A stretch of 64,000 nucleotides of DNA from positions 310,001-374,000 of the forward strand of contig BCKZ01000012.1 in NCBI GenBank assembly GCA_001600815.1, in the 5' to 3' direction. A program made the position numbers and the translations under genes. Positions within the stretch are counted from its first letter, which is position 1; every line of letters begins with the position of its first letter. Source of the stretch: Alloascoidea hylecoeti (taxonomy: Eukaryota). The notes beneath the pieces are model-generated. The model saw only the letters and a program-made list of their open reading frames with translations. It made no database searches and was not told the DNA's origin. This document shows positions 1 to 64,000 of the stretch, piece by piece.

Positions 1-126
1 AATAACTTAAATATAAATTATGTGCATAATAAAAATCTCAATATCCAAATTTGACATATTTTTTTTAATTTCTAGGTCAATATAGAATTGNCATTTTAAT
101 ATTTGAATATGTTGTAGTATAATGTC

Positions 127-1998
127 TTAATCTAATAAACGATTCTCTACATCTTCACCATCTTCATCAATATAAGTATTATCAATCTTATACAACTCTT
201 CAGTACTTTTCAATTTAAAACTCATAAAAAATGCAACGATTGCAAACATACCACCCATTCTAAAAACCCAACCCATACTATCATCACTTTTCGATGAATT
301 TTCAAATAATTTAAATAGAAAGCTACTAAATAACGATGAAATCACCTGAGGAAATGATACAAATACATTATGAATTCCCAATATAACACCAGGTTCACAT
401 TCATAAAGTTCAAATTTCTTTCTGCGAAAATGATTCGAATCACTTTCATTAGGATGATCGTGCAAATTTGAGTTTGTATGATCAACAACAGATTTTCCTT
501 TCATTTCCTTAATGCGGGAAATATCCTCGGAAATTAGGACAAACGGTGCCCACAATGCAACACCCCAAGGTATACCTAAAAACCCAAACATCCAGATAGC
601 TTTGGCAGAATTGTCTATCCAGAATGTCGAAACCATACAAAGAATGAATATAGCATGTGTAATTGTCCAAGTTTTCCCGACTGTTAACCATTCGAGTGTA
701 AGCTTTGACTTTTTAACTTCAGTAACACCTGATTCTTCAATCACATTATCGTGAGTCGGTTTAATGACCAATGGTAATAACACATCAACAGTTAATGAGG
801 TGATAGCGTGAACCACCAATGCTAGAGCACCTCTCCTAGTTGCATTATCATTAAAAATATCATTTTCTTCTGGGGTTAAAGGAGGAGAGTCAATTGGTCT
901 TGATGCCATATATTCTTTCTTATATAGATCACCAACATATGTAGTAGTATAAAATAGCATCGGAAAATATCCCACCCAAGCAAAGAATTGAATTTTACAT
1001 ACTAAATTAACCTGAGGAGGTAATCTTGTGATGCTGTATAATGTTTCTTTTATAACTGCAATTATTGCTCTCCAACCGGTCGCTTTTTTAAGACCCATTT
1101 TACGCATGCGAATAGCCTTTTGTTTCCTTTCGTGAAGTATTGCAATATCGGTATTTGGGTTTCGTTCCTTAATGAAATAAAATGATAGAATAACTGTAGC
1201 AGTCATCACAATAGATGCAGATGAAGCCAGTACTTTAAATTGTGATGTACCAAGAAAGGGAAATAATTGGGGTAAATCAGCAGCGGCTAAAACATAGCCA
1301 ATGATATTAAAAGTGCCATTTAATCTTGCAGCCCAAGCATTTGCTACTTGTTGTTGAGAAGTAGGAACATTATCAACAATATAAGCTCTTGAAGTGGCTT
1401 GGATAGCACTTATGGAGAAATCCAAGATATAGACACCAAAGACAGCAAAAGGTATTGTCAAAGCTTTAATTTCATCGTGTGACTTATTCTTGTCAACAAA
1501 AAACCCAACTATNTCAATTGAATAACTGAGATAAAACAAAGAACAAGAGGTTGCAATGCAACCACCTATTATAAATGGCTTCCGTCTTCCATGTTTATAA
1601 GTACAAGCATCACTGAAAATGCCTACAATTGGTTGACCGAAAGTACCAGAGAGGGGACCAGCTATCCACACCAGCGCAAGCATATGCTTAGATACCCCCA
1701 AGTTTGTAAGAAAAGGGGTGCCTTCAGAAAATTCGGCACACCATGCCAGTTGTAAGCCACCCACTATGATGGTCAGCATTAATATGTATAGCGTAGATCT
1801 AAGTGGGTTGATGACATCTGAGATGTTCAAATCTGTATTCGCCATGGTGTTTAAAATGCTGGATGAAAGAAGAGAAGACTCTTCTGGAACCTCTAATTGA
1901 GACAGTTGATTGTTTGAGCACGTGGGTGATGAAGATGTGGATAAAAGAGGTGTGCTTGGGCCTTGAGATCCAGTATTGTCCGATATGTGAGCCATCAC
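127..1998 (-). CDS. GPH-family sucrose/alpha-glucoside:H+ symporter (S. pombe Sut1-like)
   Basis: 623-aa ORF with about 12 TM segments; motifs GGLQLAW, VWIAGPLSGTFGQPIVGIFSD, GRRKPFI, QFFAWVGYFPMLFYTTTYVG and GIHNVFVSFPQVISS are typical of fungal/plant SUT/GPH carriers. Confidence 0.9.
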   Translation of the reverse strand: MMAHISDNTGSQGPSTPLLSTSSSPTCSNNQLSQLEVPEESSLLSSSILNTMANTDLNISDVINPLRSTLYILMLTIIVGGLQLAWCAEFSEGTPFLTNLGVSKHMLALVWIAGPLSGTFGQPIVGIFSDACTYKHGRRKPFIIGGCIATSCSLFYLSYSIXIVGFFVDKNKSHDEIKALTIPFAVFGVYILDFSISAIQATSRAYIVDNVPTSQQQVANAWAARLNGTFNIIGYVLAAADLPQLFPFLGTSQFKVLASSASIVMTATVILSFYFIKERNPNTDIAILHERKQKAIRMRKMGLKKATGWRAIIAVIKETLYSITRLPPQVNLVCKIQFFAWVGYFPMLFYTTTYVGDLYKKEYMASRPIDSPPLTPEENDIFNDNATRRGALALVVHAITSLTVDVLLPLVIKPTHDNVIEESGVTEVKKSKLTLEWLTVGKTWTITHAIFILCMVSTFWIDNSAKAIWMFGFLGIPWGVALWAPFVLISEDISRIKEMKGKSVVDHTNSNLHDHPNESDSNHFRRKKFELYECEPGVILGIHNVFVSFPQVISSLFSSFLFKLFENSSKSDDSMGWVFRMGGMFAIVAFFMSFKLKSTEELYKIDNTYIDEDGEDVENRLLD

Positions 1999-2227
1999 AA
2001 ACCGTTATATTTAAAGCAAGCTAACCGATACGAAAAATAAATCAACAAGGAGAAAATGANGTTCCTCAAACTCTCGGGATTATTTATGACCAAGAAGCCT
2101 TCGACGTATTATATAATTCTGGATAATTATGGGGTAATTCAATATTCTAGATAACCCGACGGTTTACCCGGAATTATCATATTGGAACTTAATTCTTATC
2201 TTAATTCCATCTAAAACACCTTAATAA

Positions 2228-2754
2228 ATGAATTCAATTCATCAAAGACCAATTTTCGTCCCTCATTCAGGTACCAAATCTGCCTCTTTTTTTACATCCT
2301 CATCAAGTTCCACAAGTCAAGGCCCTCAAAAGCGGAAAGCATATGATGAAACACCAGATATACGCGTTGAGGCCGAGGAACGCGTCATTCATCGGGCTGG
2401 ACCCCAATCAGGAGCTCATGAACAAGACAACACAATCAAAAAGCATCAAATGTCCAAAATAGAATCTCAGATACATTGTATGTTTCTNTACCAACATTGC
2501 TTTATAAATTTGCGATTAAATGATTTATTAACCCTTTTTTTGCAGACGATACAATAGCAATGATGATGGACGCACAAAGAGAATTACAACGCAAAGAGTC
2601 AGAGGAGAATCGATGTGCCATGGATATTGACGAAGATACAGAAACTCAACAGGAAAATGATCAAATAGCAGATCATAATAGATATTATTCAATTGTTGAT
2701 ATGCTAAAGAATAGGTCTAGATCTGGTTACAAAATAGAAAACCATGCTCATTAG
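2228..2754 (+). CDS. Small hypothetical protein, 2 exons (2228-2477, 2546-2754)
   Basis: Intron 2478-2545 (GTATGT...ATTAAC...TGCAG) joins ORF 2228 in frame to ORF 2560 (…IHYDTIAMMMDAQ…); Reb1-like TTACCCGG just upstream. Confidence 0.6.
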
Positions 2755-3295
2755 GATCTTATGTTTTGTTACATGACATTAATTGCCCTTACTTCAGCTT
2801 ATTCATTTGATTATGAGTTTGGTAAATGATGAAATTAACAGTAATAGTTTTCGGTAAATTATTATATTATAATTATAATCGCTATTCCTATTTGGTATAT
2901 CCTTTAAACTATAAAAAAAGAATGTGAAAATTAAATGAAGTTTTAAAAACTGATACTAGAGTACTCTTTTTTCAATATATATGTAAAGAAGGGCCCTCAA
3001 AATTCAAGAAACTTTTATCGAGTAAAAAAAAACGCGTGGTCCCAGAAATTCTGCTTTGAGTAAATATTAATTATTAAAAAAAAATAAAAGCAAATAAATA
3101 AATGAAAGAAAGAAACATATACATTTAAAATAATAGAAATAAAATTTAAAATAAATATATATAAGGTGACGAAAAAAAAACAATGATCAAATTAATTAGA
3201 TGACTTCAAAACACTTACACTACTTTAGATTCTCTATACAAAATTAGTAAGGTATGATCTTTTGTTCATTTATTGCTTCAAATAAAAGTGATTAA

Positions 3296-5690
3296 TTAAA
3301 TCAAACTAGGAGGCTCGACATACCCCACATTAACCTGCTGTTGATTATTATTAGTAGATGTAGCTTGGGGTACCATACCGGTCTGTTGAGTAACAATATA
3401 TCCACCGGTTTGTTGCATGTATAATTGCTGTTGNTGTTGTTGTTGTAGTTGCATTTGGATTTGCATTTGTTGCTGTTGTTGTAATTGAAGATTAATCTGC
3501 TCTTGTTTTTGTGCTTCCACTTGCGCCTTTTGATATTGAAGCTGTTGCTCATATTGGGCCTCTTTCTTTGTTTCAGGGAAAACAGGGATGGTGGATAGTT
3601 TCTCCAAACCTCCAAATGTAGGTTGAGCCTTCAATGGTTTCATTGGAGCACCAGTATCCATGCCTCTAAACGGATTCGAACCTGTTGGTTGAGATGCCAA
3701 TGCAGCAGGCTGGGCAGAAAATGCAGGAGTTGGGCCAGCACTAGTGAATGTAGATGAGAAGGGGTTCGTTCCTGTCTTTTGTGATTGTAACGGTTGAGGA
3801 GCAGTCTCCGAAACTGAACCTAGACTACCGGGTTTGGCAAATGGATTTGCCTTATGATGAGATGAATAGTTAAGTGATATACTCCTTTGAGGTGTTTCTT
3901 GGGTAGGCTGTGAAAATGGTCCGGATGAGAGAACGGCAATCGACTTACGGAATGGATTGCTTCCTGTTGGCGTAACTGCCAATGGTTCTTGGCCATAATT
4001 TTGAGGGCTATACCCACCAAAGCCTGCACCAGTGGATGTTGATTGTAGAGGAATTTGTAATTGTTGTTGTTGTTGTTGAGGTTGAGGTTGCTGGGGTTGT
4101 TGTTGCTGAAATCCAGTGAACTGATTCATTTGCATAGGGGAAAATAGTGGAGCAGTATGTTGCGCCATCAACGGCGCTTGAACAGTTTGCTGGAAATTTT
4201 GAACTGGGATTTGAACCTGGGCTGGATTTGGTTGCTGTTGAACAGAGACTCCCCATGGATTGTAGCCAGTTGCTTGTAATTGAATAGGCTGTTGTACCAT
4301 ATAAGGCGCACCCGTGATGGCAGCTTCCTGAAGAGGGAAACTAAATAAATCTGCCTGTTGTGTTTGTGCCAGAACTTGAGCATGAATAGGAATTCCAGTT
4401 TGGGCAGGAACTTGAGCCTGGGTTACTTGTGATTGAGACCCGACTGCATTTCCTATGGTAGATCTTGAAGTTTCCGCATTTTTATTACTCTTTTGTGGAT
4501 CTAANGTTTGGGGTGCTTCACTGCCCGTCTTGGATTTGTTTTTCTGACCTTCCTTCTCAGCTAAAAATTGTCTTCTATTAATCTCAAAGTCTGGATCATG
4601 CAAATATTCTTCTAATGATTTTGTAAGAAGAGTAGGAGCGTGTTTGATATTTGGGACATGCAATTTAGTTATATATTCCAAATGTTTAGCCACTTTTAAA
4701 TATGCTACAACATCGGATGTTAGCCTCACAAAATCTTTGTAAATATCTAAGGCTCTTTCTGCATCAAANTTTGACATTTCAAAATAGTGTTCCAGAATGT
4801 TAATAACACCTTCATTTAAAGCCTGATAAATACTGAGGAGGTCATTAACTAGCATTCTAAAAGCAGTCAACACAATATCATTATTGACTTCTTCTTCATG
4901 AAATTTACATTTCAATAAGGCACCAATTTGTTTAATGACACTTTCAACTTCTCTAAGCAAGCCTCTTTCGATTGTCAAATTTCTTAATCTATTTGATTGT
5001 CTGACGTAATCTACCTTCGTGGCGGAAAACTGCTTGACACGCTCCTGTAAATAATTGGAGTATCTATATAGACTCCGTGCATCTGATGAGTTCCGAGAGA
5101 TTTGTCTACATTCGAGTGTGCGAGAATGACCACTGAGGTATCGAAGAGTAACATCTTGTTCACCTTCTCTCGTCATGATATGTATCACGATTAAAGCTTT
5201 GTAAACAATCTATATTATAATTGTTAGTGTTAGTGTTTGTATTTCGCATTTTCTAACTTTAGAATCATATTGGCTTACAGACCAGGCAGAATCGCTGAGG
5301 CGGATCTTTAGCGTTCGCATTATTGTGACAAAATCGTCATTTCGACTGGAGGTAGCCAATAAAATGGGTTCGATGTACTTGGGTTTGGGGGCTGCGACCT
5401 ATTAATATAATAAATAATTGAAGCCATGTTAGAATATCGGTTTTCTTTCAATCTCCTCGAAATTGAATGGATAGAGTTCTTTTATCNGTCTTCTATTTTA
5501 GGAATAGGTGGAGTCGACACCATGCAGCAAGAATAGTAAATATACCTTTATCTTTGTCGCACCCTATAATGAAAATAACTCGTTAGTTTTCGCAGAGATT
5601 TGAGAGATCCAAAGAGGCACAACAGCATATGTACNGAAAGCCTTTGCCAGCGAAATAACATACCTTTACAATTTTCTCATATGTGGTCAT
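3296..5690 (-). CDS. YAP1802: ANTH-domain clathrin assembly protein (AP180/Yap1801/Yap1802-like), 4 exons
   Basis: Exons give MTTYEKIVK|GATKIK|VAAPKPKYIEPILLATS…|…IVYKALIVIHIMTREG; ANTH core LNEGVINILEHYFEMS; Q-rich tail with repeated TGSNPF/NPF motifs; short first exons 5690-5664 and 5563-5546 with GT-AG introns. Confidence 0.88.
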
Positions 5691-6036
5691 CGCGGAAACC
5701 GGGAAGGAGGTTTCTTTGTTCAGACGAGAAATGGTGGCATGGAACTTACCCTGCCAGGAGCGTGGGTGTTGTTGGGTGGAGATCCATCAATGTAATTATA
5801 ACTGTTTGATTGGCAATATCTATCTACTTCTGATTTCTGTATTTGCACCTGACAACATCGATATCTCAAAGGGAAAAAGACATATTTTCCTTTTGCGGTT
5901 TGGATTTTATTTGGCCTTTGTGTCTGGATTNAAGTCTGTTGTCAATTAATATGCAGATAGGCTGCTCATTGTTCTATTCTTCTAGTTGATTTATAACTGT
6001 AACGTAAAACTACTTACCTCTCTGTTTCCTAACACC

Positions 6037-8982
6037 ATGGACTCTGTTAAGGACTCTGTCAAAACGGCCAAAACGGTCCAACCGAAAAGAAAACGGCAAA
6101 AAAGAGCCACCAAGTCCTCCACACCTTCTACAATAAATAANTTAAAGAGTCCATCTGGATTCGGAGTGAGTAATGTTGTTGGAATATCAAGATCGATATC
6201 CGCATGTCAGAGGTGTCGGCTAAAAAAATTGAAATGCGATCATCATTTTCCGAAGTGCGACAATTGTAAAAAAAATGGCTGCGAATGTGTTGGATTAGAT
6301 CCTGCTACTGGTCGAGAAGTTCCCCGAAGTTACACGGTTTATCTGGAAGAACGAATTTCCTTTTTGGAAAGACAGTTAAAACTACATGGTGTTAATGATT
6401 TTGACATTCGTCCATTAAAGGATCCAAAAGTAACAGAAGAACTTTCAAATTCATCATCTAATGTCAATAGCACGGTAAATTCAGCATTCCCTAATCCCGC
6501 AACACAAATAACTGTTACTGAGCATGATAAAAATAATATTCAATTTTTAACTGACCCGAAAATCGTCCCTTTAAACCCTGCCATGAAATCCCAGTCTGCA
6601 GAGGATACCGATTTATCTTTAAAAGTGGGAAACCTATCAACAGAATCAAGGGAAACCAATGAATTTTCATTCGCAAGATTAATGTATGTGGCCCTAAGGC
6701 AAAAAACCTCACAGGATGGATGCATTGATTCATCCTTAGAGACGAATGCCACATTAAACAATACAAATCCAATAAGTAACTCATTATTAGACACAAAAGC
6801 TTCTACCCAAATCAAGCCAGCTACTTTACCAAAGAAGGAATTGGCAGAGCAATATATTATGGTATTCTTTTCACAAGCAAATTCTCAACTTCCTGTATTG
6901 CATCGTGAAGAGTTTATTCAAAAGTATTTTCTTCCGGTATATGGAAATTTATCAACAAATATATCATTAGCTTCTGACTATTCTTCAATTCATGTTTCTA
7001 GAAAACATGTATCACCAGATAGAACATATTATTATCATTATACCACTTCTGGTGCCGTTCCTACTCCTGAAATTACTATTTGTTTATATTTTTTAAATAT
7101 TATATTTGCAATTGCAACAACTGTTCATCATCAACAATATCCAGAATCATTGTCTGAATCATATCGAAAGGCAGCTTTACAATATATTGATGCGGTTTAC
7201 TCAACTCAAGACGGATTGGAGAGACTTCAATGTTTACTAATTTTGTCTTTATATTCTTTGATGCGACCATCTACACCTGGGATATGGTACGTTTTAGGTT
7301 CGGCTATAAGATTGGCAATCGACCTTGGACTTCATACTGAGGTAGGGATACAATTATGGTCCAAAACAAATAACTCTGGGTCCGGTGGTAATGCTGATGT
7401 TTCTGATGGTATTTCGTCCAGTGGAAATGTTTGTAATGGGTTTAATTTAGAAATGAGAAGACGTTTGTTCTGGTGCACTTACGCTTTGGATAGACAAATC
7501 GGTTTCAATCTTGGGAGACCTTTTGGAATTCCTGAAGAATGTATTAAAGTCCCTTTCCCTACTGAGCTTGATGATTCTCAACTAATTACCAAAGGCGGAA
7601 CGCCAGATACGACTATCTCTGACTTTTCATTGATTAAGGTAAAGGGGCCATCATATAAAGTAGTTTCATTGAGCATTCTTAAAATTCGACAGATTCAATC
7701 CGAAATCCAAAGAATTATGTATGAATGTGCTGAAATACCACGAGTGTTTNAAAATTTTGAACAATGGAGAAAATCAATGGCTCAAAGACTTGAAAATTGG
7801 AACAAAACTAGACCATATACCCTTAAAGAAATGAATTGTAATTTTAACCTTACTTTTTTTGAACTGAATCATCATGAAACAAGACTTCGTTTATATGGGT
7901 TATGTCCGTTACGTTTATCCATAACTACTGATGATTATTTTCAAATTGCAGATGCAGGAAAACATGTTATTAAGTGTTATTTTGAATTAAACAAAACATT
8001 ATGTATAAATTATACTTGGCTTTCTATTCAGAATTTATTCACAGCGGGATCCTCCTATTTATTCACCATTTATCATTCTCCAGAAGTTAGAAAAGTTACA
8101 AGTCTACAAGAGTTTGAATTTTTATCATCTGCTTGTGCTCATGTTTTATCAACACTCATTTCCAAAAGTGAAGCAGCGGNAAATTGTTGTGAAACTATCA
8201 AATTATTATCATCAGCTATTATAAAGCTTTATTATATGGATAATATCAATGAAGAAGATACTAAATTGCAAAANTCAAATAATAGGATGTCTTTGAATGT
8301 TAATGTCAATCCTCATGGTATTATATGGAATTCATCCCAAGCGCAAAATTATACTAAAAATTCAGACACAATACCAAACATGGCCTATCTTCAATCGGCA
8401 ACGATAAATGGAAATAATGAGTTAGGAGCTTCACAGGGAAATGTTAATTTTATACCTCCAGAACAATATAATGGAGGAGGCCCTTCAAATAGTAACATTA
8501 ATTCTCCAATAAATCCACAGATTGCCACTATGCAAAGTTTTGGAATTCATCAACAAGGCGATAATGAATTAAATATGGTATTCCCTTGGGGTGACGAACT
8601 CGATAAATTCTTCAGTGATGCTGCTGCTTTAGAAGAACTGTCTCCAGATACGAGTCCCGGTGGAAGGTCGAACNATGATAGCCAGACTCCTGTAACTCGT
8701 CAAATATCACCTTTAATTCACTCAGTAAATAAGCAATTAATCTCTACTCCAATAAAACACGATGATGTGTTTAATGCCCCATCATATCTACCACCACTAA
8801 GGACGGGGTTTAATTCACGAGACTCACGGCCTAGATTTAGAGACGACAGGCAAAAGGTTTATGATTTAATTCATCAACTTCCTTTTTCATCATCTTGGGA
8901 TCCATTTTTAATGCCGGAATTACCCAGTTATGGTTCTGAAAGTGATGGAAGGAAGAATCTGGATGAGCATGGGCAATATTAA
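6037..8982 (+). CDS. PPR1: Zn(II)2Cys6 transcription factor, Ppr1/UaY-like
   Basis: SRSISACQRCRLKKLKCDHHFPKCDNCKKNGCECVGLDPATGREVPRSY is the Ppr1-type binuclear cluster plus linker; fungal TF middle region RRRLFWCTYALDRQIGFNLGRPFGI; first ATG at 6037. Confidence 0.85.
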   Translation: MDSVKDSVKTAKTVQPKRKRQKRATKSSTPSTINXLKSPSGFGVSNVVGISRSISACQRCRLKKLKCDHHFPKCDNCKKNGCECVGLDPATGREVPRSYTVYLEERISFLERQLKLHGVNDFDIRPLKDPKVTEELSNSSSNVNSTVNSAFPNPATQITVTEHDKNNIQFLTDPKIVPLNPAMKSQSAEDTDLSLKVGNLSTESRETNEFSFARLMYVALRQKTSQDGCIDSSLETNATLNNTNPISNSLLDTKASTQIKPATLPKKELAEQYIMVFFSQANSQLPVLHREEFIQKYFLPVYGNLSTNISLASDYSSIHVSRKHVSPDRTYYYHYTTSGAVPTPEITICLYFLNIIFAIATTVHHQQYPESLSESYRKAALQYIDAVYSTQDGLERLQCLLILSLYSLMRPSTPGIWYVLGSAIRLAIDLGLHTEVGIQLWSKTNNSGSGGNADVSDGISSSGNVCNGFNLEMRRRLFWCTYALDRQIGFNLGRPFGIPEECIKVPFPTELDDSQLITKGGTPDTTISDFSLIKVKGPSYKVVSLSILKIRQIQSEIQRIMYECAEIPRVFXNFEQWRKSMAQRLENWNKTRPYTLKEMNCNFNLTFFELNHHETRLRLYGLCPLRLSITTDDYFQIADAGKHVIKCYFELNKTLCINYTWLSIQNLFTAGSSYLFTIYHSPEVRKVTSLQEFEFLSSACAHVLSTLISKSEAAXNCCETIKLLSSAIIKLYYMDNINEEDTKLQXSNNRMSLNVNVNPHGIIWNSSQAQNYTKNSDTIPNMAYLQSATINGNNELGASQGNVNFIPPEQYNGGGPSNSNINSPINPQIATMQSFGIHQQGDNELNMVFPWGDELDKFFSDAAALEELSPDTSPGGRSNXDSQTPVTRQISPLIHSVNKQLISTPIKHDDVFNAPSYLPPLRTGFNSRDSRPRFRDDRQKVYDLIHQLPFSSSWDPFLMPELPSYGSESDGRKNLDEHGQY

Positions 8983-9099
8983 TAATATACCAATATNAAC
9001 ATTATATTAGACAGTAGTATTATATAAATTTTCGATTTTCAATATAGATTATTTTTTGGTTATTTTAATTTGATCGATCTTGCAATTGATAATATTTGT

Positions 9100-9537
9100 T
9101 TAGTCTGACTTCCCTAATCTTGTAATGTCATACATTATCTTTAAACTTTCAAAGTCATTCATAAGCTCAAAATCAGGCTCTGGTGTAATCATAAAAACGC
9201 GTAGTTTATTATTACCAATATAGTCCCCAATAATATTAACAACAAGACCGGGGAACAATATACCAGATCGGACATTTGTATACTTCAAAGCAGCTAATAA
9301 ATACTTTTTTGAGAAATCTTTTTGGCGATCGATAACTAACTCTTGGTTTGAATGATTCTGGGGAATGATGTTATCATTTATAATCATTTCTACACCAGGA
9401 GCATCGCCAATAAGCAAGATATTTGGATCGTGTAAATATTTTTTAATAATACCAATGACACGAACGCGATAAGGAAGGGTCGGCGATGCGGAAGTTACAT
9501 TGTCAACAAGGTCAGATATTTTGATGACAAGTTTCAT
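9100..9537 (-). CDS. TEN1: Probable telomere-capping CST subunit Ten1 (single OB fold)
   Basis: 145 aa; MKLV…RVRVIGIIKKY start and …GLVVNIIG.Y end resemble fungal Ten1. Confidence 0.55.
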   Translation of the reverse strand: MKLVIKISDLVDNVTSASPTLPYRVRVIGIIKKYLHDPNILLIGDAPGVEMIINDNIIPQNHSNQELVIDRQKDFSKKYLLAALKYTNVRSGILFPGLVVNIIGDYIGNNKLRVFMITPEPDFELMNDFESLKIMYDITRLGKSD

Positions 9538-9612
9538 CGCAGTTTATCATTGATATAATTTTCGCGATGCTATTCAATGAAGAAATACATCCTAGGTTGG
9601 CTGTCTATCTGT

Positions 9613-9621
9613 TCACGTGAC
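9613..9621. promoter_or_regulatory. Cbf1-type E-box (GTCACGTGA on minus strand) in a short divergent promoter
   Basis: TCACGTGAC in the 137-bp gap between the TEN1-like and TRM61-like starts. Confidence 0.5.
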
Positions 9622-9674
9622 CATATAAAATGCTGAAATTTTAAAAGAAAGAAAATGAAAAGTCTGAGGAAAAG

Positions 9675-10889
9675 ATGCTTAAAGTAATAAGTAATTGCAA
9701 AGGAAAAGGAAGGGGTGTCTCGAGTATTTTAGACCACAATTTAAGATTTATTGAATTCAAAACTATAGAACGCTTTTANTCTCAGACATTTCGAGAAGAT
9801 GATGTAGTAATATTACAAAAGCTAACTGATCCAAGTAAAATCATCATTACACAACCTTTGAAACAGAAATCGATTTGTACCCGCGAATTTGGGAAATTTT
9901 ATTCGGATAATNTAATTGGTTTGAAAGAAGGGGCTATTATTAAGTCTGCCTATAAGGATCTTTTCTGTGTTGCGAGGTTCCCGACTCTTGAGGAATACAT
10001 CAAGTTAAGAACAAGAATAGCTCAACCCATTTACGCTTATGATGCTGCTGCAATTGCCAATTTACTTCATTTAGATCCANATTTCCCACAACTGAAAGAA
10101 GATGGTGTGGGTTTAAAAGAGGAGCCTTTGCAAATTTTAGAAGCTGGTACAGGTCATGGTTCTCTAACACTAGCAATCTGTAGAACAATACACGCTGCAA
10201 ATTGTTACAAGAAAGTTCAAGAAGATGGAACGATCATAAACAGAGGTGCTATATTACACTCAATTGATCGGAATAAAGATCACTTGGTAACAGGGAAAAA
10301 TAATGTCAAATATTATAAAAGAGGAATGTATTTTGATGATGTTAATTTTGAACTTAGTCATAGTCCAACGAAATGGTTGAAGGACAATGCTTCCAAGTGG
10401 TCTAATAACAAGGAGTTCNTGTCTGCTGCTTTTCTTGATTTGCAAGAACCAGGTGCCCATATTGAGCAAATAGCAGAACACTTGGTTACTGATGCACAAT
10501 TAATAATATTTTGTCCCTCAGTAACACAAATTGTGGAGGTTTATAACACATTACTCGCGAGTAAGGGAACAATTCATTTATCATTTGAACAAACGATTCA
10601 AATTGCGCCAGGCATGGGAGGAGGATTAACTAGATGGGAAATAAAAAATACAATCCCCAAGGGGGGTAGTAATGCGAGGGAAGCATGGATATGCCGTCCA
10701 AAAGTTGGTAGCTCTGTCGTTGGTGGTGGATTTATTGGGATCCTTAAGAAAATTAAGTCGTCAGCTACACTTAAAGATAAAAGTTATAAAGTTGATAATG
10801 TTTTATTCAATACAGAGGTTACAACCCTGAATAACTCCTTGAACTTTGTAGGTTTGTACGATAAATTGAAGAGACTATTTGGAAACTAA
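9675..10889 (+). CDS. tRNA m1A58 methyltransferase catalytic subunit (GCD14/Trm61 family, probably mitochondrial type)
   Basis: PTLEEYI…AQPIY..DA, ILEAGTGHGSLTL (SAM binding), AFLDL..P, FCPSVTQI; basic N-terminal extension resembling a presequence. Confidence 0.85.
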   Translation: MLKVISNCKGKGRGVSSILDHNLRFIEFKTIERFXSQTFREDDVVILQKLTDPSKIIITQPLKQKSICTREFGKFYSDNXIGLKEGAIIKSAYKDLFCVARFPTLEEYIKLRTRIAQPIYAYDAAAIANLLHLDPXFPQLKEDGVGLKEEPLQILEAGTGHGSLTLAICRTIHAANCYKKVQEDGTIINRGAILHSIDRNKDHLVTGKNNVKYYKRGMYFDDVNFELSHSPTKWLKDNASKWSNNKEFXSAAFLDLQEPGAHIEQIAEHLVTDAQLIIFCPSVTQIVEVYNTLLASKGTIHLSFEQTIQIAPGMGGGLTRWEIKNTIPKGGSNAREAWICRPKVGSSVVGGGFIGILKKIKSSATLKDKSYKVDNVLFNTEVTTLNNSLNFVGLYDKLKRLFGN

Positions 10890-10960
10890 TATAATTTAAA
10901 ACTGTAAATAATGAAAATAAAATTATTTTAACCCTAAAGAAACAAAACAATAAAACATAA

Positions 10961-11620
10961 CTAAGCATACTTAACAGCCTTCTTCGTCTTCTTTTTATTT
11001 GTGAGAACAATCTTCTGTTTTGGTGCTTCTTCTTCTTCTTCACTAACCTCCATTTGACTGAAATATTCTTCTTCATCATCAACCTCCATTTCAACATCTT
11101 TAGCTTCTGACTTGAGTTTCTCTCTGGCCAATTCTGCATCTCTCTCTCGTAATAATTCTGGATGTGCCTCAACCAATTTACGATCTTCCATCTTTTGTTT
11201 CTCTTTATTACCACGCATTCTGTTCTTGTAGAATGCTTTTTCTCTTCGTTGTCTGATTTCTTCTACTCTAGCCATAGCAGTTAAAGTTTTGGCAACAAGG
11301 TCTCTATTGTATCTAACTGGTACATTTCTTCTAGCTGCGAATGTTAAAGTAGAATCAACAACCATTTCTTTACCAGCAGCTTTACGGAAAGCTTTTGTCC
11401 ATCGTAATTTCCTTGGATTACGTTTCATTTTGAAATTCTTATGACATTTTGAACGACAGAACCGAAACTCTTTAGCATCATTTCTTACAAACATAATCCC
11501 ATGACCAGGCTGAAAAATATTATTAGTTAGTATTATTCNTTCTTATAAAGATTTATTAAATGTCAGACTTCGGCTTACATATACTGGGGATGAGCAAAAA
11601 TGACATTGATAAATTCTCAT
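10961..11620 (-). CDS. RLP24: Ribosome biogenesis protein Rlp24, 2 exons
   Basis: [57 protein letters not shown]; intron about 11510-11578. Confidence 0.96.
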
Positions 11621-11669
11621 TATATATTATGCTATTTTTTTTTGATTAAATTTTGAATTATAGTGGGAA

Positions 11670-11733
11670 GATGAGAAAATTCTAAATGAAAAAAAAATTA
11701 TTTGTATGTGTCACGTTATTTATATGTCACGTG
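11670..11733. promoter_or_regulatory. PAC-core, RRPE-like and Cbf1-like motifs in the RLP24/PAM18 divergent promoter
   Basis: GATGAG 11670-11675, TGAAAAAAAAATT about 11687-11699, GTCACGTG 11726-11733, beside a ribosome-biogenesis gene. Confidence 0.5.
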
Positions 11734-11837
11734 TATATATCAAACTCTCCAAAAAATGAAAGCTTGAAAAATCACCGGTACCATTGCAATTGAGCACTTT
11801 TTTCTTTTAAGAACAGAGCAAACAATAAGAAGAAGAT

Positions 11838-12434
11838 ATGCCGGATTTACAAACCATCACACCTTCAGAGTCTGGGCAGCAGAATCAGTCACAAGATTTT
11901 ATTCAAGCTGGCCAAGTACAAACACTGCCAGTACAACAAAAGAAAGGACCAGAATATTATTTCGATCAAGCAGCTGAGTTTGCTAAAGTATGTTCTTCAG
12001 AATATCTTTGATACAAAGTGATGTCTTCTCTTTCTAACCGCTTTTTAACAGCAACATCCNGTAATAACTGTTATTGGGACTGGTTTATTTGTTTACGGTG
12101 TAAGTTTCCGTTTGCCATTCAAACCGTATAGAAAATGAAAAAAAAAAACTAACAAACATTGTGACATTAGTTCGCAGGTCTGTTCAAAAAGAAACANCCA
12201 GGTATTGGTGGTAAATCGTTTTATAAAGGAGGCTTTGATGCTAAAATGAATGCTAGTGAAGCATTAAAGATTCTTAATCTGCGAGAAAGTACTTTAACGA
12301 AAACAAAACTAAAAGAGAATCATCGACGAATCATGTTATTAAACCATCCTGATAAAGGAGGATCACCGTTTTTAGCAACAAAAATCAATGAAGCAAAAGA
12401 TTTCTTGGAAAGAAGAGGTGGTTTAAGAAAGTAA
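11838..12434 (+). CDS. PAM18: Mitochondrial import motor J-protein Pam18/Tim14, 3 exons
   Basis: [21 protein letters not shown]…[29 protein letters not shown]; introns at about 11988-12050 and 12100-12170. Confidence 0.92.
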
Positions 12435-12616
12435 ATAGTATATCATCATTTAACAACTTCAAATTTATTGTGATATAAACTGTAAATAGACTAACAAATC
12501 ATCTAAATGTTTGTTTATTAATTATAAATATATATGATAGCTATATCGGTCCTTATTTCGTGAGTTATTTAGTAGAAAAAAGTACAGGATACATATCTAA
12601 ATGAAGAGATATAAGG

Positions 12617-12654
12617 AAACAAGCTGCAAAAACAAGCTGCAAAAACAAGCTGCA
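12617..12654. repeat. 13-bp tandem repeat, about 3 copies (AAACAAGCTGCAA)
   Basis: Read directly from the sequence. Confidence 0.85.
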
Positions 12655-12861
12655 TGACTGACTTTTAATAATAAGCAAATAATATGAACATTAACCAATG
12701 TAAAGATCTGGAAATTCTGACAATGCTATAATCAAGAAAATATAGCAATAATTTACTTGATTGTCTGAAGAGTACGTAATTTCAAAATAATAGTAGAAGA
12801 AAAAGAAAGAAAAATAACAAGTAAACAAACAAACAAACAAAAAACGTCATTAATACCAAAT

Positions 12862-14703
12862 TTAAAAGAAATTGAACGATCTAATATTAAGTCTATTATC
12901 ATCCAATTCAATCTGTGACTGATCATTATTCAACCCCGCCACTAACTTTTTAATATATTTCTCAGATAGTGAAATNACTTCTAAGTCATCGGTAACTAAT
13001 ATAGTTGTCCCATTAGAAACAAGATCTCTAATTTTGTAGTATCTTTTTTCACCTGTTTCAAAGTTGTATAGGAATAAATATTGATAGTAACAATCATAAT
13101 TGTCTCTCAGAGTATCAATCTCATGAATTTCAAANGAGCCAACATAAATATGACCTTTTATGGTTGAAGTCAGCACTTCGTTATCACTTTCTAGTTTTAA
13201 TATAGCAGTCCAGTCCTTTTTAACATTATTAGGATTTGTAGCTCTNATATAGTTGAAACGCTCTAGTCCTTTCGGAACGCTATTTAAGGAATCATTACCA
13301 TGTTCATGATGATAAGAGAAGAGATCTTTAAATGATTTGGTATCCAGCTCGGACAGAAANTCCGTTAATGGTTTAGACACTACTTGAAAAACACCTAGTT
13401 GATTGGCATCTTTCATAATGTAATTATCAAACCCAAAAAATATATGAGTATCTGTGACATGTGAGAAGTGGCAGTGATGATTTAGATCGTAAACGCCCAA
13501 TACATGACCATTTTCACGTAGTAAACACCAAGTTGAGTATGAAGAATACTTTTTCCAGCCATGAATTGTAAAAAATAGGTAATCTTTATGTGGGATAAAA
13601 TATTTAACTATCCCGCCATCAAAATCTAAATCACTCTCTCGAGATCTGTTATTGTGTTGATTACGAAGAGTAGGATTTAAAGATGTTTTCCATAACAATT
13701 TGGAGCATTTGGTTGGATCGGGATTCTTTTGATATGCACAAAACCAGAACATTCCCCGACCATCTTTGTAAAAGAGATATAGGCAGTCATTATAAATACA
13801 GTATCTAAACCTGTATTTTTCAAAAGAAAAAGAATTTTGTAATTTCCATTGATCTAGAGGGGAGAATGTACTCGTGATGGTATTAGTGCTCCAAGGAAGA
13901 AAAGTCCGATTCCTGCGAAAATTAGAACCACTTTCTGGCATGACTGCACTAATATTGTCATCGTTATCGTNATCGTCATGTAGTTCGGTTTCCAGTTGCG
14001 GGGCCGTTGTAGTGGAGGAGGACAAAAACATAGTAAAGTTGGAATTAAAGTTATGCTCTCGCAGTCCTCCGCGAGCAATGAGACCAGATGCATCTGCAAA
14101 TGGGGAGATCAGCGTTCGATCTGGTCGGCCTTCGCATTTGAATGTACTAAATCGGCCTGTCTTGAAATCAATAGTGATCCAGTCCATTAGAGAGAAATCA
14201 TCAGAGAGAGTAACAATATGGCACTTGGAGGAATCAAACCAGTAATCGAAAGAGACATAATTGTTGGATAAACTTAAAAGTTGCAACACCGTTGTCTGTG
14301 TTTCTGGCAGTTTGTCTCTCCTCCAATTGTTTGGGGATCCTATTGTGTCAGGAGATACGTATGAATCAAGATCAGAAATGTCTAATGTGGTTTGTAGTGT
14401 TTTGGCTGTTTTATTGAAAGTCTGCAATGTTGATCTCCAGCAGTTGTTACTGAAGCAGTCCACTGGTATAAAAGGATCGAGATTATGGATTGTGTACTCC
14501 AGCAGCCTTCTGTGGTGTGGAGAATTGAAATAATAGTAGGTAGCTTTACAAGATGTAGCGAGCAAGTAGAAGTCTGAAATATCGAGGTGCTTTATGATTA
14601 GCTGGATAACCTCACATGGTAGCTGTAGAAGGCGGGCGGGGGTGGGAGGGGCAGAATGAGGCGAACGAGCGGTACTGATGGACATAGCGATGGGCATGGG
14701 CAT
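12862..14703 (-). CDS. F-box domain protein
   Basis: 613-aa ORF with N-terminal F-box LLQLPCEVIQLIIKHLDISDFYLLATSCKATY; remainder not recognised. Confidence 0.75.
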   Translation of the reverse strand: MPMPIAMSISTARSPHSAPPTPARLLQLPCEVIQLIIKHLDISDFYLLATSCKATYYYFNSPHHRRLLEYTIHNLDPFIPVDCFSNNCWRSTLQTFNKTAKTLQTTLDISDLDSYVSPDTIGSPNNWRRDKLPETQTTVLQLLSLSNNYVSFDYWFDSSKCHIVTLSDDFSLMDWITIDFKTGRFSTFKCEGRPDRTLISPFADASGLIARGGLREHNFNSNFTMFLSSSTTTAPQLETELHDDXDNDDNISAVMPESGSNFRRNRTFLPWSTNTITSTFSPLDQWKLQNSFSFEKYRFRYCIYNDCLYLFYKDGRGMFWFCAYQKNPDPTKCSKLLWKTSLNPTLRNQHNNRSRESDLDFDGGIVKYFIPHKDYLFFTIHGWKKYSSYSTWCLLRENGHVLGVYDLNHHCHFSHVTDTHIFFGFDNYIMKDANQLGVFQVVSKPLTXFLSELDTKSFKDLFSYHHEHGNDSLNSVPKGLERFNYXRATNPNNVKKDWTAILKLESDNEVLTSTIKGHIYVGXFEIHEIDTLRDNYDCYYQYLFLYNFETGEKRYYKIRDLVSNGTTILVTDDLEXISLSEKYIKKLVAGLNNDQSQIELDDNRLNIRSFNFF

Positions 14704-15128
14704 CTAGAGGGAAGTGGCCATTTATATAAGTATATAAATATAAATGTATGTGAGCTACCCGTGCGACGGAGAATCTAGAGACAAGAACGCTTATAATTGG
14801 TACCGGTGTAGATGTACGCTTTAAGTACGTATGAANAGTACGATCCTTTTGGGAAAAATAGAAGTTATCTTTCGTTAATTTTCATAACAATGCTTATATG
14901 CATCTGCCAATAATAATTATAAGCCTGTCGCAAAACAGCTGGCCATGGGCTATGCATGCTGTCCAGCTGCCAGTAATATCTATTTATAGAAGAAGGAAGA
15001 CTAATCATACTAGAATTGCAGATAATCATCTCGGTAGCCAGCTAATGGGCTTTCAGCCTCTTAACCATAAGATATTCATTAGAATGCACATATTTAATCT
15101 ATTGACCATGAAATATGATATAAACATA

Positions 15129-16482
15129 TCATTTCGCAACAATTGAAACTACATCTTCGTCGGCGATTTTGTGACTCAAACCGCACTTCTGAGGTGAATG
15201 TTTAGTACTCGCTCCCCACACCATCGCATACTTGAACTGTTCCTTAAAGTCTCGATGGATTGAGTCACATACGCTCTCGATCGTACTATTCGCTCGCACA
15301 ACTAGTGGATCTCCAAAGTTTGGTTCCACTCCCTTTCTTTTCGTGTATAATCTAATCAAGTTTAACTGATTCCAGATCTCTTCCACAAGGTCCTCCACTC
15401 CAAGATCAAGTTCACAACTTAGCACCACCGAATTCGCCTCTCTGGCTAATCGATCCACCTCCTCTAAAGATACCGCATCAATTTTGTTATAAGCGTAGAG
15501 ACATTTGATATATGATCGATGGCTATCATTGATAATGTCAATGAAATCTTCTACCGTCACGTTAGGATCACGTATCAAAACGTCTGCATTGTGAATCTTA
15601 TAATCCCTCAGAATAGAACCAATTAACTTATCATCCAAGTATTTAGGAGGTGCTGTGGAATTGATTTTCATTCCACCCTGCTTCTTTACCTTGAAATAAA
15701 TGTTTGGTCGCGGTTTGTTCAGTCTAATCCCAACTGCTTCTAATTCTCGTTCCAGAATTTCTCTTTGATCCGAGCTTTTAGTGGCATCTAGAACCATTAG
15801 AATCAAATCAGCGGTTTTAGCGGTTGCAACCACCTGGCGTCCTCTACCTTTTCCTTCGCTAGCTCCTTGAATGATACCTGGCAAATCAACTATCTGAATC
15901 TCGGCTCCTTTATAGTCTAAGACACCCGGTACTGAGGTCAGTGTTGTGAAAGCATATTGTGCCACCTCAGACTTGGTTTTAGTGCACTAATGTAGAGTAT
16001 GTTAATAATCCATGCCCATGGTTGTTAAAAAGTCTCAAAATGTTCTTGATGATCTTACTTTTGATANGAAACTTGATTTACCAACTGAAGGGAACCCAAT
16101 CAAAACGACTCTAGCATCTATAAATCAAAGAAGTCACGAATTCACGTTAATTAATGAAAATCGAAAATAAAAATAGAAACAAATGCCAAATTTATAATGT
16201 TATAATTAGTTGATTAACACTGAACACTTACCTCCACTCTTTGCTACTTCAAACCCTTGCCCAGGGCCACTTGATCCACCAGGGGCCGGTTCTAATAGCT
16301 GTTGTCGATATCTGGCTAGTTTACCTTTAAGTAGACCAATGTGGTACTCAGTAGCTTTGTTCTTCTGAGTTCTAGCCAATTCCTCTTGAATTTGCTGAAT
16401 TTTCTCACTGAACACAAACAGAAAATTAGCCCAGGACTAGCCAGTCTAGCTTATACAAGAAAAATGCTTACATGATACCCAT
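15129..16482 (-). CDS. RBG2: DRG-family ribosome-interacting GTPase 2, 4 exons
   Basis: [33 protein letters not shown]-loop exon; [34 protein letters not shown]-terminal TGS domain; three GT-AG introns restore the frame. Confidence 0.95.
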
Positions 16483-17037
16483 TTTTGCAATACTTTAGTC
16501 TCCGAGAAATTTCTCAACTATTAATTTTTCCCCTGATTCACTGTTGCAAAATATTTTTGTCTTCCCTGAGATTTTTGGGTCACGTTGTTTTTGGATTACC
16601 CGGACTATCAACTTTCATTCCTCCAATGTCAAAGGCGTGGTGGAGTCTAAGTTATATAAAATAAAGCTACATACAAATACGGAGTTCTGTATAAATCCAG
16701 GGACGGTTATATAAGTTATAATTGCCCCCTAATAAGTAGAATGTAGATGCCTTTGTGTTCTATGTTCTGTTTAGGGAAGTGATTTCACCATACCTGGCGG
16801 GGGCCCGCCCTAACCCGCCCTTGACTTTCCGCAATAGTTCAATTCCAATATTAATGAGCTAAAATAGAAAATACATGAGAGTGCTATTAATATTTTATAA
16901 CGAGGATGCTCAAGACATTGGATGATTACGATTTTTCAGCTGCAACAATCTATAATTTAGCAGAAGCTTGTATTTACTGGAAGATTAAGCTTAAAAAAGA
17001 TCGGATTAATAGGCAAACCAATTATATAACCCTAATT

Positions 17038-17078
17038 GGCTATATCTAACTGAAGGGCTATATCTAACTGAAGAGCTA
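17038..17078. repeat. 18-bp tandem duplication (GGCTATATCTAACTGAAG x2)
   Basis: Read directly from the sequence. Confidence 0.8.
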
Positions 17079-18974
17079 CATACTCGTATGCGGCGGTGTA
17101 AAAACTGGGGCATATATAAATCTTACTCGACTATCATATCTTGCAATTGTAAAAGATTGCGTTCCTTTTAATTATGGATTATATTACAGATAATCGCGAT
17201 ATCATATATTAAAATAAAGATTATACAATAAAATCAGTTGCTCCTTTTGTGACTTTATACACACTATAATATATATAGTTTATTATACTATTTAACTGTG
17301 CAATTGTATACNTTATAGCTGAGCGTTTAACTGATATGCAGGACAATGTTACCCTTTTTGAAACTTCTATTNTAGGATTAAACTCGGGTAAATATAACGA
17401 TAATTATAATTGCATATCTTCGGAATGAAGCAAAAAAAGGTCAACAATTTCACTCAATACCTCCCATAAATAAATAAATAACGATGAAAAGTCAAATTTT
17501 CATAACTCGTGAACATCATTTAACATCCAGCATGATTATAGACTTGCTTATAGGGCTCATGCATTAGAGACTTGTGTCTAAAACTTTTATTTTCATCGGA
17601 ATTTAAGGCTCCGTATAACCTTACATTAATATTATATAATAGATAGTAGAATGAGAGATGGCTTTATACAATATCAAGAGACGACCCATTACAATAATAA
17701 TACTGATTTTTATCCGAGCTTACATATACATCTATATAATACTTCTGGTGTATCAATTTCAAAGGACTGTTGTGAATATTTCCCGATCATATATAGCTGT
17801 CATCGGGCAGCCTTCTGATACTTATGATCTCGTATACCGTATGCATATACATAAGATCTTTTTCACGTTGGTCTATAATTAATACTTAACTGCATTTATT
17901 ATATATTATTATTGATGTATTATATTATAATGGAATAATAGAGAGATTCGAAAGATGGAGAATTAATTTTTAACCGCTGATTTTGTACTACACAAAATGG
18001 AACAGGAGAACAATATTGCAAATTGCAATGAACAATTCTGGCACTGATTGCATTGAAATTGCAATGGTACAACTTATTAACAATATATAGCTAGCAACTG
18101 TATTTGCCCTATATGTTATAATTATCGATAATTATAGTGTAGGCCTATAGGCTTAACTATTTGTTCTAAACTCAACTCCACTTTCGCTCACTTATTTATT
18201 TTCAGTAGTTATGGGTGGCCGAAATTAAGTGTAACAACTGCAAAGCCATATATATCAGGTTCTTACCCATTAACAAACTCCTACCTACATAGCGGGTTCT
18301 TTTGCCTATAAACATTAATATTGGATAGGAAAATATAATAAACAGCTCCAACTTGGTTTCTGCTTACAACGTTACATGGAATATAAGTTAGTTATAATTA
18401 AGAATTAGTTCAGCGTTATCAACTTTTTCCCCTGTTTATCGCGGAGCTAAACCTCACTTCCGAAAATTACCATTTTCGATTTTTATATCAAGCTATTAGA
18501 CGATAGAACCTGGTTTGTGAACAGTTGGACTCAACTTTAACAAGCACAAGTGGGACGTCTTATCATGCCCTGCTTGATACGGCATTCTTTCAAGCTAACG
18601 AATCCATTCCTGTGTGTGGGCTGAGTTAAAATTTTAAAATGGCTAAATACCAGTGGACTTACTATCCGTAGTTCTGAACAATAACAGCTCAATTCAAGTT
18701 CAAAGAATTTACCACCTACACTGTTGATAAGTGGCTGCATTCAAATAGGACTTCTTTCATTCCCTACTTTATTTTTTACGGACCAAATAAGTTGCCATAT
18801 ATGACGAACTACTAAAAATGGTAGATATTGCAATCTTAAGTGATTCCACACAAAACAAAATACTGGCAGAAATTTCTAATTACATAACTTTATATTGATG
18901 AACTCTACTAATTCTTTTTCGTCCCAAGTCATTAAATAATCAACATAATGAAAAGAAATCTTCTATTTATTTCT

Positions 18975-19560
18975 GTAGCGCTGACAATAATTCTCCTCTA
19001 TTAGTTCGTACCGTGTTTCCCCAGGAGACTCTAAATTCTTACTAGATACAGGAGCAAAATTTTCTCTAATAAATGAATATTTACTCAAAAAATTTAATAT
19101 CCCCACTAGAGATAATAAGGGACAAATTTAGAATTCGGAAGAAAAAACCATACAGATACTTTTCGTGACCGTTTTTTTAACACACACTACTAGAAAGTTC
19201 ACTTACAATTGGCACAAAATTTCAAAGAATGTTAAGCTAATATTTGAATTTACTCCTGGTTACAACTTTTTGCAACAGTATAGTAGAACGCTCGAGCACT
19301 TATCAGTCTTGAATCAAAAGGGATTTCATTTAACACCATCATCATTGAGATTCCTTCACCACATAAAACGGAAACATAACTCAACAGCAAATTAAATGCG
19401 ACAATTTCATCACCTCAAGATTATCTCAAATCTCTCGATGGCCGCCGAACTTACTGAAGAGTTATATTGTGTCACACAAAATTGTTCACCCCTAGGTACT
19501 CTATAGCTCTACCACCAAAAAGAAACTCGGAAAAAGATTTTACACAGGAGAATCTGGTAG
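18975..19560 (+). mobile_element. Degenerate LTR-retrotransposon (Ty3/gypsy-like) pol relic: aspartic protease region
   Basis: 19033 onward reads KFLLDTGAKFSLINEYLLKKFNIP (retropepsin D-T-G-A); LPPKR at 19509-19523 resembles the gypsy protease-RT linker; stops and frameshifts lie between; boundaries approximate. Confidence 0.6.
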
Positions 19561-19634
19561 TATATTTTCATAGATTACACAATCATTTGGCTTCATTTAG
19601 CAAAGATGATTTTCTGAACTCGCAGTTCTTAACA

Positions 19635-19787
19635 AGCGTAGTAGTAGCGTATAGTTGTTATTCAACTCTAACCTTATCAGGACTTGTCGGACACTGTCGG
19701 ACACCACCCACCGGATCGGGCTTTTCTCGGCCATTCGGTACCTTCTGCGCAAGGCCCGAAATGCTCTTCAGGGACGCGCAGCTACGT
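19635..19787. mobile_element. Short GC-rich MITE-like insertion
   Basis: About 150 bp, much richer in GC than its flanks; ends AGCGTAG…CTACGT form a short imperfect inverted repeat; internal TGTCGGACAC tandem duplication. Confidence 0.35.
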
Positions 19788-19932
19788 ACATAATACATAG
19801 CAATGGTTCCTAAAAGAGAAAGTAGGTTCACGCACGTTAACATAGATTGCATAAACGAAGTTCGTATCCATTTATTGGAAAAAGCCAAAATATTACTGAC
19901 AACTAGACAAAATCCATCTAAACAATTATAAT

Positions 19933-21114
19933 ATGTCCTTTCTCAAGAATATTCATAATACAACCGATTTTTTATCTGAAATAATCTTCTCAAACTTGCA
20001 ACTAAAAACGTCAGTCACTTGTAGAAGAGGTTCGAAATCATGGAAACAAATAGTTGAAGATAATGATATATGGAGACTAAAATTTCAAGATAAAAAATCT
20101 TGGAAATACTATAATGACAATTCAGAGACAGATTCCTAGTATGAATTATGTAAAGAACGTTATATTCTAAAATCAAATTGGAAAAATGATAAATTTACAC
20201 AACATATATTAAGAGGTCATTGCAAAAACAGAAAATTGTACAATAAGAATTTGGGATAATGAAACTTTTAAATGTTTAAGAGTTTTAGGCGAACCAACTC
20301 CTAAGATTTCAAGGCCAAAATTATCAGATATGGAAATATTGGAATTATCAAAAAATAAAGATATTAAATCTCATTTAGATGGTATTAGATGTATCGATAC
20401 TAATGATAAATATTTAGTTTCTGGTTCAGGGTATAATTTGGAAATTACCTGATTTTAAACCAATAGATCGTTTGATATTACCAAGACAAATAGGTGCTGA
20501 AGTATCATTAAGTGAGGTGGTAGATGTCACTTTATGCAACGATTACATTGTATGTTTAGTTAACCGTGGGTAAGTTATAATAAATTAAAACGGTCCAATT
20601 ACAGTTTAATTTACAACACCATTTAAAATTAAGACGTTCCTTTAGTAGTATTTGCATTTATAATAGGATTATATATGGTAGAGAATTATATGCTATAAAT
20701 AAGATCGTGGAATATTGAAACTGGTCATGAAATTAAAGAACTTCGTTATATTTCAAGCTTAAGTTGCATTACAGCAATGGATCGATACTTGTTTATTGCT
20801 GAATTATACAACGTAAGAGCTCTGGATTTACAAACTAATAAAGCAAAGATCTTACCTGATGAACTGGTGGTAGATGGATCACTTATAGCTAATGATAAAA
20901 TCATTTCTATTAATGAAGATATCACTATTAAGATTCGGAATTTAAATTATTCAAAAAATTTAAATTTTATTTAGAAGGTCGGAAATTGGTTTTAGGTTCT
21001 AATTGTTCAATTGGTTTTGATTCAAAAAATATATATGCTTTTACTGTGAATGGTGATGTGGTTATTTGTGATTTCACTGAAAATTTAAGGAAAAAATATT
21101 TAAAATATTTATAA
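19933..21114 (+). pseudogene. Decayed F-box/WD40-repeat protein gene
   Basis: F-box (…LSEIIFSNLQLKTSVTCRRGSKSWKQIVEDNDIW); in-frame TAG at 20137-20139 at a likely Trp; then LRGH, IRIWDNETFKCLRVL, SHLDGIRCIDTNDKYLVSGS and IIWKLPDF WD40 fragments spread over frames; ends GDVVICDFTENLRKKYLKYL*. Confidence 0.8.
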
Positions 21115-21855
21115 TCGATAATCTATTGAAAATTGAAAATAAGGCATTTCTTTTTAAAGAAATTTTAATTGAAATAATCATTTTAATAACTATTTATTGG
21201 TAATATATAAATCACAATTATTAGTTCGGGATACACTCTTTAAAGCCCAGTCTAAAATACTAATAGATACATACGTGAATAATATATTTATAACTGTGGA
21301 TCAAATTACTGAAGCTTAAGACACTAATTCTACTTTGTCATAATTATAGCTAAATTAATCATAATTTAATTAGAAAAAAAGAAACAAACATAAACAGTTC
21401 ATTTATAAATAAGTACACAACAAGCTTAAGTATAACAATTGTTCTTTCTCGTTGAATAGGGAATGCATTAATTATAAACTGTAGAAGCCGGTATACATTG
21501 TAATGTATATATAAATGTGTTGTATACCATAAATTAAAGTCAAAATTGGGAAGAATATGCGTATGGTGCTTCAGAAGAAGAAAAAGGTAAAATCTCATGA
21601 TCAAATCATTACACTCAAATTTTCTACTAACAAAAAATGATGTTCATAAAAACATAAAAGAGTCATTATTTATAAATAATTATTAATGATAATATCATTT
21701 TATAAGAAAAAGGGTAATTAAAAAGTTGCAAAAGGGATTCATAATTTCATATCCAATAATTCCATTAATATATTATTTTAACCAATTGCAATTTTTTTTT
21801 TTTTATTTCTTTTAATGAAATGTAAGACAAAACAAAAATGTTTCATTCTTGGATT

Positions 21856-23859
21856 CTAAACTTTACTTTTCCTTCTAAATAAACCAAACTTTTTGGGTTT
21901 TGGAGAACTAGAGGTAACACTGTCATTTGAAACATAATTATCCAACTTCCAAAATGAACCTCTTCGATGACCACTTGAAACGGGAACAACACTAGGTGCA
22001 GATTTTCTTGATTCAATTTTTGAAGACATATTTGAAAATCTACTTGAACGCTGTGATGATGACCCTGAATAGATCGATTGTGGATCTAGTGGATTATCTC
22101 TTGGTGAAGTACGAGATTTATTCGTCTTTTTGGAAGTATCGATTTCATAATCATCTAATAATGATCTGACTCGAGTCACTCTGGAATCCATTGCAGGACT
22201 AATGCTATTATTTGAAAAATCTCCATAATGGTAATTATTATGATTTGGTTTCTTTGTTTGTGCAAATGTAACAGAAATTGGGCTAACTGAGGATTGACGA
22301 TTTCCAGAATCCTGAATAATTGGGGTCAAATTGTATGATTTTGTTGGAGAATATTTAGTTATGATAGGCAAGGAATTTGGGCCGTCTTCAATTAAGCTTG
22401 GTCTACCCGAAATATTAATTGGGTCTTTATTATATATTTGATTATGAGATGATTTATCAGATACTCTTCTAATTAAATTATGAAAATAAGCTTCATCGTA
22501 TTGGGGAGGATTTTCTGTTATGTTGGTTTGAGATGGGTCATCTCGTTCCGTTGTTATCGTTGGAGGCAGATCTGATGGTGAAATGTCTTCCGATAATCGG
22601 AATACTGATTGCATGTAATTCGACTTCTTCTTGCATTTAAGCAAATCATCGTGTCCTTTGATAGGTTTCATTGATAAAGAAGGGACAATAATCACAGGAA
22701 CAGGAGATTTTAATATTGTTTTATCAGTCAGTAATCTTGAAAACTCGTGCTTAATATTTGCCTCTTGATAATTTTTGGATCCAAAGATCATGGCATCTGG
22801 AACATAAACACTAAAAGCGGAGGCAAGAATATGTAAAGGACTACCTACAGCCAAATCAACAGTGATGGAAACCTTTAAATTTGGGTTCAATTCTGAACGG
22901 CAATAATTTAAAATATTCTCTGCTTTTGAACGTAATAAACGGCGCGTTTGTGGAATGTGGGCGGCGGAAGGAGGACTTGAGTTTATAACGTTATCTGTTG
23001 TTGATGGAGAATTAACTCTTGGACATAAAGGTTTATTTGAAATTGAGAATGAACCTCTTCCTCTATGCGATTTATATAAAGACATATTGTCCTTTTCGGG
23101 AGAGAAAGCATTAAGATTAAAAGAGTTTGATAAATCTCTTTTAAATGGACTGGTGCTTCTGTTGCCTGTAGCCTTAGGCTCATTAACATGCAGCTCACTC
23201 TCAGATTCCATTATAGTCACTGCAGAACGTGCTTCGTCGGAAGACACAGTAGCAATGACTATCAAAGAATCATTGTCATTCAGTAGTTTGACTAATGCCC
23301 ACTGCAACCCTACCCAGGTATGTCGTCGGCCACTTATATAACAAATAAAGGTTCTTCCTCTTGATTTTCCCTTCTCTTCGATTCCCGAATAGGCAGTGTG
23401 CTTCCAATTTGCAGTGAATGAATTGAAGGTGATAGTAGGTCTTGAAGGATAAGACAAAGGTCCAATGGATGACAAAAGCTTCTCAATTTCCTTCGGGGAA
23501 GGCTGGGAAGGCGTATCAATTTCTAAAGTGCGCGTTGGGTCAAATTTATCCATATTAAACATGTCGACAGCCTTGATTCTTCGTGGAGCTGGTCCTAACA
23601 ATGAAGAGTAAGTGTGGACTGGCTCTGCTACAGCTGGCTCTTTAGGAGGGGCTTTCGGAACCTCATCCGAATCCTCTGAATCTGAATCATCTTCATATTG
23701 GTGCTTCTTTGGAGTCTGGTCGGGTTGAGTGTTCGAAGATGGGAGCTTCAGAGCCGAATGTAGCGGAGTTGGAAGGACCTGGGATAGCCTTCTTGGCTTA
23801 TAAATGTCTGTGCTGGGAAAGTAAGATAAGCCGATGGTGTCAAAGGAGACAGATGCCAT
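21856..23859 (-). CDS. Universal stress protein (Usp)-like domain protein with long disordered regions
   Basis: RTFICYISGRRHTWVGLQWALVKLLNDNDSLIVI…YVPDAMIFGSK…ILKSPVPVIIV matches fungal Usp-domain proteins. Confidence 0.75.
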   Translation of the reverse strand: MASVSFDTIGLSYFPSTDIYKPRRLSQVLPTPLHSALKLPSSNTQPDQTPKKHQYEDDSDSEDSDEVPKAPPKEPAVAEPVHTYSSLLGPAPRRIKAVDMFNMDKFDPTRTLEIDTPSQPSPKEIEKLLSSIGPLSYPSRPTITFNSFTANWKHTAYSGIEEKGKSRGRTFICYISGRRHTWVGLQWALVKLLNDNDSLIVIATVSSDEARSAVTIMESESELHVNEPKATGNRSTSPFKRDLSNSFNLNAFSPEKDNMSLYKSHRGRGSFSISNKPLCPRVNSPSTTDNVINSSPPSAAHIPQTRRLLRSKAENILNYCRSELNPNLKVSITVDLAVGSPLHILASAFSVYVPDAMIFGSKNYQEANIKHEFSRLLTDKTILKSPVPVIIVPSLSMKPIKGHDDLLKCKKKSNYMQSVFRLSEDISPSDLPPTITTERDDPSQTNITENPPQYDEAYFHNLIRRVSDKSSHNQIYNKDPINISGRPSLIEDGPNSLPIITKYSPTKSYNLTPIIQDSGNRQSSVSPISVTFAQTKKPNHNNYHYGDFSNNSISPAMDSRVTRVRSLLDDYEIDTSKKTNKSRTSPRDNPLDPQSIYSGSSSQRSSRFSNMSSKIESRKSAPSVVPVSSGHRRGSFWKLDNYVSNDSVTSSSPKPKKFGLFRRKSKV

Positions 23860-24507
23860 TGTGCGAGGGAAGTTTCAGAGGATCTCAATTGCAATTGCAG
23901 TAAGTAGAAAGGAAGCAAAAATGAGTACTTTATACTAGTAGGCCCAGTCACCTGACTGGGCTATACCATACGCAGGTAGATGCAGGAGCCTCCCATTTAG
24001 GCAGGGTCCTGGCTGGAGAATTATTCGCCTCTAGGAATCCATTTCAGCAACATAATTATATAACGGCCCATTTCGATGTGATTTGCTGATAATTGAGAGA
24101 TTTACTATCGATTTGTTATCGTGGTTGGATCTGCTGACATTATATATGTAATATGCAGGGTCTCCTGTACTTTATCAGCCCTGTGATTCACTTCTTTATC
24201 AGCAATTTTAATTATAATATACACTATAATTACATTCACAACACATCGAGTTAAACTTGTAGACTTCCCAAATCTTCAAATGTCAGGAAGTTCTTCTTAT
24301 AAAGACAAAAAAGATTCCTTTTAAAATTCAAACCGTGTATTTGTCCACGATTGGCTTTGTGGGGTAATATTTTCATGCATACTCTTTAGACAATGCGGAT
24401 ACGTAAATCAATTATAAGCAAGCCATTTATGCATAAAATTCAAACTTTATAATTATAATAGCCACGTTTGTTGCCACTATCAACTGATTTCATTCATGTT
24501 TTTATAT

Positions 24508-24530
24508 GCTACACGTGCACCACGTGTAGC
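24508..24530. promoter_or_regulatory. Perfect 10-bp inverted repeat containing two CACGTG E-boxes
   Basis: GCTACACGTG-CAC-CACGTGTAGC. Confidence 0.55.
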
Positions 24531-24688
24531 CCATCCATCGAGTAGGAATATGTCATCATAAAGGTATATATAAATTATATTATAAAGATTTATTAAGTAA
24601 ATTGAACCCAAAATGAAAAATAAAAACTCAAAAGCGTCTATAAAAATCTACAACAACTGTATAGTTACAGTTATATTTAATAAAAACC

Positions 24689-26806
24689 TCATTTCTTAAT
24701 ACTTTCAGTTGGACTATTAGTGCTATCACCTTCTAATTCTTGACCATTAACTTCTTCAATAATTGATTTGCGACTCATATGCACATGTAACTCTTCGGGA
24801 TTTGACTCCTGCCAAGCTTTTAGTTTATAACTTTGACCAGTAACATCCCAATAAATACCTCTCAAAGTATTGTAAATCTCATATCGACCTTGCCATAATG
24901 GGAAAACATTAACAATTAAAGATGAAATAAAGATCCAGATAATTCCAACTACAACCCAACCTCTAAAAAATGGTTTTGAAAAAATATAACCGGAACCATA
25001 CATTGGCATTGGCCAAATAACTAAAAATGCAATTGCCATAAATGCAGTAATTATTCTTGCAACTTTGGCATACTTATCAAGCAATGCTTGTTCCTCTGGT
25101 GTATTCTCTGCTAATACGAATCCATGGCCTTCAACAACATCGTCAATCATTTGTTCTCCTTTTTCGCCATCATTTACACCAAAACCAGCTAATTCTTCAG
25201 TTTCATCTACTTTTGTAATCTTCTTTAATTCATTCCAATCAAATTTATATGGTTTGTATAATGAGATAAGTGGAGAGAAAACCATTGGTGATAATAATGC
25301 AACTACATTACCAATAAGCATTGGATAATCTGAACCAGTTGAAGCAATAGTGAATTCGTTAAATTCAACTTTTGTTCGTACTAACCAACCAATAATAGCA
25401 AAAATGAAACCAAGAATTGGAGAAATTGTAGCAGCCAATCTAGTTTGACGACGGGACATAATTGTCATAGCAGCTGGGAAAACAGCGCCAGAAATAATAA
25501 TTCCCATTAATACATACAAATAACCCATACTAACTCCCTTTTTCCATAATGCAATAGAAACGGCTGCCATCACAATACTAAAACCACAAATAGACATATG
25601 GGATATCCAAATCAATTGTTTACCAGTAGCCTTTGGGTTTATATATCCTTTATAAATATCATATGTGAAAACTGATGAAAAAGCAATAAACTCTGCTGAT
25701 GAAGCTGAAGTAACAGCCATGAAGACAAGTAACAGAGTACAAACACCACCACTTTTACCTAACAAGGCAATAGCAGCACTTGGTAATACAAGTCCAGAAG
25801 AAACTTCATCGGCAGATAGCCTATTAGGGTAAGTTGGAAATGCGGGATTGGATTCTAAGGCTAAGCAAGCTAAACCCATAGTTGTAGATGTTAAAAATGG
25901 AACGGCAAACCATGCAAGACCACCAAGCAAATAACCTGGTAAAGCAGCAACTGGACTTGCAGCTATAGCTTTATTCCAATAACCATTATCTAAGAAGACT
26001 GTTCCAAAATTACCCACGATATTAATGACGAAAAAGATACCACCAGCTTTTGATTTCATGGTTAAATATGAACCATCATGATTTCCAGTAACTGGATGAT
26101 CTTTACCAGCCTGAACTAAAAGATCATAAACCTTTCCAGGTGAACCCAGTTTATCACCTGCTGCATAAGTTGTCAAAGCAAAGATCATGATGATAACAAT
26201 TAAAACAACAGTATGTACATAATCAGTTAAAAATGTAGCTTTTAAACCACCAAAGACTGTATAAATAACAACAAACAAAGGTAAGAGCCAGATTGCAGCA
26301 ATTGTGTTCATACCAGTCACATCAGAAACAACAGCACTACCACCAGCCAACAACATTGCAGTGACCAAGAAGTTTGTTGCAACAGCAAAGAAGCAAAACA
26401 CTATGTGACAAGCAGCACCATATCTAACTTTGACAAGTTCTAAATAGGTATGAGCACCTGGAGCTTTTCTTTTCAATTCAATTGCTAAAGTTGCAAATAA
26501 AATAATCTGTACGGTTGCACCAGACGCATACCAAAAGGCACCAGATACACCATTTTTATAAGCTTGACCAGATGAGGTTAATAAAGTGGCAGCCCAAGTC
26601 CATGAAGATACAACTGCAGCTGCAATAAGACCACTCTTAACAGATCTACCAGCGGTCGCGAATTCTTCAGAAGTGATAATTTCTTTTTGGTATCTTCGTA
26701 GACCAGCTGTAACACCAATCATACCTAAGGCAAACAGAAATCCTAGGCCAATAACAACACCATATCCTACACCTTGAGACAAAATTCCAGCAACTGAGTC
26801 ACCCAT
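24689..26806 (-). CDS. DUR3: Urea/polyamine active transporter (sodium:solute symporter family)
   Basis: SEEFATAGRSVKSGLIAAAVVSSWTWAATLL, GGLKATFLTDYVHT, NIVGNFGTVFLDNGYWNKAIAASP. Confidence 0.96.
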   Translation of the reverse strand: MGDSVAGILSQGVGYGVVIGLGFLFALGMIGVTAGLRRYQKEIITSEEFATAGRSVKSGLIAAAVVSSWTWAATLLTSSGQAYKNGVSGAFWYASGATVQIILFATLAIELKRKAPGAHTYLELVKVRYGAACHIVFCFFAVATNFLVTAMLLAGGSAVVSDVTGMNTIAAIWLLPLFVVIYTVFGGLKATFLTDYVHTVVLIVIIMIFALTTYAAGDKLGSPGKVYDLLVQAGKDHPVTGNHDGSYLTMKSKAGGIFFVINIVGNFGTVFLDNGYWNKAIAASPVAALPGYLLGGLAWFAVPFLTSTTMGLACLALESNPAFPTYPNRLSADEVSSGLVLPSAAIALLGKSGGVCTLLLVFMAVTSASSAEFIAFSSVFTYDIYKGYINPKATGKQLIWISHMSICGFSIVMAAVSIALWKKGVSMGYLYVLMGIIISGAVFPAAMTIMSRRQTRLAATISPILGFIFAIIGWLVRTKVEFNEFTIASTGSDYPMLIGNVVALLSPMVFSPLISLYKPYKFDWNELKKITKVDETEELAGFGVNDGEKGEQMIDDVVEGHGFVLAENTPEEQALLDKYAKVARIITAFMAIAFLVIWPMPMYGSGYIFSKPFFRGWVVVGIIWIFISSLIVNVFPLWQGRYEIYNTLRGIYWDVTGQSYKLKAWQESNPEELHVHMSRKSIIEEVNGQELEGDSTNSPTESIKK

Positions 26807-26956
26807 TATTATAATTTAGAATTGAATATGTAAAAAAATTGTAAAGGGAGGATGCTCAACTATATATACCTATAATCGTAACGTTAATGTTCACCTCAGA
26901 GTCCACCCAAGGTCATACTTTGGAAACAATTTGGTTTCACCGTGTGAAAAAAAAAT

Positions 26957-26978
26957 CTTATCGAAGATAACTGATAAG
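26957..26978. promoter_or_regulatory. Clustered GATA sites (nitrogen catabolite repression UAS) upstream of DUR3
   Basis: CTTATC, GATAA and GATAAG within 22 bp, about 150-170 bp upstream of the ATG; TATATATA near 26861. Confidence 0.7.
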
Positions 26979-29291
26979 CTTAATTATGCAGAATATAGCA
27001 TCCCACAGGTGGTGTTTAAGGACCGGGTAAATTAGTATTGTGAATAAAAAAAAGAAACTTACATTTGTCCGCATACGGGCCGACTATTTCATTTTCCTCA
27101 ACTTTAATAATTTTTATATCATAATATCATGTGGGCCGGTATGTTAGATACGGTACGATATTTCCAATGCTTATTCATATGATTCTCTCTTTTATATTTC
27201 GTTCCACCATTTAACAGTGTTGTAGGTGTGCTATGTACGTGTATTTAGCTAATTATCCCTCCTTAATTGAACCCAAGTCCCCTTTTGATCTGGTTGCGTT
27301 AACGTTTTATCCGATGGTACGTATAACCGACCCGCTCGGGCTCGGTATTGTATTACAAGAAAGCTTTTTTATTGGCTATGCGTCTATGATTGTCGATACT
27401 GTAATTTCTCTATCAATATTTTATTACATACTGTTTGAACTTCTGGAAGCGTCGTGTTTAGTTATGACTTCTAAGGATGATTAACCTCGAATCAAAGATC
27501 AATTGTAGTGCTAATTATAATAGCATAGATTCTATATTAAAATATACCACAGTATAACCCTAAAGCGCATTATAATGTGCAACAACAAAAAGCGACCTGC
27601 TGTAAGATATTACTCATGTGAATTATATCCATATAAAATAGGAATGATATGATATATTCCTTTCTTTGGCAATGCAAAGGAGCTGATCAACCCTATCCTA
27701 TCCTTATAATTAAATTTATTTATAACCCAATCCATTTTACTTGTAAGGATTTACTTATCTCAAGATTCTTAATTACTATAATTTTTCCTACTATAATTAC
27801 AATCATGAACTTTATGCAGGGATTTATATATATTACCGGTCAAAAAAACTGGTAATATTGTAATTATATGTTATAAGCACGCTGCATCCATCAGGATCCT
27901 GAAATGAGATAAGATCTTCATGTTCCAATTAATCTCAACTATTGGTTAGTTGTGCAGATGTCTGCACATTATCTCCAACTTGTTATATTTATTGTTTCAA
28001 TTATTTAACGCCGATGCATGAGAAAACAAATCTACTCTAAAATAGTTATAGAGATCTATAGACTTTGGTTATATATTATCATGATATCATTTGATTATTA
28101 AATATTATAGACGGCGAGAGATTCAATCCATCTATTTATTTCTTGTTTAACATATATATATATATATAAGTTAAAACAGATTACGAACTTATATATGTTA
28201 TGTCTAGGTTTCTTTTTCTATTTACATTTGGTTACAGTTAGAGTAATGATACAGAACGTTAATTATAAATGACTCGTTTAAACTTTAAATTTCATAAAGT
28301 CTTGATGTCGCTTCGATATGTTATGCTTAGAGAAAACTTTTGATCGCTTTAAGCCACCAATAGATCCACAACCAGTGAATAATACAATAGTATATTGAAA
28401 AATCGCTACTAATTGATATCTATTTCTATTTTACTTTTATAATATTAATTAATAAACGTCGAAAAAATAACACAATGCATAAAGTTCTTTAACTACATAT
28501 CAATGTTTTGGTGGTGTGAAGTCACTGTGGAGTCACCGTGAAGTGTGGACAAATTGAACACACACATTTTCAGTATAATTGGAATCTTGAAGAAGAATAA
28601 TTAACATCGCTGTCATACCTTTAGCTAAGTTTACTGATCGGTTCCTATAGCTATTTATTAACTTATAGGTTGTAATTGCTGGTAATTTCTAATGGATTTG
28701 TTAGCCATACATCTCTTTATCGGAAAATCTACACTGGGTTATTTACTTATAATCACGATTCATTAGCAGTGAAATCTTGTAGCTAGTATATAGCTACCGT
28801 ATCACATTATAATTACACTTATTTTGCTAATAAAATTCAAGCAAATAATTATAAAAAGGAAATGTTGAGTAGGATCTGCACTAGAATACATAAAAAGTAA
28901 AACATTTTTTTTTAAAATTCATTAACAAAATTATTTACTGTCTACATATAATATATAAATCTTTAATAAGATACAGGAGATTTCAGAAGTCTTTAGTGTC
29001 GTTCAGCAGGTGGAATTCGTCGTAAAGATCAAGGTACATGGTTTTCACAGTTTCCGTTTCTTACCCTCCAAATGTTTTCTTTTTTCCTCTATTTGAAGTT
29101 TTTCACGTTCTGCTTGGTTTTGTTTTTTCTTTAGTGTTTTAACAACTTCCGACATCTTTTTTTTATGGGTATCTTATCTTTTTTTCTTGGTCTGGTGTTA
29201 CTAGTTACCGATACTTTAATGCATTAAGGTTTCGGCCCAGGTAAATATACATCTCATAAATTATTGATTATGAATGATAATATCGGAAAAC

Positions 29292-29597
29292 TTATTCTTC
29301 TTCATATTCATCAGAATCATAAGTGTAAGATACAGACCTATTTTTATTACGAGTACTTCTTCTTGTTGCACTTTTCCTTTGATAAATGGATATCGATTGT
29401 TGTCTCTTCAATGGCATGGTTTTAGTAGAGACACCATTGTTTTCTTCTTTCGCTACAATTCTTTTCGTAACATTTAGAGCTCTTTTAGAGAAAGCTCTTG
29501 TCAATTTCTTTGAAATATATTCTTTAAATCGATCTAAAATCACATCTGGAATGAAATTTGTTGTTACTATTTATCACTAGCACTTTTTTCTTTTTTG
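29292..29597 (-). pseudogene. PDS5: Duplicated 3' fragment of PDS5
   Basis: About 300 bp closely matching 62095-62410 (FIPDVILDRFKEYISKKLTRAFSKRALNVTKRIV…YDSDEYEEE). Confidence 0.85.
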
Positions 29598-29713
29598 ATG
29601 CCATACTTCTATAGTGATTAATAATATCAGTCCGCACGTGATGCAAATAATTTACCCGTAATTTCGCAACATCCTAACAACTAACTTATACACATTTTCT
29701 TTTCTTTGCCACC

Positions 29714-31662
29714 ATGGAGACTATTACAGACAAATTCAAACAGTACAGCGATGAAATTGAGAAAACATTCAGTGAAAATAGGCATCAGCTATCCGAGGTN
29801 GACCCCAGCATTTTTTTTGGCGACCTTAGTAAGGAGGAAAATTTAAATGAGTTGAGAGCGCTTACTAAAGAAAGTATATTCTTCAATAGCAGTGCACTTG
29901 TATTACAAAACCTTCTGTGCAATTTACCCGTGACAGGTTTGTTTATAACTGGGTATAATAGTATGCCAAATATAGATAGATCAAGTGGTGCTGCTAGAAA
30001 GACTGGATCAAGTGGTGCTGTTAATGTTAATACTAGTTCCGAGATAAATCAAATGGGTGATTATTTTTACACAACTTCATTTATCAATGGTGAGACACTA
30101 AAATTCGAAGCAGAAAGTATTTAGTTAGAGACAGCATTATCGCAATTAGATGCCCCTAGAGTAAAAATGACAATGTGTATAATCTTGGGTGGTATATTGC
30201 GTGTCAAACTTGGCCCTCAAGAAAGATTTTCCGAAGCAGATATATCTCGTTTTATAAGTAATAAATTGCTTGATCCTGGTATTCGTTTTTTCAATAGAAT
30301 AACAGAATCTGGTTTAACTTTGCACGGAGAAAAACCTGGAAAGCTAATGATGGGAACTCGAAAAAGAAATGTATCAACGAGATCAGATTTTACTATTTCT
30401 AGTAAAAATAACCCTGATATTATCACTATTGAGATGAAAATACCTCAATTAGAAAAAATGGTGGGAGGTGTCAGTGGGTTTAACCCCGATGCTAAGTTTA
30501 AAGAAAAAGTTAATCAAGTTATTCAACAAGCACTCACACTCGACTTGGAACACCATTTGGTATTCTAAGTGATGGAGTCTTGATCTTTTTATTCGAAATA
30601 CCATTAGATACAGAATTGAAAGATTATGAGGCAAAAATACCTAATGAAGGATCTAAATATAAGGAACTACCAATCAATTACAAAGTTATAAGAGCTCGTG
30701 AAAACGGAGTTTTTTTAATATTTTTATTGTTTCTGAAAAAAGCAATTGACTTTTTCAATATTCACACTAGAGAAGAAGTAAAAGAAAAATTACAACATTT
30801 TGCGAATTGGTTAGAGAAATCGGTNGAAGAAACCATCATTGCTGAAACTGAATCTCGAGATAAGATGAAAGATTACTTTTTATNTTCTGAGGAATCTGAA
30901 AATGTAGACATCACACGGGATATGAATTTAAGGATAAAATTCAGTTCTTTTCAAGAAACAGATCGGATTCAGCTTTCCAAGCTTCCAGATGAACGTTATC
31001 ATTCACAGGTACTGCGTTGTTCATCACAGCAGTTTTATGAGGCGACTGATAGCAACTCTTTTAACCTTATAAGCGGACGTGAATATATTATTAAGTGGAT
31101 TGACCCGGTCCTTGCTGTTTGTAACAACAAAAGATTGATTAAGTTGGCTGAACCTTGTTACAATTATTACAAAGATGAACTACGAATCTACATGGTGTTA
31201 TCAGAAAAAACAAATTTAGAGGNCATAGTGCCTAAGCTTCATGGAATAGGTTTTTGTACCTTATTTGGTGATGATGGTGAGACCGTTAGTGCAGGACTAT
31301 TCCTGTTACTAGATTACATTGATGGTAANGAACCTGATTTTTCAGATGATAAAATATACGAAAAGGCAATGTCAAATTTGAAAAAGTTACACGATGCTGA
31401 CATAACTCATGGGGACATTAGACTCCCAAACATAAGGGTAACAGAGAAACAATATGTGTACTTTTTCGATTTTGGTTTAAGTAGCACAACTAAAGGAGAT
31501 AAAACAAGAATTACTGATATTAAAAGCAAAAGGGATGAGGAAAAATTATACCGACTCAGGGAAGAAGCATTAAAAGCAAAAGAATACTCAGCACCAATAA
31601 TACAAGAAAGGGAAGAAANAATGGGAGAGGAAGGAAGAAAAAGAAGAAGATTAAATCCATAA
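29714..31662 (+). pseudogene. Disrupted PD-(D/E)XK-like nuclease + protein-kinase-like fusion gene
   Basis: ORFs 29714 and 30167 share a frame, separated only by TAG at 30122-30124; one frameshift near 30545 joins ORF 30580. Motifs: RSDF…IITIEMK…NQVIQQA…FGILSDG (restriction-endonuclease fold), then IVPKLHG, LLLDYIDG, HGDIRLPNI and FFDFG (kinase). Confidence 0.75.
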
Positions 31663-32027
31663 CCATAATTTACTATTTTTTTTATGATTTTACTTTATGT
31701 TATTTTATTTTATGAATATTACATTATACCTTATATGAATTATAGATTATAATCTATAAACTTAATAGCTAGTCTAATTGCAAACTTCAAAAATCATTTT
31801 AAGACATAGAAAATGTACCGATTGCAAACTGATAAGAAGAACTTGAAATACCAAAGAAAAACACGAACTATTACTTTTGATATACCCAATAAACAATGAA
31901 AAGAAAATGAAGAAGAAGAATCAATTTATATAATAAATGACAATACATTTTTAAACAAGATTAAAATACTCTAATAAATTCAGAATTAATTATAGCCGCT
32001 TACAACTTCCTTATCTATATCTATATA

Positions 32028-34703
32028 CTATACCATATTATTGTTTTGAAGGGCAATGCTTTTCGTCATATTATTAACCTTATAGATCCCTACAAGTTGT
32101 TGTGCTAACTCGAACATATTATTTCTCAAAGAAATAACAACAAATTGAGCATTTTTGGTTCGTTCTTTAATATAATTTGCAACAATTGAAACATTTCGAA
32201 AATCCAAAGCAGCATCTATTTCATCCATTACATACAAAGGTGTGGGTTTATATTTATGAAGTGCAAAAACTAAGGCCAAAGAGCTAAGAGTTTTTTCACC
32301 GCCTGAAAGATTCGAAATATTTCTCCAACTTTTCTTTGGCGGCATCACACTAAAAAGAATTCCTTCTGAAAATGGGTCAAGACTGTCCACAAGCTCAAGT
32401 TCTGCGTTACCTCCCATTGTAATCATTTGATACATATTTTTGAGTGTAGTTGTGATTGTATTTAATCCAACCATGAATTCATCCAGCCTTCTCTTTTTAA
32501 GATCGTCACTCATTTTCTTGACCAATTCACGTTCTTCAACTGCTTCGTTCAAGTCTGTTTTACGAGACACAAATTCTCTAGAACGTCTAGCATACTCTTC
32601 TAACACTGAAATATCAACAGTTTCTTCTAGCTTTTCCTCTAGCCGTTTTATTTCGGATTTTAAGGTACTGGCATTTATTTGATCGAGCTCATCTAAAGAT
32701 ATTTCTAGTGATGCTTGAGGTGAAGAACTTTCTTCAGTGTCCATCATAACATCCTCATCTTCATTCTGAATACTTGTTTCTTGGACGTTACCAATTAGTT
32801 CATCTAAATTATGAAGTTTCAAAGACTCGAATTGACTTTTATAGTGATGAATGGCGCGCTTGTAATCTTTCATATTAGTCACATGTTGTTCGATTTTATT
32901 TTCAATCTCAATTTCGCTAGATCTCAATTCGGCAATNAGCTTCTTTTCAGATTCCAATTTATCTTTTGCAGACTCAAGTGCTTCTTTTCTATCATCACGT
33001 TCATCTAGAATTTTAGAATACTCTTTCTCTAACAGAGCTGCCTTTTGAAATTTCTCTTCCACACTTTGTTCCATTTTTAACAATTGGTTATCAAGGGCAA
33101 CAACTTCCTTTTCATTTTCTGAAAAGATTTTAGTATGTTTCTTTAATTCATTTTGGTTCTTGGTATATGTGACAACCTCACTAGACATTTTNTCGTTAAG
33201 CAATTCTAGATGTTGTTGAATACTATCAACTTTTGACTTCTGCATTCTAAGTTTGATACCACCAACTTTCATAATTTTTTCTTCTAGCTCCTTGATTTTG
33301 TTATCCCTATCTTCGGTTTCTTCTTTTAGTTTTTCAAGCTCATGTTCTAATGCAGAAACTTTGGCCTCTGCCTCTTGAATGGCTTTATCATCTACTAAAT
33401 TTGTTTTAGCTTCTTCTTTAAATTCCTTGGTTTGTTTTTGAGCGGCTGATAATGATTTAGCTAAAGAATCAATTTCAATATTAATTTTGGAGGCGGATAA
33501 TTCAATTTCAGGCTGTCTATCTTTTAAGAAATTTAGCGCTTTAATCATTTTGTTGTACGTTTCAGTAGCTTTATCAAACAATTCTTGTTTCTCTTGGAGT
33601 TCTTGTTCAAGTTGAGATACAGCCTCCTCAGAAAACCCAGAATTTGACTTTTTGTTCATGGCACCTGAAATTTTTTGAGCACCACCGGATAAAGTACCTG
33701 ATTTATCAATCAATTTACCATCCAAACTAACAACCCTCCAANGTTTCGCGCCATAAGCAATACGGTTTGCTTGCTGTAAATCTTTAGCCACCAATGTATC
33801 CTGCAAAACGCTGTAAAATGCTGGAGCAAATGCAGGGTCTTTTGGAGTTACCAAGTCAAAAAGTCGTGGAACACCTTCAGGGGTATTAATTGGACCTAAA
33901 TTTCTTTTTGGTAACTTATCGAGTAAGATAAATCTTGATCGACCTAAATTGTTCTTTCTTAGATAATCGATACATTTTTGACCAACATCCACAGTATCAA
34001 NAACCATATTATTCAATGCAGGACAAGCTGTTGAAATAGCTACATCATATTTATCATCAATTGTGCCTAAATCGCCAAGTCTACCATTGAAGCCATCCAA
34101 TCTTCCAGATGCTTTAAGATGAGACAAACCAGCCAAAACTTGATTTCTTGTTTTTGTATTTGTAAGGGGTCCTTTAGCTTCATTTGTTTTCTGTCTAGAT
34201 TCGGTCAATTCAGTCTTTAATTCTTTCAACTTAGCATTCGCGTGTGAACATTCATTATTACCAAGATCAATTTGATTTTTGTTATGTTCGAATTCTTTCT
34301 TCAAAGCCNCAAGTTCACGTTCTTTACTTCTTCCTTGCTTCATGGTATCTTGTTCTACAGCTAGAGATTCATTTATATTATTAATGAGCGAATCTTTTTT
34401 TTCTTTTAACATATCAACATTGCTTTGAGAGACAGCTACTTCTGAAGACTTTTGTGTGATTTTTTCTCTCCATGGTTCACCTTCTTTAACCAGCTTATCA
34501 ATTTGAAGGGTTATATCCTTAGTTTTGTCCTTCAAGCTATTTCTAATTTCCTCAAGCTCTTGCTTTTCGACCTCAAAGTTTTTTATGAGGTCTTGGATTT
34601 CTTGTTTAACTTGATTTGTTTCTGTTTCTTGATTTTTCAAATAAGAACTTGCTTCATTAATAATCTTCTGTGAAGCATCCATGTTCTCCACATAATTTAC
34701 CAT
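32028..34703 (-). CDS. SMC4: Condensin subunit Smc4, 5'-truncated (coiled coil, hinge and C-terminal head half only)
   Basis: Hinge GRLGDLGTIDDKYDVAISTACP; signature LSGGEKTLSSLALVFALH; Walker B YVMDEIDAALDFRNVSIV; no Walker A/N-terminal exon seen upstream. Confidence 0.85.
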   Translation of the reverse strand: MVNYVENMDASQKIINEASSYLKNQETETNQVKQEIQDLIKNFEVEKQELEEIRNSLKDKTKDITLQIDKLVKEGEPWREKITQKSSEVAVSQSNVDMLKEKKDSLINNINESLAVEQDTMKQGRSKERELXALKKEFEHNKNQIDLGNNECSHANAKLKELKTELTESRQKTNEAKGPLTNTKTRNQVLAGLSHLKASGRLDGFNGRLGDLGTIDDKYDVAISTACPALNNMVXDTVDVGQKCIDYLRKNNLGRSRFILLDKLPKRNLGPINTPEGVPRLFDLVTPKDPAFAPAFYSVLQDTLVAKDLQQANRIAYGAKXWRVVSLDGKLIDKSGTLSGGAQKISGAMNKKSNSGFSEEAVSQLEQELQEKQELFDKATETYNKMIKALNFLKDRQPEIELSASKINIEIDSLAKSLSAAQKQTKEFKEEAKTNLVDDKAIQEAEAKVSALEHELEKLKEETEDRDNKIKELEEKIMKVGGIKLRMQKSKVDSIQQHLELLNXKMSSEVVTYTKNQNELKKHTKIFSENEKEVVALDNQLLKMEQSVEEKFQKAALLEKEYSKILDERDDRKEALESAKDKLESEKKXIAELRSSEIEIENKIEQHVTNMKDYKRAIHHYKSQFESLKLHNLDELIGNVQETSIQNEDEDVMMDTEESSSPQASLEISLDELDQINASTLKSEIKRLEEKLEETVDISVLEEYARRSREFVSRKTDLNEAVEERELVKKMSDDLKKRRLDEFMVGLNTITTTLKNMYQMITMGGNAELELVDSLDPFSEGILFSVMPPKKSWRNISNLSGGEKTLSSLALVFALHKYKPTPLYVMDEIDAALDFRNVSIVANYIKERTKNAQFVVISLRNNMFELAQQLVGIYKVNNMTKSIALQNNNMV

Positions 34704-35890
34704 TTCCACAATTTCATCAATGTTAATTAGAATAGGCACTATTTTTCAAATACTTTCACACATAGGTTGGCTCTAAAAGATGGCCCATGCAAGTAGTCTA
34801 TTAAAATGTGCGTTTTTCATGGCTCTGGAACATCTAAGAAGTAGCGCCGATGGGTGTCATAGATGAGAAGCCAGCTCTTCAGAAATCGAATATTCTTCCA
34901 CAAAATCAGCCAACCACTTCATATTTCGTTTCTCAGTTTCTTTCGTGAGTCATGTATTGTGCAATATACGTATTTTCAATCGGTTTAATTGTGCTTTTTT
35001 AAAACGAGAGGGTATGTTTTTGGAGATTAATTAGAGGTTTAAACACTTATCATATTTCAGCTACCTGGATATATAGATACATAATTTCTGACCAGGGCGA
35101 CGTTTCTTTCTCATGATGTATTAGTTCAGTTATGAAGTATGGTACCAAAAAACATTCGGAATTGGGTTTTTAGGTAGTGGCTCCAAGTAATAAAGTGGTG
35201 TGTATGATGCAAATTGTTATACAGAAGGAACTAATATTGTAACTGTTTTACCTGTGGTTATCAAGACAATAATCAGAACTGTTTAATTCATGCACTTCAG
35301 TTTTGAGTCCGTGTAATGGGAGTTTTCCAATTTTCGCTATTTCTTTTGTTTTTACATTTTCAATACTTATATTAAATGGGGGTAAGGACTATAGAGGTGC
35401 TATCAAATGATATATAAAAGCAATTTTCACCATTAGGTACCGGTATAAGTCTAAAGTATGAGAACTATTAAGGCATCTTACTTTACAACAATCCAGTGAA
35501 CCCACCCACAATAGTTAATTTCTTTGTATGTTTTTAGTTTAGTTATAGCTTGTTTTGTGGATTCCATAATATTTGTCGAGGAATTCCCATATTTTATATA
35601 TACATGTAGAAGTATCGTAAAGATATATATATTTGTTTTCCAAGAGTTTTAGAGCAATTACGTGTTTAAAGAAGGACATCAATCTGATCATGAGTGAATC
35701 AACTGCCCAAATTAGTCAACATATTCAACATGGTATCCGGTACTGTAAACAGTAATAATGGAAAAGCAATCTATGATGGAACCGCTGGACATGCAATTCC
35801 TTCTATAGTATTTCTTTCTTAATGTGAATTTAACTATTAGATTCTCTTATAGTTCTAATTAGTATTAAATGCTCTAGTATTAATTGTAAA

Positions 35891-37006
35891 TCAATTATCC
35901 TTTTTGAGTACTTTCTCTTGCCTTAACCCCGATTCAAATCGTATCCCAAGTCCAATATTGGCAGAATTATTCTTATGATCCAGTTCTCCACAAAACAAAA
36001 AGCGTCCTGTCCCAGAGACTTTTGTCTCAAAAAATACACCAACTTTACCTTTTGAATCTATTTGTGTCTTTAACAAGGATTGTCGAAAGTCATACCTTGC
36101 AGCGATGCTTGTTTTTCCTTTTGAAATTATATCATAATAAATAGGTTGTCCTTCAACTAGACCTGGACCTTCTGCAACAACTGTTTTAATCTCACCAGCC
36201 AAATTTGTTTCTACTCCCGCGCCAAAATTTTCCGACACTTTTTTCCAGAAAGTCATTGTCATTTCCCCATGATCTCTAATTTGTGTAGTAGCAACCCAAT
36301 TGTCTTTGGTATATCTACTAATATATGTACATGTCGTACATGTTTTATGTGAGTTGTAAATTGAGGAATTTAATAGGGACTCCGTGGTCAACTCTGAAGG
36401 TGACAGTGAATTTATTGTCGTAATTGTTTCCAGACCAACTGACCATCTTGAAGTTAACAACTGAAAGTATGACCCCGATATGGCACCTGTAATCGCATTA
36501 TTTATCCATTGAATATTTAGTAACTTTATATTCAAAGAAACGTGAGATCTATTAATTTCATGCTGGAATAGCCATAATAACTGTTGGTTTTGTGAAAGGT
36601 TCACTTTTAGCTTACTGGAATTATACTTATTCCCACAGCTGATAAATCCAGTATATTTTAATTCTTTAAAAGTAGAAATATTTCCATGTAATTGAATTTT
36701 ATCATTCGAATAAGAGGTATGAAATATATAAGGTAAACTATAGCTAGATGGATATTTTGAGTCAATTGAAAAACAATGTGTGGTTTGAAATATGGGATTT
36801 AACCCGAAAACATGAGTTAATTCAGCTCTAAGTCCAGTAAATAAGTTGTGATCTATGAAGAGATGTTGCGAAACATTATTTATGTGATCTAATGAGCCCA
36901 ATGTTAGCTGTTTTATTCTTATATTGCCAATTGAATGCAATTGATTGTTATGATCTATATCGGTTAGAAGATTTATCCCAGACTGTTGTTTTCTGGAGAA
37001 ATTCAT
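35891..37006 (-). CDS. TOM40: Divergent Tom40-like outer-membrane beta-barrel
   Basis: LFTGLRAELTHVFGLNPIFQTTHCFSI, FWKKVSENFGAGVET, ARYDFRQSLLKTQIDSKGKVGVF and LFCGELDH…IGLGIRFE align in order with Tom40 motifs, with many substitutions. Confidence 0.8.
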   Translation of the reverse strand: MNFSRKQQSGINLLTDIDHNNQLHSIGNIRIKQLTLGSLDHINNVSQHLFIDHNLFTGLRAELTHVFGLNPIFQTTHCFSIDSKYPSSYSLPYIFHTSYSNDKIQLHGNISTFKELKYTGFISCGNKYNSSKLKVNLSQNQQLLWLFQHEINRSHVSLNIKLLNIQWINNAITGAISGSYFQLLTSRWSVGLETITTINSLSPSELTTESLLNSSIYNSHKTCTTCTYISRYTKDNWVATTQIRDHGEMTMTFWKKVSENFGAGVETNLAGEIKTVVAEGPGLVEGQPIYYDIISKGKTSIAARYDFRQSLLKTQIDSKGKVGVFFETKVSGTGRFLFCGELDHKNNSANIGLGIRFESGLRQEKVLKKDN

Positions 37007-37329
37007 AATTGTAGAAGGTTGCTAACTTGCTTTATCATCTAAAAATATTAAGTTGTATGCACAACACCACTGTAATACTTAGTTGGGAAAATCTAAACTA
37101 TGTCATAGGACCTCCGAAAACAAAACCAATTTTTTAAATATATACCATAACAACTCACTGGATTTCCACTTTGTGAGATTTCACGTAATTGTGATTCTAA
37201 GAAATTACTACTGACTTAGCTAATTGAGGTATGTAGTATCAATAAACATGACCTCTCAATTATTGAAATAGGTATATTGCACCTTTAACTGTGTAGTTCA
37301 CTGCAAATAAATAGGTCAACGACCTTTCT

Positions 37330-37660
37330 GACATGAAGTCTGGATCTCTAAGATTATTATTATGGACTAAAATTTGGAAAGGAAGTAGTAATCCATTGTA
37401 TAGAGTGATTCAATGGGGATCCTAATAGCAGGAAAATAGGAGCCACCGTTCATACATAGAATTTTTGTAAGAGGCATTTGATTAGATTGATGAGGGTGCC
37501 ATATTCAAGCTGGATAGGGCATCTATCTATAAAGCTAAAATCACAATGAATTGGTTTCGTGAGAAGAAGATAGGCCGTCGGAGTGACCACCTTCTCCAGA
37601 CCTGAATCTAATTGAGGGCATTTGGAATATTCTCATAAAAGTTCATGGCAGGAATTACGA
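37330..37660 (+). mobile_element. Tc1/mariner DDE transposase relic
   Basis: 37501 onward: IFKLDRASIYKAKITMNWF…E*PP-SPDLNLIEGIWNILIK, a decayed FQQDNAPxH…WPPxSPDLNPIExxW motif. Confidence 0.8.
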
Positions 37661-38186
37661 ATATGATTCCATTATATTGTAAAGGTGAAGAAATCCCTTT
37701 CAAAATTAGTTAGCCGATTCTCTTCATCCACTAATGTAGATTGCCCACTATTTATTCGACCTTCGAAAGTTAAACGGGTTAACCCGGCCTCGCTTGCACC
37801 TGTCAGATTGAGGTATTATGATCAAGAAGGTTTATTGCCATGACTTTTCGTATCCTCACTTCCTTGTCTCTTGATATAAAAGCTCTGGGGGATCTTTCAA
37901 AACCATCGTTGGTGGTTGTAGAGTATATAATGAAAAAAAAACTACCGGTTCTATGCTTTTCAGAAGGGTTGACAAGATCCCTGTTCCTGCTCAGATCGTT
38001 GGTTCTTATCGTTATTTCTCCTCTTTCCACATGTTTACATAATATAAATAGACTTAAATATCCCTTAATAATAGATTCATTTAATTCATAACAACTCCCA
38101 ATTTAAACTCACCTCTTTACTAAAGTCGGTTAAGCCAACTAAGTTTCATTCATTTGATAAAACAAAAATTATAATTAAAGAATAAG

Positions 38187-38963
38187 ATGAGTGTCTCAAC
38201 ACGTATTTCTATTCAATGGCTCCCAGAAAATGCTTCAGAGCCAACAGAAACTTTTGTAGTCTCTTCCCGGGGTGGTCATTTCGTGGATATTCGGAATCTT
38301 CGAGATACTTTAGGACAACAATATGCTAATTTCCATTATGATTGGGCTATTAGTGGGCACGATGAGGTTCTAGGCATAGATCCAACTACCAAATTATTGA
38401 GTATCAAATTTCATCATGAATTGGATTCGAAGTATATTGTTGCGAAATCTCAATCTTTGAATGATCCGAGCATTACGGACGACAAGTTAGAACAGTTAAC
38501 AGCACCAGACGTCGGTCACTTCAAGACTCTAGAGAATGGCGATAGACATGAATCTGGAGAGATGATGAATGCTGATACTGGGAAGATTACTCCATATATT
38601 GAAATTTGGAGATCTTTGGATGCTTTGACATCAACACCTAAGAATCTCATCAGGGAGACGGAAGATAATCTGCCCAAAGCCAAATCGATTGTTTTTGTTC
38701 CAGTAGATGAATCAAGACATAAAGGTAAACTGGTAAGATTCGGGAACTGGATACAGGCCCTAATCACAGATGAGTCAAAAGGAGTACAACCAGACAATAT
38801 CAATCTCACTGTTCTACGAGCAGTGTTGAATGAGGGAAATCACTGGGTGACATATAATAGCTTTGGAGATCATTTGGACCAATTTCCTTTGAATTTCGAA
38901 GGAGCAGAAGGGGAAACATTTACTTTTGGTGGAGTTGAATGGAAAGTTATTGAAAATTCATAA
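38187..38963 (+). CDS. HRI1: Hri1 family protein
   Basis: STRISIQWLPENASEPT…GHFVDIR…DWAISG…E.G.M.N..TG.ITPYIEIWRSLD…R.GNWIQ. Confidence 0.85.
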   Translation: MSVSTRISIQWLPENASEPTETFVVSSRGGHFVDIRNLRDTLGQQYANFHYDWAISGHDEVLGIDPTTKLLSIKFHHELDSKYIVAKSQSLNDPSITDDKLEQLTAPDVGHFKTLENGDRHESGEMMNADTGKITPYIEIWRSLDALTSTPKNLIRETEDNLPKAKSIVFVPVDESRHKGKLVRFGNWIQALITDESKGVQPDNINLTVLRAVLNEGNHWVTYNSFGDHLDQFPLNFEGAEGETFTFGGVEWKVIENS

Positions 38964-39281
38964 CATTCATGGTACAATTATTTTTCTAGTTATAAACATA
39001 GACTATATCTGTAAGTATATCTAATAATAAGAAGAATAAGGAAATGCGTTAAGTTTGTATACTATGTGTATAGTTAAACAAACAAAACTGCTAATAAAAA
39101 ACACACACACATGTCTATTTATCCTTTAGCTGGTTAAACCATTTTAATGTTACCCGGATTGTCAGCCATTATCCGATGCAGCACGTGATATATATTACTG
39201 CATGCAATTGAAATTGTCTTACAATTTGATTTGATCACCTCCAAATTTAAACCTATCTTATAATTATAGCCTAGTTTCGAA

Positions 39282-39963
39282 ATGAATGGAACAGATACTA
39301 TGTATGTTATTGCTTTTACATGGAATATAAAGTGTAGCTGAGCTAACATTTTCCCTCTATAAATCAGTATATTTCTATTCGCAGTATTGGGAAACTTCTT
39401 TAATTTGTTTGCCAATGTATTTTTCATAGTGAACTACACTGATCTGGGTATGTGATAATTGATAGCGATGAAATCCTATTTAACTAACATGAACAAAATC
39501 TAGAAACTGGTAAGCTCGGCGATGGTGATTTAACATTTTACTTAACCCGCTAAATATTTAACTAATCAAAACTAGATTACACAAATCCCATCGACATGTG
39601 TAACACCATCAATAGAGTATGTATGCTTTTTATAATAGCTGTGATTTTGGTTTCCCTGAAACTCAGAGTACTGACATTACATATAACTAGCTTATCCTTC
39701 CCGATATAATCGTTCAAGCCTTTATCTCTGTTATGCTCCTTCTCAATGCTCACTACTACAGATTCTTATTAGGGTTGCCTTTGGTCTTATGGAATGCTTA
39801 CTCTATAATACAAGACAGACATTTATTAGACCCAACAAATATTTTTCGAACATTAAGGTCACATAAGATTGAAAGTATGGCTAAACTTATTTATCATTTC
39901 GTTTTATTTTTTGCTTATCTTTATGGATTAGTTAGCGCACTTGTCGAAGGTCTCGGAGAATAA
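39282..39963 (+). CDS. ERV14: Cornichon-family ER cargo receptor (Erv14/Erv15-like), 5 exons including a 6-nt microexon
   Basis: Spliced product MNGTDTIIFLFAVLGNFFNLFANVFFIVNYTDLETDYTNPIDMCNTINRLILPD…LLDPTNIFRTLRSHKIESMAKLIYH; all introns GT-AG. Confidence 0.85.
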
Positions 39964-40296
39964 GAATTTTTCATGCATACATAAATATATGATTTTATAT
40001 TAAACTATTGAAAAATGAAAGATTTGAAATTATAAGTGTCACTATTGTAATGTAAAACTTTTTTTGAGATTTTAATTGATATTTATCAAAAGCATGAATT
40101 GGTTTACTATAGATTAGATATTCCTATAAATTTAAAATTACTTTACGATTTAGAAGGGGATTTTCCATTCCTTAATTACGTTTCTTTTTTCTTTCTTGCA
40201 ATTTCTATAAGTACATGCTTTTGTTAAATATTATACAGATAAATATCTTTTATGCTCCATTCTTCCTCTTTTCTCTTCGGAAGTTTTCTGCTTCAA

Positions 40297-42582
40297 CTAA
40301 AATGCTCCATTTGGAATTTCTAACTCTGATAACAACTTCACTAACTTTGCAGGATCGAATATTGATCCTGGCATACTTTCCGCTGAGGGTAATAGTCTTA
40401 GTAAATCGTAAATTTCATCATTGACAAAGGGTTCCGACAATTGGGTCTCATTAAAATCTTGTGAAAATTGTAGGTCGGTATTATTCTCCTTAAATCGTTT
40501 TGACGGTGGCTGCTCGGGATTTTCAGAGTCCTCAATTACATTCCCATTAGTCTTCAATTCACCATGACCAATATACTTATAACCCAGGTCATAATTATAG
40601 ATCAGATTAACATTAAATTTTGTATACCTAATTGTAAACAAGCTTAATTCAATATTCTCAATGTTTGTAAAATAGGGCTCAACAGTATCTTTTGACAATA
40701 TTGCTTTTGGTCCTAATAAACTGTCTTCTGTAAATAATTTCATATACCTTTCTTGTAACTTTAAAACTGCACCTAAATCTCCGTAATTTGCTTCATAATC
40801 AATGAATTGTTCATAAAGAGGTTTAGCATCTTGTGGACTTAATTTACTAACAGTTTTTTCAAACAATGCTCTAGCATTTGTATCATCACCAATTAAAATT
40901 AAAAATTTCATATATTCCTGAATATATTCAGTATTTTCCGAAAATCGTCTCATTCCAAAGTCAAATACTTTAAAGGAAACATGAGATTTATTATCCGTAT
41001 GATACTCCATTAATGCCGATTGAACATATATATGATATGTAATAAATTCATTTTTTCGAGCTTCTCCAAAAATTTTACGAGCAGCATCCAACCCTTCCGA
41101 TCTTTTAATCGCACGCATATAAAAAACATAAACAAGTGTTATATTAACGCTTAATTCCTTTCGATATTCTGTTTCGGTTTTCTCAGCTTCATCTGCTAGT
41201 TCCAATGCCGCAAGTTTCTTTTTTAATTGTGTGATCAGAGAACTATAAGCTGTCCTAACAGCCTCAGTATTTCCTTGCTGTTCGTATACTTCCGCAACAT
41301 AAAATGTCAGAGCATATGATGTTGGATTAGCCGCGATACCATCTGTAATGAATTTCATACCTAACTCCTTATTTTCTATTGAGAAAGTATATTGTGTAGC
41401 ATCATACCACATTTCAGGTACAAACCGGTTGCTACTTAAAGCCTGTTGATATGCATATATAACTCTCTTTTGTACTTCTTTTGGATCATTTAACTCCAAA
41501 GGATTGGTTAACTCCCATTTTATCCATTTTTTCCATGCTTTTTGTGACTGTATCTCTGAGGATGTCCAAGAAGGTAATCTTGGAGATTTGTGTCTATTAA
41601 ATTGTTTGAATAAATTTGTAAGCTCTTTGAAACCAGAACGAGCAGCCATATATGCAGCTGATTTTTCACTTATAAATTTTCTAGCAGTTGATTTATTAAT
41701 GTTATTTTCAAATAAGTTATAACCCTGCCACAACAGTTCTAGATTATTTAGAGGAATACACACAGCACTTCGATACGTTTTCCTTAATAAATCCATCTTT
41801 TGTTGATCTTCCCAACCAGAGATCGGTTTCCAAGATCTAATAAATTCAATATAGTCTCCCCAAATTAAGCCGCTTTCTTCATCAATACCAATTCGATCAA
41901 TAGCAAATTCAAAAGCTCTAGTAATAATACCTCTCGCCTTTTCTCCACCAGTTGTTATATTATTCACACGACGGACATAACCAATATAATGTTGCCATAG
42001 TTTCACGTCATAAACAACTAAAAGACATTTTGCAAATAATTGTTCGACTTTTTGAAATTCATTTTGTGATAATTCATATTCAATATATCCAATCCATTGA
42101 TCTGAGTTAGTTGTGAAGATTTCTAAAAACTGATCATAAACACTTTGTATTTCTTCTTGTTTATCTTTTTCACGGACCACTGTAATTAAGTGTAACCAGG
42201 TATCTAGGTCATATTTATCTATTGATAATTTATCCTCAAGCTGTCCAATTAAATCCTTAGGTAATCTTTTTCTCTTTGTAGGTTTCTTTACATTTTTAGA
42301 AGTTGTGGCAGTTGGATCTACAGTTATCTTGTTACTTAGTGCATCCCTAGATTGATCTAAAGCAGAAACAGCTGGAGATCCACTTTTCAAGAAAGAGGGT
42401 GTATTCCCACCATCATCACTCACAATAGCATCCAAATGAGATTTTGTATGTTCTTTTTGTGGCGGAATACCTGATTCTGTTGGATTATAATCATCATCAG
42501 TATCATCCTGTGAAATGCTCAAATCTTCTATCACGGTAGCTCGTGTGTCTACCTGTGTGCTCACCTTTGTGGAATCCGACAT
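40297..42582 (-). CDS. RNA14: mRNA 3'-end processing factor Rna14 (HAT repeats)
   Basis: WEDQQKMDLLRKTYRSAVCIPLNNLELLWQGY, WIKWELTNPL, YMRAIKRSEGLDAARKIF, YVQSALMEYH. Confidence 0.93.
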   Translation of the reverse strand: MSDSTKVSTQVDTRATVIEDLSISQDDTDDDYNPTESGIPPQKEHTKSHLDAIVSDDGGNTPSFLKSGSPAVSALDQSRDALSNKITVDPTATTSKNVKKPTKRKRLPKDLIGQLEDKLSIDKYDLDTWLHLITVVREKDKQEEIQSVYDQFLEIFTTNSDQWIGYIEYELSQNEFQKVEQLFAKCLLVVYDVKLWQHYIGYVRRVNNITTGGEKARGIITRAFEFAIDRIGIDEESGLIWGDYIEFIRSWKPISGWEDQQKMDLLRKTYRSAVCIPLNNLELLWQGYNLFENNINKSTARKFISEKSAAYMAARSGFKELTNLFKQFNRHKSPRLPSWTSSEIQSQKAWKKWIKWELTNPLELNDPKEVQKRVIYAYQQALSSNRFVPEMWYDATQYTFSIENKELGMKFITDGIAANPTSYALTFYVAEVYEQQGNTEAVRTAYSSLITQLKKKLAALELADEAEKTETEYRKELSVNITLVYVFYMRAIKRSEGLDAARKIFGEARKNEFITYHIYVQSALMEYHTDNKSHVSFKVFDFGMRRFSENTEYIQEYMKFLILIGDDTNARALFEKTVSKLSPQDAKPLYEQFIDYEANYGDLGAVLKLQERYMKLFTEDSLLGPKAILSKDTVEPYFTNIENIELSLFTIRYTKFNVNLIYNYDLGYKYIGHGELKTNGNVIEDSENPEQPPSKRFKENNTDLQFSQDFNETQLSEPFVNDEIYDLLRLLPSAESMPGSIFDPAKLVKLLSELEIPNGAF

Positions 42583-42729
42583 TTGGTATTAAAGATGAAG
42601 AGAGAACCTTGTTGTAATAAATATTCATCTCATGCTGATATTTACCCGGTAGGAAATGTACACATTAGAGCGGTGATGTTTTATTCTTCAAAACTCTTAT
42701 TTAAAGTAGTTATTTATAATATTAAGGCT

Positions 42730-43727
42730 ATGGTTTTGGAATTACATGTTTGGGGATCAAAAACCCAAATTTCCTCTTTTGATGCTGAGTCAATTGCATC
42801 TGCTAAATATTTGTCATTGATGTGTGAACCATATGGATATATCGTGATTCCAAGTTCTAATACTGATATATCACCAACGGGTAAACTTCCTGCACTAAGG
42901 GATGGAGAAGTTGTTATTGGTGGTTACTATAATATTGTGAAATATCTTAAAGAGACAGGAAAGGATCTTGACTCATGGATGACACCAAAACAAAGATCTC
43001 AAAATACAGCGTACGTGAGTTTGTCATTTTTAACTAACAATTTCAAATATTTTACACGATATGTATGCTAATCACATATATCCTTAGGTTATTATTCTTT
43101 ATTCAAGAGAATATATCAGCTCTGACATTATATACATTGTTCTTAAACCGGCAAAATTATGAAGGGTTCTCCAGAGGTCACTTTATTCAGTTCTTACCTT
43201 TTCCAATGCAATATAATGCCCCTTTAGAACAACGATCGTATGCTAAGTCGCAATGCTCAAAAATCGGATTGGCAATCGAGTCAAAAAAGACAGTAACTTA
43301 CGACATTACAAAAGACCTTCCAGCTCTCACAAAACTACATGCAACACAACAACAAAAACGTATCACAGAGGTTATGGAGCAACGGGGGTCGAAAACAACC
43401 ATCAAATGTATGAACTACGCGATAGAATTCTACCAAACAGTGCTGGACTTAAAGAAATCCTCCGGTGCAAAATTCTGTTTTGGGAATGAGTTGTCGAGTA
43501 GCGACCTACTATTGGAATCACATTTTCTAGCACAGACTGACGATCGTTTACCAGACCAATTTCTAAAGCCGTTTTTAAAGACGAATCTTCCTTCACTANT
43601 CGAATTGTGTGAACATATTGAGAGTATTACATGTCTTGATTATCTGGGAACTGGAGATGTCGAGCCAGCTGATATTCCAAGTCTGTGGAACTCGATTGGT
43701 AGTAGATTAAATTGGCTGATGACGTGA
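42730..43727 (+). CDS. SAM37: Metaxin-like SAM complex subunit (Sam37/Tom37), 2 exons
   Basis: MVLELHVWG…SSFDAESIAS…SSNTDISPTGKLPAL; intron 43011-43087 (GTACGT…GCTAAT…TAG); GST-like C-terminus LSSSDLLL. Confidence 0.82.
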
Positions 43728-43877
43728 AGAGATCTGGAGTATTGGTGCTGAAGTTTACTCATGACCTGATTTACCCTGATCTTTGTTAGTATGTATCAAT
43801 ATGTAAATACCAAATTATATACTAGCCTAGTACTAATTATCTATATTTGTGTTTATGACTTCTGGCTTCTGGCAATA

Positions 43878-46078
43878 ATGTCCGGAAATAATGAATATAA
43901 ACTGTTTGTCAAGGTATGTTCTCAACTTTCTTACTGTTATGTCCCAACTTCTTGAGCTTTCCCCAAATTAACTACATCTTCCAGGCGCGAGCAAAAGAAC
44001 TTCAAGCTGAACTACACCAAGCAGAAAAGAAAGATAAAAATGGTACCAAGAAGAAGGTGGTGTTAAGGAAAATCCTTGCAAATATAACTATGAGCAATAA
44101 TGAAATGATTCTTTTATTCCCGGAAGTCCTAAGGCTGATGAATACGTCCGATCTCGAGATGAAAAAGCTGTGTTTCTTCTTCCTGACCACTTATGGGCAC
44201 ACTAAACCAGAAACGGCACTGAAGGCTCTACCTATCATCACTCCAGACTTACATCATAACTCGCCGTTATTCAGAGCACTGGCCATCAAGACAATATCTT
44301 CTGTGGCCGTCACTGAATACGTCGAGGCCCTTATAGACCCTATTCGATCCTTACTTCAAGATGAAGACCCATATGTTCGTAAAACGGCATGTTTTGGTAT
44401 CGCCCGGTTGTATGAGTATGATTCAGCCCTAATACAAAAGAAAGGCCTTGTAAATGATCTGAATGGTCTTCTAAAAGATCAAAATCCGACCGTTGTATCT
44501 TCTGCTCTCTCCGCATTAAATGATATAACTGAACGAACCCCCAACCTCAAACTATCTATCGACAAGAAGCATGCAAACACTCTCGTTGGCTTATTACCTC
44601 AGTGCAATGAATGGTTTCAGTCCTATGTTCTACAAGCTATAATGTCTTATGTACCACAAACTCAGGATGATGCTATTAATCTTATCGACAGAGTTCTACC
44701 GCGTTTGCAACATGCAAATACGGCCGTCGTACTGGGTGCTATTAGAGTTATCGTATATCTTTGCAATTATATTAAACACCCTGGTGATCAAATACCAACT
44801 CTTTCAAAGAGAATCGGAACTTCATTAGTCTCTTTAGTTTCAAAACCATCAGAAGTTCAATTTTTGGTTCTAAGAAATGTTATTTTGTTAATGTTATCAA
44901 AACCAGAATTGGTCACCGTCGATGTCAGAATGTTTTTTTGTAAATACGATGATCAAATTTATGTCAAAGATACAAAATTAGAAATCATCTATCTACTTGC
45001 AAATGAAAATAATTTACATGTTGTGTTGAAAGAACTTGAAGAATATGCTACTGAAGTTGATATTCAAATGGCAAGAAAGGCTGTTAGAGCTATCGGAAAG
45101 TTAGCCATTAAAGTTGAAACTGGTGCTCATTCATGTGTTGATGTTCTACTTCGTCTAGTATCCACGAACATCACTTATATAGTTCAGGAAACAACAGTTG
45201 TCATGAAAAATATCTTCAGGAGATATCCTGATCGTTATGAATCATTGATTCCAGTTTTATGTAAGCATTTTGATGATCTCGATGAACCAGAGGCAAAAGC
45301 TGCTTTTATTTGGATATTGGGACATTATGCAGACCAAATTCCAAATGCAGACGAATTACTCGAAGATTTATCATTAACATTCAAAGATGATCCATTGGAT
45401 GTGCAACTGGTTTTTTTAACAGCATGTTGCAAATTATTTTTGTTAAAACCCAAACAAGGTGAAACATTGGTACTAAAAGTATTAAAATGGGCTACTGATG
45501 AGACTGACAATCCAGATCTACGAGATAGAGGATTTTTTTATTGGAGATTACTTTCAGTACAGGATACCAAGAAAGGGTCAGCTAAAAAAATTATTTTAGG
45601 AGAACTACCAACTATATCTCCAGAGTCTGAAAAATTAGAGAGTGTGATTTTAGAAGAACTTGAATTAAATCTAGGAACTTTAGCTTCAATATATTTGAAG
45701 CCAGTGTCTCAAGTATTCAGATTAGCAAAACCTAAATTTCTACCAGATAGTCCAGCATTACAGAAAGAAGATGCAATTGTGAGGAAGCACGCGAAGTCTA
45801 TGCAATCTCTTCCACAACAAACAAGACCTACACCAACTAAAGATAATAGTATTAATAATATTCATGGAGAAGAAATGGATTTGTTATCAGACCAAGCGGG
45901 GAAACCTCTCTCTTCGCCTTCATCGAAAACTCCGGACAGTGCATCATTTAACACAGAATATAGAAATAGTAATACTCCTAATAGGAACAGTATTTTGCAA
46001 CGACGGGGGACGCAACAAACGTCTAAAAGTTTTTTGCATGCGACACCTTCAAATAATGGAAATTTACTAGACCTTTAA
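43878..46078 (+). CDS. APL1: Adaptor complex beta subunit (AP-2 beta type), 2 exons
   Basis: KKVVLRKILANITMSNNEMILLFP, DPYVRKTA, EEYATEVDIQMARKAVRAIGKLAIK, DNPDLRDRGFFYWRLLS; intron 43914-43984. Confidence 0.88.
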
Positions 46079-47267
46079 ATTTAATCAAGTAAAGACTATA
46101 AAAGTATTTTAGAAGTTAGTTACACTCTTACTATTTATTTTGTGTCTACATTCTATATTATTAGGGTGGTGCATTTTCAATTGTCATTAAGTTATATCTT
46201 ATAGTTATTAGTAATATATAGACTTGTTTTAAGATATAATACCGTATAAATAATTGCAGGTTATATTTCAGATGTAACTATTCCTACACCAACCCGTAAA
46301 TTACTTCAAATTTATTACTAGTACTACAATTGCAAGTCGAATGTTGTTGGTGGCCTTCTAATAAATATATTTTTGCTTCCTATAATTTACATTATTAATT
46401 ATAATGATTAAGCTTTAAATTTAAGAAGGAAATCCACCGTACACTGGAACATAATTGCATTTAATTTTCAATTAATGATTTAGTAGATTAAACAATATCT
46501 TGTTATAATGGCTGGTTGTCAGTTTCAAATTATTAGAAAACAACTAAAGGGAAAAAATATATTATGGAGAGAAATAGGTGGGAAATAAAAGACTTTCAAT
46601 GAAGACAATCAAAAGCTCTTGAAAAGACATAACAGGGTAATAATTTAAAGAACAAAATAACTAAAGGGAGTTACAATTTTATTAGTAAGGAATTTATCAG
46701 TTTTGAAAGCTCATCAATGCACATTTCTTTAAGAGTATATGGAACTAAAGAGACAGGCGCGTGTAGAGAGATGAAAAAGACAGAAAAACATTATAATTAT
46801 TACCCATAAACAATGAGAATAGTTGGTATATATAATTGATTATATACATTAAGCGAGTAAATACTTAATCATGGAAATAAAAACACCAGAAAGAATACAA
46901 CAGTTCAAGATATTCATCTGTAAAAAAACCAATAAAATAGAAAAAGATACTTAAAAATGGAATCGATAAAATAAAATCCATGAAAACCAAGCAAAACTTT
47001 TGAAAATTTCTTCCAAANATTTCTACTGTTTGGTGTTAATACTTTTTATTGGCATTTGCAAAGCATGGATATTTATAACATTTTAACAGATCTAGCATAA
47101 TAATAATAAAAGTGAAACCAAGAGAAGTGAAATGAAGTGAAGTGAAGTAAAGTAAAGTTAAATTGTCAATGCGAAAACATAATTTATCGCTAATNGTGGG
47201 TAATTTGAAAATTNCCATCGAGAATCCAACTTCAGCTTTATTTCAATATTAGATATTGAGGTAAAGA

Positions 47268-49143
47268 TTATGTTTTGCTTGATATGAATTTTTTCAGACT
47301 ACCCGTACCTCCGAAACTTGATAGAGCAGTTGAAGATGATCCAGAAGCGGTAGAGCGTCCAAAGATCTGAACAGATGATGAACCTATAGGCGATGCGTTT
47401 AATCTATCACCAGATTGCCAGCCTTCAAAATCGATGAGTGCTTGCATACATCCCCACTCAGTTATTTTATTCTGGAGCCAAAGGAGGTTAACAGGTTTTG
47501 TGAGATAGTCGTTACAACCTGCGGCCAGCGCTTCTTGTCTATCACTGGCAAGAGTATTGGCCGTAAGAGCGACAATAATTACTGGAGAACGAAAGATTTT
47601 CATATTCAAAATGTCTTTTTCGTCTATTTGTTTGGTTGGTCTATTATATGAGAAGATTCCAATATTATTCAGCTTTTCCAATCTGCGTATTTCCTTGGTG
47701 GCTTCAATACCTGACATTTTAGGAAGATGAATATCCATTAACACCAAGTGAAATCCTCCTTGCCTCCATTTCTCAATTGCCTCCTCCCCTGATTTTGCAA
47801 TTCTAAAGTGAATCTTATGTTTACGTAGAAATGCACCCAAAATAGCTTGATTAATAATATTGTCCTCTACCACCAGAATGTTTATATTGGGTAGCACTTT
47901 TTCGGTTGTTGTGGTAGGTTTAAGACTTCGTCGTTCTAGAGTTAAAGAGCTGCCAGCCGAGGACCCTCGGTCTCGATCTTCTTGTATACTTGTTTCAGAA
48001 TCCTTTATCTTTCGTGAGCTGCCGTTTTTATCTGTTTCGTTTCCACTGTCACTATCACTCTCATTTTCATTTTCGTTGTCATTGTCATTGTCATTTTCGC
48101 TGTTACTGTTGCTGTTACTGTTATTTTCATTGTCATTTTCATTATCATTNTCATTTTCATTTTCATTTTCATTGTCTTCAGTATTTTTCTGGCTATTTTG
48201 GTTTCTCGGGGTTAGTGTAGCTGTACTACCTCCCATATCAGTTGTGGTGTATCGGGCGGTATCATTAATGTCATGAGAGCCATCCACCTCCGTCGTTGGT
48301 TTNGGCTTAATCTGGGAATGTTTATTAGCAGCGGCATTTTTGGAGATACTGGAGTGTTTTCCTGGGATAGCAAAATTCTTAGGAAGAAGTAGCACCGCCC
48401 CTGGCGCCTCAGTTGGGTTTGTAGCATTTGGGGTGGAAATAGATTGGTTTCGGGCGTGTTGGTGACTTACAAGAGGAACTGATCCGTGCCTTCGATTATG
48501 GAATTTCTCTACGCTTCGACGTTGCTGCTGTTGAATATCAATTAATCTGTCGTCAAAGGAAGTGGTCTGGCCTTTAGATCGCAATTTTGTATCGTGGAAA
48601 CTGTCCGGTGAAAAAGGAGTGGGTGTAAGATCTCTGGAACTGAGGTTGCGCATATCTCTTGTGTCGTTTTCATCAGGTCCTCGGTTGTGTCTTTGAGAAA
48701 ANCTCGTTTCTCTAGCAGTTGAGGTTGGTGTTTCTATGGTTAAAGCATCGGAGCTAGTCATTCCATTTGGGAAATAGGTGTCAAGGAACTTCCAGATCTC
48801 CTGGTCGGGCTCAAGCAGAAAAGAATTTTGGGAGTTCAATGAGGGAGATAGAGACCTTGTTGGAGACCTTTCTCTTCTGAATCTCTTATCATATCCCGAG
48901 GTGCCAGTTTGAAGCAACCGAAATGAAATATCTGGCGTGTCCCATGCAGCAGCTAAGGAATGAGGGTACTTACTCAAGACCATTGATTTAAGATCGTCTA
49001 GCAAGGAGAGGTTAGTATCAGCGTATTCANCGACTGGTAGACGGGCACTCACCTATTATATCGTCCCCGTTCACTAGCAACGATGTCGCAGTTCCATCTG
49101 GAGGCTGCTTGACCCATATTCTCCGTTTATTNGAAAGATCCAT
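47268..49143 (-). CDS. SSK1: Two-component response regulator Ssk1, 2 exons
   Basis: Exon 1 RRIWVKQPPDGTATSLLVNGDDII, intron 48998-49052, then DDLKSMVLSKYP; receiver domain ILVVEDNIINQ…HLVLMDIHLP…ALAAGCNDYLTKPV…WGCMQALIDF. Confidence 0.93.
48045..48180 (-). repeat. Coding hexanucleotide-like repeat (NE/ND/NS dipeptides) inside SSK1
   Basis: Runs of AATGAA/AATGAC/AACAGT encoding NENENE…NSNS…NDND. Confidence 0.8.
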
Positions 49144-49460
49144 ATCTGATATCGAAGTAAGATTTAAGAGCAGTTCAATGCTAACGTGTTTTCATCAAAT
49201 CGATTAAGATTATTTCGGACACCGCAGCAGATACTTTCAAGATTTCCTATCGGGGTGATTATCTAGGATTAATGTGGAAAGATCTTGACAAAAGATGGCT
49301 TCTAAAATAGAAAAAATAAGTAAGGGTGTGCGGTACAAAACAGTCGAAGGCTCGAAGTCTTACCAAGCAACTGAAAACTTCAATTTCGATAAATACAGAT
49401 GTACATTTACTTATGGCATTTTAAGGCATTTTGATAAAATATTATACAAATATTTGTTTA

Positions 49461-50787
49461 TTACGCCCAGTCTGGAAGTTTGGCCTCAAAGAAGAATTTA
49501 TCGTACACTGTCTGTTGCTTAGTTACAGAACTGGGGTTTTGGTATGAAAGTTTCCACGCATGCAACGCCAATTGAAAATCGTCCGCCGTTCGTTTCTTGC
49601 AAAGCGGCCGTGAGCATTCAGGGCAAACTTCTCCCGAAAAATTTTTCTTCTGGGATTCCTCAGCGATCGCAATGAGTTCGTCAAAATTCCCATTGTGTCT
49701 GCTCGTACAATTTTCGCCATACAAAGGGTCGTTCACAATAGGAAACCCCAAATCCCGCAAATGTATCCGGATCTGGTGTGTTCGTCCCGTCTTAGGGAAA
49801 CATTTCACAATACTCGTGTCTTCGGTTGCGTTGTAGGAAGCCAGTTCAAAGTCTGTGTGAGCATCCCACGGGCCTTTGATCTGTCGTTTTAGAGGGATGT
49901 GCAGAGTGATTGGTGTTTTGCAGCTCGTCTTGCTCCTAAATATTGGTTAACCCTTTCCAATTCCAATTCCAATGTTTATACTAGAAATTAGAACTTACGG
50001 AAACTTTCCTCGAACTTTCGCAAGATATTCCTTATTTGTATTCTTGCTGTTGATTAATTTTGCAAATCTCCCAGCAGCTTTATTACTCTTTGCAAACACA
50101 ATGATTCCTGACGTTAGCTTATCCAGCCTATGAATTGCTGACCCAAATAACTAATGTTAGTATATAAATGATAGATTCCAGTTAAGCTGNTAATTAAAAA
50201 TATATCACCTACGGTAAACTTCAAACTTAAGATGATACAATATGATTTTTGTAAGAGAATTGTAATAAAATGAGCCGGTAGGAGATGGATGGACAGGAAT
50301 TCCATTTGGTTTATCAATTACCAAAATTTCTTCATCTTCATACATCATCCAGGTTGTTATATCGGGTTCATTTGTTTCTGTATTCATCGGTGCGGCAATT
50401 GGTATTTCATCCTCATGACCATGTTCCGTTCTACATAGTATATCTCCATTTTGAATTGTAGTTTCCATTAACTCGGGTCCTTTATAAGTTACCTCAGGTA
50501 TTGATTTCGAAGTACCTCTATTTCGTATAATAGATATTTTACCATCATCAATATCTTTAAGCTGTATCTTTTGTTAGATAATCAAATTTATTACTATCAA
50601 TTGTCATTGAAATAAACCACTCTGCCGCGCTACTTACCAGCTGCTTCATAGGAAGCTGTTTGAATTCTGAGAGAACATCAAGAATGGGTCGATTTAACCA
50701 TCTCTGTTTAGCAAATGTTGTACGAGTTATATAATAAGGAACAACAGTTCTTATTCCAGAAGAGTATACATAAGTAGGTACTGTCAT
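49461..50787 (-). CDS. PUS9: RluA-family tRNA pseudouridine synthase (Pus9/Rib2-like, no deaminase domain), multi-exon
   Basis: VPYY…TFAKQRWLNR, ILVIDKPNGIPVHP, HRLDKLTSG (about 50110-50135), PKTGRTHQIRIHL..LGFPIVNDPLY, LALHAW; several short introns. Confidence 0.8.
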
Positions 50788-51113
50788 TTCTTTAAATTTT
50801 GCAATTGAGATGTTGGTCTTCCAAATTAAAGTAGCATTTATATTACTTGCGAATTAATCTACAATTCATAAACTCTTACAATCTTGACTGTTTTTTAAAA
50901 GATTATAATTAACTAACTTATTGTAATGTCGATTGGGTTTAAAAAGTTTTGTTGAAAGCTGTATTGTATGATGTAAGCACAATTTTGGAATTTGGCGGAA
51001 GTTCCCATATTGTCTAATACATGTATAACCTTCCATAATTATTAAAACTAGATATAAGGCTTAGATCATTTAAATATCTTGTTTGCTAAGAAGAGTTTTA
51101 TTCTACACCAAAT

Positions 51114-52727
51114 ATGCCAGTTTCGGAAGAAAATGAACAACCTACTCCACTAAGAGCAGGAATAACTAGTAGCCATCAAAACGACGAAGAACAGCCTTTA
51201 TTAAATAGCACACACAACTTTCAATACGTCCCGAACAACACAAGCCTCCAAGAATATGATTCGGTTCCACAAGGAAGATATTTGGATCTCAAGTCAACGA
51301 CTCTGTTATTTCTATGCAGAATAATTGGATCCGGGATCTTTGCAACACCAGGTGGAATATTTCGTGACGTTGATAGCTCACCTTTGGCATTCCTTCTTGT
51401 GTGGGTGATAGCTGCATTAGTAGCAATCAGTGGTTTATCCGTCTATCTAGAATTAGGATCTCTGATCCCCAGAAGTGGTGCAACAAAAGTTTTCCTGGAA
51501 TACATATATTATAAACCAAAACTATTTGCNTCCGTAACATTTTCAATATTTCAGGTATTATTCGATATCTCTTCAACAAATGCAATTGTATTTGGTGAAT
51601 ATTCTTTACATGCATTGGGATATCCACCAAATGAGGATATATCTAGAAGAATCGGTGTTGGATTAATTGGAGCAGCTGTATTATTTCATAGTATCTCAGT
51701 AAAATTCGGAGTACGAGTTCAAAATTGTTTTGGAATATTAAAGACTTGCTTACTTATTATAATCTTAGCTACAGGATTTTATGTTACTCTACTCCCTAGA
51801 TCTCTCACTGGAATTAAAAATCANTTGACCAAAAAGTCATTAACCAAACTTCCTACTAATGCTTCTCCTTCACTTATTGCCTCTGCTACGCTTAGAGCAA
51901 TACATTCCTTTGGCGGCTGGACCACAGCTCATACTGTTCAAAATGAAATTAAAGATCCAATAAGAACCCTCAGATTAGCCGGCCCTGCTTCTCTTCTAAT
52001 CGTTATTATATCATATATGACTTTGAATTTATCCTATTTAATAGTTATACCACATGACCAAATAGCACACGGCGGACAATTAGTAGGAAGCATATTATTT
52101 GAAAAACTCTTGGGTAATGAACTTGGTAATCGTTTTTTAACCTTCTCAATTGCTGTTTGTGCAGCAGGAAATGTAATTCAAGTAGCTTATTCTGTATCAC
52201 GAATGAATCAAGAAATTGCTAGAGAGGGAATTCTTCCATTTTCAAAATTCTGGGCTTCAAATTATCCATTTGGTGCTCCATTTGCTGCATTACTTCTTCA
52301 TTTCATTTTTAGTTCATTTATTATACTGGTTGTCCCGCGTGGAGATGTTTATAATTACATTGTCAGCATGCAAATTTACCCAAATCAATTGTTTCACGTT
52401 TTGCTTTGTGTTGGTATATTTATTTTAAGAAGGAGGTATCCAAGCATAAAAGCGCCAATAAGGGCTTGGACTGTTGTGGTTCTATTTTGTTTAGTAGCAT
52501 CATCTTTGATCGTATTAGCTCCATTTTTGCCCCAGAACAGTCAGAACGATAAAAATGGTTATCCTTCTTATGCTGTCGGTGGTTTATCAGTGCTTGCGTT
52601 TGGCATGCTTTATTGGTTTATCTTTGTGGAGTTTTTACCTTGGCTACAAAGTTCTCATGTCGAACGAGTTCCTGAGATGCTCGAAGATGGTTTAGTAGTT
52701 AAACGCTGGGTAAAAGTTGTAAATTAA
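51114..52727 (+). CDS. APC/LAT-family amino-acid permease (Mup1/Mup3-like)
   Basis: RIIGSGIFATPG, YLELGSLIPRSGATKVFLE, NEIKDPIRTL, SRMNQEIAREGILPF. Confidence 0.88.
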   Translation: MPVSEENEQPTPLRAGITSSHQNDEEQPLLNSTHNFQYVPNNTSLQEYDSVPQGRYLDLKSTTLLFLCRIIGSGIFATPGGIFRDVDSSPLAFLLVWVIAALVAISGLSVYLELGSLIPRSGATKVFLEYIYYKPKLFXSVTFSIFQVLFDISSTNAIVFGEYSLHALGYPPNEDISRRIGVGLIGAAVLFHSISVKFGVRVQNCFGILKTCLLIIILATGFYVTLLPRSLTGIKNXLTKKSLTKLPTNASPSLIASATLRAIHSFGGWTTAHTVQNEIKDPIRTLRLAGPASLLIVIISYMTLNLSYLIVIPHDQIAHGGQLVGSILFEKLLGNELGNRFLTFSIAVCAAGNVIQVAYSVSRMNQEIAREGILPFSKFWASNYPFGAPFAALLLHFIFSSFIILVVPRGDVYNYIVSMQIYPNQLFHVLLCVGIFILRRRYPSIKAPIRAWTVVVLFCLVASSLIVLAPFLPQNSQNDKNGYPSYAVGGLSVLAFGMLYWFIFVEFLPWLQSSHVERVPEMLEDGLVVKRWVKVVN

Positions 52728-52846
52728 ATAGAAATTTGTTACATATAGCTATAGATTCTAAAGCTTATTTCTAAAACATTTGAATTAACATATAATTATA
52801 TAATTATAACAAAATTTGGTATCGGAACTATAAAAATACATTTGCA

Positions 52847-55800
52847 TTACATTACACTAACAACAGAGGTGCCGTCCTGGAACCTTGCTCTGAATACTTT
52901 ATTTGCATTAGAGAAGAAACCTTCCTTTAAGCTGACAACAATAAATTGTGAGCCTTTAAATCTGGTCTTGATAATATGACCAATATTTTGGGTATGACTT
53001 AAATCAAGAGCAGCATCAACTTCATCTAGAATATACATTGGAGCTGGCTTGAACTGTAAAAGAGCCAATATTAATGATAAAGCAATTAAAGATCTTTGTC
53101 CACCACTAAGTTCCACAAGACTTTCTTTCCAAACTTTACCAAGCATTACTTTAACTTCAAGACCTTCCGTGACATCCATCCCTTCAGGAGGAACCAATTT
53201 GGCGAAACTTCCTGGAAGCAGATCAGCAAAAATGTTACCAAAGTCTTTTGACACTTTTTCCCACGTTTTCATCAATGTTTTCCGCTTGTAATCATTAAGT
53301 GTTTCTATGGTTTCTTCTATCTTCTTCTTATCCTTCTCAATTGTTCGGATCATACCCTTTAAAGAAANTTCTTTCTTCTCGACATTGTCAATCATATTCA
53401 TTACCTTTGGATTTACTTTCCTTTTCATACCTTGAAATTGGTCAGATAATTGATGGTACCTACTTCTGCAATCGTCTAAATTGATATTAGGATGCGATTC
53501 AATAACATTTGAAACAGATTGTTCGTCTGAAAGCCATTCATTATTAGAGATCAATGCCTCAACCCGTTTATTTAACGATTCTGTCTCATCTTTCTTTTTA
53601 CTAACTTCATGGCGTAACTTTTGTGATTCCAATTTCTTTTCGTTCATAAGATTTTCCTTCTTTGATAATAAAGTTTCCAATTCCTTTAACTCTGAATTGA
53701 TTCCCAACAATTTGGATCTTTCCTCTTCAAGCAAGGTATGAACTTCAACTTCTTTATTATGAATTTGTTGTAATCTTTGAGTACGCTCCTTGCATTCTTC
53801 TGCTAATTCTGTAATCGAAGCGGTTATTTCTTCAAGTTTTTCTTTAGCAGCTGATAAATCACCTCCTAAACTCTCCCATTCAATCTGTAAAGTTTGATAT
53901 TCAACTTGTTTTTGGCTTGCAAATTTAGTGGCCTTACTGATATGTTTTTCTAATTGTTCAACTTCTTTCTGTAATTCCTTTAGTTTTTTTCCTTTATCAC
54001 TATTAAGTTCATTCATATCTTGCTCAATTTTTTGAATGCTTTGTTGGCAATTCTTGAAAACTTCTTGTTGTTCTGAAATTTGCTTTTGAAGTTGTTCAAT
54101 GTTTTCTANCCTTTCTCCATACTTCTTTAAAATACTAGCTGAAGGGCTTTTTTCTAAAGTTTGTTCGGCTAATTTTATCGAGTGAGCTGTGAGATCAAAT
54201 TCTTGTTGTAAAGCTTTCATTTTTTCAGCAAGAACTATTTCTTCTTCTATCTCATAAGCTAAAGCTTTGAGTTGTTGTTTCAATTTTTGATGCTCGCTAT
54301 TGATTTGATTTAATTCTTGAAGTGTAACAAGTACACCGCTAGATTGAGGCTTACTACCACCAGATAGTGTACCTGAGGGGTCATAATAATCACCTTCGAC
54401 AGTTACACTTGGAAGTCTAACATTAGGATTAAATGTGACTTTTTTAGCGGTTTCTGAATCTGCACAAATTAAAGTACGACCAAAAATAAATTGCATAGCA
54501 GATGAGACATCTTCATTAAAAACAATCAAATTTAGCGCTGACTCGACATTATTACCACCAATCATTTTTGCATTTTTAACAGCTTCTTTTGCATTAGAGG
54601 TGACAATTTTATCCAAAGGAATAATTGTCACTCTCTTCTTTAGGTTACCATGCTGTAAAATCTTAGAAGCATTAGAAGCTGTATCAATCACAATATTAAA
54701 TAATCTTCCACCAGCACACACTTCTAAAGCGGTTGCAAATGGATAGTTTTTTTCCTCCAACCCAAATAGTTGAGCGGCAACACCTTTAACGGACGACGAA
54801 TCAAAGTTTGGAGCTGGTTTAGAATAAGTGAAGTCAAGGTTAGAAACTCGTCTCTTAAGATTATCTGCTTGATGTTCTAAATCACGAATTTGATTTTCAA
54901 GTTTTACGTATTCTTTCTTTAATTCAGGTAATCTTTTAGAATTGAATCCCGAACTTTCCAATTGTTTTTCTAATTTCGAATGCTTAACCTTTAACGTTTC
55001 AATTTCTCGAATTGTTGCTTGGTTTTCTTTTTCTGATTTTTTAATCTTTGGTTTATCTTTCTCAATTTCACTTCTAAGATACTCGGATTTCATCCTAGCT
55101 TGTTCTTCTGAAACCTTAGCTTGAGAAGCTTTACCTTTTTGTTCTTCTAGTTGTGCCATATACCCACCATTTGTAGCACCAGAAGATGAAATACCAGTTT
55201 TTAATAAATTTAAAAGCTCTTCCTTTCGGGAATGCTCTTCTTTCATTTCAGTCAACGCACTTTTGCTATCGTTGTATTGTTTTTCTGATTTTTCGTATAT
55301 ATTCAACTTTTCAGCAATATCTTTTTCTAATTTAGCGATGGTTGCAATAGAACTTGCTTCCTGTGATTTAGCCTCGTCAATACTTGTCTTTCTAAGTTCT
55401 AATGTTGTAGTTAATCTCGCACTTTCGTTTGCTAATTCAGTTTCGCGATTTTCAAGAGCTTGCATTTTACCACCTTTTTTTAATTCTTTCTCTTTTTCAG
55501 CTTTCGCTTTCTCAAGATCCTCTTTCAGATTTGTAATTTCTGTGTTAAATTTATTNACTTCANTCTCTAACGATACTAAAAGATCTTGTTTTGCTGTGAA
55601 GTTTTCATTGAACTTGCTAAGTGTTTGATAAGCATTATAATAATCATGGGCAGCGATAATTCTAGACAATTGCTCCAAATCAGATTGGGTTTTTTGAAAT
55701 TCAATAAAGACTCGTTTTTCGCTTCTCAATTTATCCAACTTTGGTTCTATTTCTTCCTCTAATAAAGTTCTAATTTCTGTTAACTTGGTTTCCTTTTTAG

Positions 55801-56414
55801 TCATTGTTTTCTTAGCCTTTTCTTTACGATCTTCAAACATTCTAGTTCCTGCTGCTTCTTCGATAAGGCCCAAAATTTGGCTTGGCTTCATATTAAGAAC
55901 TTGGGTGATTTTACCTTGCATAATCAAGAAATTCGGATTGTTAATATTAAGTTGAACAGATTGGAATAAATGAAGAACAGTTTGCTGCTGGGCACGATGA
56001 CCATTGATTAAGTATTTACTAGTACCACCCATTAGAACCTAATAAAACAAGTTAGATGCTTTCAAAAGGGGGTTGATTTGAGATATTATACATTACCTGT
56101 CTTGTAATACTGATCTTTGGATATTGTTCAAATCCAATCGGACTTGTCTTCTTCTCACTGTTATCAAAGACAATGGTTACACTGGCCTTTGTGACACCAG
56201 CTTGTCCTCGTTTATAGATCAGATCCTGTAAACTTTGAGCTCTCACCAAACTCATTGATGTTATCCCTAAAACGAAACAGATTGCATCCAGAATATTTGA
56301 TTTTCCAGATCCATTGAGGCCTGTGATGGCATTGAACTGACTATCCCATCCAGAGATGACTGTTCGAGTGGCATAAGATTTGAAGCCGTCTATAATAAGT
56401 TCTTCGACTTTCAT
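52847..56414 (-). CDS. SMC2: Condensin subunit Smc2, 2 exons
   Basis: [15 protein letters not shown]…[13 protein letters not shown]alker A; intron about 56039-56096; [22 protein letters not shown]. Confidence 0.97.
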
Positions 56415-56594
56415 TTAGAGATCTGGTTAAACGAAAAGACAAAAGAAAAGGTGTTTACTAAAATCTGATCTGGTTGTCCAGGAAACCCCAACTCCAGTCA
56501 CCTGACCATGATCTTCATCACGTGTCGATGATGAAGCATACATATTCCGATATAATGGTATTCCGTAAATATATTGCAAGTGTGAACTACCATA

Positions 56595-58401
56595 ATGCTA
56601 CCGGTACCGTCAGATATGTCCACCTTGAACGTTGTTGCTTACCTGTTCTATTGTTTTTTCACCATTTCCTTTATCGTCTTTCTGAGTGCCACACAAGCTT
56701 TCTATTTGACAGACATCCTGGGAATATCCCACAAAATTGTAGGCATATATATAACCTTCATTTCATTTAAAAATATCATCATTTAACTGTATTCTAGGGA
56801 AACTATGTTGGGACTCTGGGGTTTGCGGATGAGGTATTAACAATTGCAGTGAGCCCTTTAGTTGGAACGTTAAGTGATAAAATTGGCACAAGACCTGTAA
56901 GTTCTATCGATATGCGCGTTGTTATTGAATGTTGTATTAACAGTTATTTTACAAATAGGTCTCGTTCTTTGGAGCCTTGGTTATTGGTATCAGTATAATG
57001 GCTTACACTACTGGCAAAAATGTATATCCGGATTTATTGTGCCTTAGATTGTTCTTCGCTTTAGGAGCCTGCACTTCGTAAGTCTCAATATTTCTCCACG
57101 CTTATTAATACCCTGATAATTAATGAATTGATTTCAAATTCAGAACCGCTATGATGACTGCGACATTAGCAGAGATTACCCATTCAGACTTCAGTTGGAG
57201 TTCTTTACTTTCTAAGATTTCAGCAAGATACGAAAGGATTAATGAAGGTGAAAGCGAAGAAGCTTCACTTGTTCTGGATAATCAAGATTCTGCAACTACT
57301 TCAAATAATGGAACTGCAGCAATGGTTGGAGTTTCCAGTGGGTTGGGTGCTATTTTTGCTGTTAGTGTTTTTCTTCCTTTACCAGCATATCTAGACAAGA
57401 ATGGTGATAATTCATCGGTTGCTTTGAAGAATTCATATCTAATTGTTGGTGGAATTGCAATTGGAATAAGTTTCTTTTGGCTATTGCTGTTAAAGAATGA
57501 TCCTACTAAAAGTTTTTTATGTTGGCTTAAAGGTGATTCTAAACAGTTAAACGATAATATTGATGATGTTGATGATGAATTAAGTCCACCATCTATAGTA
57601 GCAGCTGATTCTCATAATTATAACTATATATCCCTTTTAAAACATGGGTTCACTGCAGCAAAGGAAGATGAGAAGATTCTTCTCAGTTATATTGCAAGTT
57701 TTGTTGCAAGATCTAACAACGTTACAGTATCTGTGGTAAGCTATTCAATTCTGCCCTATCCCAACCATGTTTAAACCTTTACTAATTTATCAATCTTTTA
57801 GTTTATACCATTATACGTAAATCTCTACTTTTATAAAAACGGTCTCTGTAATGTTGAAGTTCACGATCCTGCGTCCGAAATAAAGAAAGGTTGTCATGAT
57901 GCTTATGTCCTTGCAGCGATCATTACTGGTATTTTGCAAACAGTATCATTATTCTTCGCTCCTTTCTGGGGTTGGTTTGGTTCTAGGTATGGAAAACACA
58001 ACACCTTACTAATTTCATCCCTCTCTGGTTTCATTGGCTCGTTTGGCCTTGCTTTTGTTTCGGATCCACATAAACCAGCAGCCTTTGTAATGGCTATATT
58101 TATTGGAATAGGTCAAATTGGTGTAATTATTAGTTCAATGCAGCTTTGCACTTATAAAAAGCAACCATTTAGTGGAGCGATAGCTGGGGTTTATACTTTA
58201 TCTGGAGGATTTGGTATATTGATAATTACAAAGGTTGGCGGGTATCTTTCAGATCTATGGATAGGGTTTGCTTTCTTGATTTTGGCTACATTTAATATTA
58301 TCCTGTTCTTTTCAACCTTAAGTTTATCAGGTAAACTACAAAATAGTTGGAATTTTATCAAATTTAAAGGCACTCCGGGGGAGATTACTTTGGTAGATTA
58401 A
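56595..58401 (+). CDS. MFS transporter, multi-exon
   Basis: FIVFLSATQAFYL…GNYVGTLGFADE…GTLSDKIGTRP…AIAGVYTLSGGFGILIITKVGGYLSD; four putative short introns. Confidence 0.8.
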
Positions 58402-58682
58402 TACAGTATTAGCTTCAGGAATAATGGATTTGACATTGGTAGGGTATTGATAAGGTTATAGGTTTACATTTTATATATTATACAATTAATATATAAGGAC
58501 ATTAATATACAAATTTGGCTCTTAGATATACTCATCCTATTATTATAACGTGTATTCCTCTTGAAATGATTCAGAGTCAAAAAAGTGTAAACTAGCGCAT
58601 GATGATTAGGATTATCCGTTATATTTTCTTTATATAGACATACAAAACTTTTACAATTCTATTAAAAATGAAATTGCTTCGT

Positions 58683-59529
58683 TTAATCCTTAGTTTTCTG
58701 TGTACCTCTGAGTAAACCAGTTCTTCTAGCAGCAATGAGACCAGCTTTTTGACCTGGAACAGCACCTCTGCTAATAGTAGAAGCTTTACCAATATGTTGA
58801 TGGTTACCACCACCATGAGGATGGTCAACTGGATTCATAGCAACACCACGAGTCTTGGGCCATGAGTTTCTCTTAACTCTATATTTGTGGAATGCACGAC
58901 CAGCTTTTAACAATGGTTTATCAATACGACCACCACCAGCAACAACACCGATAACACCTCTTGCGCTCGATGAAACAATCTTCTTAGCACCTGATGGAAG
59001 TTTAACTCTTGTCTTACCTTCATCTAAGTTATGTCCAATGACTGTGACATAGTTACCAGATGTCCTACCGAGGGCACCACGATCACCAGCTCTCTCTTCA
59101 ACATTTGTAAGAATGGTACCTTCTGGAACGGCACCTAAAGGTAAAACATTACCAATGTTTAATGAAGCCTTCTTACCAGCGTAGATAAATTGACCAGTGT
59201 AAACACCTTCGTTGGCGATGAAGGTTTCTTCTCTAAGTTTATACTTATAAGGATCACGGAAAACGACCTTAGCAAGTGGTGCACCTCTACCAGNGTCATG
59301 GACAATTTGTTTTACAACTCCACGGATATAACCATGACGTTCAGCATAATCAAGACTTCTTAATTGAGCAGCACCTTTTCTAAGCCTGGTGTGCGAGGTG
59401 AAGATTGAGCCAGCACCTTTTCTTTGATTTCTAATAACACGACCTAAATAAATGAAAATAAATTGGCATTAATTAGTCGTCTATTCTTAAACAATACGTA
59501 TTCTGGATATTTGTCGTTTACTCACCCAT
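58683..59529 (-). CDS. RPL2: 60S ribosomal protein uL2, intron after ATGG
   Basis: [20 protein letters not shown]…[25 protein letters not shown]. Confidence 0.98.
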
Positions 59530-59782
59530 TATTAAACTGGTTGTTGTTGATGCTGAATATTCAATAAAAGAGTTGAATATTGATTATTGGAAGGTTGCAA
59601 CCCATTTCCGTATCGGGCAATCATGATATATTATACACTTATAAAAGGGTTTAGCCCTATGTGAGATACAACATTACATACAGACAAACAATTAAACAAA
59701 AACACTGTGTTTATAAATTAATATGTTTATTTAATCAGTATAAAATTCCACTATTTCCCATGGCTCCTGTAGCTCAACTTGA

Positions 59783-61206
59783 TTATAACTTAGCTCCTTG
59801 ACTCGGATTTTCTGCCTGGGGTTCCTGTGAAGTTTCTAAAGGCTTTTCTGTCTTGGGTTCTGCAGCTATAGCTGGCTCATTCTTCCCTAAAGGATTTGAT
59901 TGGACCTTGGCATCTGTCGTATTTTTCTTTTCCTCTTTGTTTTCCATGGTAGCAGTTTTCACACCAGATGGTTCCTTGCCCACCTTATCCGATTCTTTCA
60001 CGGATTTCTTGGTAGATTTTGGCTCCTTTTTAGTTATTATTCCAGTCTTGACATCAATAACTTCAGTCGGATCGAACCCTTTGGAGTCATATGCTGCTCT
60101 TACCAATAATGGCCTAGTACTATTTTCTAATTTCTTTTTATCCAAATCTTTGATGACTTTAGCCTGCTGCTCCTTTCCTTCAAATTGAACCAAAAGACAT
60201 AATTTAGAAGGCCTAAAATAATGACGTTTTCCCTTTATGATTTCAGGTCTTAATATCTTTATCAACAATGGATCATAAGGCTTGAGTAATTCTTCTATCT
60301 ATCAATATTGTAATTAGTGAATGTTTCATAGCAAATTTATTCGTTTTAAAATTCATACATCTTTTGTACCCATTTTAGGATGGAAACCTTGAATGAAAAC
60401 TGTATCTTCCGTCAATTTAGGATCAACTACCTGCTTAATTTTGGATAACGCACGTCGACCTTTTGTGGTATTGTTTCTCTTTTGTTGGCTATTATTTAAC
60501 TCAGGTGGAGTAGCAATTTTAGTATCAATTGGATTAGATGATGCCTTATTGACATCCCCTTCATTTTCTTTAGGCCCATCTGTCTTAACGTCTGTATCAT
60601 TAGACTTATCCTACTCCATGTAAATGTTAATTATCACACATTTCAAAGAATCATTATTTTCAATTTTTAGCACATACAATACTTTTTTTACTTTCATTTC
60701 TTTCCTTTGAATTTCTTCGGTAGTGAGGTCTTCTCAATTTACCAACCCTTGTCTTTCGAGGATGAGTAGTAGGCTCTGCCACCTTCAATATGACTTCCTT
60801 ATCATTCAATTTTGTTCCACTAAGCTCTTCAATTGCCATGGCAGCTTCCTCAGCGGTTTCAAAATCTGCAAACGCGATACCGAATGGCTTTTTTGATTTT
60901 CCATTTAAGCCTCTTACTGTTTTGGTAGGAATCAAGACATCAGTACTAAACAATGAAGTTAATATATGGGCGCTTAACTTTACTAATTATAAATCAACAA
61001 TCATACACTTTGCGACCCTTAAAAAACTCTTTCAATACACCTTCACTAACATCTTTTCTGATATTTCTGATATAAACACGCTTCGGGTTGATTTCTACTT
61101 TGGGTGGTGCTTCAACAGGTACTGTATCATTGCCAGCATTCTTATCTGTTTCTTTAAGAGGTGATGCGACCATAACAGCCTTAGTGGCTTCAACAAAAGT
61201 AGTCAT
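59783..61206 (-). CDS. RRT5: RRM protein, Rrt5-like, multi-exon
   Basis: KRVYIRNI…LKEFF|VLIPTKTVRGL…PFGIAFADFETAEEA…LNDKEVIL; a second RRM-like segment begins EDTVFIQG. Confidence 0.7.
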
Positions 61207-62036
61207 TTTGAAGAAAGTGATAGAATTTCGATCGTAGAAGTTGGGGAGATTAACGCTTGTTAAAAGTGGTTGTACTATACTAGAAAAAGAATTGAGGATA
61301 AGAAAACAACGCTAGATGGGAATTGACGTGGGTTTATATATCATTCAAATTATTACTCTCCAATTCTTTCAGCAACACCGCCGTAGTAAACTTATAATTA
61401 ATATTCAACTGTAACGTTAACATTGTTACATAAACTGAGATCTGAAACCTTTTATAAACTAAATCTACAGATTCGTAACTCACATGTACTATTTATGGTA
61501 TTTATATGCTGTTCTTTTCTATTAAACGCCTTCCCAAGCCATAATATCTATATAGATAGGTGCACCATATACCAGGGTACTTTCAATGTATTCATAGGGC
61601 TGAAGCAATATCTGATCTAAACTTCCGAATGATGTAAGCCCAGGGAATATGAAATCTTTCTTTTATAACTCTTTTTTATGATGTAAGTTTAGTATGTAGC
61701 TCAGAGCGGGTAAAAAGTAAAAGAAGTCGTCCGTCATTCTCAATCCTTTTTTTTTTCTAATAAGTTGGTTGTTCCTTTCTGTTGTTGATTTTTTGTAATT
61801 AATATAATATATGCCATGTTTTTTTTGAATCTTTGAATTTGAATTTCATTCTTCATAATTACTTCTTCAATGGTGGTAATTTATATTTATATTGATATGG
61901 ATATGTAACTATTACTACAGTATGGTAGAGTTGCAGCGAGAATACAGATCTACAGAGAGAGTCAATCAATTACCAACATCATAATACAAGTTAACAAAAA
62001 CAAGTTTATTGCAATTGCCGCTTCTATAATATATTA

Positions 62037-64000
62037 TTACAAAATACTTTCTTCCATTTCTTCATCACTATGAGCTTCATCCTCTATATTTACCTCTTCT
62101 TCTTCCTCATATTCATCAGAATCATAGTGTAAGATACAGACCTATTTTCATTACGAGTACTTCTTCTTGTTGCACCCTTTTCTTTTGGTAAATGGATATC
62201 GATTGTTTTCTCTTCAATGACATGGTTTTAGTAGAGACACCATTGTTTTCTTCTTTCACTACAATTCTTTTCGTAACATTTAGAGCTCTTTTAGAGAAAA
62301 CTCTTGTCAATTTCTCTGAAATATATTCTTTAAATCGATCTAAAATCACATCTGGAANGAAATTTGTTGTTATTATTTTATCACCAGCACTTTTTTCTTC
62401 TCTTTTGAAAACTGCAAATGCATCACCAGGTAATTGTAACTTCCCAGGCCATGCATCAACCGACCAATCTTTGGATAAATTCTTTAATTCCATTAAAACA
62501 AGTTGTGCAATATCAGAAACTCGATAGAGATTGGTTGCAGCTAATGAATTAATATCCATATCTTCTGTTAGTTTATCACGGAACATTTTAACACGTTGTG
62601 AAATGTAATAAAGTAAGGATATATTGTTTTTATTTGCAATCGATTGAACATAAACATTTATAAATTCAACTGCTAATTGAAATGCAACAAAAAGTCTTGC
62701 GCTTGGATCTTCAGTATTATTATTTTCCTTGTCACTGTCATTTTCATATTTATCTAATGCTTCTTCTATAGTACTCATAAAATCTTCATGATGTGCAATC
62801 ATTTGAAGTAGTCTTGAAATTTTTTTTTCATATATTGGGTCTTTTGAGTGTAATTTTTTCTGACGCGCAAATGAAGCTTTAATCCAAGTTAATGTACTAT
62901 TCTTTAGTTCTGTTGTTGGTTCATGTGCAATGAAAAATACTAATGGTAAGAATCTATCTGAAATAACTTCCAAATTTATATATCGTTTTAATGTATCCAC
63001 AAATTGTGTTCGAACCTGTAAACATTCATCTTGAACAATAAAAATAAGCCGATTAATGTGATTTGCAGTAATCATAGAAAGGTATAAGCCTGTAGCCTTA
63101 ATCTTAATCTTGTGTATGAAGGAGTTAAACCATTTTTAGCTGTTGATATCTCACCACCATGTCCAATTAATGAAATTAAAATTTTAAAAACAGGATCAGC
63201 TTGTTGTGTTGCATCTTCAGAAGATTCTTCATAAATTTTTAAACGATTAACAAATCATTTTAAAACATAAATTTTGGCTAAAGTTTCTGTATTAATTTCA
63301 TCATCATTCAACCATAATTGATCATTTTCTTCATCTATTTGAGTATCAATTTTTAAAAGAACATTNTTAATAAGATATGCAGTTATTTCTTCATTTTCTT
63401 TTATACCAATTATTTCAGGTAATGATATATATAATGAAGCTAAAGCAGAAATATAAGTAACAAATTTTGGATTTTTTTTATTTAATGGTAATATATCTTT
63501 TAAGATTTGTTGATAATACATTTCTTTATTTTTTGAAAATGAAAGAATTTTAATTGATAATTTTGCTTCTTCTGGTGATCCATTTGTTGCAAAATTTTTT
63601 AATGATTCAAAATATAATTTATCACTTGGTACTAAATCTAAAAATTTTCTTGTAAATTGTAAAATTGTTTTTAATGTATGACATGAACCATCAAACCCCT
63701 GGATTATTTGTTTTAATAACTTCAATTAATTCAGAAATATGACTTTTGAATAAACTTGGTGTAACATTTGATATTTCTGTTACTAATTCATGCGATGTTG
63801 AATGTAAAGAATGATTTAAATTTCTTGAAATTTTAACCAATTCAGGAATATTACTTTTATTATATAGAATAAGACTTGATCAGAACATTGATATTTTTAT
63901 AAATGATTGAAGATCTTTATTGTATAAACCAGTTTTATTTAATAATTCAACAATTGATCTTCTAATTGTTTCATAATCAGCTTCAGGATTAATACAAATT
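62037..64000 (-). pseudogene. PDS5: PDS5 (cohesin-associated HEAT protein) copy with disablements; runs off the window edge
   Basis: QDECLQVRTQF…FLPLVFFIAHEP, RLLQMIAHHEDF, NISLLYYISQRVK..RD, NLYRVSDIAQL; in-frame TGA at 63255-63257 and frameshifts near 63075, 63725 and 62180 with no intron signals. Confidence 0.82.

Follow-up and report, generated by a model that had tools for sequence, protein, structure and literature searches.

A 5.6-kb insertion in Alloascoidea hylecoeti that probably arrived as a DNA circle, carrying a broken gene of a predicted nuclease-kinase family with pieces of PDS5 and SMC4

Introduction

Between a DUR3-type gene and HRI1, neighbours that we could confirm, a contig of Alloascoidea hylecoeti carries a gene predicted to encode a nuclease-kinase (NK, here for gene and family) together with pieces of PDS5 and SMC4, a TOM40-like gene and a Tc1/mariner-like relic, which raises the question of how these parts came together and whether they form one element. 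The initial annotation had proposed a single accessory island, considered as a mobile or duplication-prone, cargo-carrying cassette and possibly a segregation-distortion locus. In this study, we analysed the window, i.e. the whole stretch of 64,000 nt at positions 310,001–374,000 of contig BCKZ01000012.1 (C12), forward strand. Positions without prefix refer to the window, C with a number denotes a location elsewhere in the same genome, and the comparison with read-derived contigs covered window 30885–39500.

Results

Limits and permutation of the unit

The young unit spans 5.6 kb (29037–34683) and is a recent insertion, a circularly rearranged duplicate of other genomic DNA (Table 1). Its left edge had previously been placed at 29270, by which 120 bp of SMC4 and 130 bp of foreign flank had been overlooked. 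The permutation is observed directly, as the SMC4 codons at the left end directly precede those at the right end in full-length SMC4 and both pieces are contiguous in the donor at C12:441585-441588. CATG is found at both ends (29037–29040 and 34680–34683), and the empty site is recoverable, the joined flanks aligning across CATG with paralogous copies of one old repeat. The native SMC4 continuation appears as a loose end at 34683 in runs X3, X4 and X5, with a further loose end at 31984 in run X3, and the NK–SMC4 join is spanned by single contigs in all three runs. On the SMC4 side, the right-junction contig extends for 30 letters, one fewer than the bridging rule demands, and its run may be the source of the assembly.

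Table 1. Features of the locus in window coordinates
Feature	Position	Strand	Evidence
Left part of old dispersed repeat, interrupted by the insertion	28978..29036		Joined flanks align across junction with C27:51-435 (70%) and C9:659761-660106 (72%)
SMC4, 120 bp, ~codons 403-443, left CATG; left end of opened circle	29037..29156	-	0 substitutions, one 1-base gap vs C12:441585-441705; protein match 401-443
Inferred circle-closing junction (T run), mid-SMC4 to NK upstream flank	29157..29160		Switch from SMC4 donor to C26/C12:382k/C31:109k flank
Host flank acquired at earlier site, upstream of PQ-loop gene (C26:187.8k)	29161..29290		Common to C26:187769-187829, C12:382887, C31:109265
PDS5 3' coding fragment, decayed, without stop codon	29291..29598	-	14 substitutions/298 columns vs full-length PDS5 C12:30737-34636
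NK upstream remnant, likely promoter	29599..29713	+	Matches C12:435262-435338 (86%) and C11 junction
Broken NK gene, predicted PD-(D/E)XK domain and kinase	29714..31662	+	18 substitutions/1936 columns vs intact 647-aa copy C12:380419-382362; Pkinase E 5e-5
NK 3' flank, the former NK-PDS5 spacer	31663..31984	+	Spacer continues into PDS5 flank in C12:380k, C25:4k, C5:1028k and distant paralog C25:224k
SMC4 ~codon 441 to stop plus 43 bp, without N-terminal ATPase lobe, right CATG	31985..34683	-	3 substitutions/650 columns vs C12:440938-441588; 0/1083 vs C31
Right part of interrupted old repeat, outside unit	34684..34999		67-81% matches on C9, C14, C23, C27, C12:434k
Divergent, intact, single-copy TOM40 paralog, outside unit	35891..37006	-	One other genome match, C19:441.6k; single-copy depth
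Decayed Tc1/mariner-like relic, outside unit	37335..37698	+	Dispersed matches 69-76%; DDE_3 E 0.003
3' part of 3.9-kb frameshifted PDS5 duplicate, continuing to C12:375493	61739..64000	-	59 substitutions/3442 columns, many indels vs full-length PDS5

Two further permuted insertions were observed. Both ends of C9:839991-849108 correspond to window 33695, overlapping by 1 base, and a 6–7-base target repeat is present. C31:107286-114348 corresponds to C26:184021-191005 after closure at an 8-base microhomology and opening at an overlap of 2 bases. Junction overlaps in the three insertions thus amount to 4, 1 and 2 bases, and the chance that two ends of independent origin coincide to within 4 bases is about 1–2 in 1000 per event. 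The NK content of the C9 insertion is assumed, because scaffold gaps contain most of the young copies, and the gap sizes deviate from our model by 1–4 kb and are too inconsistent for copy counts. Circles are not the sole route of duplication, since the copies of the PQ-loop flank (C12:382.8-384.4k) and of the SMC4 head (C15) look like plain linear duplications.

Terminal repeats, already reported as missing, were looked for at the unit's ends and not found; there are no fixed termini. A DNA transposon with cargo (Tc1/mariner, Starship or Helitron) was discarded, because the ends differ between copies, the Tc1 relic lies outside and no transposase frame lies inside the unit. Retro-copying of NK or SMC4 was rejected, with no poly(A) at the ends, and so was a fixed element end at 31984, as the spacer continues past this position in a 37%-identical paralog, which makes it a breakpoint and not a terminus.

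The right limit at 34683 leaves the decayed stretch, the TOM40-like gene and the Tc1 relic outside the unit. Both annotated features exist: the TOM40-like frame matches Porin_3 (E 4.5e-37) and is ~33–37% identical to the genome's other TOM40 (33% by blastp), and the relic, its DDE_3 match lying below the cut-off, belongs to a dispersed family. Both are old, and single-copy depth and a position beyond the CATG ends rule them out as cargo. One island including them is unsupported, since ages and copy numbers differ.

The NK family

As annotated, NK starts with an ATG at 29714, and 115 bp separate this codon from the PDS5 breakpoint. However, the gene is not whole: a premature stop (30122–30124) and a frameshift near 30540 break it, with a 265-aa kinase-side frame still open, and the copy in the window is a dead passenger. 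The family has 44 matches in the genome, several of them intact, and several subfamilies keep full frames at 27–39% identity. NK retains an E..D/E..ExK pattern and the kinase motifs K/E/HxDxxxxN/DF. E174, E240 and K242 of the putative nuclease are nearly invariant, and K459, E487, N571 and D584 of the kinase are invariant. Pkinase is matched at E up to 1 by 16 of 17 members (best 2.4e-10), while HSDR_N matches are weak (three of eight members, best E 0.0024); from these matches and the motifs, a PD-(D/E)XK nuclease domain is predicted. Sequence searches of the PDB returned no solved nuclease, only generic kinases and spurious designed repeat proteins.

Amino-acid changes are in excess in the predicted nuclease core. 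At codons 150–250, pN/pS exceeds 1 in all six computable pairs and a seventh pair shows 7 replacements and no silent change, whereas kinase values are 0.30–0.70 in 7/7 pairs. Three disjoint pairs, when pooled, give P 0.0012, for a region picked after the alignment was seen. A similar signal could arise by gene conversion; clusters of ambiguous bases occur at these codons in only two of nine copies.

A phmmer scan gave 38 matches at E up to 0.001, and word-index searches returned one close relative or generic kinases. Related uncharacterised proteins exist in Debaryomyces hansenii (DEHA2D12650p, DEHA2D12672p) and Priceomyces carsonii. Atlas neighbours of NK include SPOK2_N and Crinkler-kinase clusters, the score of the genome's own copy (0.85) serving as a lead only. 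In the open-access literature, we found no paper on the family or on its pairing with PDS5 and SMC4 pieces.

PDS5 and SMC4 cargo

Further NK copies with PDS5 or SMC4 pieces exist in the genome, and the link of PDS5 to NK is observed directly, 21 of 22 non-self PDS5 matches lying within 5 kb of NK DNA and the remaining one at a scaffold start. The annotated PDS5 3' piece is present but frameshifted, and has a 33-bp deletion in common with the C25 and C12:372k copies; the larger PDS5 duplicate at the right end of the window lies 4.9 kb from the intact NK copy at C12:380k. Fragment starts are scattered along PDS5 (31075, 31774, 32741, 33061, 34200–34233, 34323, 34430–34444), and full-length PDS5 now has neither NK nor an NK cluster beside it, the copies being dispersed.

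The annotated SMC4 frame, tail-to-tail with NK, was confirmed at 32028–34703 (Pfam SMC_hinge, SMC_N). It is open for 891 codons, while the piece has no promoter, and most copies carry a 354-bp deletion. SMC4-tail contigs reach ~6–8 times single-copy depth in three studies, which fits roughly seven assembled or implied copies, so that a free circle is not needed. One gapped copy has a stop that is not found in the majority contig; the stop in the C12:441k copy may be real, since contigs drop single-copy variants. A split SMC4 composed of the C12:441k head and the window tail was rejected; C15 ends within a second head, 99.8% identical and still in open frame, and unassembled DNA can therefore hold a whole SMC4 gene.

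Two joins, of NK with the SMC4 tail and of the PDS5 flank with the SMC4 head, share a single breakpoint (window 31984 = C12:35154). When fetched loci of other NK subfamilies were compared with the PDS5 and SMC4 hit lists, both genes were absent at 24 of 24, weak NK matches at C3:859k, C1:1452k and C4:1348k having been left out. The cargo therefore reflects the position of one source gene, beside PDS5 and later beside SMC4, and not a choice of segregation genes, and both pieces are likely passengers owing to that neighbourhood. In another NK subfamily, one relic has the tail of an SMC5-like gene at a distance of 0.8 kb.

Discussion

We propose that 29037–34683 on balance probably came as a 5.6-kb circle, bearing a broken member of a likely selfish, predicted Spok-like family with PDS5 and SMC4 as likely passengers. 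The notion of a mobile or duplication-prone, cargo-carrying cassette is thereby supported, with a route through a circular intermediate readable from the junctions. A source NK gene would long have stood tail-to-tail with PDS5, shedding copies with PDS5 flank, until a rearrangement broke in the NK–PDS5 spacer and placed NK tail-to-tail with SMC4; this was probably a 400-kb inversion, by which SMC4 was duplicated as well. NK copies would then have exchanged arms by ectopic recombination. Finally, mid-SMC4 would have been joined to the upstream flank of NK, closing a circle that was integrated by end-joining at the 4-base microhomology. Such circles would be made by ordinary break repair and retained if they bear NK, since a single intact NK protein would act as poison through its nuclease and as antidote through its kinase, and existing resistance would be evaded by new variants of the nuclease. 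The best reading of the sequences is that the family may spread as a passenger on DNA circles, without transposase. A bolder form, in which a budding-yeast Spok counterpart without transposase or fixed ends would be its own vehicle, breaking nearby DNA, leaving on circles together with any adjacent sequence and end-joining back, driven by poison–antidote action, with new specificities from an arms race in the nuclease core, and now at the essential SMC4 tail, appears doubtful to us.

We consider it unlikely that the NK nuclease mobilises itself, cutting near its own gene and at targets, and so freeing circles and opening sites for their insertion, as a transposase-free cargo carrier. All three permuted insertions contain NK or NK-linked SMC4 (the NK content of C9 being assumed, as above), and the breakpoints of four inferred inversions (C12:435262/439569; C12:371739/379899; C31:631/67364; C12:35154/SMC4) map to the start, spacer or cargo of NK. 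Flanks are shuffled in distant subfamilies too, where the downstream piece of C7 is upstream at C23/C28 and a direct repeat surrounds C4:146.6-149.1k, and SPOK1 without kinase function is described to damage DNA in yeast (PMC9972908). However, the three opening points have no motif in common, and the one with a strong folding z (−8.0, vs −1.2 and +0.4) sits at the edge of a Tc1-derived palindrome, likely a generic fragile site; nor is there a fixed end, 31984 being a breakpoint.

Neutral amplification, in which a repair-prone genome makes circles anywhere or an origin drives them, with NK as bystander, we regard as distinctly improbable. Region B of wine Saccharomyces cerevisiae, amplified through eccDNA, is the precedent, with permuted copies, 2–3-base microhomologies and a functional ARS (PMC3053389), and this genome holds other duplications, such as a DUR3 paralog at 86% and the SMC4 head at C15. 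Yet NK stays constant while the cargo changes, several subfamilies keep full frames, and the predicted nuclease core changes fast. Moreover, no long match of at least 90% occurs among the matches listed for 39.7 kb of flanks, a weak control with 39/78 and 39/157 candidates scored and self-matches unlisted.

Selection on the PDS5 and SMC4 fragments themselves, e.g. as dominant-negative toxin partners in a segregation-distortion locus, is very improbable. PDS5 and SMC4, beside which the source gene successively lay, both belong to SMC complexes, the SMC4 piece has kept an open frame, and the relic near the SMC5-like gene fits; however, with ~20 such genes in 6000, chance alone would place an SMC-family gene beside one of 24 loci in about 1 in 7 cases (a rough estimate), and all 24 examined loci of other subfamilies go without this cargo. 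For the present locus the idea is not supported, given the broken NK, the frameshifted PDS5 piece and an SMC4 piece with neither promoter nor N-terminal lobe and in most copies further deleted, its SMC-complex pieces being explained by the source gene's position.

A homing element aimed at the PDS5 3' end is hardly credible. WHO at FBA1 likewise shows nuclease genes and pseudogenes amid 3' fragments of an essential gene in budding yeast, but its nucleases are of another, intein-like class with zinc finger, and its cut site is reported to be fixed and its genes to cluster in tandem at the target (PMC7282813), neither of which is seen here, where fragment starts vary and copies are dispersed away from full-length PDS5. 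An assembly chimera of collapsed repeats, suggested by the many sister copies that flank scaffold gaps and by the stop in one gapped SMC4 copy, is about as improbable, as the unit is gap-free, its flanks restore the old repeat to the base and contigs of three runs span the NK–SMC4 join.

The preferred reading, a circle-borne NK copy with passengers, finds parallels in several systems. Region B shares dispersed permuted copies, 2–4-base microhomologies and the lack of terminal repeats and transposase, but is described as a single 17-kb circle of foreign origin whose ARS was tested (PMC3053389), whereas here several native circles would follow in series, with new cargo at each step, centred on one nuclease-kinase gene. 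Human circle-derived segmental duplications show the same A-B to B-A change and microhomology junctions, and are presented as large one-off events in which no gene family recurs (PMC7450558). Podospora Spok proteins are reported to join a predicted PD-(D/E)XK domain with weak HsdR likeness to a kinase, as is predicted for NK, in a multi-copy diverging family with pseudogenes and changing positions, although Spoks move in a 74–167-kb block and NK in units of a few kb (PMC6660238, PMC9972908). The Spok cysteine cluster (PMC6660238), C-x3-C-x13-C-x5-H-x7-H before the kinase, is absent from all 17 NK sequences. The CR/Crinkler class (PMC5289972; Atlas cluster PF20147 + kinase) has the REase–kinase pairing that is predicted for NK, its nuclease being thought a toxin and its kinase the regulator, but no Crinkler header domain is among the 21 Pfam families matched by the 17 members (E up to 1).

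Read in this way, the locus documents to the base how a gene family moved on DNA circles formed in series and changed its cargo at each stop, and such circles offer a route of gene capture without transposase. Drive may be exerted by intact NK members elsewhere in the genome, and since related proteins exist in Debaryomyces hansenii and Priceomyces carsonii, Spok-like selfish genes in budding yeasts would be directly testable in laboratory yeast.

Extent and content of the unit

Searches of the genome (24.8 Mb, 136 scaffolds) recovered all pieces listed in the initial annotation, in the order given there, and placed the edges of the unit at 29037 and 34683 instead of 29270 and 37700. Three pieces that had been counted as parts of one island, namely the TOM40-like gene, the Tc1/mariner relic and the decayed sequence before them, lie past 34683 and hence belong to the resident DNA. 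Only a single, distant paralog of the TOM40-like gene was seen in the genome (33–37% identity), its contig depth is single-copy, and its intact 371-codon frame, staying open at 33% identity to the other TOM40, suggests that it may still be under selection; the family of the Tc1 relic shows 69–76% identity. The nuclease-kinase (NK) gene of the window is broken, and an intact copy lies 40 kb off. The window spans C12:310001-374000, and its genes (HRI1 and a DUR3-type transporter among them) and scarcity of introns suggest a budding yeast. Near-identical DNA occurs in three studies, comprising runs of one organism and wood-decay metagenomes.

Coordinates of the features (without scaffold name: window positions; C, scaffolds; L, locus pieces)
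Feature	Position	Observation
Window NK, stop	30122-30124	premature
Window NK, frameshift	near 30540
Intact NK	C12:380419-382362	647-aa frame; 18 substitutions/1936 columns vs window copy
NK half-gene, C5 copy	L005:192-1520	natural; ends ahead of kinase
NK half-gene, C25 copy	L004:1498-2721	natural; kinase in frame, part of nuclease missing
NK relic	C22:22766-28419 (L103:1766-7419)	tail-to-tail with SMC5-like gene, whose stop is 0.8 kb away
TOM40 paralog	35891-37006
DUR3-type gene	24689-26806	intact paralog C7:15280-17696, 86% DNA identity
Dispersed repeat	~19870-21200	~1.2 kb; dozens of copies, 65-70% identity
SMC4 deletion	33143-33498	354 bp; in most SMC4 copies
SMC4 head with promoter	C15:652919-654761	runs past scaffold end
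SMC4 head with promoter	C12:441240-443619	stop after codon 558 in assembly
Full-length PDS5	C12:30737-34636
PDS5 duplicate	61739-64000 (to C12:375493)	3.9 kb, frameshifted; apparent inversion separates neighbouring NK copy
SMC2	52847-56414	5 kb from PDS5 duplicate
Second permuted insertion	C9:839991-849108	target repeat 6-7 bases; 8-kb gap in middle
Third permuted insertion	C31:107286-114348 = C26:184021-191005	circle junction again at C31:1-631
Palindrome	C26:189669-189789 (L074:4669-4789)	121 bp of Tc1-like coding DNA; one circle opened at its edge
C24 end repeats	L124:1-317; L089 end	same 317 bp at scaffold start and end

Circular permutation

At C12:440938-441709 SMC4 is continuous, with window 34033-34683 followed directly by 29037-29156, and this donor continuation is seen as a loose end at 34683 in the sequencing runs X3, X4 and X5. 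CATG occurs once in the donor, yet stands at both insertion ends, and once the insertion is taken out, the sequences on its two sides form one alignment through CATG with two further copies of an old repeat, at C27:51-435 (70%) and C9:659761-660106 (72%). The simplest reading of these sequences is a 5647-bp circle, which would have closed at 29156/29161, opened within SMC4 and joined its target via a 4-base match. The second permuted insertion starts and ends at the same SMC4 position (33695), with a 1-base overlap; the third has its closure at an 8-base microhomology and its opening at a 2-base overlap. Independent ends would meet this closely by chance in about 1–2 of 1000 cases per event.

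Relative to HRI1, contig depth was about 6.2 (X1), 8.3 (X3) and 7.1 (X4) for the SMC4 tail and about 8.3, 9.7 and 9.1, respectively, for NK; these values, the read-depth check proposed initially, fit the assembled SMC4 and NK copies, although contig depth is not a measure of copy number and the assembly may itself derive from X1. The two SMC4 heads are 99.8% identical, and no whole SMC4 is present in the assembly. In X3, X4 and X5 the NK flank continues into the SMC4 tail on single contigs, and since these show no branch, they suggest that all SMC4 3' ends, the working one included, now adjoin NK DNA.

Association of PDS5 and SMC4 with NK

PDS5 has 22 non-self matches in the genome (20 of 20 candidates scored). 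For 21 of them NK DNA is no more than 5 kb away, and the remaining one lies at the start of a scaffold; the dispersed matches differ from PDS5 by about 2–12% substitutions, and capture therefore continued over time. Other NK copies of the PDS5-linked lineage do carry PDS5 or SMC4 pieces, but none of the 24 loci examined from other NK subfamilies is among the genome matches to PDS5 or SMC4. Even within the PDS5-linked lineage, C5:717k and C25:247-252k have no such match, and other NK cargo includes a zinc-cluster gene fragment as well as a PQ-loop gene, all of which counts against a choice of cargo as segregation genes.

In the older copies C5:1028k, C25:4k and C25:224k, NK stands tail-to-tail with PDS5 flank across a continuous spacer. 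At one point of the spacer (31984 = C12:35154), NK is now fused to the SMC4 tail; at the same point the PDS5 flank meets a decayed head of SMC4 (96–98% identical). Both joins would stem from one rearrangement, an inversion of about 400 kb duplicating SMC4 at its breakpoints, which would fit the position of the SMC4 copy at C12:443k next to an actin-related gene; SMC4 and ARP6 are presumably adjacent in S. cerevisiae. At the NK relic beside the SMC5-like gene no SMC5 DNA was captured, and chance can give this arrangement. The C24 end repeats, which adjoin an NK copy with PDS5 DNA, point to a region with repeats at both ends or else to a loop in the assembly.

The NK protein family

The kinase half of NK has 44 genome matches (64 of 64 candidates scored), and full frames of 626–660 aa persist in several subfamilies at 27–39% identity to the window type. 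The 17 aligned sequences retain three residues of the N-terminal half (E174, E240 and K242) and four of the kinase (K459, E487, N571 and D584). Pfam kinase matches of the window type fall under the curated cut-off, and three of eight nuclease-region pieces gave weak HSDR_N matches; the SPOK nuclease, too, had HsdR as its best template (PMC6660238). The top-ranked Atlas cluster for one of this genome's copies was a SPOK2_N cluster (0.85, a lead only), and the D. hansenii relative matched SPOK2_N and Crinkler-kinase clusters at 0.93. Because the Spok cysteine cluster is missing in all 17 sequences, NK, Spok-like by predicted architecture, is not classed as Spok.

Between intact copies, pN/pS exceeds 1 over codons 150–250, in the predicted nuclease core, in all six computable pairs, and is 0.30–0.70 for the kinase in seven of seven. 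With three disjoint pairs pooled, replacement:silent changes were 58:6 in these codons, which were picked after the data had been seen, versus 96:42 in the kinase (P 0.0012); each of the two subfamily-C pairs alone is non-significant (P 0.12 and 0.17). Gene conversion could contribute to this signal, and in two of nine copies the ambiguous bases cluster in the same codons (24 of 25 and 12 of 19).

Discussion

The permutation with its junctions, the empty target site, the tie between NK and its cargo and the broken NK frame are direct observations. We consider it probable that ordinary repair gives rise to free DNA circles, which would integrate by end-joining, and that NK-bearing circles would be kept through a selfish poison-antidote effect; the large inversion and an exchange of arms between NK copies would be further steps. 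PMC6660238 describes Spok as killing through its nuclease and protecting through its kinase, PMC9972908 reports DNA damage in yeast by SPOK1 with inactive kinase, and REase-kinase pairs appear as a common CR class in PMC5289972. Self-mobilisation by the NK nuclease, the main rival, seems unlikely: four putative inversions break in or close to NK units, yet the circle opening points share no common motif and one of them adjoins a Tc1-derived palindrome. Neutral amplification, on which the flank controls bear weakly, seems less likely still.

Permuted copies with microhomology joins, as here, are described for wine-yeast region B (PMC3053389) and human duplications (PMC7450558), and nuclease genes adjoining essential-gene fragments, again as here, for WHO elements (PMC7282813); in fish, according to PMC12957317, a Crinkler-like selfish gene spreads with flanking transposons. 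Our searches of open-access papers turned up no earlier account of budding yeasts with a Spok-like family that moves on serial circles. The window locus itself is a dead passenger, and the finding is the NK family and its route of spread.

What the first reader, a model, noticed from the sequence alone, without database searches (positions are those of the whole stretch)
32028..34740. SMC4 frame open for about 890 codons but missing the N-terminal ATPase half
Seen: Smc4 similarity starts abruptly in the N-terminal coiled coil (MDASQKIINEAS…SLKDKTKDI…EPW). Upstream sequence through 38 kb shows no Walker A exon and no convincing YAG acceptor at the junction, while hinge, signature motif and Walker B are intact. 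Known: SMC heads need both N- and C-terminal halves, and the hinge mediates Smc2-Smc4 pairing. Inference: (a) a truncated duplicate that could bind Smc2 as a dominant-negative or modifier, by analogy to the truncated Sd-RanGAP duplicate in Drosophila Segregation Distorter; (b) a split SMC4 with the N-half elsewhere; or (c) a recent rearrangement or misassembly.
Basis: partly seen in the sequence, partly recalled or inferred. Interest (0 to 1): 0.75.

Follow-up and report, generated by a model that had tools for sequence, protein, structure and literature searches.

The report
Amplified repeat carrying a headless SMC4 fragment
The headless SMC4 reading frame is real, but it is one copy of a recently multiplied 5.6-kb patchwork of gene pieces in a yeast genome, most likely a dead gene fragment and not a split or newly functional condensin gene.

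Summary
Window 32031-34745(-) is an open frame of 905 codons, 884 from the ATG at 34682. It is Smc4 from the distal N-arm coiled coil through hinge, signature motif and Walker B. No Smc4 N-terminal head lies anywhere in the 64 kb.

The frame is not a lone truncated gene. A 45-codon relic of the Smc4 coiled coil that directly precedes the break lies 2.8 kb downstream of the stop, at 29037-29185(-). Segment 29037-34683 is therefore a circular permutation of a donor unit. It holds the Smc4 3' part, a broken kinase-like gene, a 94% copy of the PDS5 3' end and the Smc4 relic. CATG bounds it on both sides.

Contigs of four public runs from three studies put this segment at about 6-8 times the depth of the adjoining contigs. 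They hold the unbroken relic-to-C Smc4 sequence and a second truncation junction at 34525. They also hold a variant with an in-frame 354-nt deletion whose depth differs between runs. One run has a contig that bridges the window's junction at single-copy depth.

Best reading: a circular or tandem amplicon integrated at a 4-bp microhomology, with the Smc4 piece as a passenger pseudogene. A split gene is unlikely. Expression is untested.

The parts
29037..34683 (-). Segment S, a 5647-bp mosaic repeat unit (5643 bp between the two CATG). Read on the minus strand it holds the Smc4 C-part, a kinase-like pseudogene, a PDS5 3' fragment and the Smc4 relic n.
   Evidence: Circular permutation shown. Contig depth is 6-8 times the flank in X1, X3 and X4. 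Eleven of the window's 62 single Ns fall in 29800-34309, and none fall in 17373-29799 or 34310-43598.
32031..34682 (-). Smc4 C-part: 884 codons from the ATG at 34682, covering the distal N-arm coiled coil, hinge, C-arm and C-terminal head half.
34683..34745 (-). 21 in-frame codons upstream of the ATG that are not Smc4. They belong to the sequence flanking the insertion.
   Evidence: Smc4 homology stops at 34682. The contiguous Smc4 form diverges from the window behind 34683.
29037..29185 (-). Relic n, about 45 codons of the Smc4 coiled coil that directly precede the break (..EREKLQIEEKRKHLEGKKRKL*). It carries a 1-nt deletion that shifts the frame into a stop.
   Evidence: tblastn hits from 7 of 9 Smc4 queries. 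It aligns in register just before C. The 30-letter read consensus upstream of C matches 29041-29069 at 29 of 30 with one gap, against a best score elsewhere of 14.
29037..29040 (.). CATG at the downstream end of S.
   Evidence: Sequence.
34680..34683 (.). CATG at the upstream end of S. It contains the ATG of the frame.
   Evidence: Sequence. The loose end begins behind 34683.
29291..29598 (-). Copy of the 3' end of PDS5 (window 62096-62408), 294 of 314 identical with 7 gap positions.
   Evidence: PDS5 is identified.
29678..31659 (+). Kinase-like gene K, broken here by TAG in place of Trp at 30122-30124, a frameshift at 30541/30544 and one missing 9-residue repeat.
   Evidence: 97% and 92% identity to the intact 584-aa P0241. 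Only the C-terminal catalytic-loop region matches Pkinase, RIO or Bud32 models.
33144..33497 (-). 354 nt (codons 417-534 of the frame) that are missing in another set of copies, with 7 nt of microhomology at the joint.
   Evidence: Joint 33143>33498 in 4 of 4 runs, with depth 54.5/64.3/52.6/2.9. The undeleted contig has depth 52/11.5/21.1. Frame checked.
34883..35668 (.). Flanking stretch that recurs elsewhere in the genome with other neighbours.
   Evidence: Four contigs with unlike continuations at 34883 and four at 35668, in each of X1, X3 and X4.

Best explanation
The frame is the 3' two-thirds of Smc4, carried as a passenger in a young, amplified mosaic repeat of 5.6 kb. The donor unit was [relic n, Smc4 C-part, kinase-like gene K, PDS5 tail fragment] in circular or tandemly repeated form. 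In the window, one unit sits in a gene-free interval between a eukaryotic-porin gene and a solute-symporter gene. It is opened at the n|C boundary and flanked by the same CATG on both sides. That is what a single crossover between a circle (or a template switch on a tandem donor) and the chromosome at a 4-bp microhomology produces. Further copies exist, some with a 354-nt internal deletion and some truncated at another point. The Smc4 piece lacks Walker A, the Q-loop and the proximal N-arm, so it cannot form an ATPase head. It is most likely a non-functional gene fragment that is still open only because it is young. A full-length Smc4 is inferred to lie elsewhere in the genome. Shown: the anatomy, the multi-copy depth, the contiguous n-C form and the junction in one run. 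Inferred: the circular or tandem origin, the lack of function and the existence of the full-length gene.
For: The anatomy is a permutation. Smc4 homology starts at 34682. The residues just before it (P0123 415-449) map to 29051-29155(-), downstream of the stop. This holds for 7 of 9 queries.

The contiguous form exists in reads. A loose end behind 34683 in X3, X4 and X5 equals window 29041-29069 apart from one base. Read together with 34683 downwards it encodes EGKKRKSVKTMDASQKI. Both ends of S are CATG.

Depth points to many copies. Single contigs inside S have depth 131.8-176.9 in X1, 58.9-75.7 in X3 and 63.9-89.3 in X4. The long flank contigs have 21.3, 7.79 and 9.81. The X1 contig over 34654-34908 has 0 mismatches and depth 22.3, and it bridges the junction.

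There are other variants. A second junction at 34525 appears in X1, X3 and X4 and matches nothing in the window. A 354-nt deletion variant is at 2.6, 8.3 and 5.4 times flank depth.

The unit shows decay. K has a stop and a frameshift relative to P0241. Relic n has a 1-nt deletion. The PDS5 piece is a 94% fragment. All 5 fixed differences between the window and the majority contigs in C are non-synonymous. Of the 5 N sites, 3 can only be non-synonymous.

Single Ns cluster inside S. Passages of PMC4352087 state that break-point reads matching the opposite end imply a circle or a tandem repeat, and that eccDNA reintegrated as tandem repeats in yeast.
Against: No whole genome was available, so no full-length Smc4 and no N-terminal half was actually seen. 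The contiguous form is shown only for up to 123 nt upstream of the ATG.

The bridging contig is listed for X1 only, and X1 may be the assembly's own sample. Contig depth is a rough proxy, and the tool warns against reading it as copy number. Tandem, dispersed and episomal copies cannot be told apart.

At the invariant Thr of LSGGEKT the window keeps Thr (15 of 15 homologues), while every contig laid there in 4 runs reads Ile. So the window copy is in some respects better preserved than the bulk, and which state the working gene has is unknown. The frame is open for 2.7 kb and has an ATG. A homology search over lengths 497-1584 aa found no near-identical Smc4 protein (best 54%), although a K paralogue of apparently the same species is in NCBI. 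This is left unexplained.
Confidence: 0.62

Rival explanations
1. A functional headless Smc4. The fragment is expressed from the flanking sequence and pairs with Smc2 through its hinge, and with the kleisin through its C-terminal head half. It would act as a condensin modifier or poison.
For: The frame is open for 884 codons with an ATG and 21 open codons upstream. Hinge, signature motif and Walker B are intact, and the invariant Thr819 and Tyr331 are kept in the window copy. The 354-nt deletion in other copies is in frame. The amplification is kept in three studies, including a metagenome. The intact Smc2 partner gene lies 18 kb away.
Against: There is no expression data. Eight or nine of 10 variable sites are non-synonymous. 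The copies are about 99.8% alike, so an open frame is expected by chance. The rest of the unit is decayed. The deletion removes a conserved coiled-coil stretch (one search shows KIMKVGGIKLRMQKSKVDS-type conservation). The lost proximal N-arm would leave about 160 residues of the C-arm unpaired, an inference from the solved yeast Smc4 register.
Confidence: 0.12
2. Assembly artefact. A multi-copy element or episome was collapsed or misjoined into this contig, so the truncation at 34683 is not a chromosomal structure.
For: The segment is multi-copy and carries 11 ambiguous bases, and such repeats are where assemblers fail. The bridging contig is listed only for X1, possibly the same data as the assembly. 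The junction at 29037 was not checked.
Against: The X1 contig over 34654-34908 has 0 mismatches at depth 22.3, the same as the flank's 21.3. Chimeric reads would not give that. In X1, X3 and X4 the summed bin depths are highest through the bins ending 34694/34948 and drop to about a third in the 34949-35202 bin; this is summed depth that includes look-alike contigs. A 4-bp overlap is too short to cause an assembler misjoin. Other apparent gene breaks in the window are ordinary short introns, not errors.
Confidence: 0.1
3. Capture and spread by a mobile element. The kinase-like K family is, or rides on, a mobile element that picked up pieces of Smc4 and PDS5 by transduction or template switching. 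The copies are dispersed, not a circle or tandem array.
For: The unit is a mosaic of unrelated gene fragments. Two different 5' truncation points of the Smc4 piece exist. K relatives of 82-97% identity sit on several small contigs of 819-8009 bp, as repeats do. A repeated stretch lies beside the insertion.
Against: No transposase, reverse transcriptase, terminal repeat or tRNA was found in or at the ends of S. K looks like an atypical kinase, not a transposition enzyme. The identical donor position at both ends is more simply explained by a circular or tandem donor.
Confidence: 0.13
4. Split SMC4. The N-half is encoded elsewhere and the two polypeptides assemble through the coiled coil.
For: No N-terminal half lies in the window. 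The break falls inside the coiled coil, where two chains could in principle pair.
Against: Contigs in three runs read without a break from the upstream coiled coil into MDASQK. From recalled literature, not read here: cutting an SMC arm opens the ring and inactivates cohesin and condensin.
Confidence: 0.03

Closest known systems
eccDNA-derived amplification with chromosomal reintegration in yeast (XylA locus, PMC4352087; passages read)
   Same: Break-point sequences match the opposite end of the unit. Copy number is raised. There are no long flanking repeats. Integration follows a circular stage.
   Different: There the amplicon carried a selected gene and a proven ARS in a laboratory strain. 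Here it carries broken genes in wild material. No circle was shown. The S. cerevisiae ARS consensus is absent from S. The integration site is foreign to the donor locus.
Duplicated (non-processed) pseudogenes and segmental duplications
   Same: A 5'-truncated copy of an essential gene sits with neighbouring DNA. Non-synonymous changes are relaxed. Adjacent fragments are decayed.
   Different: The copy is circularly permuted, bounded by the same 4 bp, multi-copy, and has variants whose depth differs between runs.
Sd-RanGAP truncated duplicate of Drosophila Segregation Distorter
   Same: A truncated duplicate of an essential gene that could in principle interfere with the parent pathway.
   Different: Sd-RanGAP is expressed and enzymatically active. 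Here neither expression nor activity is shown, and the ATPase head cannot form.
CAP-G condensin pseudogene on grasshopper B chromosomes (PMC5732253; title and start of abstract seen)
   Same: A condensin-subunit gene fragment carried on selfish or repeated DNA.
   Different: Different subunit and a different carrier (a B chromosome). That one is reported as transcribed, and it is in an animal.
Gene-fragment capture by Helitrons and Pack-MULEs (recalled)
   Same: A mosaic of pieces of unrelated host genes, multiplied.
   Different: No terminal inverted repeats, hairpin or transposase were seen. That element class is not known to me from budding yeasts.

Membership tests
Smc4 (condensin SMC subunit) | Orthology to Smc4 and not to Smc1, Smc2 or Smc3 | tested here: met
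   723 bits to yeast Smc4, 163 to Smc1A and 69 to Smc2. Identity to fungal Smc4 is 50-54%.
Smc4 (condensin SMC subunit) | N-terminal head half with Walker A (P-loop) and Q-loop | tested here: not met
   Pfam SMC_N covers only profile positions 51-219. The N-termini of nine Smc4 queries hit only the Smc2 gene at 56.1-56.4 kb.
Smc4 (condensin SMC subunit) | Hinge domain | tested here: met
   PF06470 at residues 217-330, E 4.4e-27.
Smc4 (condensin SMC subunit) | C-terminal head half with signature motif, Walker B and D-loop | tested here: met
   LSGGEKT...LYVMDEIDAALD is in the frame. It aligns to the Smc4 head structure 6qj2_A.
Smc4 (condensin SMC subunit) | Two full antiparallel coiled-coil arms | tested here: not met
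   The frame starts at about residue 491 of the 1418 in yeast Smc4, so the proximal N-arm is missing.
Insertion derived from a circular or tandem amplicon | Inserted unit is a circular permutation of the donor order | tested here: met
   Relic n (Smc4 residues about 415-450) lies downstream of C (from about residue 454) on the same strand.
Insertion derived from a circular or tandem amplicon | Both ends fall at the same donor position, with a short shared microhomology | tested here: met
   CATG at 29037-29040 and at 34680-34683.
Insertion derived from a circular or tandem amplicon | Reads hold the joined (contiguous) form and show raised copy number | tested here: met
   Loose end at 34683 in X3, X4 and X5. 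Contig depth is 6-8 times the flank in X1, X3 and X4. Depth from contigs is approximate.
Insertion derived from a circular or tandem amplicon | Physical circle, or a tandem array resolved by long molecules | not testable with these tools
Insertion derived from a circular or tandem amplicon | Empty target site, or the second junction, confirmed in reads | not tested
The single call went to 30885-38500.
Processed (retro-) pseudogene | Only transcribed sequence of one gene, a poly(A) tail and target-site duplication | tested here: not met
   The unit includes a gene on the opposite strand, intergenic DNA and a PDS5 piece. No poly(A) follows the stop (for coordinates; for the sequence of 28300-29700).

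The most novel reading that the evidence does not exclude
The 5.6-kb unit is a selfish amplicon that persists in wild populations as an episome or unstable array. Its headless Smc4 (hinge plus C-head, able to take Smc2 and the kleisin out of productive condensin) is expressed and distorts chromosome segregation. The fast-evolving orphan kinase-like gene K would act as its partner. That would be a condensin-based drive or poison system in a yeast.
Probability: 0.05. Interest if true: 0.85.

Novelty: new member of a known kind. Interest (0 to 1): 0.4.

Why it matters
It settles what looked like a puzzling half of an essential gene. The organism does not appear to run condensin on a split or headless Smc4. 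The frame is a by-product of a recent amplification.

The anatomy is a clean natural example of the footprint expected from reintegration of circular or tandemly repeated DNA. The unit is permuted, both ends fall at the same donor position, and they share 4 bp. It occurs in a wild yeast, and the relative depth of its variants differs between runs.

It also warns annotators that this locus, and the repeat's kinase-like gene family, will be collapsed or fragmented in short-read assemblies. If the fragment were expressed, it would be a ready-made natural test of what a headless SMC does in vivo.

Tried and rejected
- Whole-genome search for a full copy or a separate N-half: no genome is held for this window.
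- Earlier notes of the scan: none exist for this genome.
- Metagenome scan with a 30-mer from the start of C: 0 matches.
- Protein-guided metagenome scan: 20 loci. Nineteen have a best segment of at most 51% identity, and one short locus (L019) has a 69% segment. None is from the same species. No K, porin, HRI1 or symporter homologue lies beside Smc4 there.
- RNA evidence: no RNA holder was listed, so nothing can be said on expression.
- tRNA genes (0 in the window), Rfam families (0 in 26-38.5 kb), and direct or inverted repeats at the ends of S (only short chance-level pairs) gave no mobile-element signature.
- S. cerevisiae ARS consensus: 6 matches in the window against 5.8 expected, none inside S. 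This is uninformative for a distant yeast.
- My early idea that the assembly is error-ridden, based on the split ORFs of Smc2, Tom37 and PDS5, was rejected. The breaks looked at in Smc2 and Tom37 are short introns with GTAATG/GTGAGT starts, branch-like sites and TAG ends. The PDS5 break was not examined.
- An intron joining n to C was rejected, because n lies 3' of C on the same strand.
- A gene in the flanks: no ORF of 45 codons or more with any evident identity in 26816-29036.
- A spliced upstream exon cannot be excluded without RNA. A weak branch-like TAATTAAC followed by an AG three bases before the ATG is present.
- Literature: searches for smc4/truncated/duplicate/pseudogene and smc4/headless/hinge/dominant negative/condensin listed no natural headless Smc4 duplicate. 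Only titles and abstract starts were seen.
Full report
WHAT IS THERE. The window is from an intron-bearing ascomycete yeast with about 34% G+C and genes such as HRI1, RNA14/Suf, Tom37, Smc2 and PDS5. On the minus strand a frame is open from 34745 to 32031, 905 codons, with the stop at 32028-32030. Pfam finds the SMC hinge at residues 217-330 and only the C-terminal portion of the SMC_N head model. The signature motif and Walker B (LSGGEKT...LYVMDEIDAALD) are intact in the translation. Against solved structures the frame is Smc4: 723 bits to yeast Smc4 starting at its residue 496 of 1418, with Smc1 at 163 and Smc2 at 69 bits.

Nine full-length fungal Smc4 proteins (P0121, P0122, P0123, P0130, P0133, P0140, P0148, P0144, P0158) came from a search whose best hit was 54% identical. 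All nine begin to align at window 34601-34682 and at their own residues 369-562. The ATG at 34682 opens MDASQK. The 21 codons before it are not Smc4. The heads of these nine queries match only 56166-56426, which is the first exon of a separate, complete Smc2 gene (52850-56414, 1069 bits to yeast Smc2).

Seven of the nine queries also hit 29048-29197 on the minus strand, with exactly the residues that precede the break, for example P0123 415-449 and P0133 449-494. E-values were 0.01-1.0 against the whole window and 3e-4 to 0.03 against a 2-kb subject. P0148 and P0158 did not hit. In a MAFFT alignment the peptide ..EREKLQIEEKRKHLEGKKRK falls on the conserved block ..E(R/I)EKVx(I/V)EE(K/R)KK(S/H)L(E/D)xK(K/R)KK, and C begins about four columns later. 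This relic (n) lies 2.8 kb downstream of the stop of C on the same strand, so cis-splicing cannot join them. The order C ... n is a circular permutation of the natural order n-C.

WHAT LIES BETWEEN. On the plus strand, 29678-31659 holds a gene I call K. Its only close relative in 5.8 billion proteins is P0241, 584 aa, from an 8009-bp contig. The window copy is 97% (360/372) and 92% (196/213) identical to it. It has TAG where P0241 has Trp, a frameshift at 30541/30544, and lacks one 9-residue repeat, so it is a pseudogene. Only the region around HGDIRLPN matches kinase-type models (Pkinase, RIO1, Bud32, all below the curated cut-offs).

A full HMMER pass over 1.84 billion representatives gave 39 hits. 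Four of them are fragments 67-88% identical (three looked up lie on NCBI contigs of 819-6536 bp). One is a 32% relative, and there are 25-28% relatives that include a Debaryomyces hansenii protein, DEHA2D12672p; a second D. hansenii protein, DEHA2D12650p, shares its 90%-identity cluster. So K belongs to a small, fast-diverging yeast family whose copies sit on repeat-like small contigs. Next to K, 29291-29598 is a 294/314-identical copy, with 7 gap positions, of the 3' end of the PDS5 gene that lies at 62096-62408 in the same window. The unit is thus a patchwork: Smc4 3' part, dead K, PDS5 tail, Smc4 relic.

READS. No genome is held for the window. Ten public runs were listed, and six hold part of the stretch. 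I laid Logan contigs of X1 and X3 (same organism label, two studies) and of X4 and X5 (a wood-decay metagenome study) on 30885-38500. Five results matter.

- Depth. Single contigs inside the unit have word depth 131.8, 145.6 and 176.9 (X1), 64.4, 58.9 and 75.7 (X3), and 69.7, 63.9 and 89.3 (X4). The long flank contigs at 36-38.5 kb have 21.3, 7.79 and 9.81. That is 6-8 fold in three studies. The tool warns that contig depth is not a copy number, so I use it only as a rough ratio within a run.
- The window's junction. A 255-nt X1 contig covers 34654-34908 without a mismatch at depth 22.3. The window's junction therefore exists in reads at flank-like depth. No such record is listed for X3 or X4, the table is cut, and X1 may be the assembly's own sample.
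- The unbroken form. In X3, X4 and X5 a contig that follows C up to 34683 continues for 41-123 letters with another sequence. Its printed 30 letters align to window 29041-29069 at 29/30 with one 1-nt gap, against a best score elsewhere in the window of 14. Read with 34683 downwards they encode EGKKRKSVKTMDASQKI. So the unbroken n-C Smc4 sequence exists in these samples, and the window's relic differs from it by a 1-nt deletion that creates ..KKRKL-stop.
- A second truncation. At 34525 another contig in X1, X3 and X4 leaves C for a sequence found nowhere in the window, with a stop directly before TKDITLQI. This is a second kind of 5' truncation.
- A deletion variant. A joint 33143>33498 removes 354 nt (codons 417-534, in frame, 7 nt of microhomology). 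It is seen in all four runs at depth 54.5/64.3/52.6/2.9, against 52/11.5/21.1 for the undeleted contig. The share of deleted copies thus differs between runs.

The stretch 34883-35668 next to the insertion has four contigs with unlike continuations at each end in X1, X3 and X4, so it too recurs elsewhere.

THE ENDS. The unit runs from 34683 to 29037, and both ends read CATG (34680-34683 and 29037-29040). The contiguous form reads ..AAAACCATGGAT... The window reads ..GAGAACATGGAT.. at one end and ..AAAACCATGTACC.. at the other. An insertion that starts and stops at the same donor position needs a donor in which n follows K again, that is, a circle or a tandem repeat. One crossover, or a template switch, at a 4-bp microhomology would give exactly this. 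[quoted passage not shown] Whether the further copies here are tandem at this locus, dispersed or episomal cannot be told from contigs.

The window's 62 single Ns fit a collapsed or multi-copy unit. Eleven lie in 29800-34309, and none lie in the 12.4 kb before or the 9.3 kb after. However, N-rich blocks elsewhere (91-17372 and 43599-63366) are not explained by this.

IS THE SMC4 PIECE UNDER SELECTION? Between the window and the majority contigs, five sites differ in C, and all five change the residue: T819I, S369T, Y331H, Q202K and P193S. Of the five N sites, one is silent whatever the base, one may be silent, and three must change the residue. Against 15 homologues the window keeps the invariant Thr of LSGGEKT and the conserved Tyr331, while it departs from the usual Lys and Ser at 202 and 193. 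Every contig laid at 32290 reads the Ile state. I cannot say which state the working gene has, because contigs drop minor variants.

The copies differ by only about 0.2% in C, so an open 2.7-kb frame is what chance predicts. It is no evidence of function. The deleted variant lacks a conserved arm segment (KIMKVGGIKLRMQKSKVDS; compare). Without Walker A, the Q-loop and the proximal N-arm the product could not form an ATPase head. It could still, in principle, pair with Smc2 at the hinge. No RNA run was available, so expression is open.

VERDICT. The frame is real and truncated as described. It is one unit of a young, amplified, permuted patchwork repeat, and most likely a passenger pseudogene. 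The split-gene reading is unlikely, a simple misjoin is unlikely, and a functional headless Smc4 is possible but unsupported. Three things were not shown: a full-length Smc4 gene, the junction at 29037 in reads, and the physical form of the extra copies.

One loose thread remains. A length-restricted homology search (497-1584 aa) found no near-identical Smc4 protein, although K paralogues of apparently the same species are in NCBI. The likeliest reason is that the repeat breaks or suppresses gene models in that assembly, but I could not check it.

Noticed in passing
window 52850-56414 (-): A complete Smc2 gene, the partner of Smc4, lies 18 kb from the Smc4 fragment. Its first exon (56055-56414) is separated from the rest by a short intron (GTAATG ... 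CATCTAAC ... TTATTAG).
   Followed up: partly
window 62096-63725 (-) and 29291-29598 (-): PDS5 lies at the window's end. A 94% copy of its last roughly 95 codons plus 29 nt of 3' flank sits inside the repeat unit. It is much more diverged than the Smc4 part is from its other copies.
   Followed up: partly
window 29678-31659 (+); P0241, P0242, P0244, P0245, P0243/P0281, P0257: The kinase-like gene K belongs to a small, fast-diverging yeast family. Near-identical fragments lie on several small contigs. Distant relatives (25-28% identity) include Debaryomyces hansenii DEHA2D12672p, whose cluster also holds DEHA2D12650p. The N-terminal two-thirds has no known domain.
   Followed up: partly
window 1-64000: The 62 single Ns come in blocks (91-17372, 29800-34309, 43599-63366) separated by N-free blocks. 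This looks like heterozygous and homozygous tracts, or collapsed repeats. Only the middle block was examined.
   Followed up: partly
window 34883-35668: A roughly 785-bp stretch beside the insertion recurs elsewhere: four contigs with different continuations at each end in three runs. No LTR-like ends or coding capacity were seen.
   Followed up: partly
window 34726-34883 and 34937-34995: Contigs at single-copy depth skip 156 nt (X1, X4) and 57 nt (X1, X3, X4) of the flank next to the junction. These may be length alleles or paralogous copies of the flank.
   Followed up: no
window 34684-34745 with 28983-29036 (-): If the unit is removed at the CATG, the flanks join in frame (..EIVEMVNYVENM|YLDLYDEFHLLNDTKDF-stop). 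This may be chance or a disrupted small exon.
   Followed up: no
window 15987-21858: 5.9 kb without any ORF of 120 codons or more. G+C falls to 26% in 20-22 kb.
   Followed up: no
window 42514-43724 (+): Tom37/Sam37 is split by a short intron (GTGAGT ... GCTAATC ... CCTTAG) and lies next to RNA14/Suf (40300-42588).
   Followed up: partly
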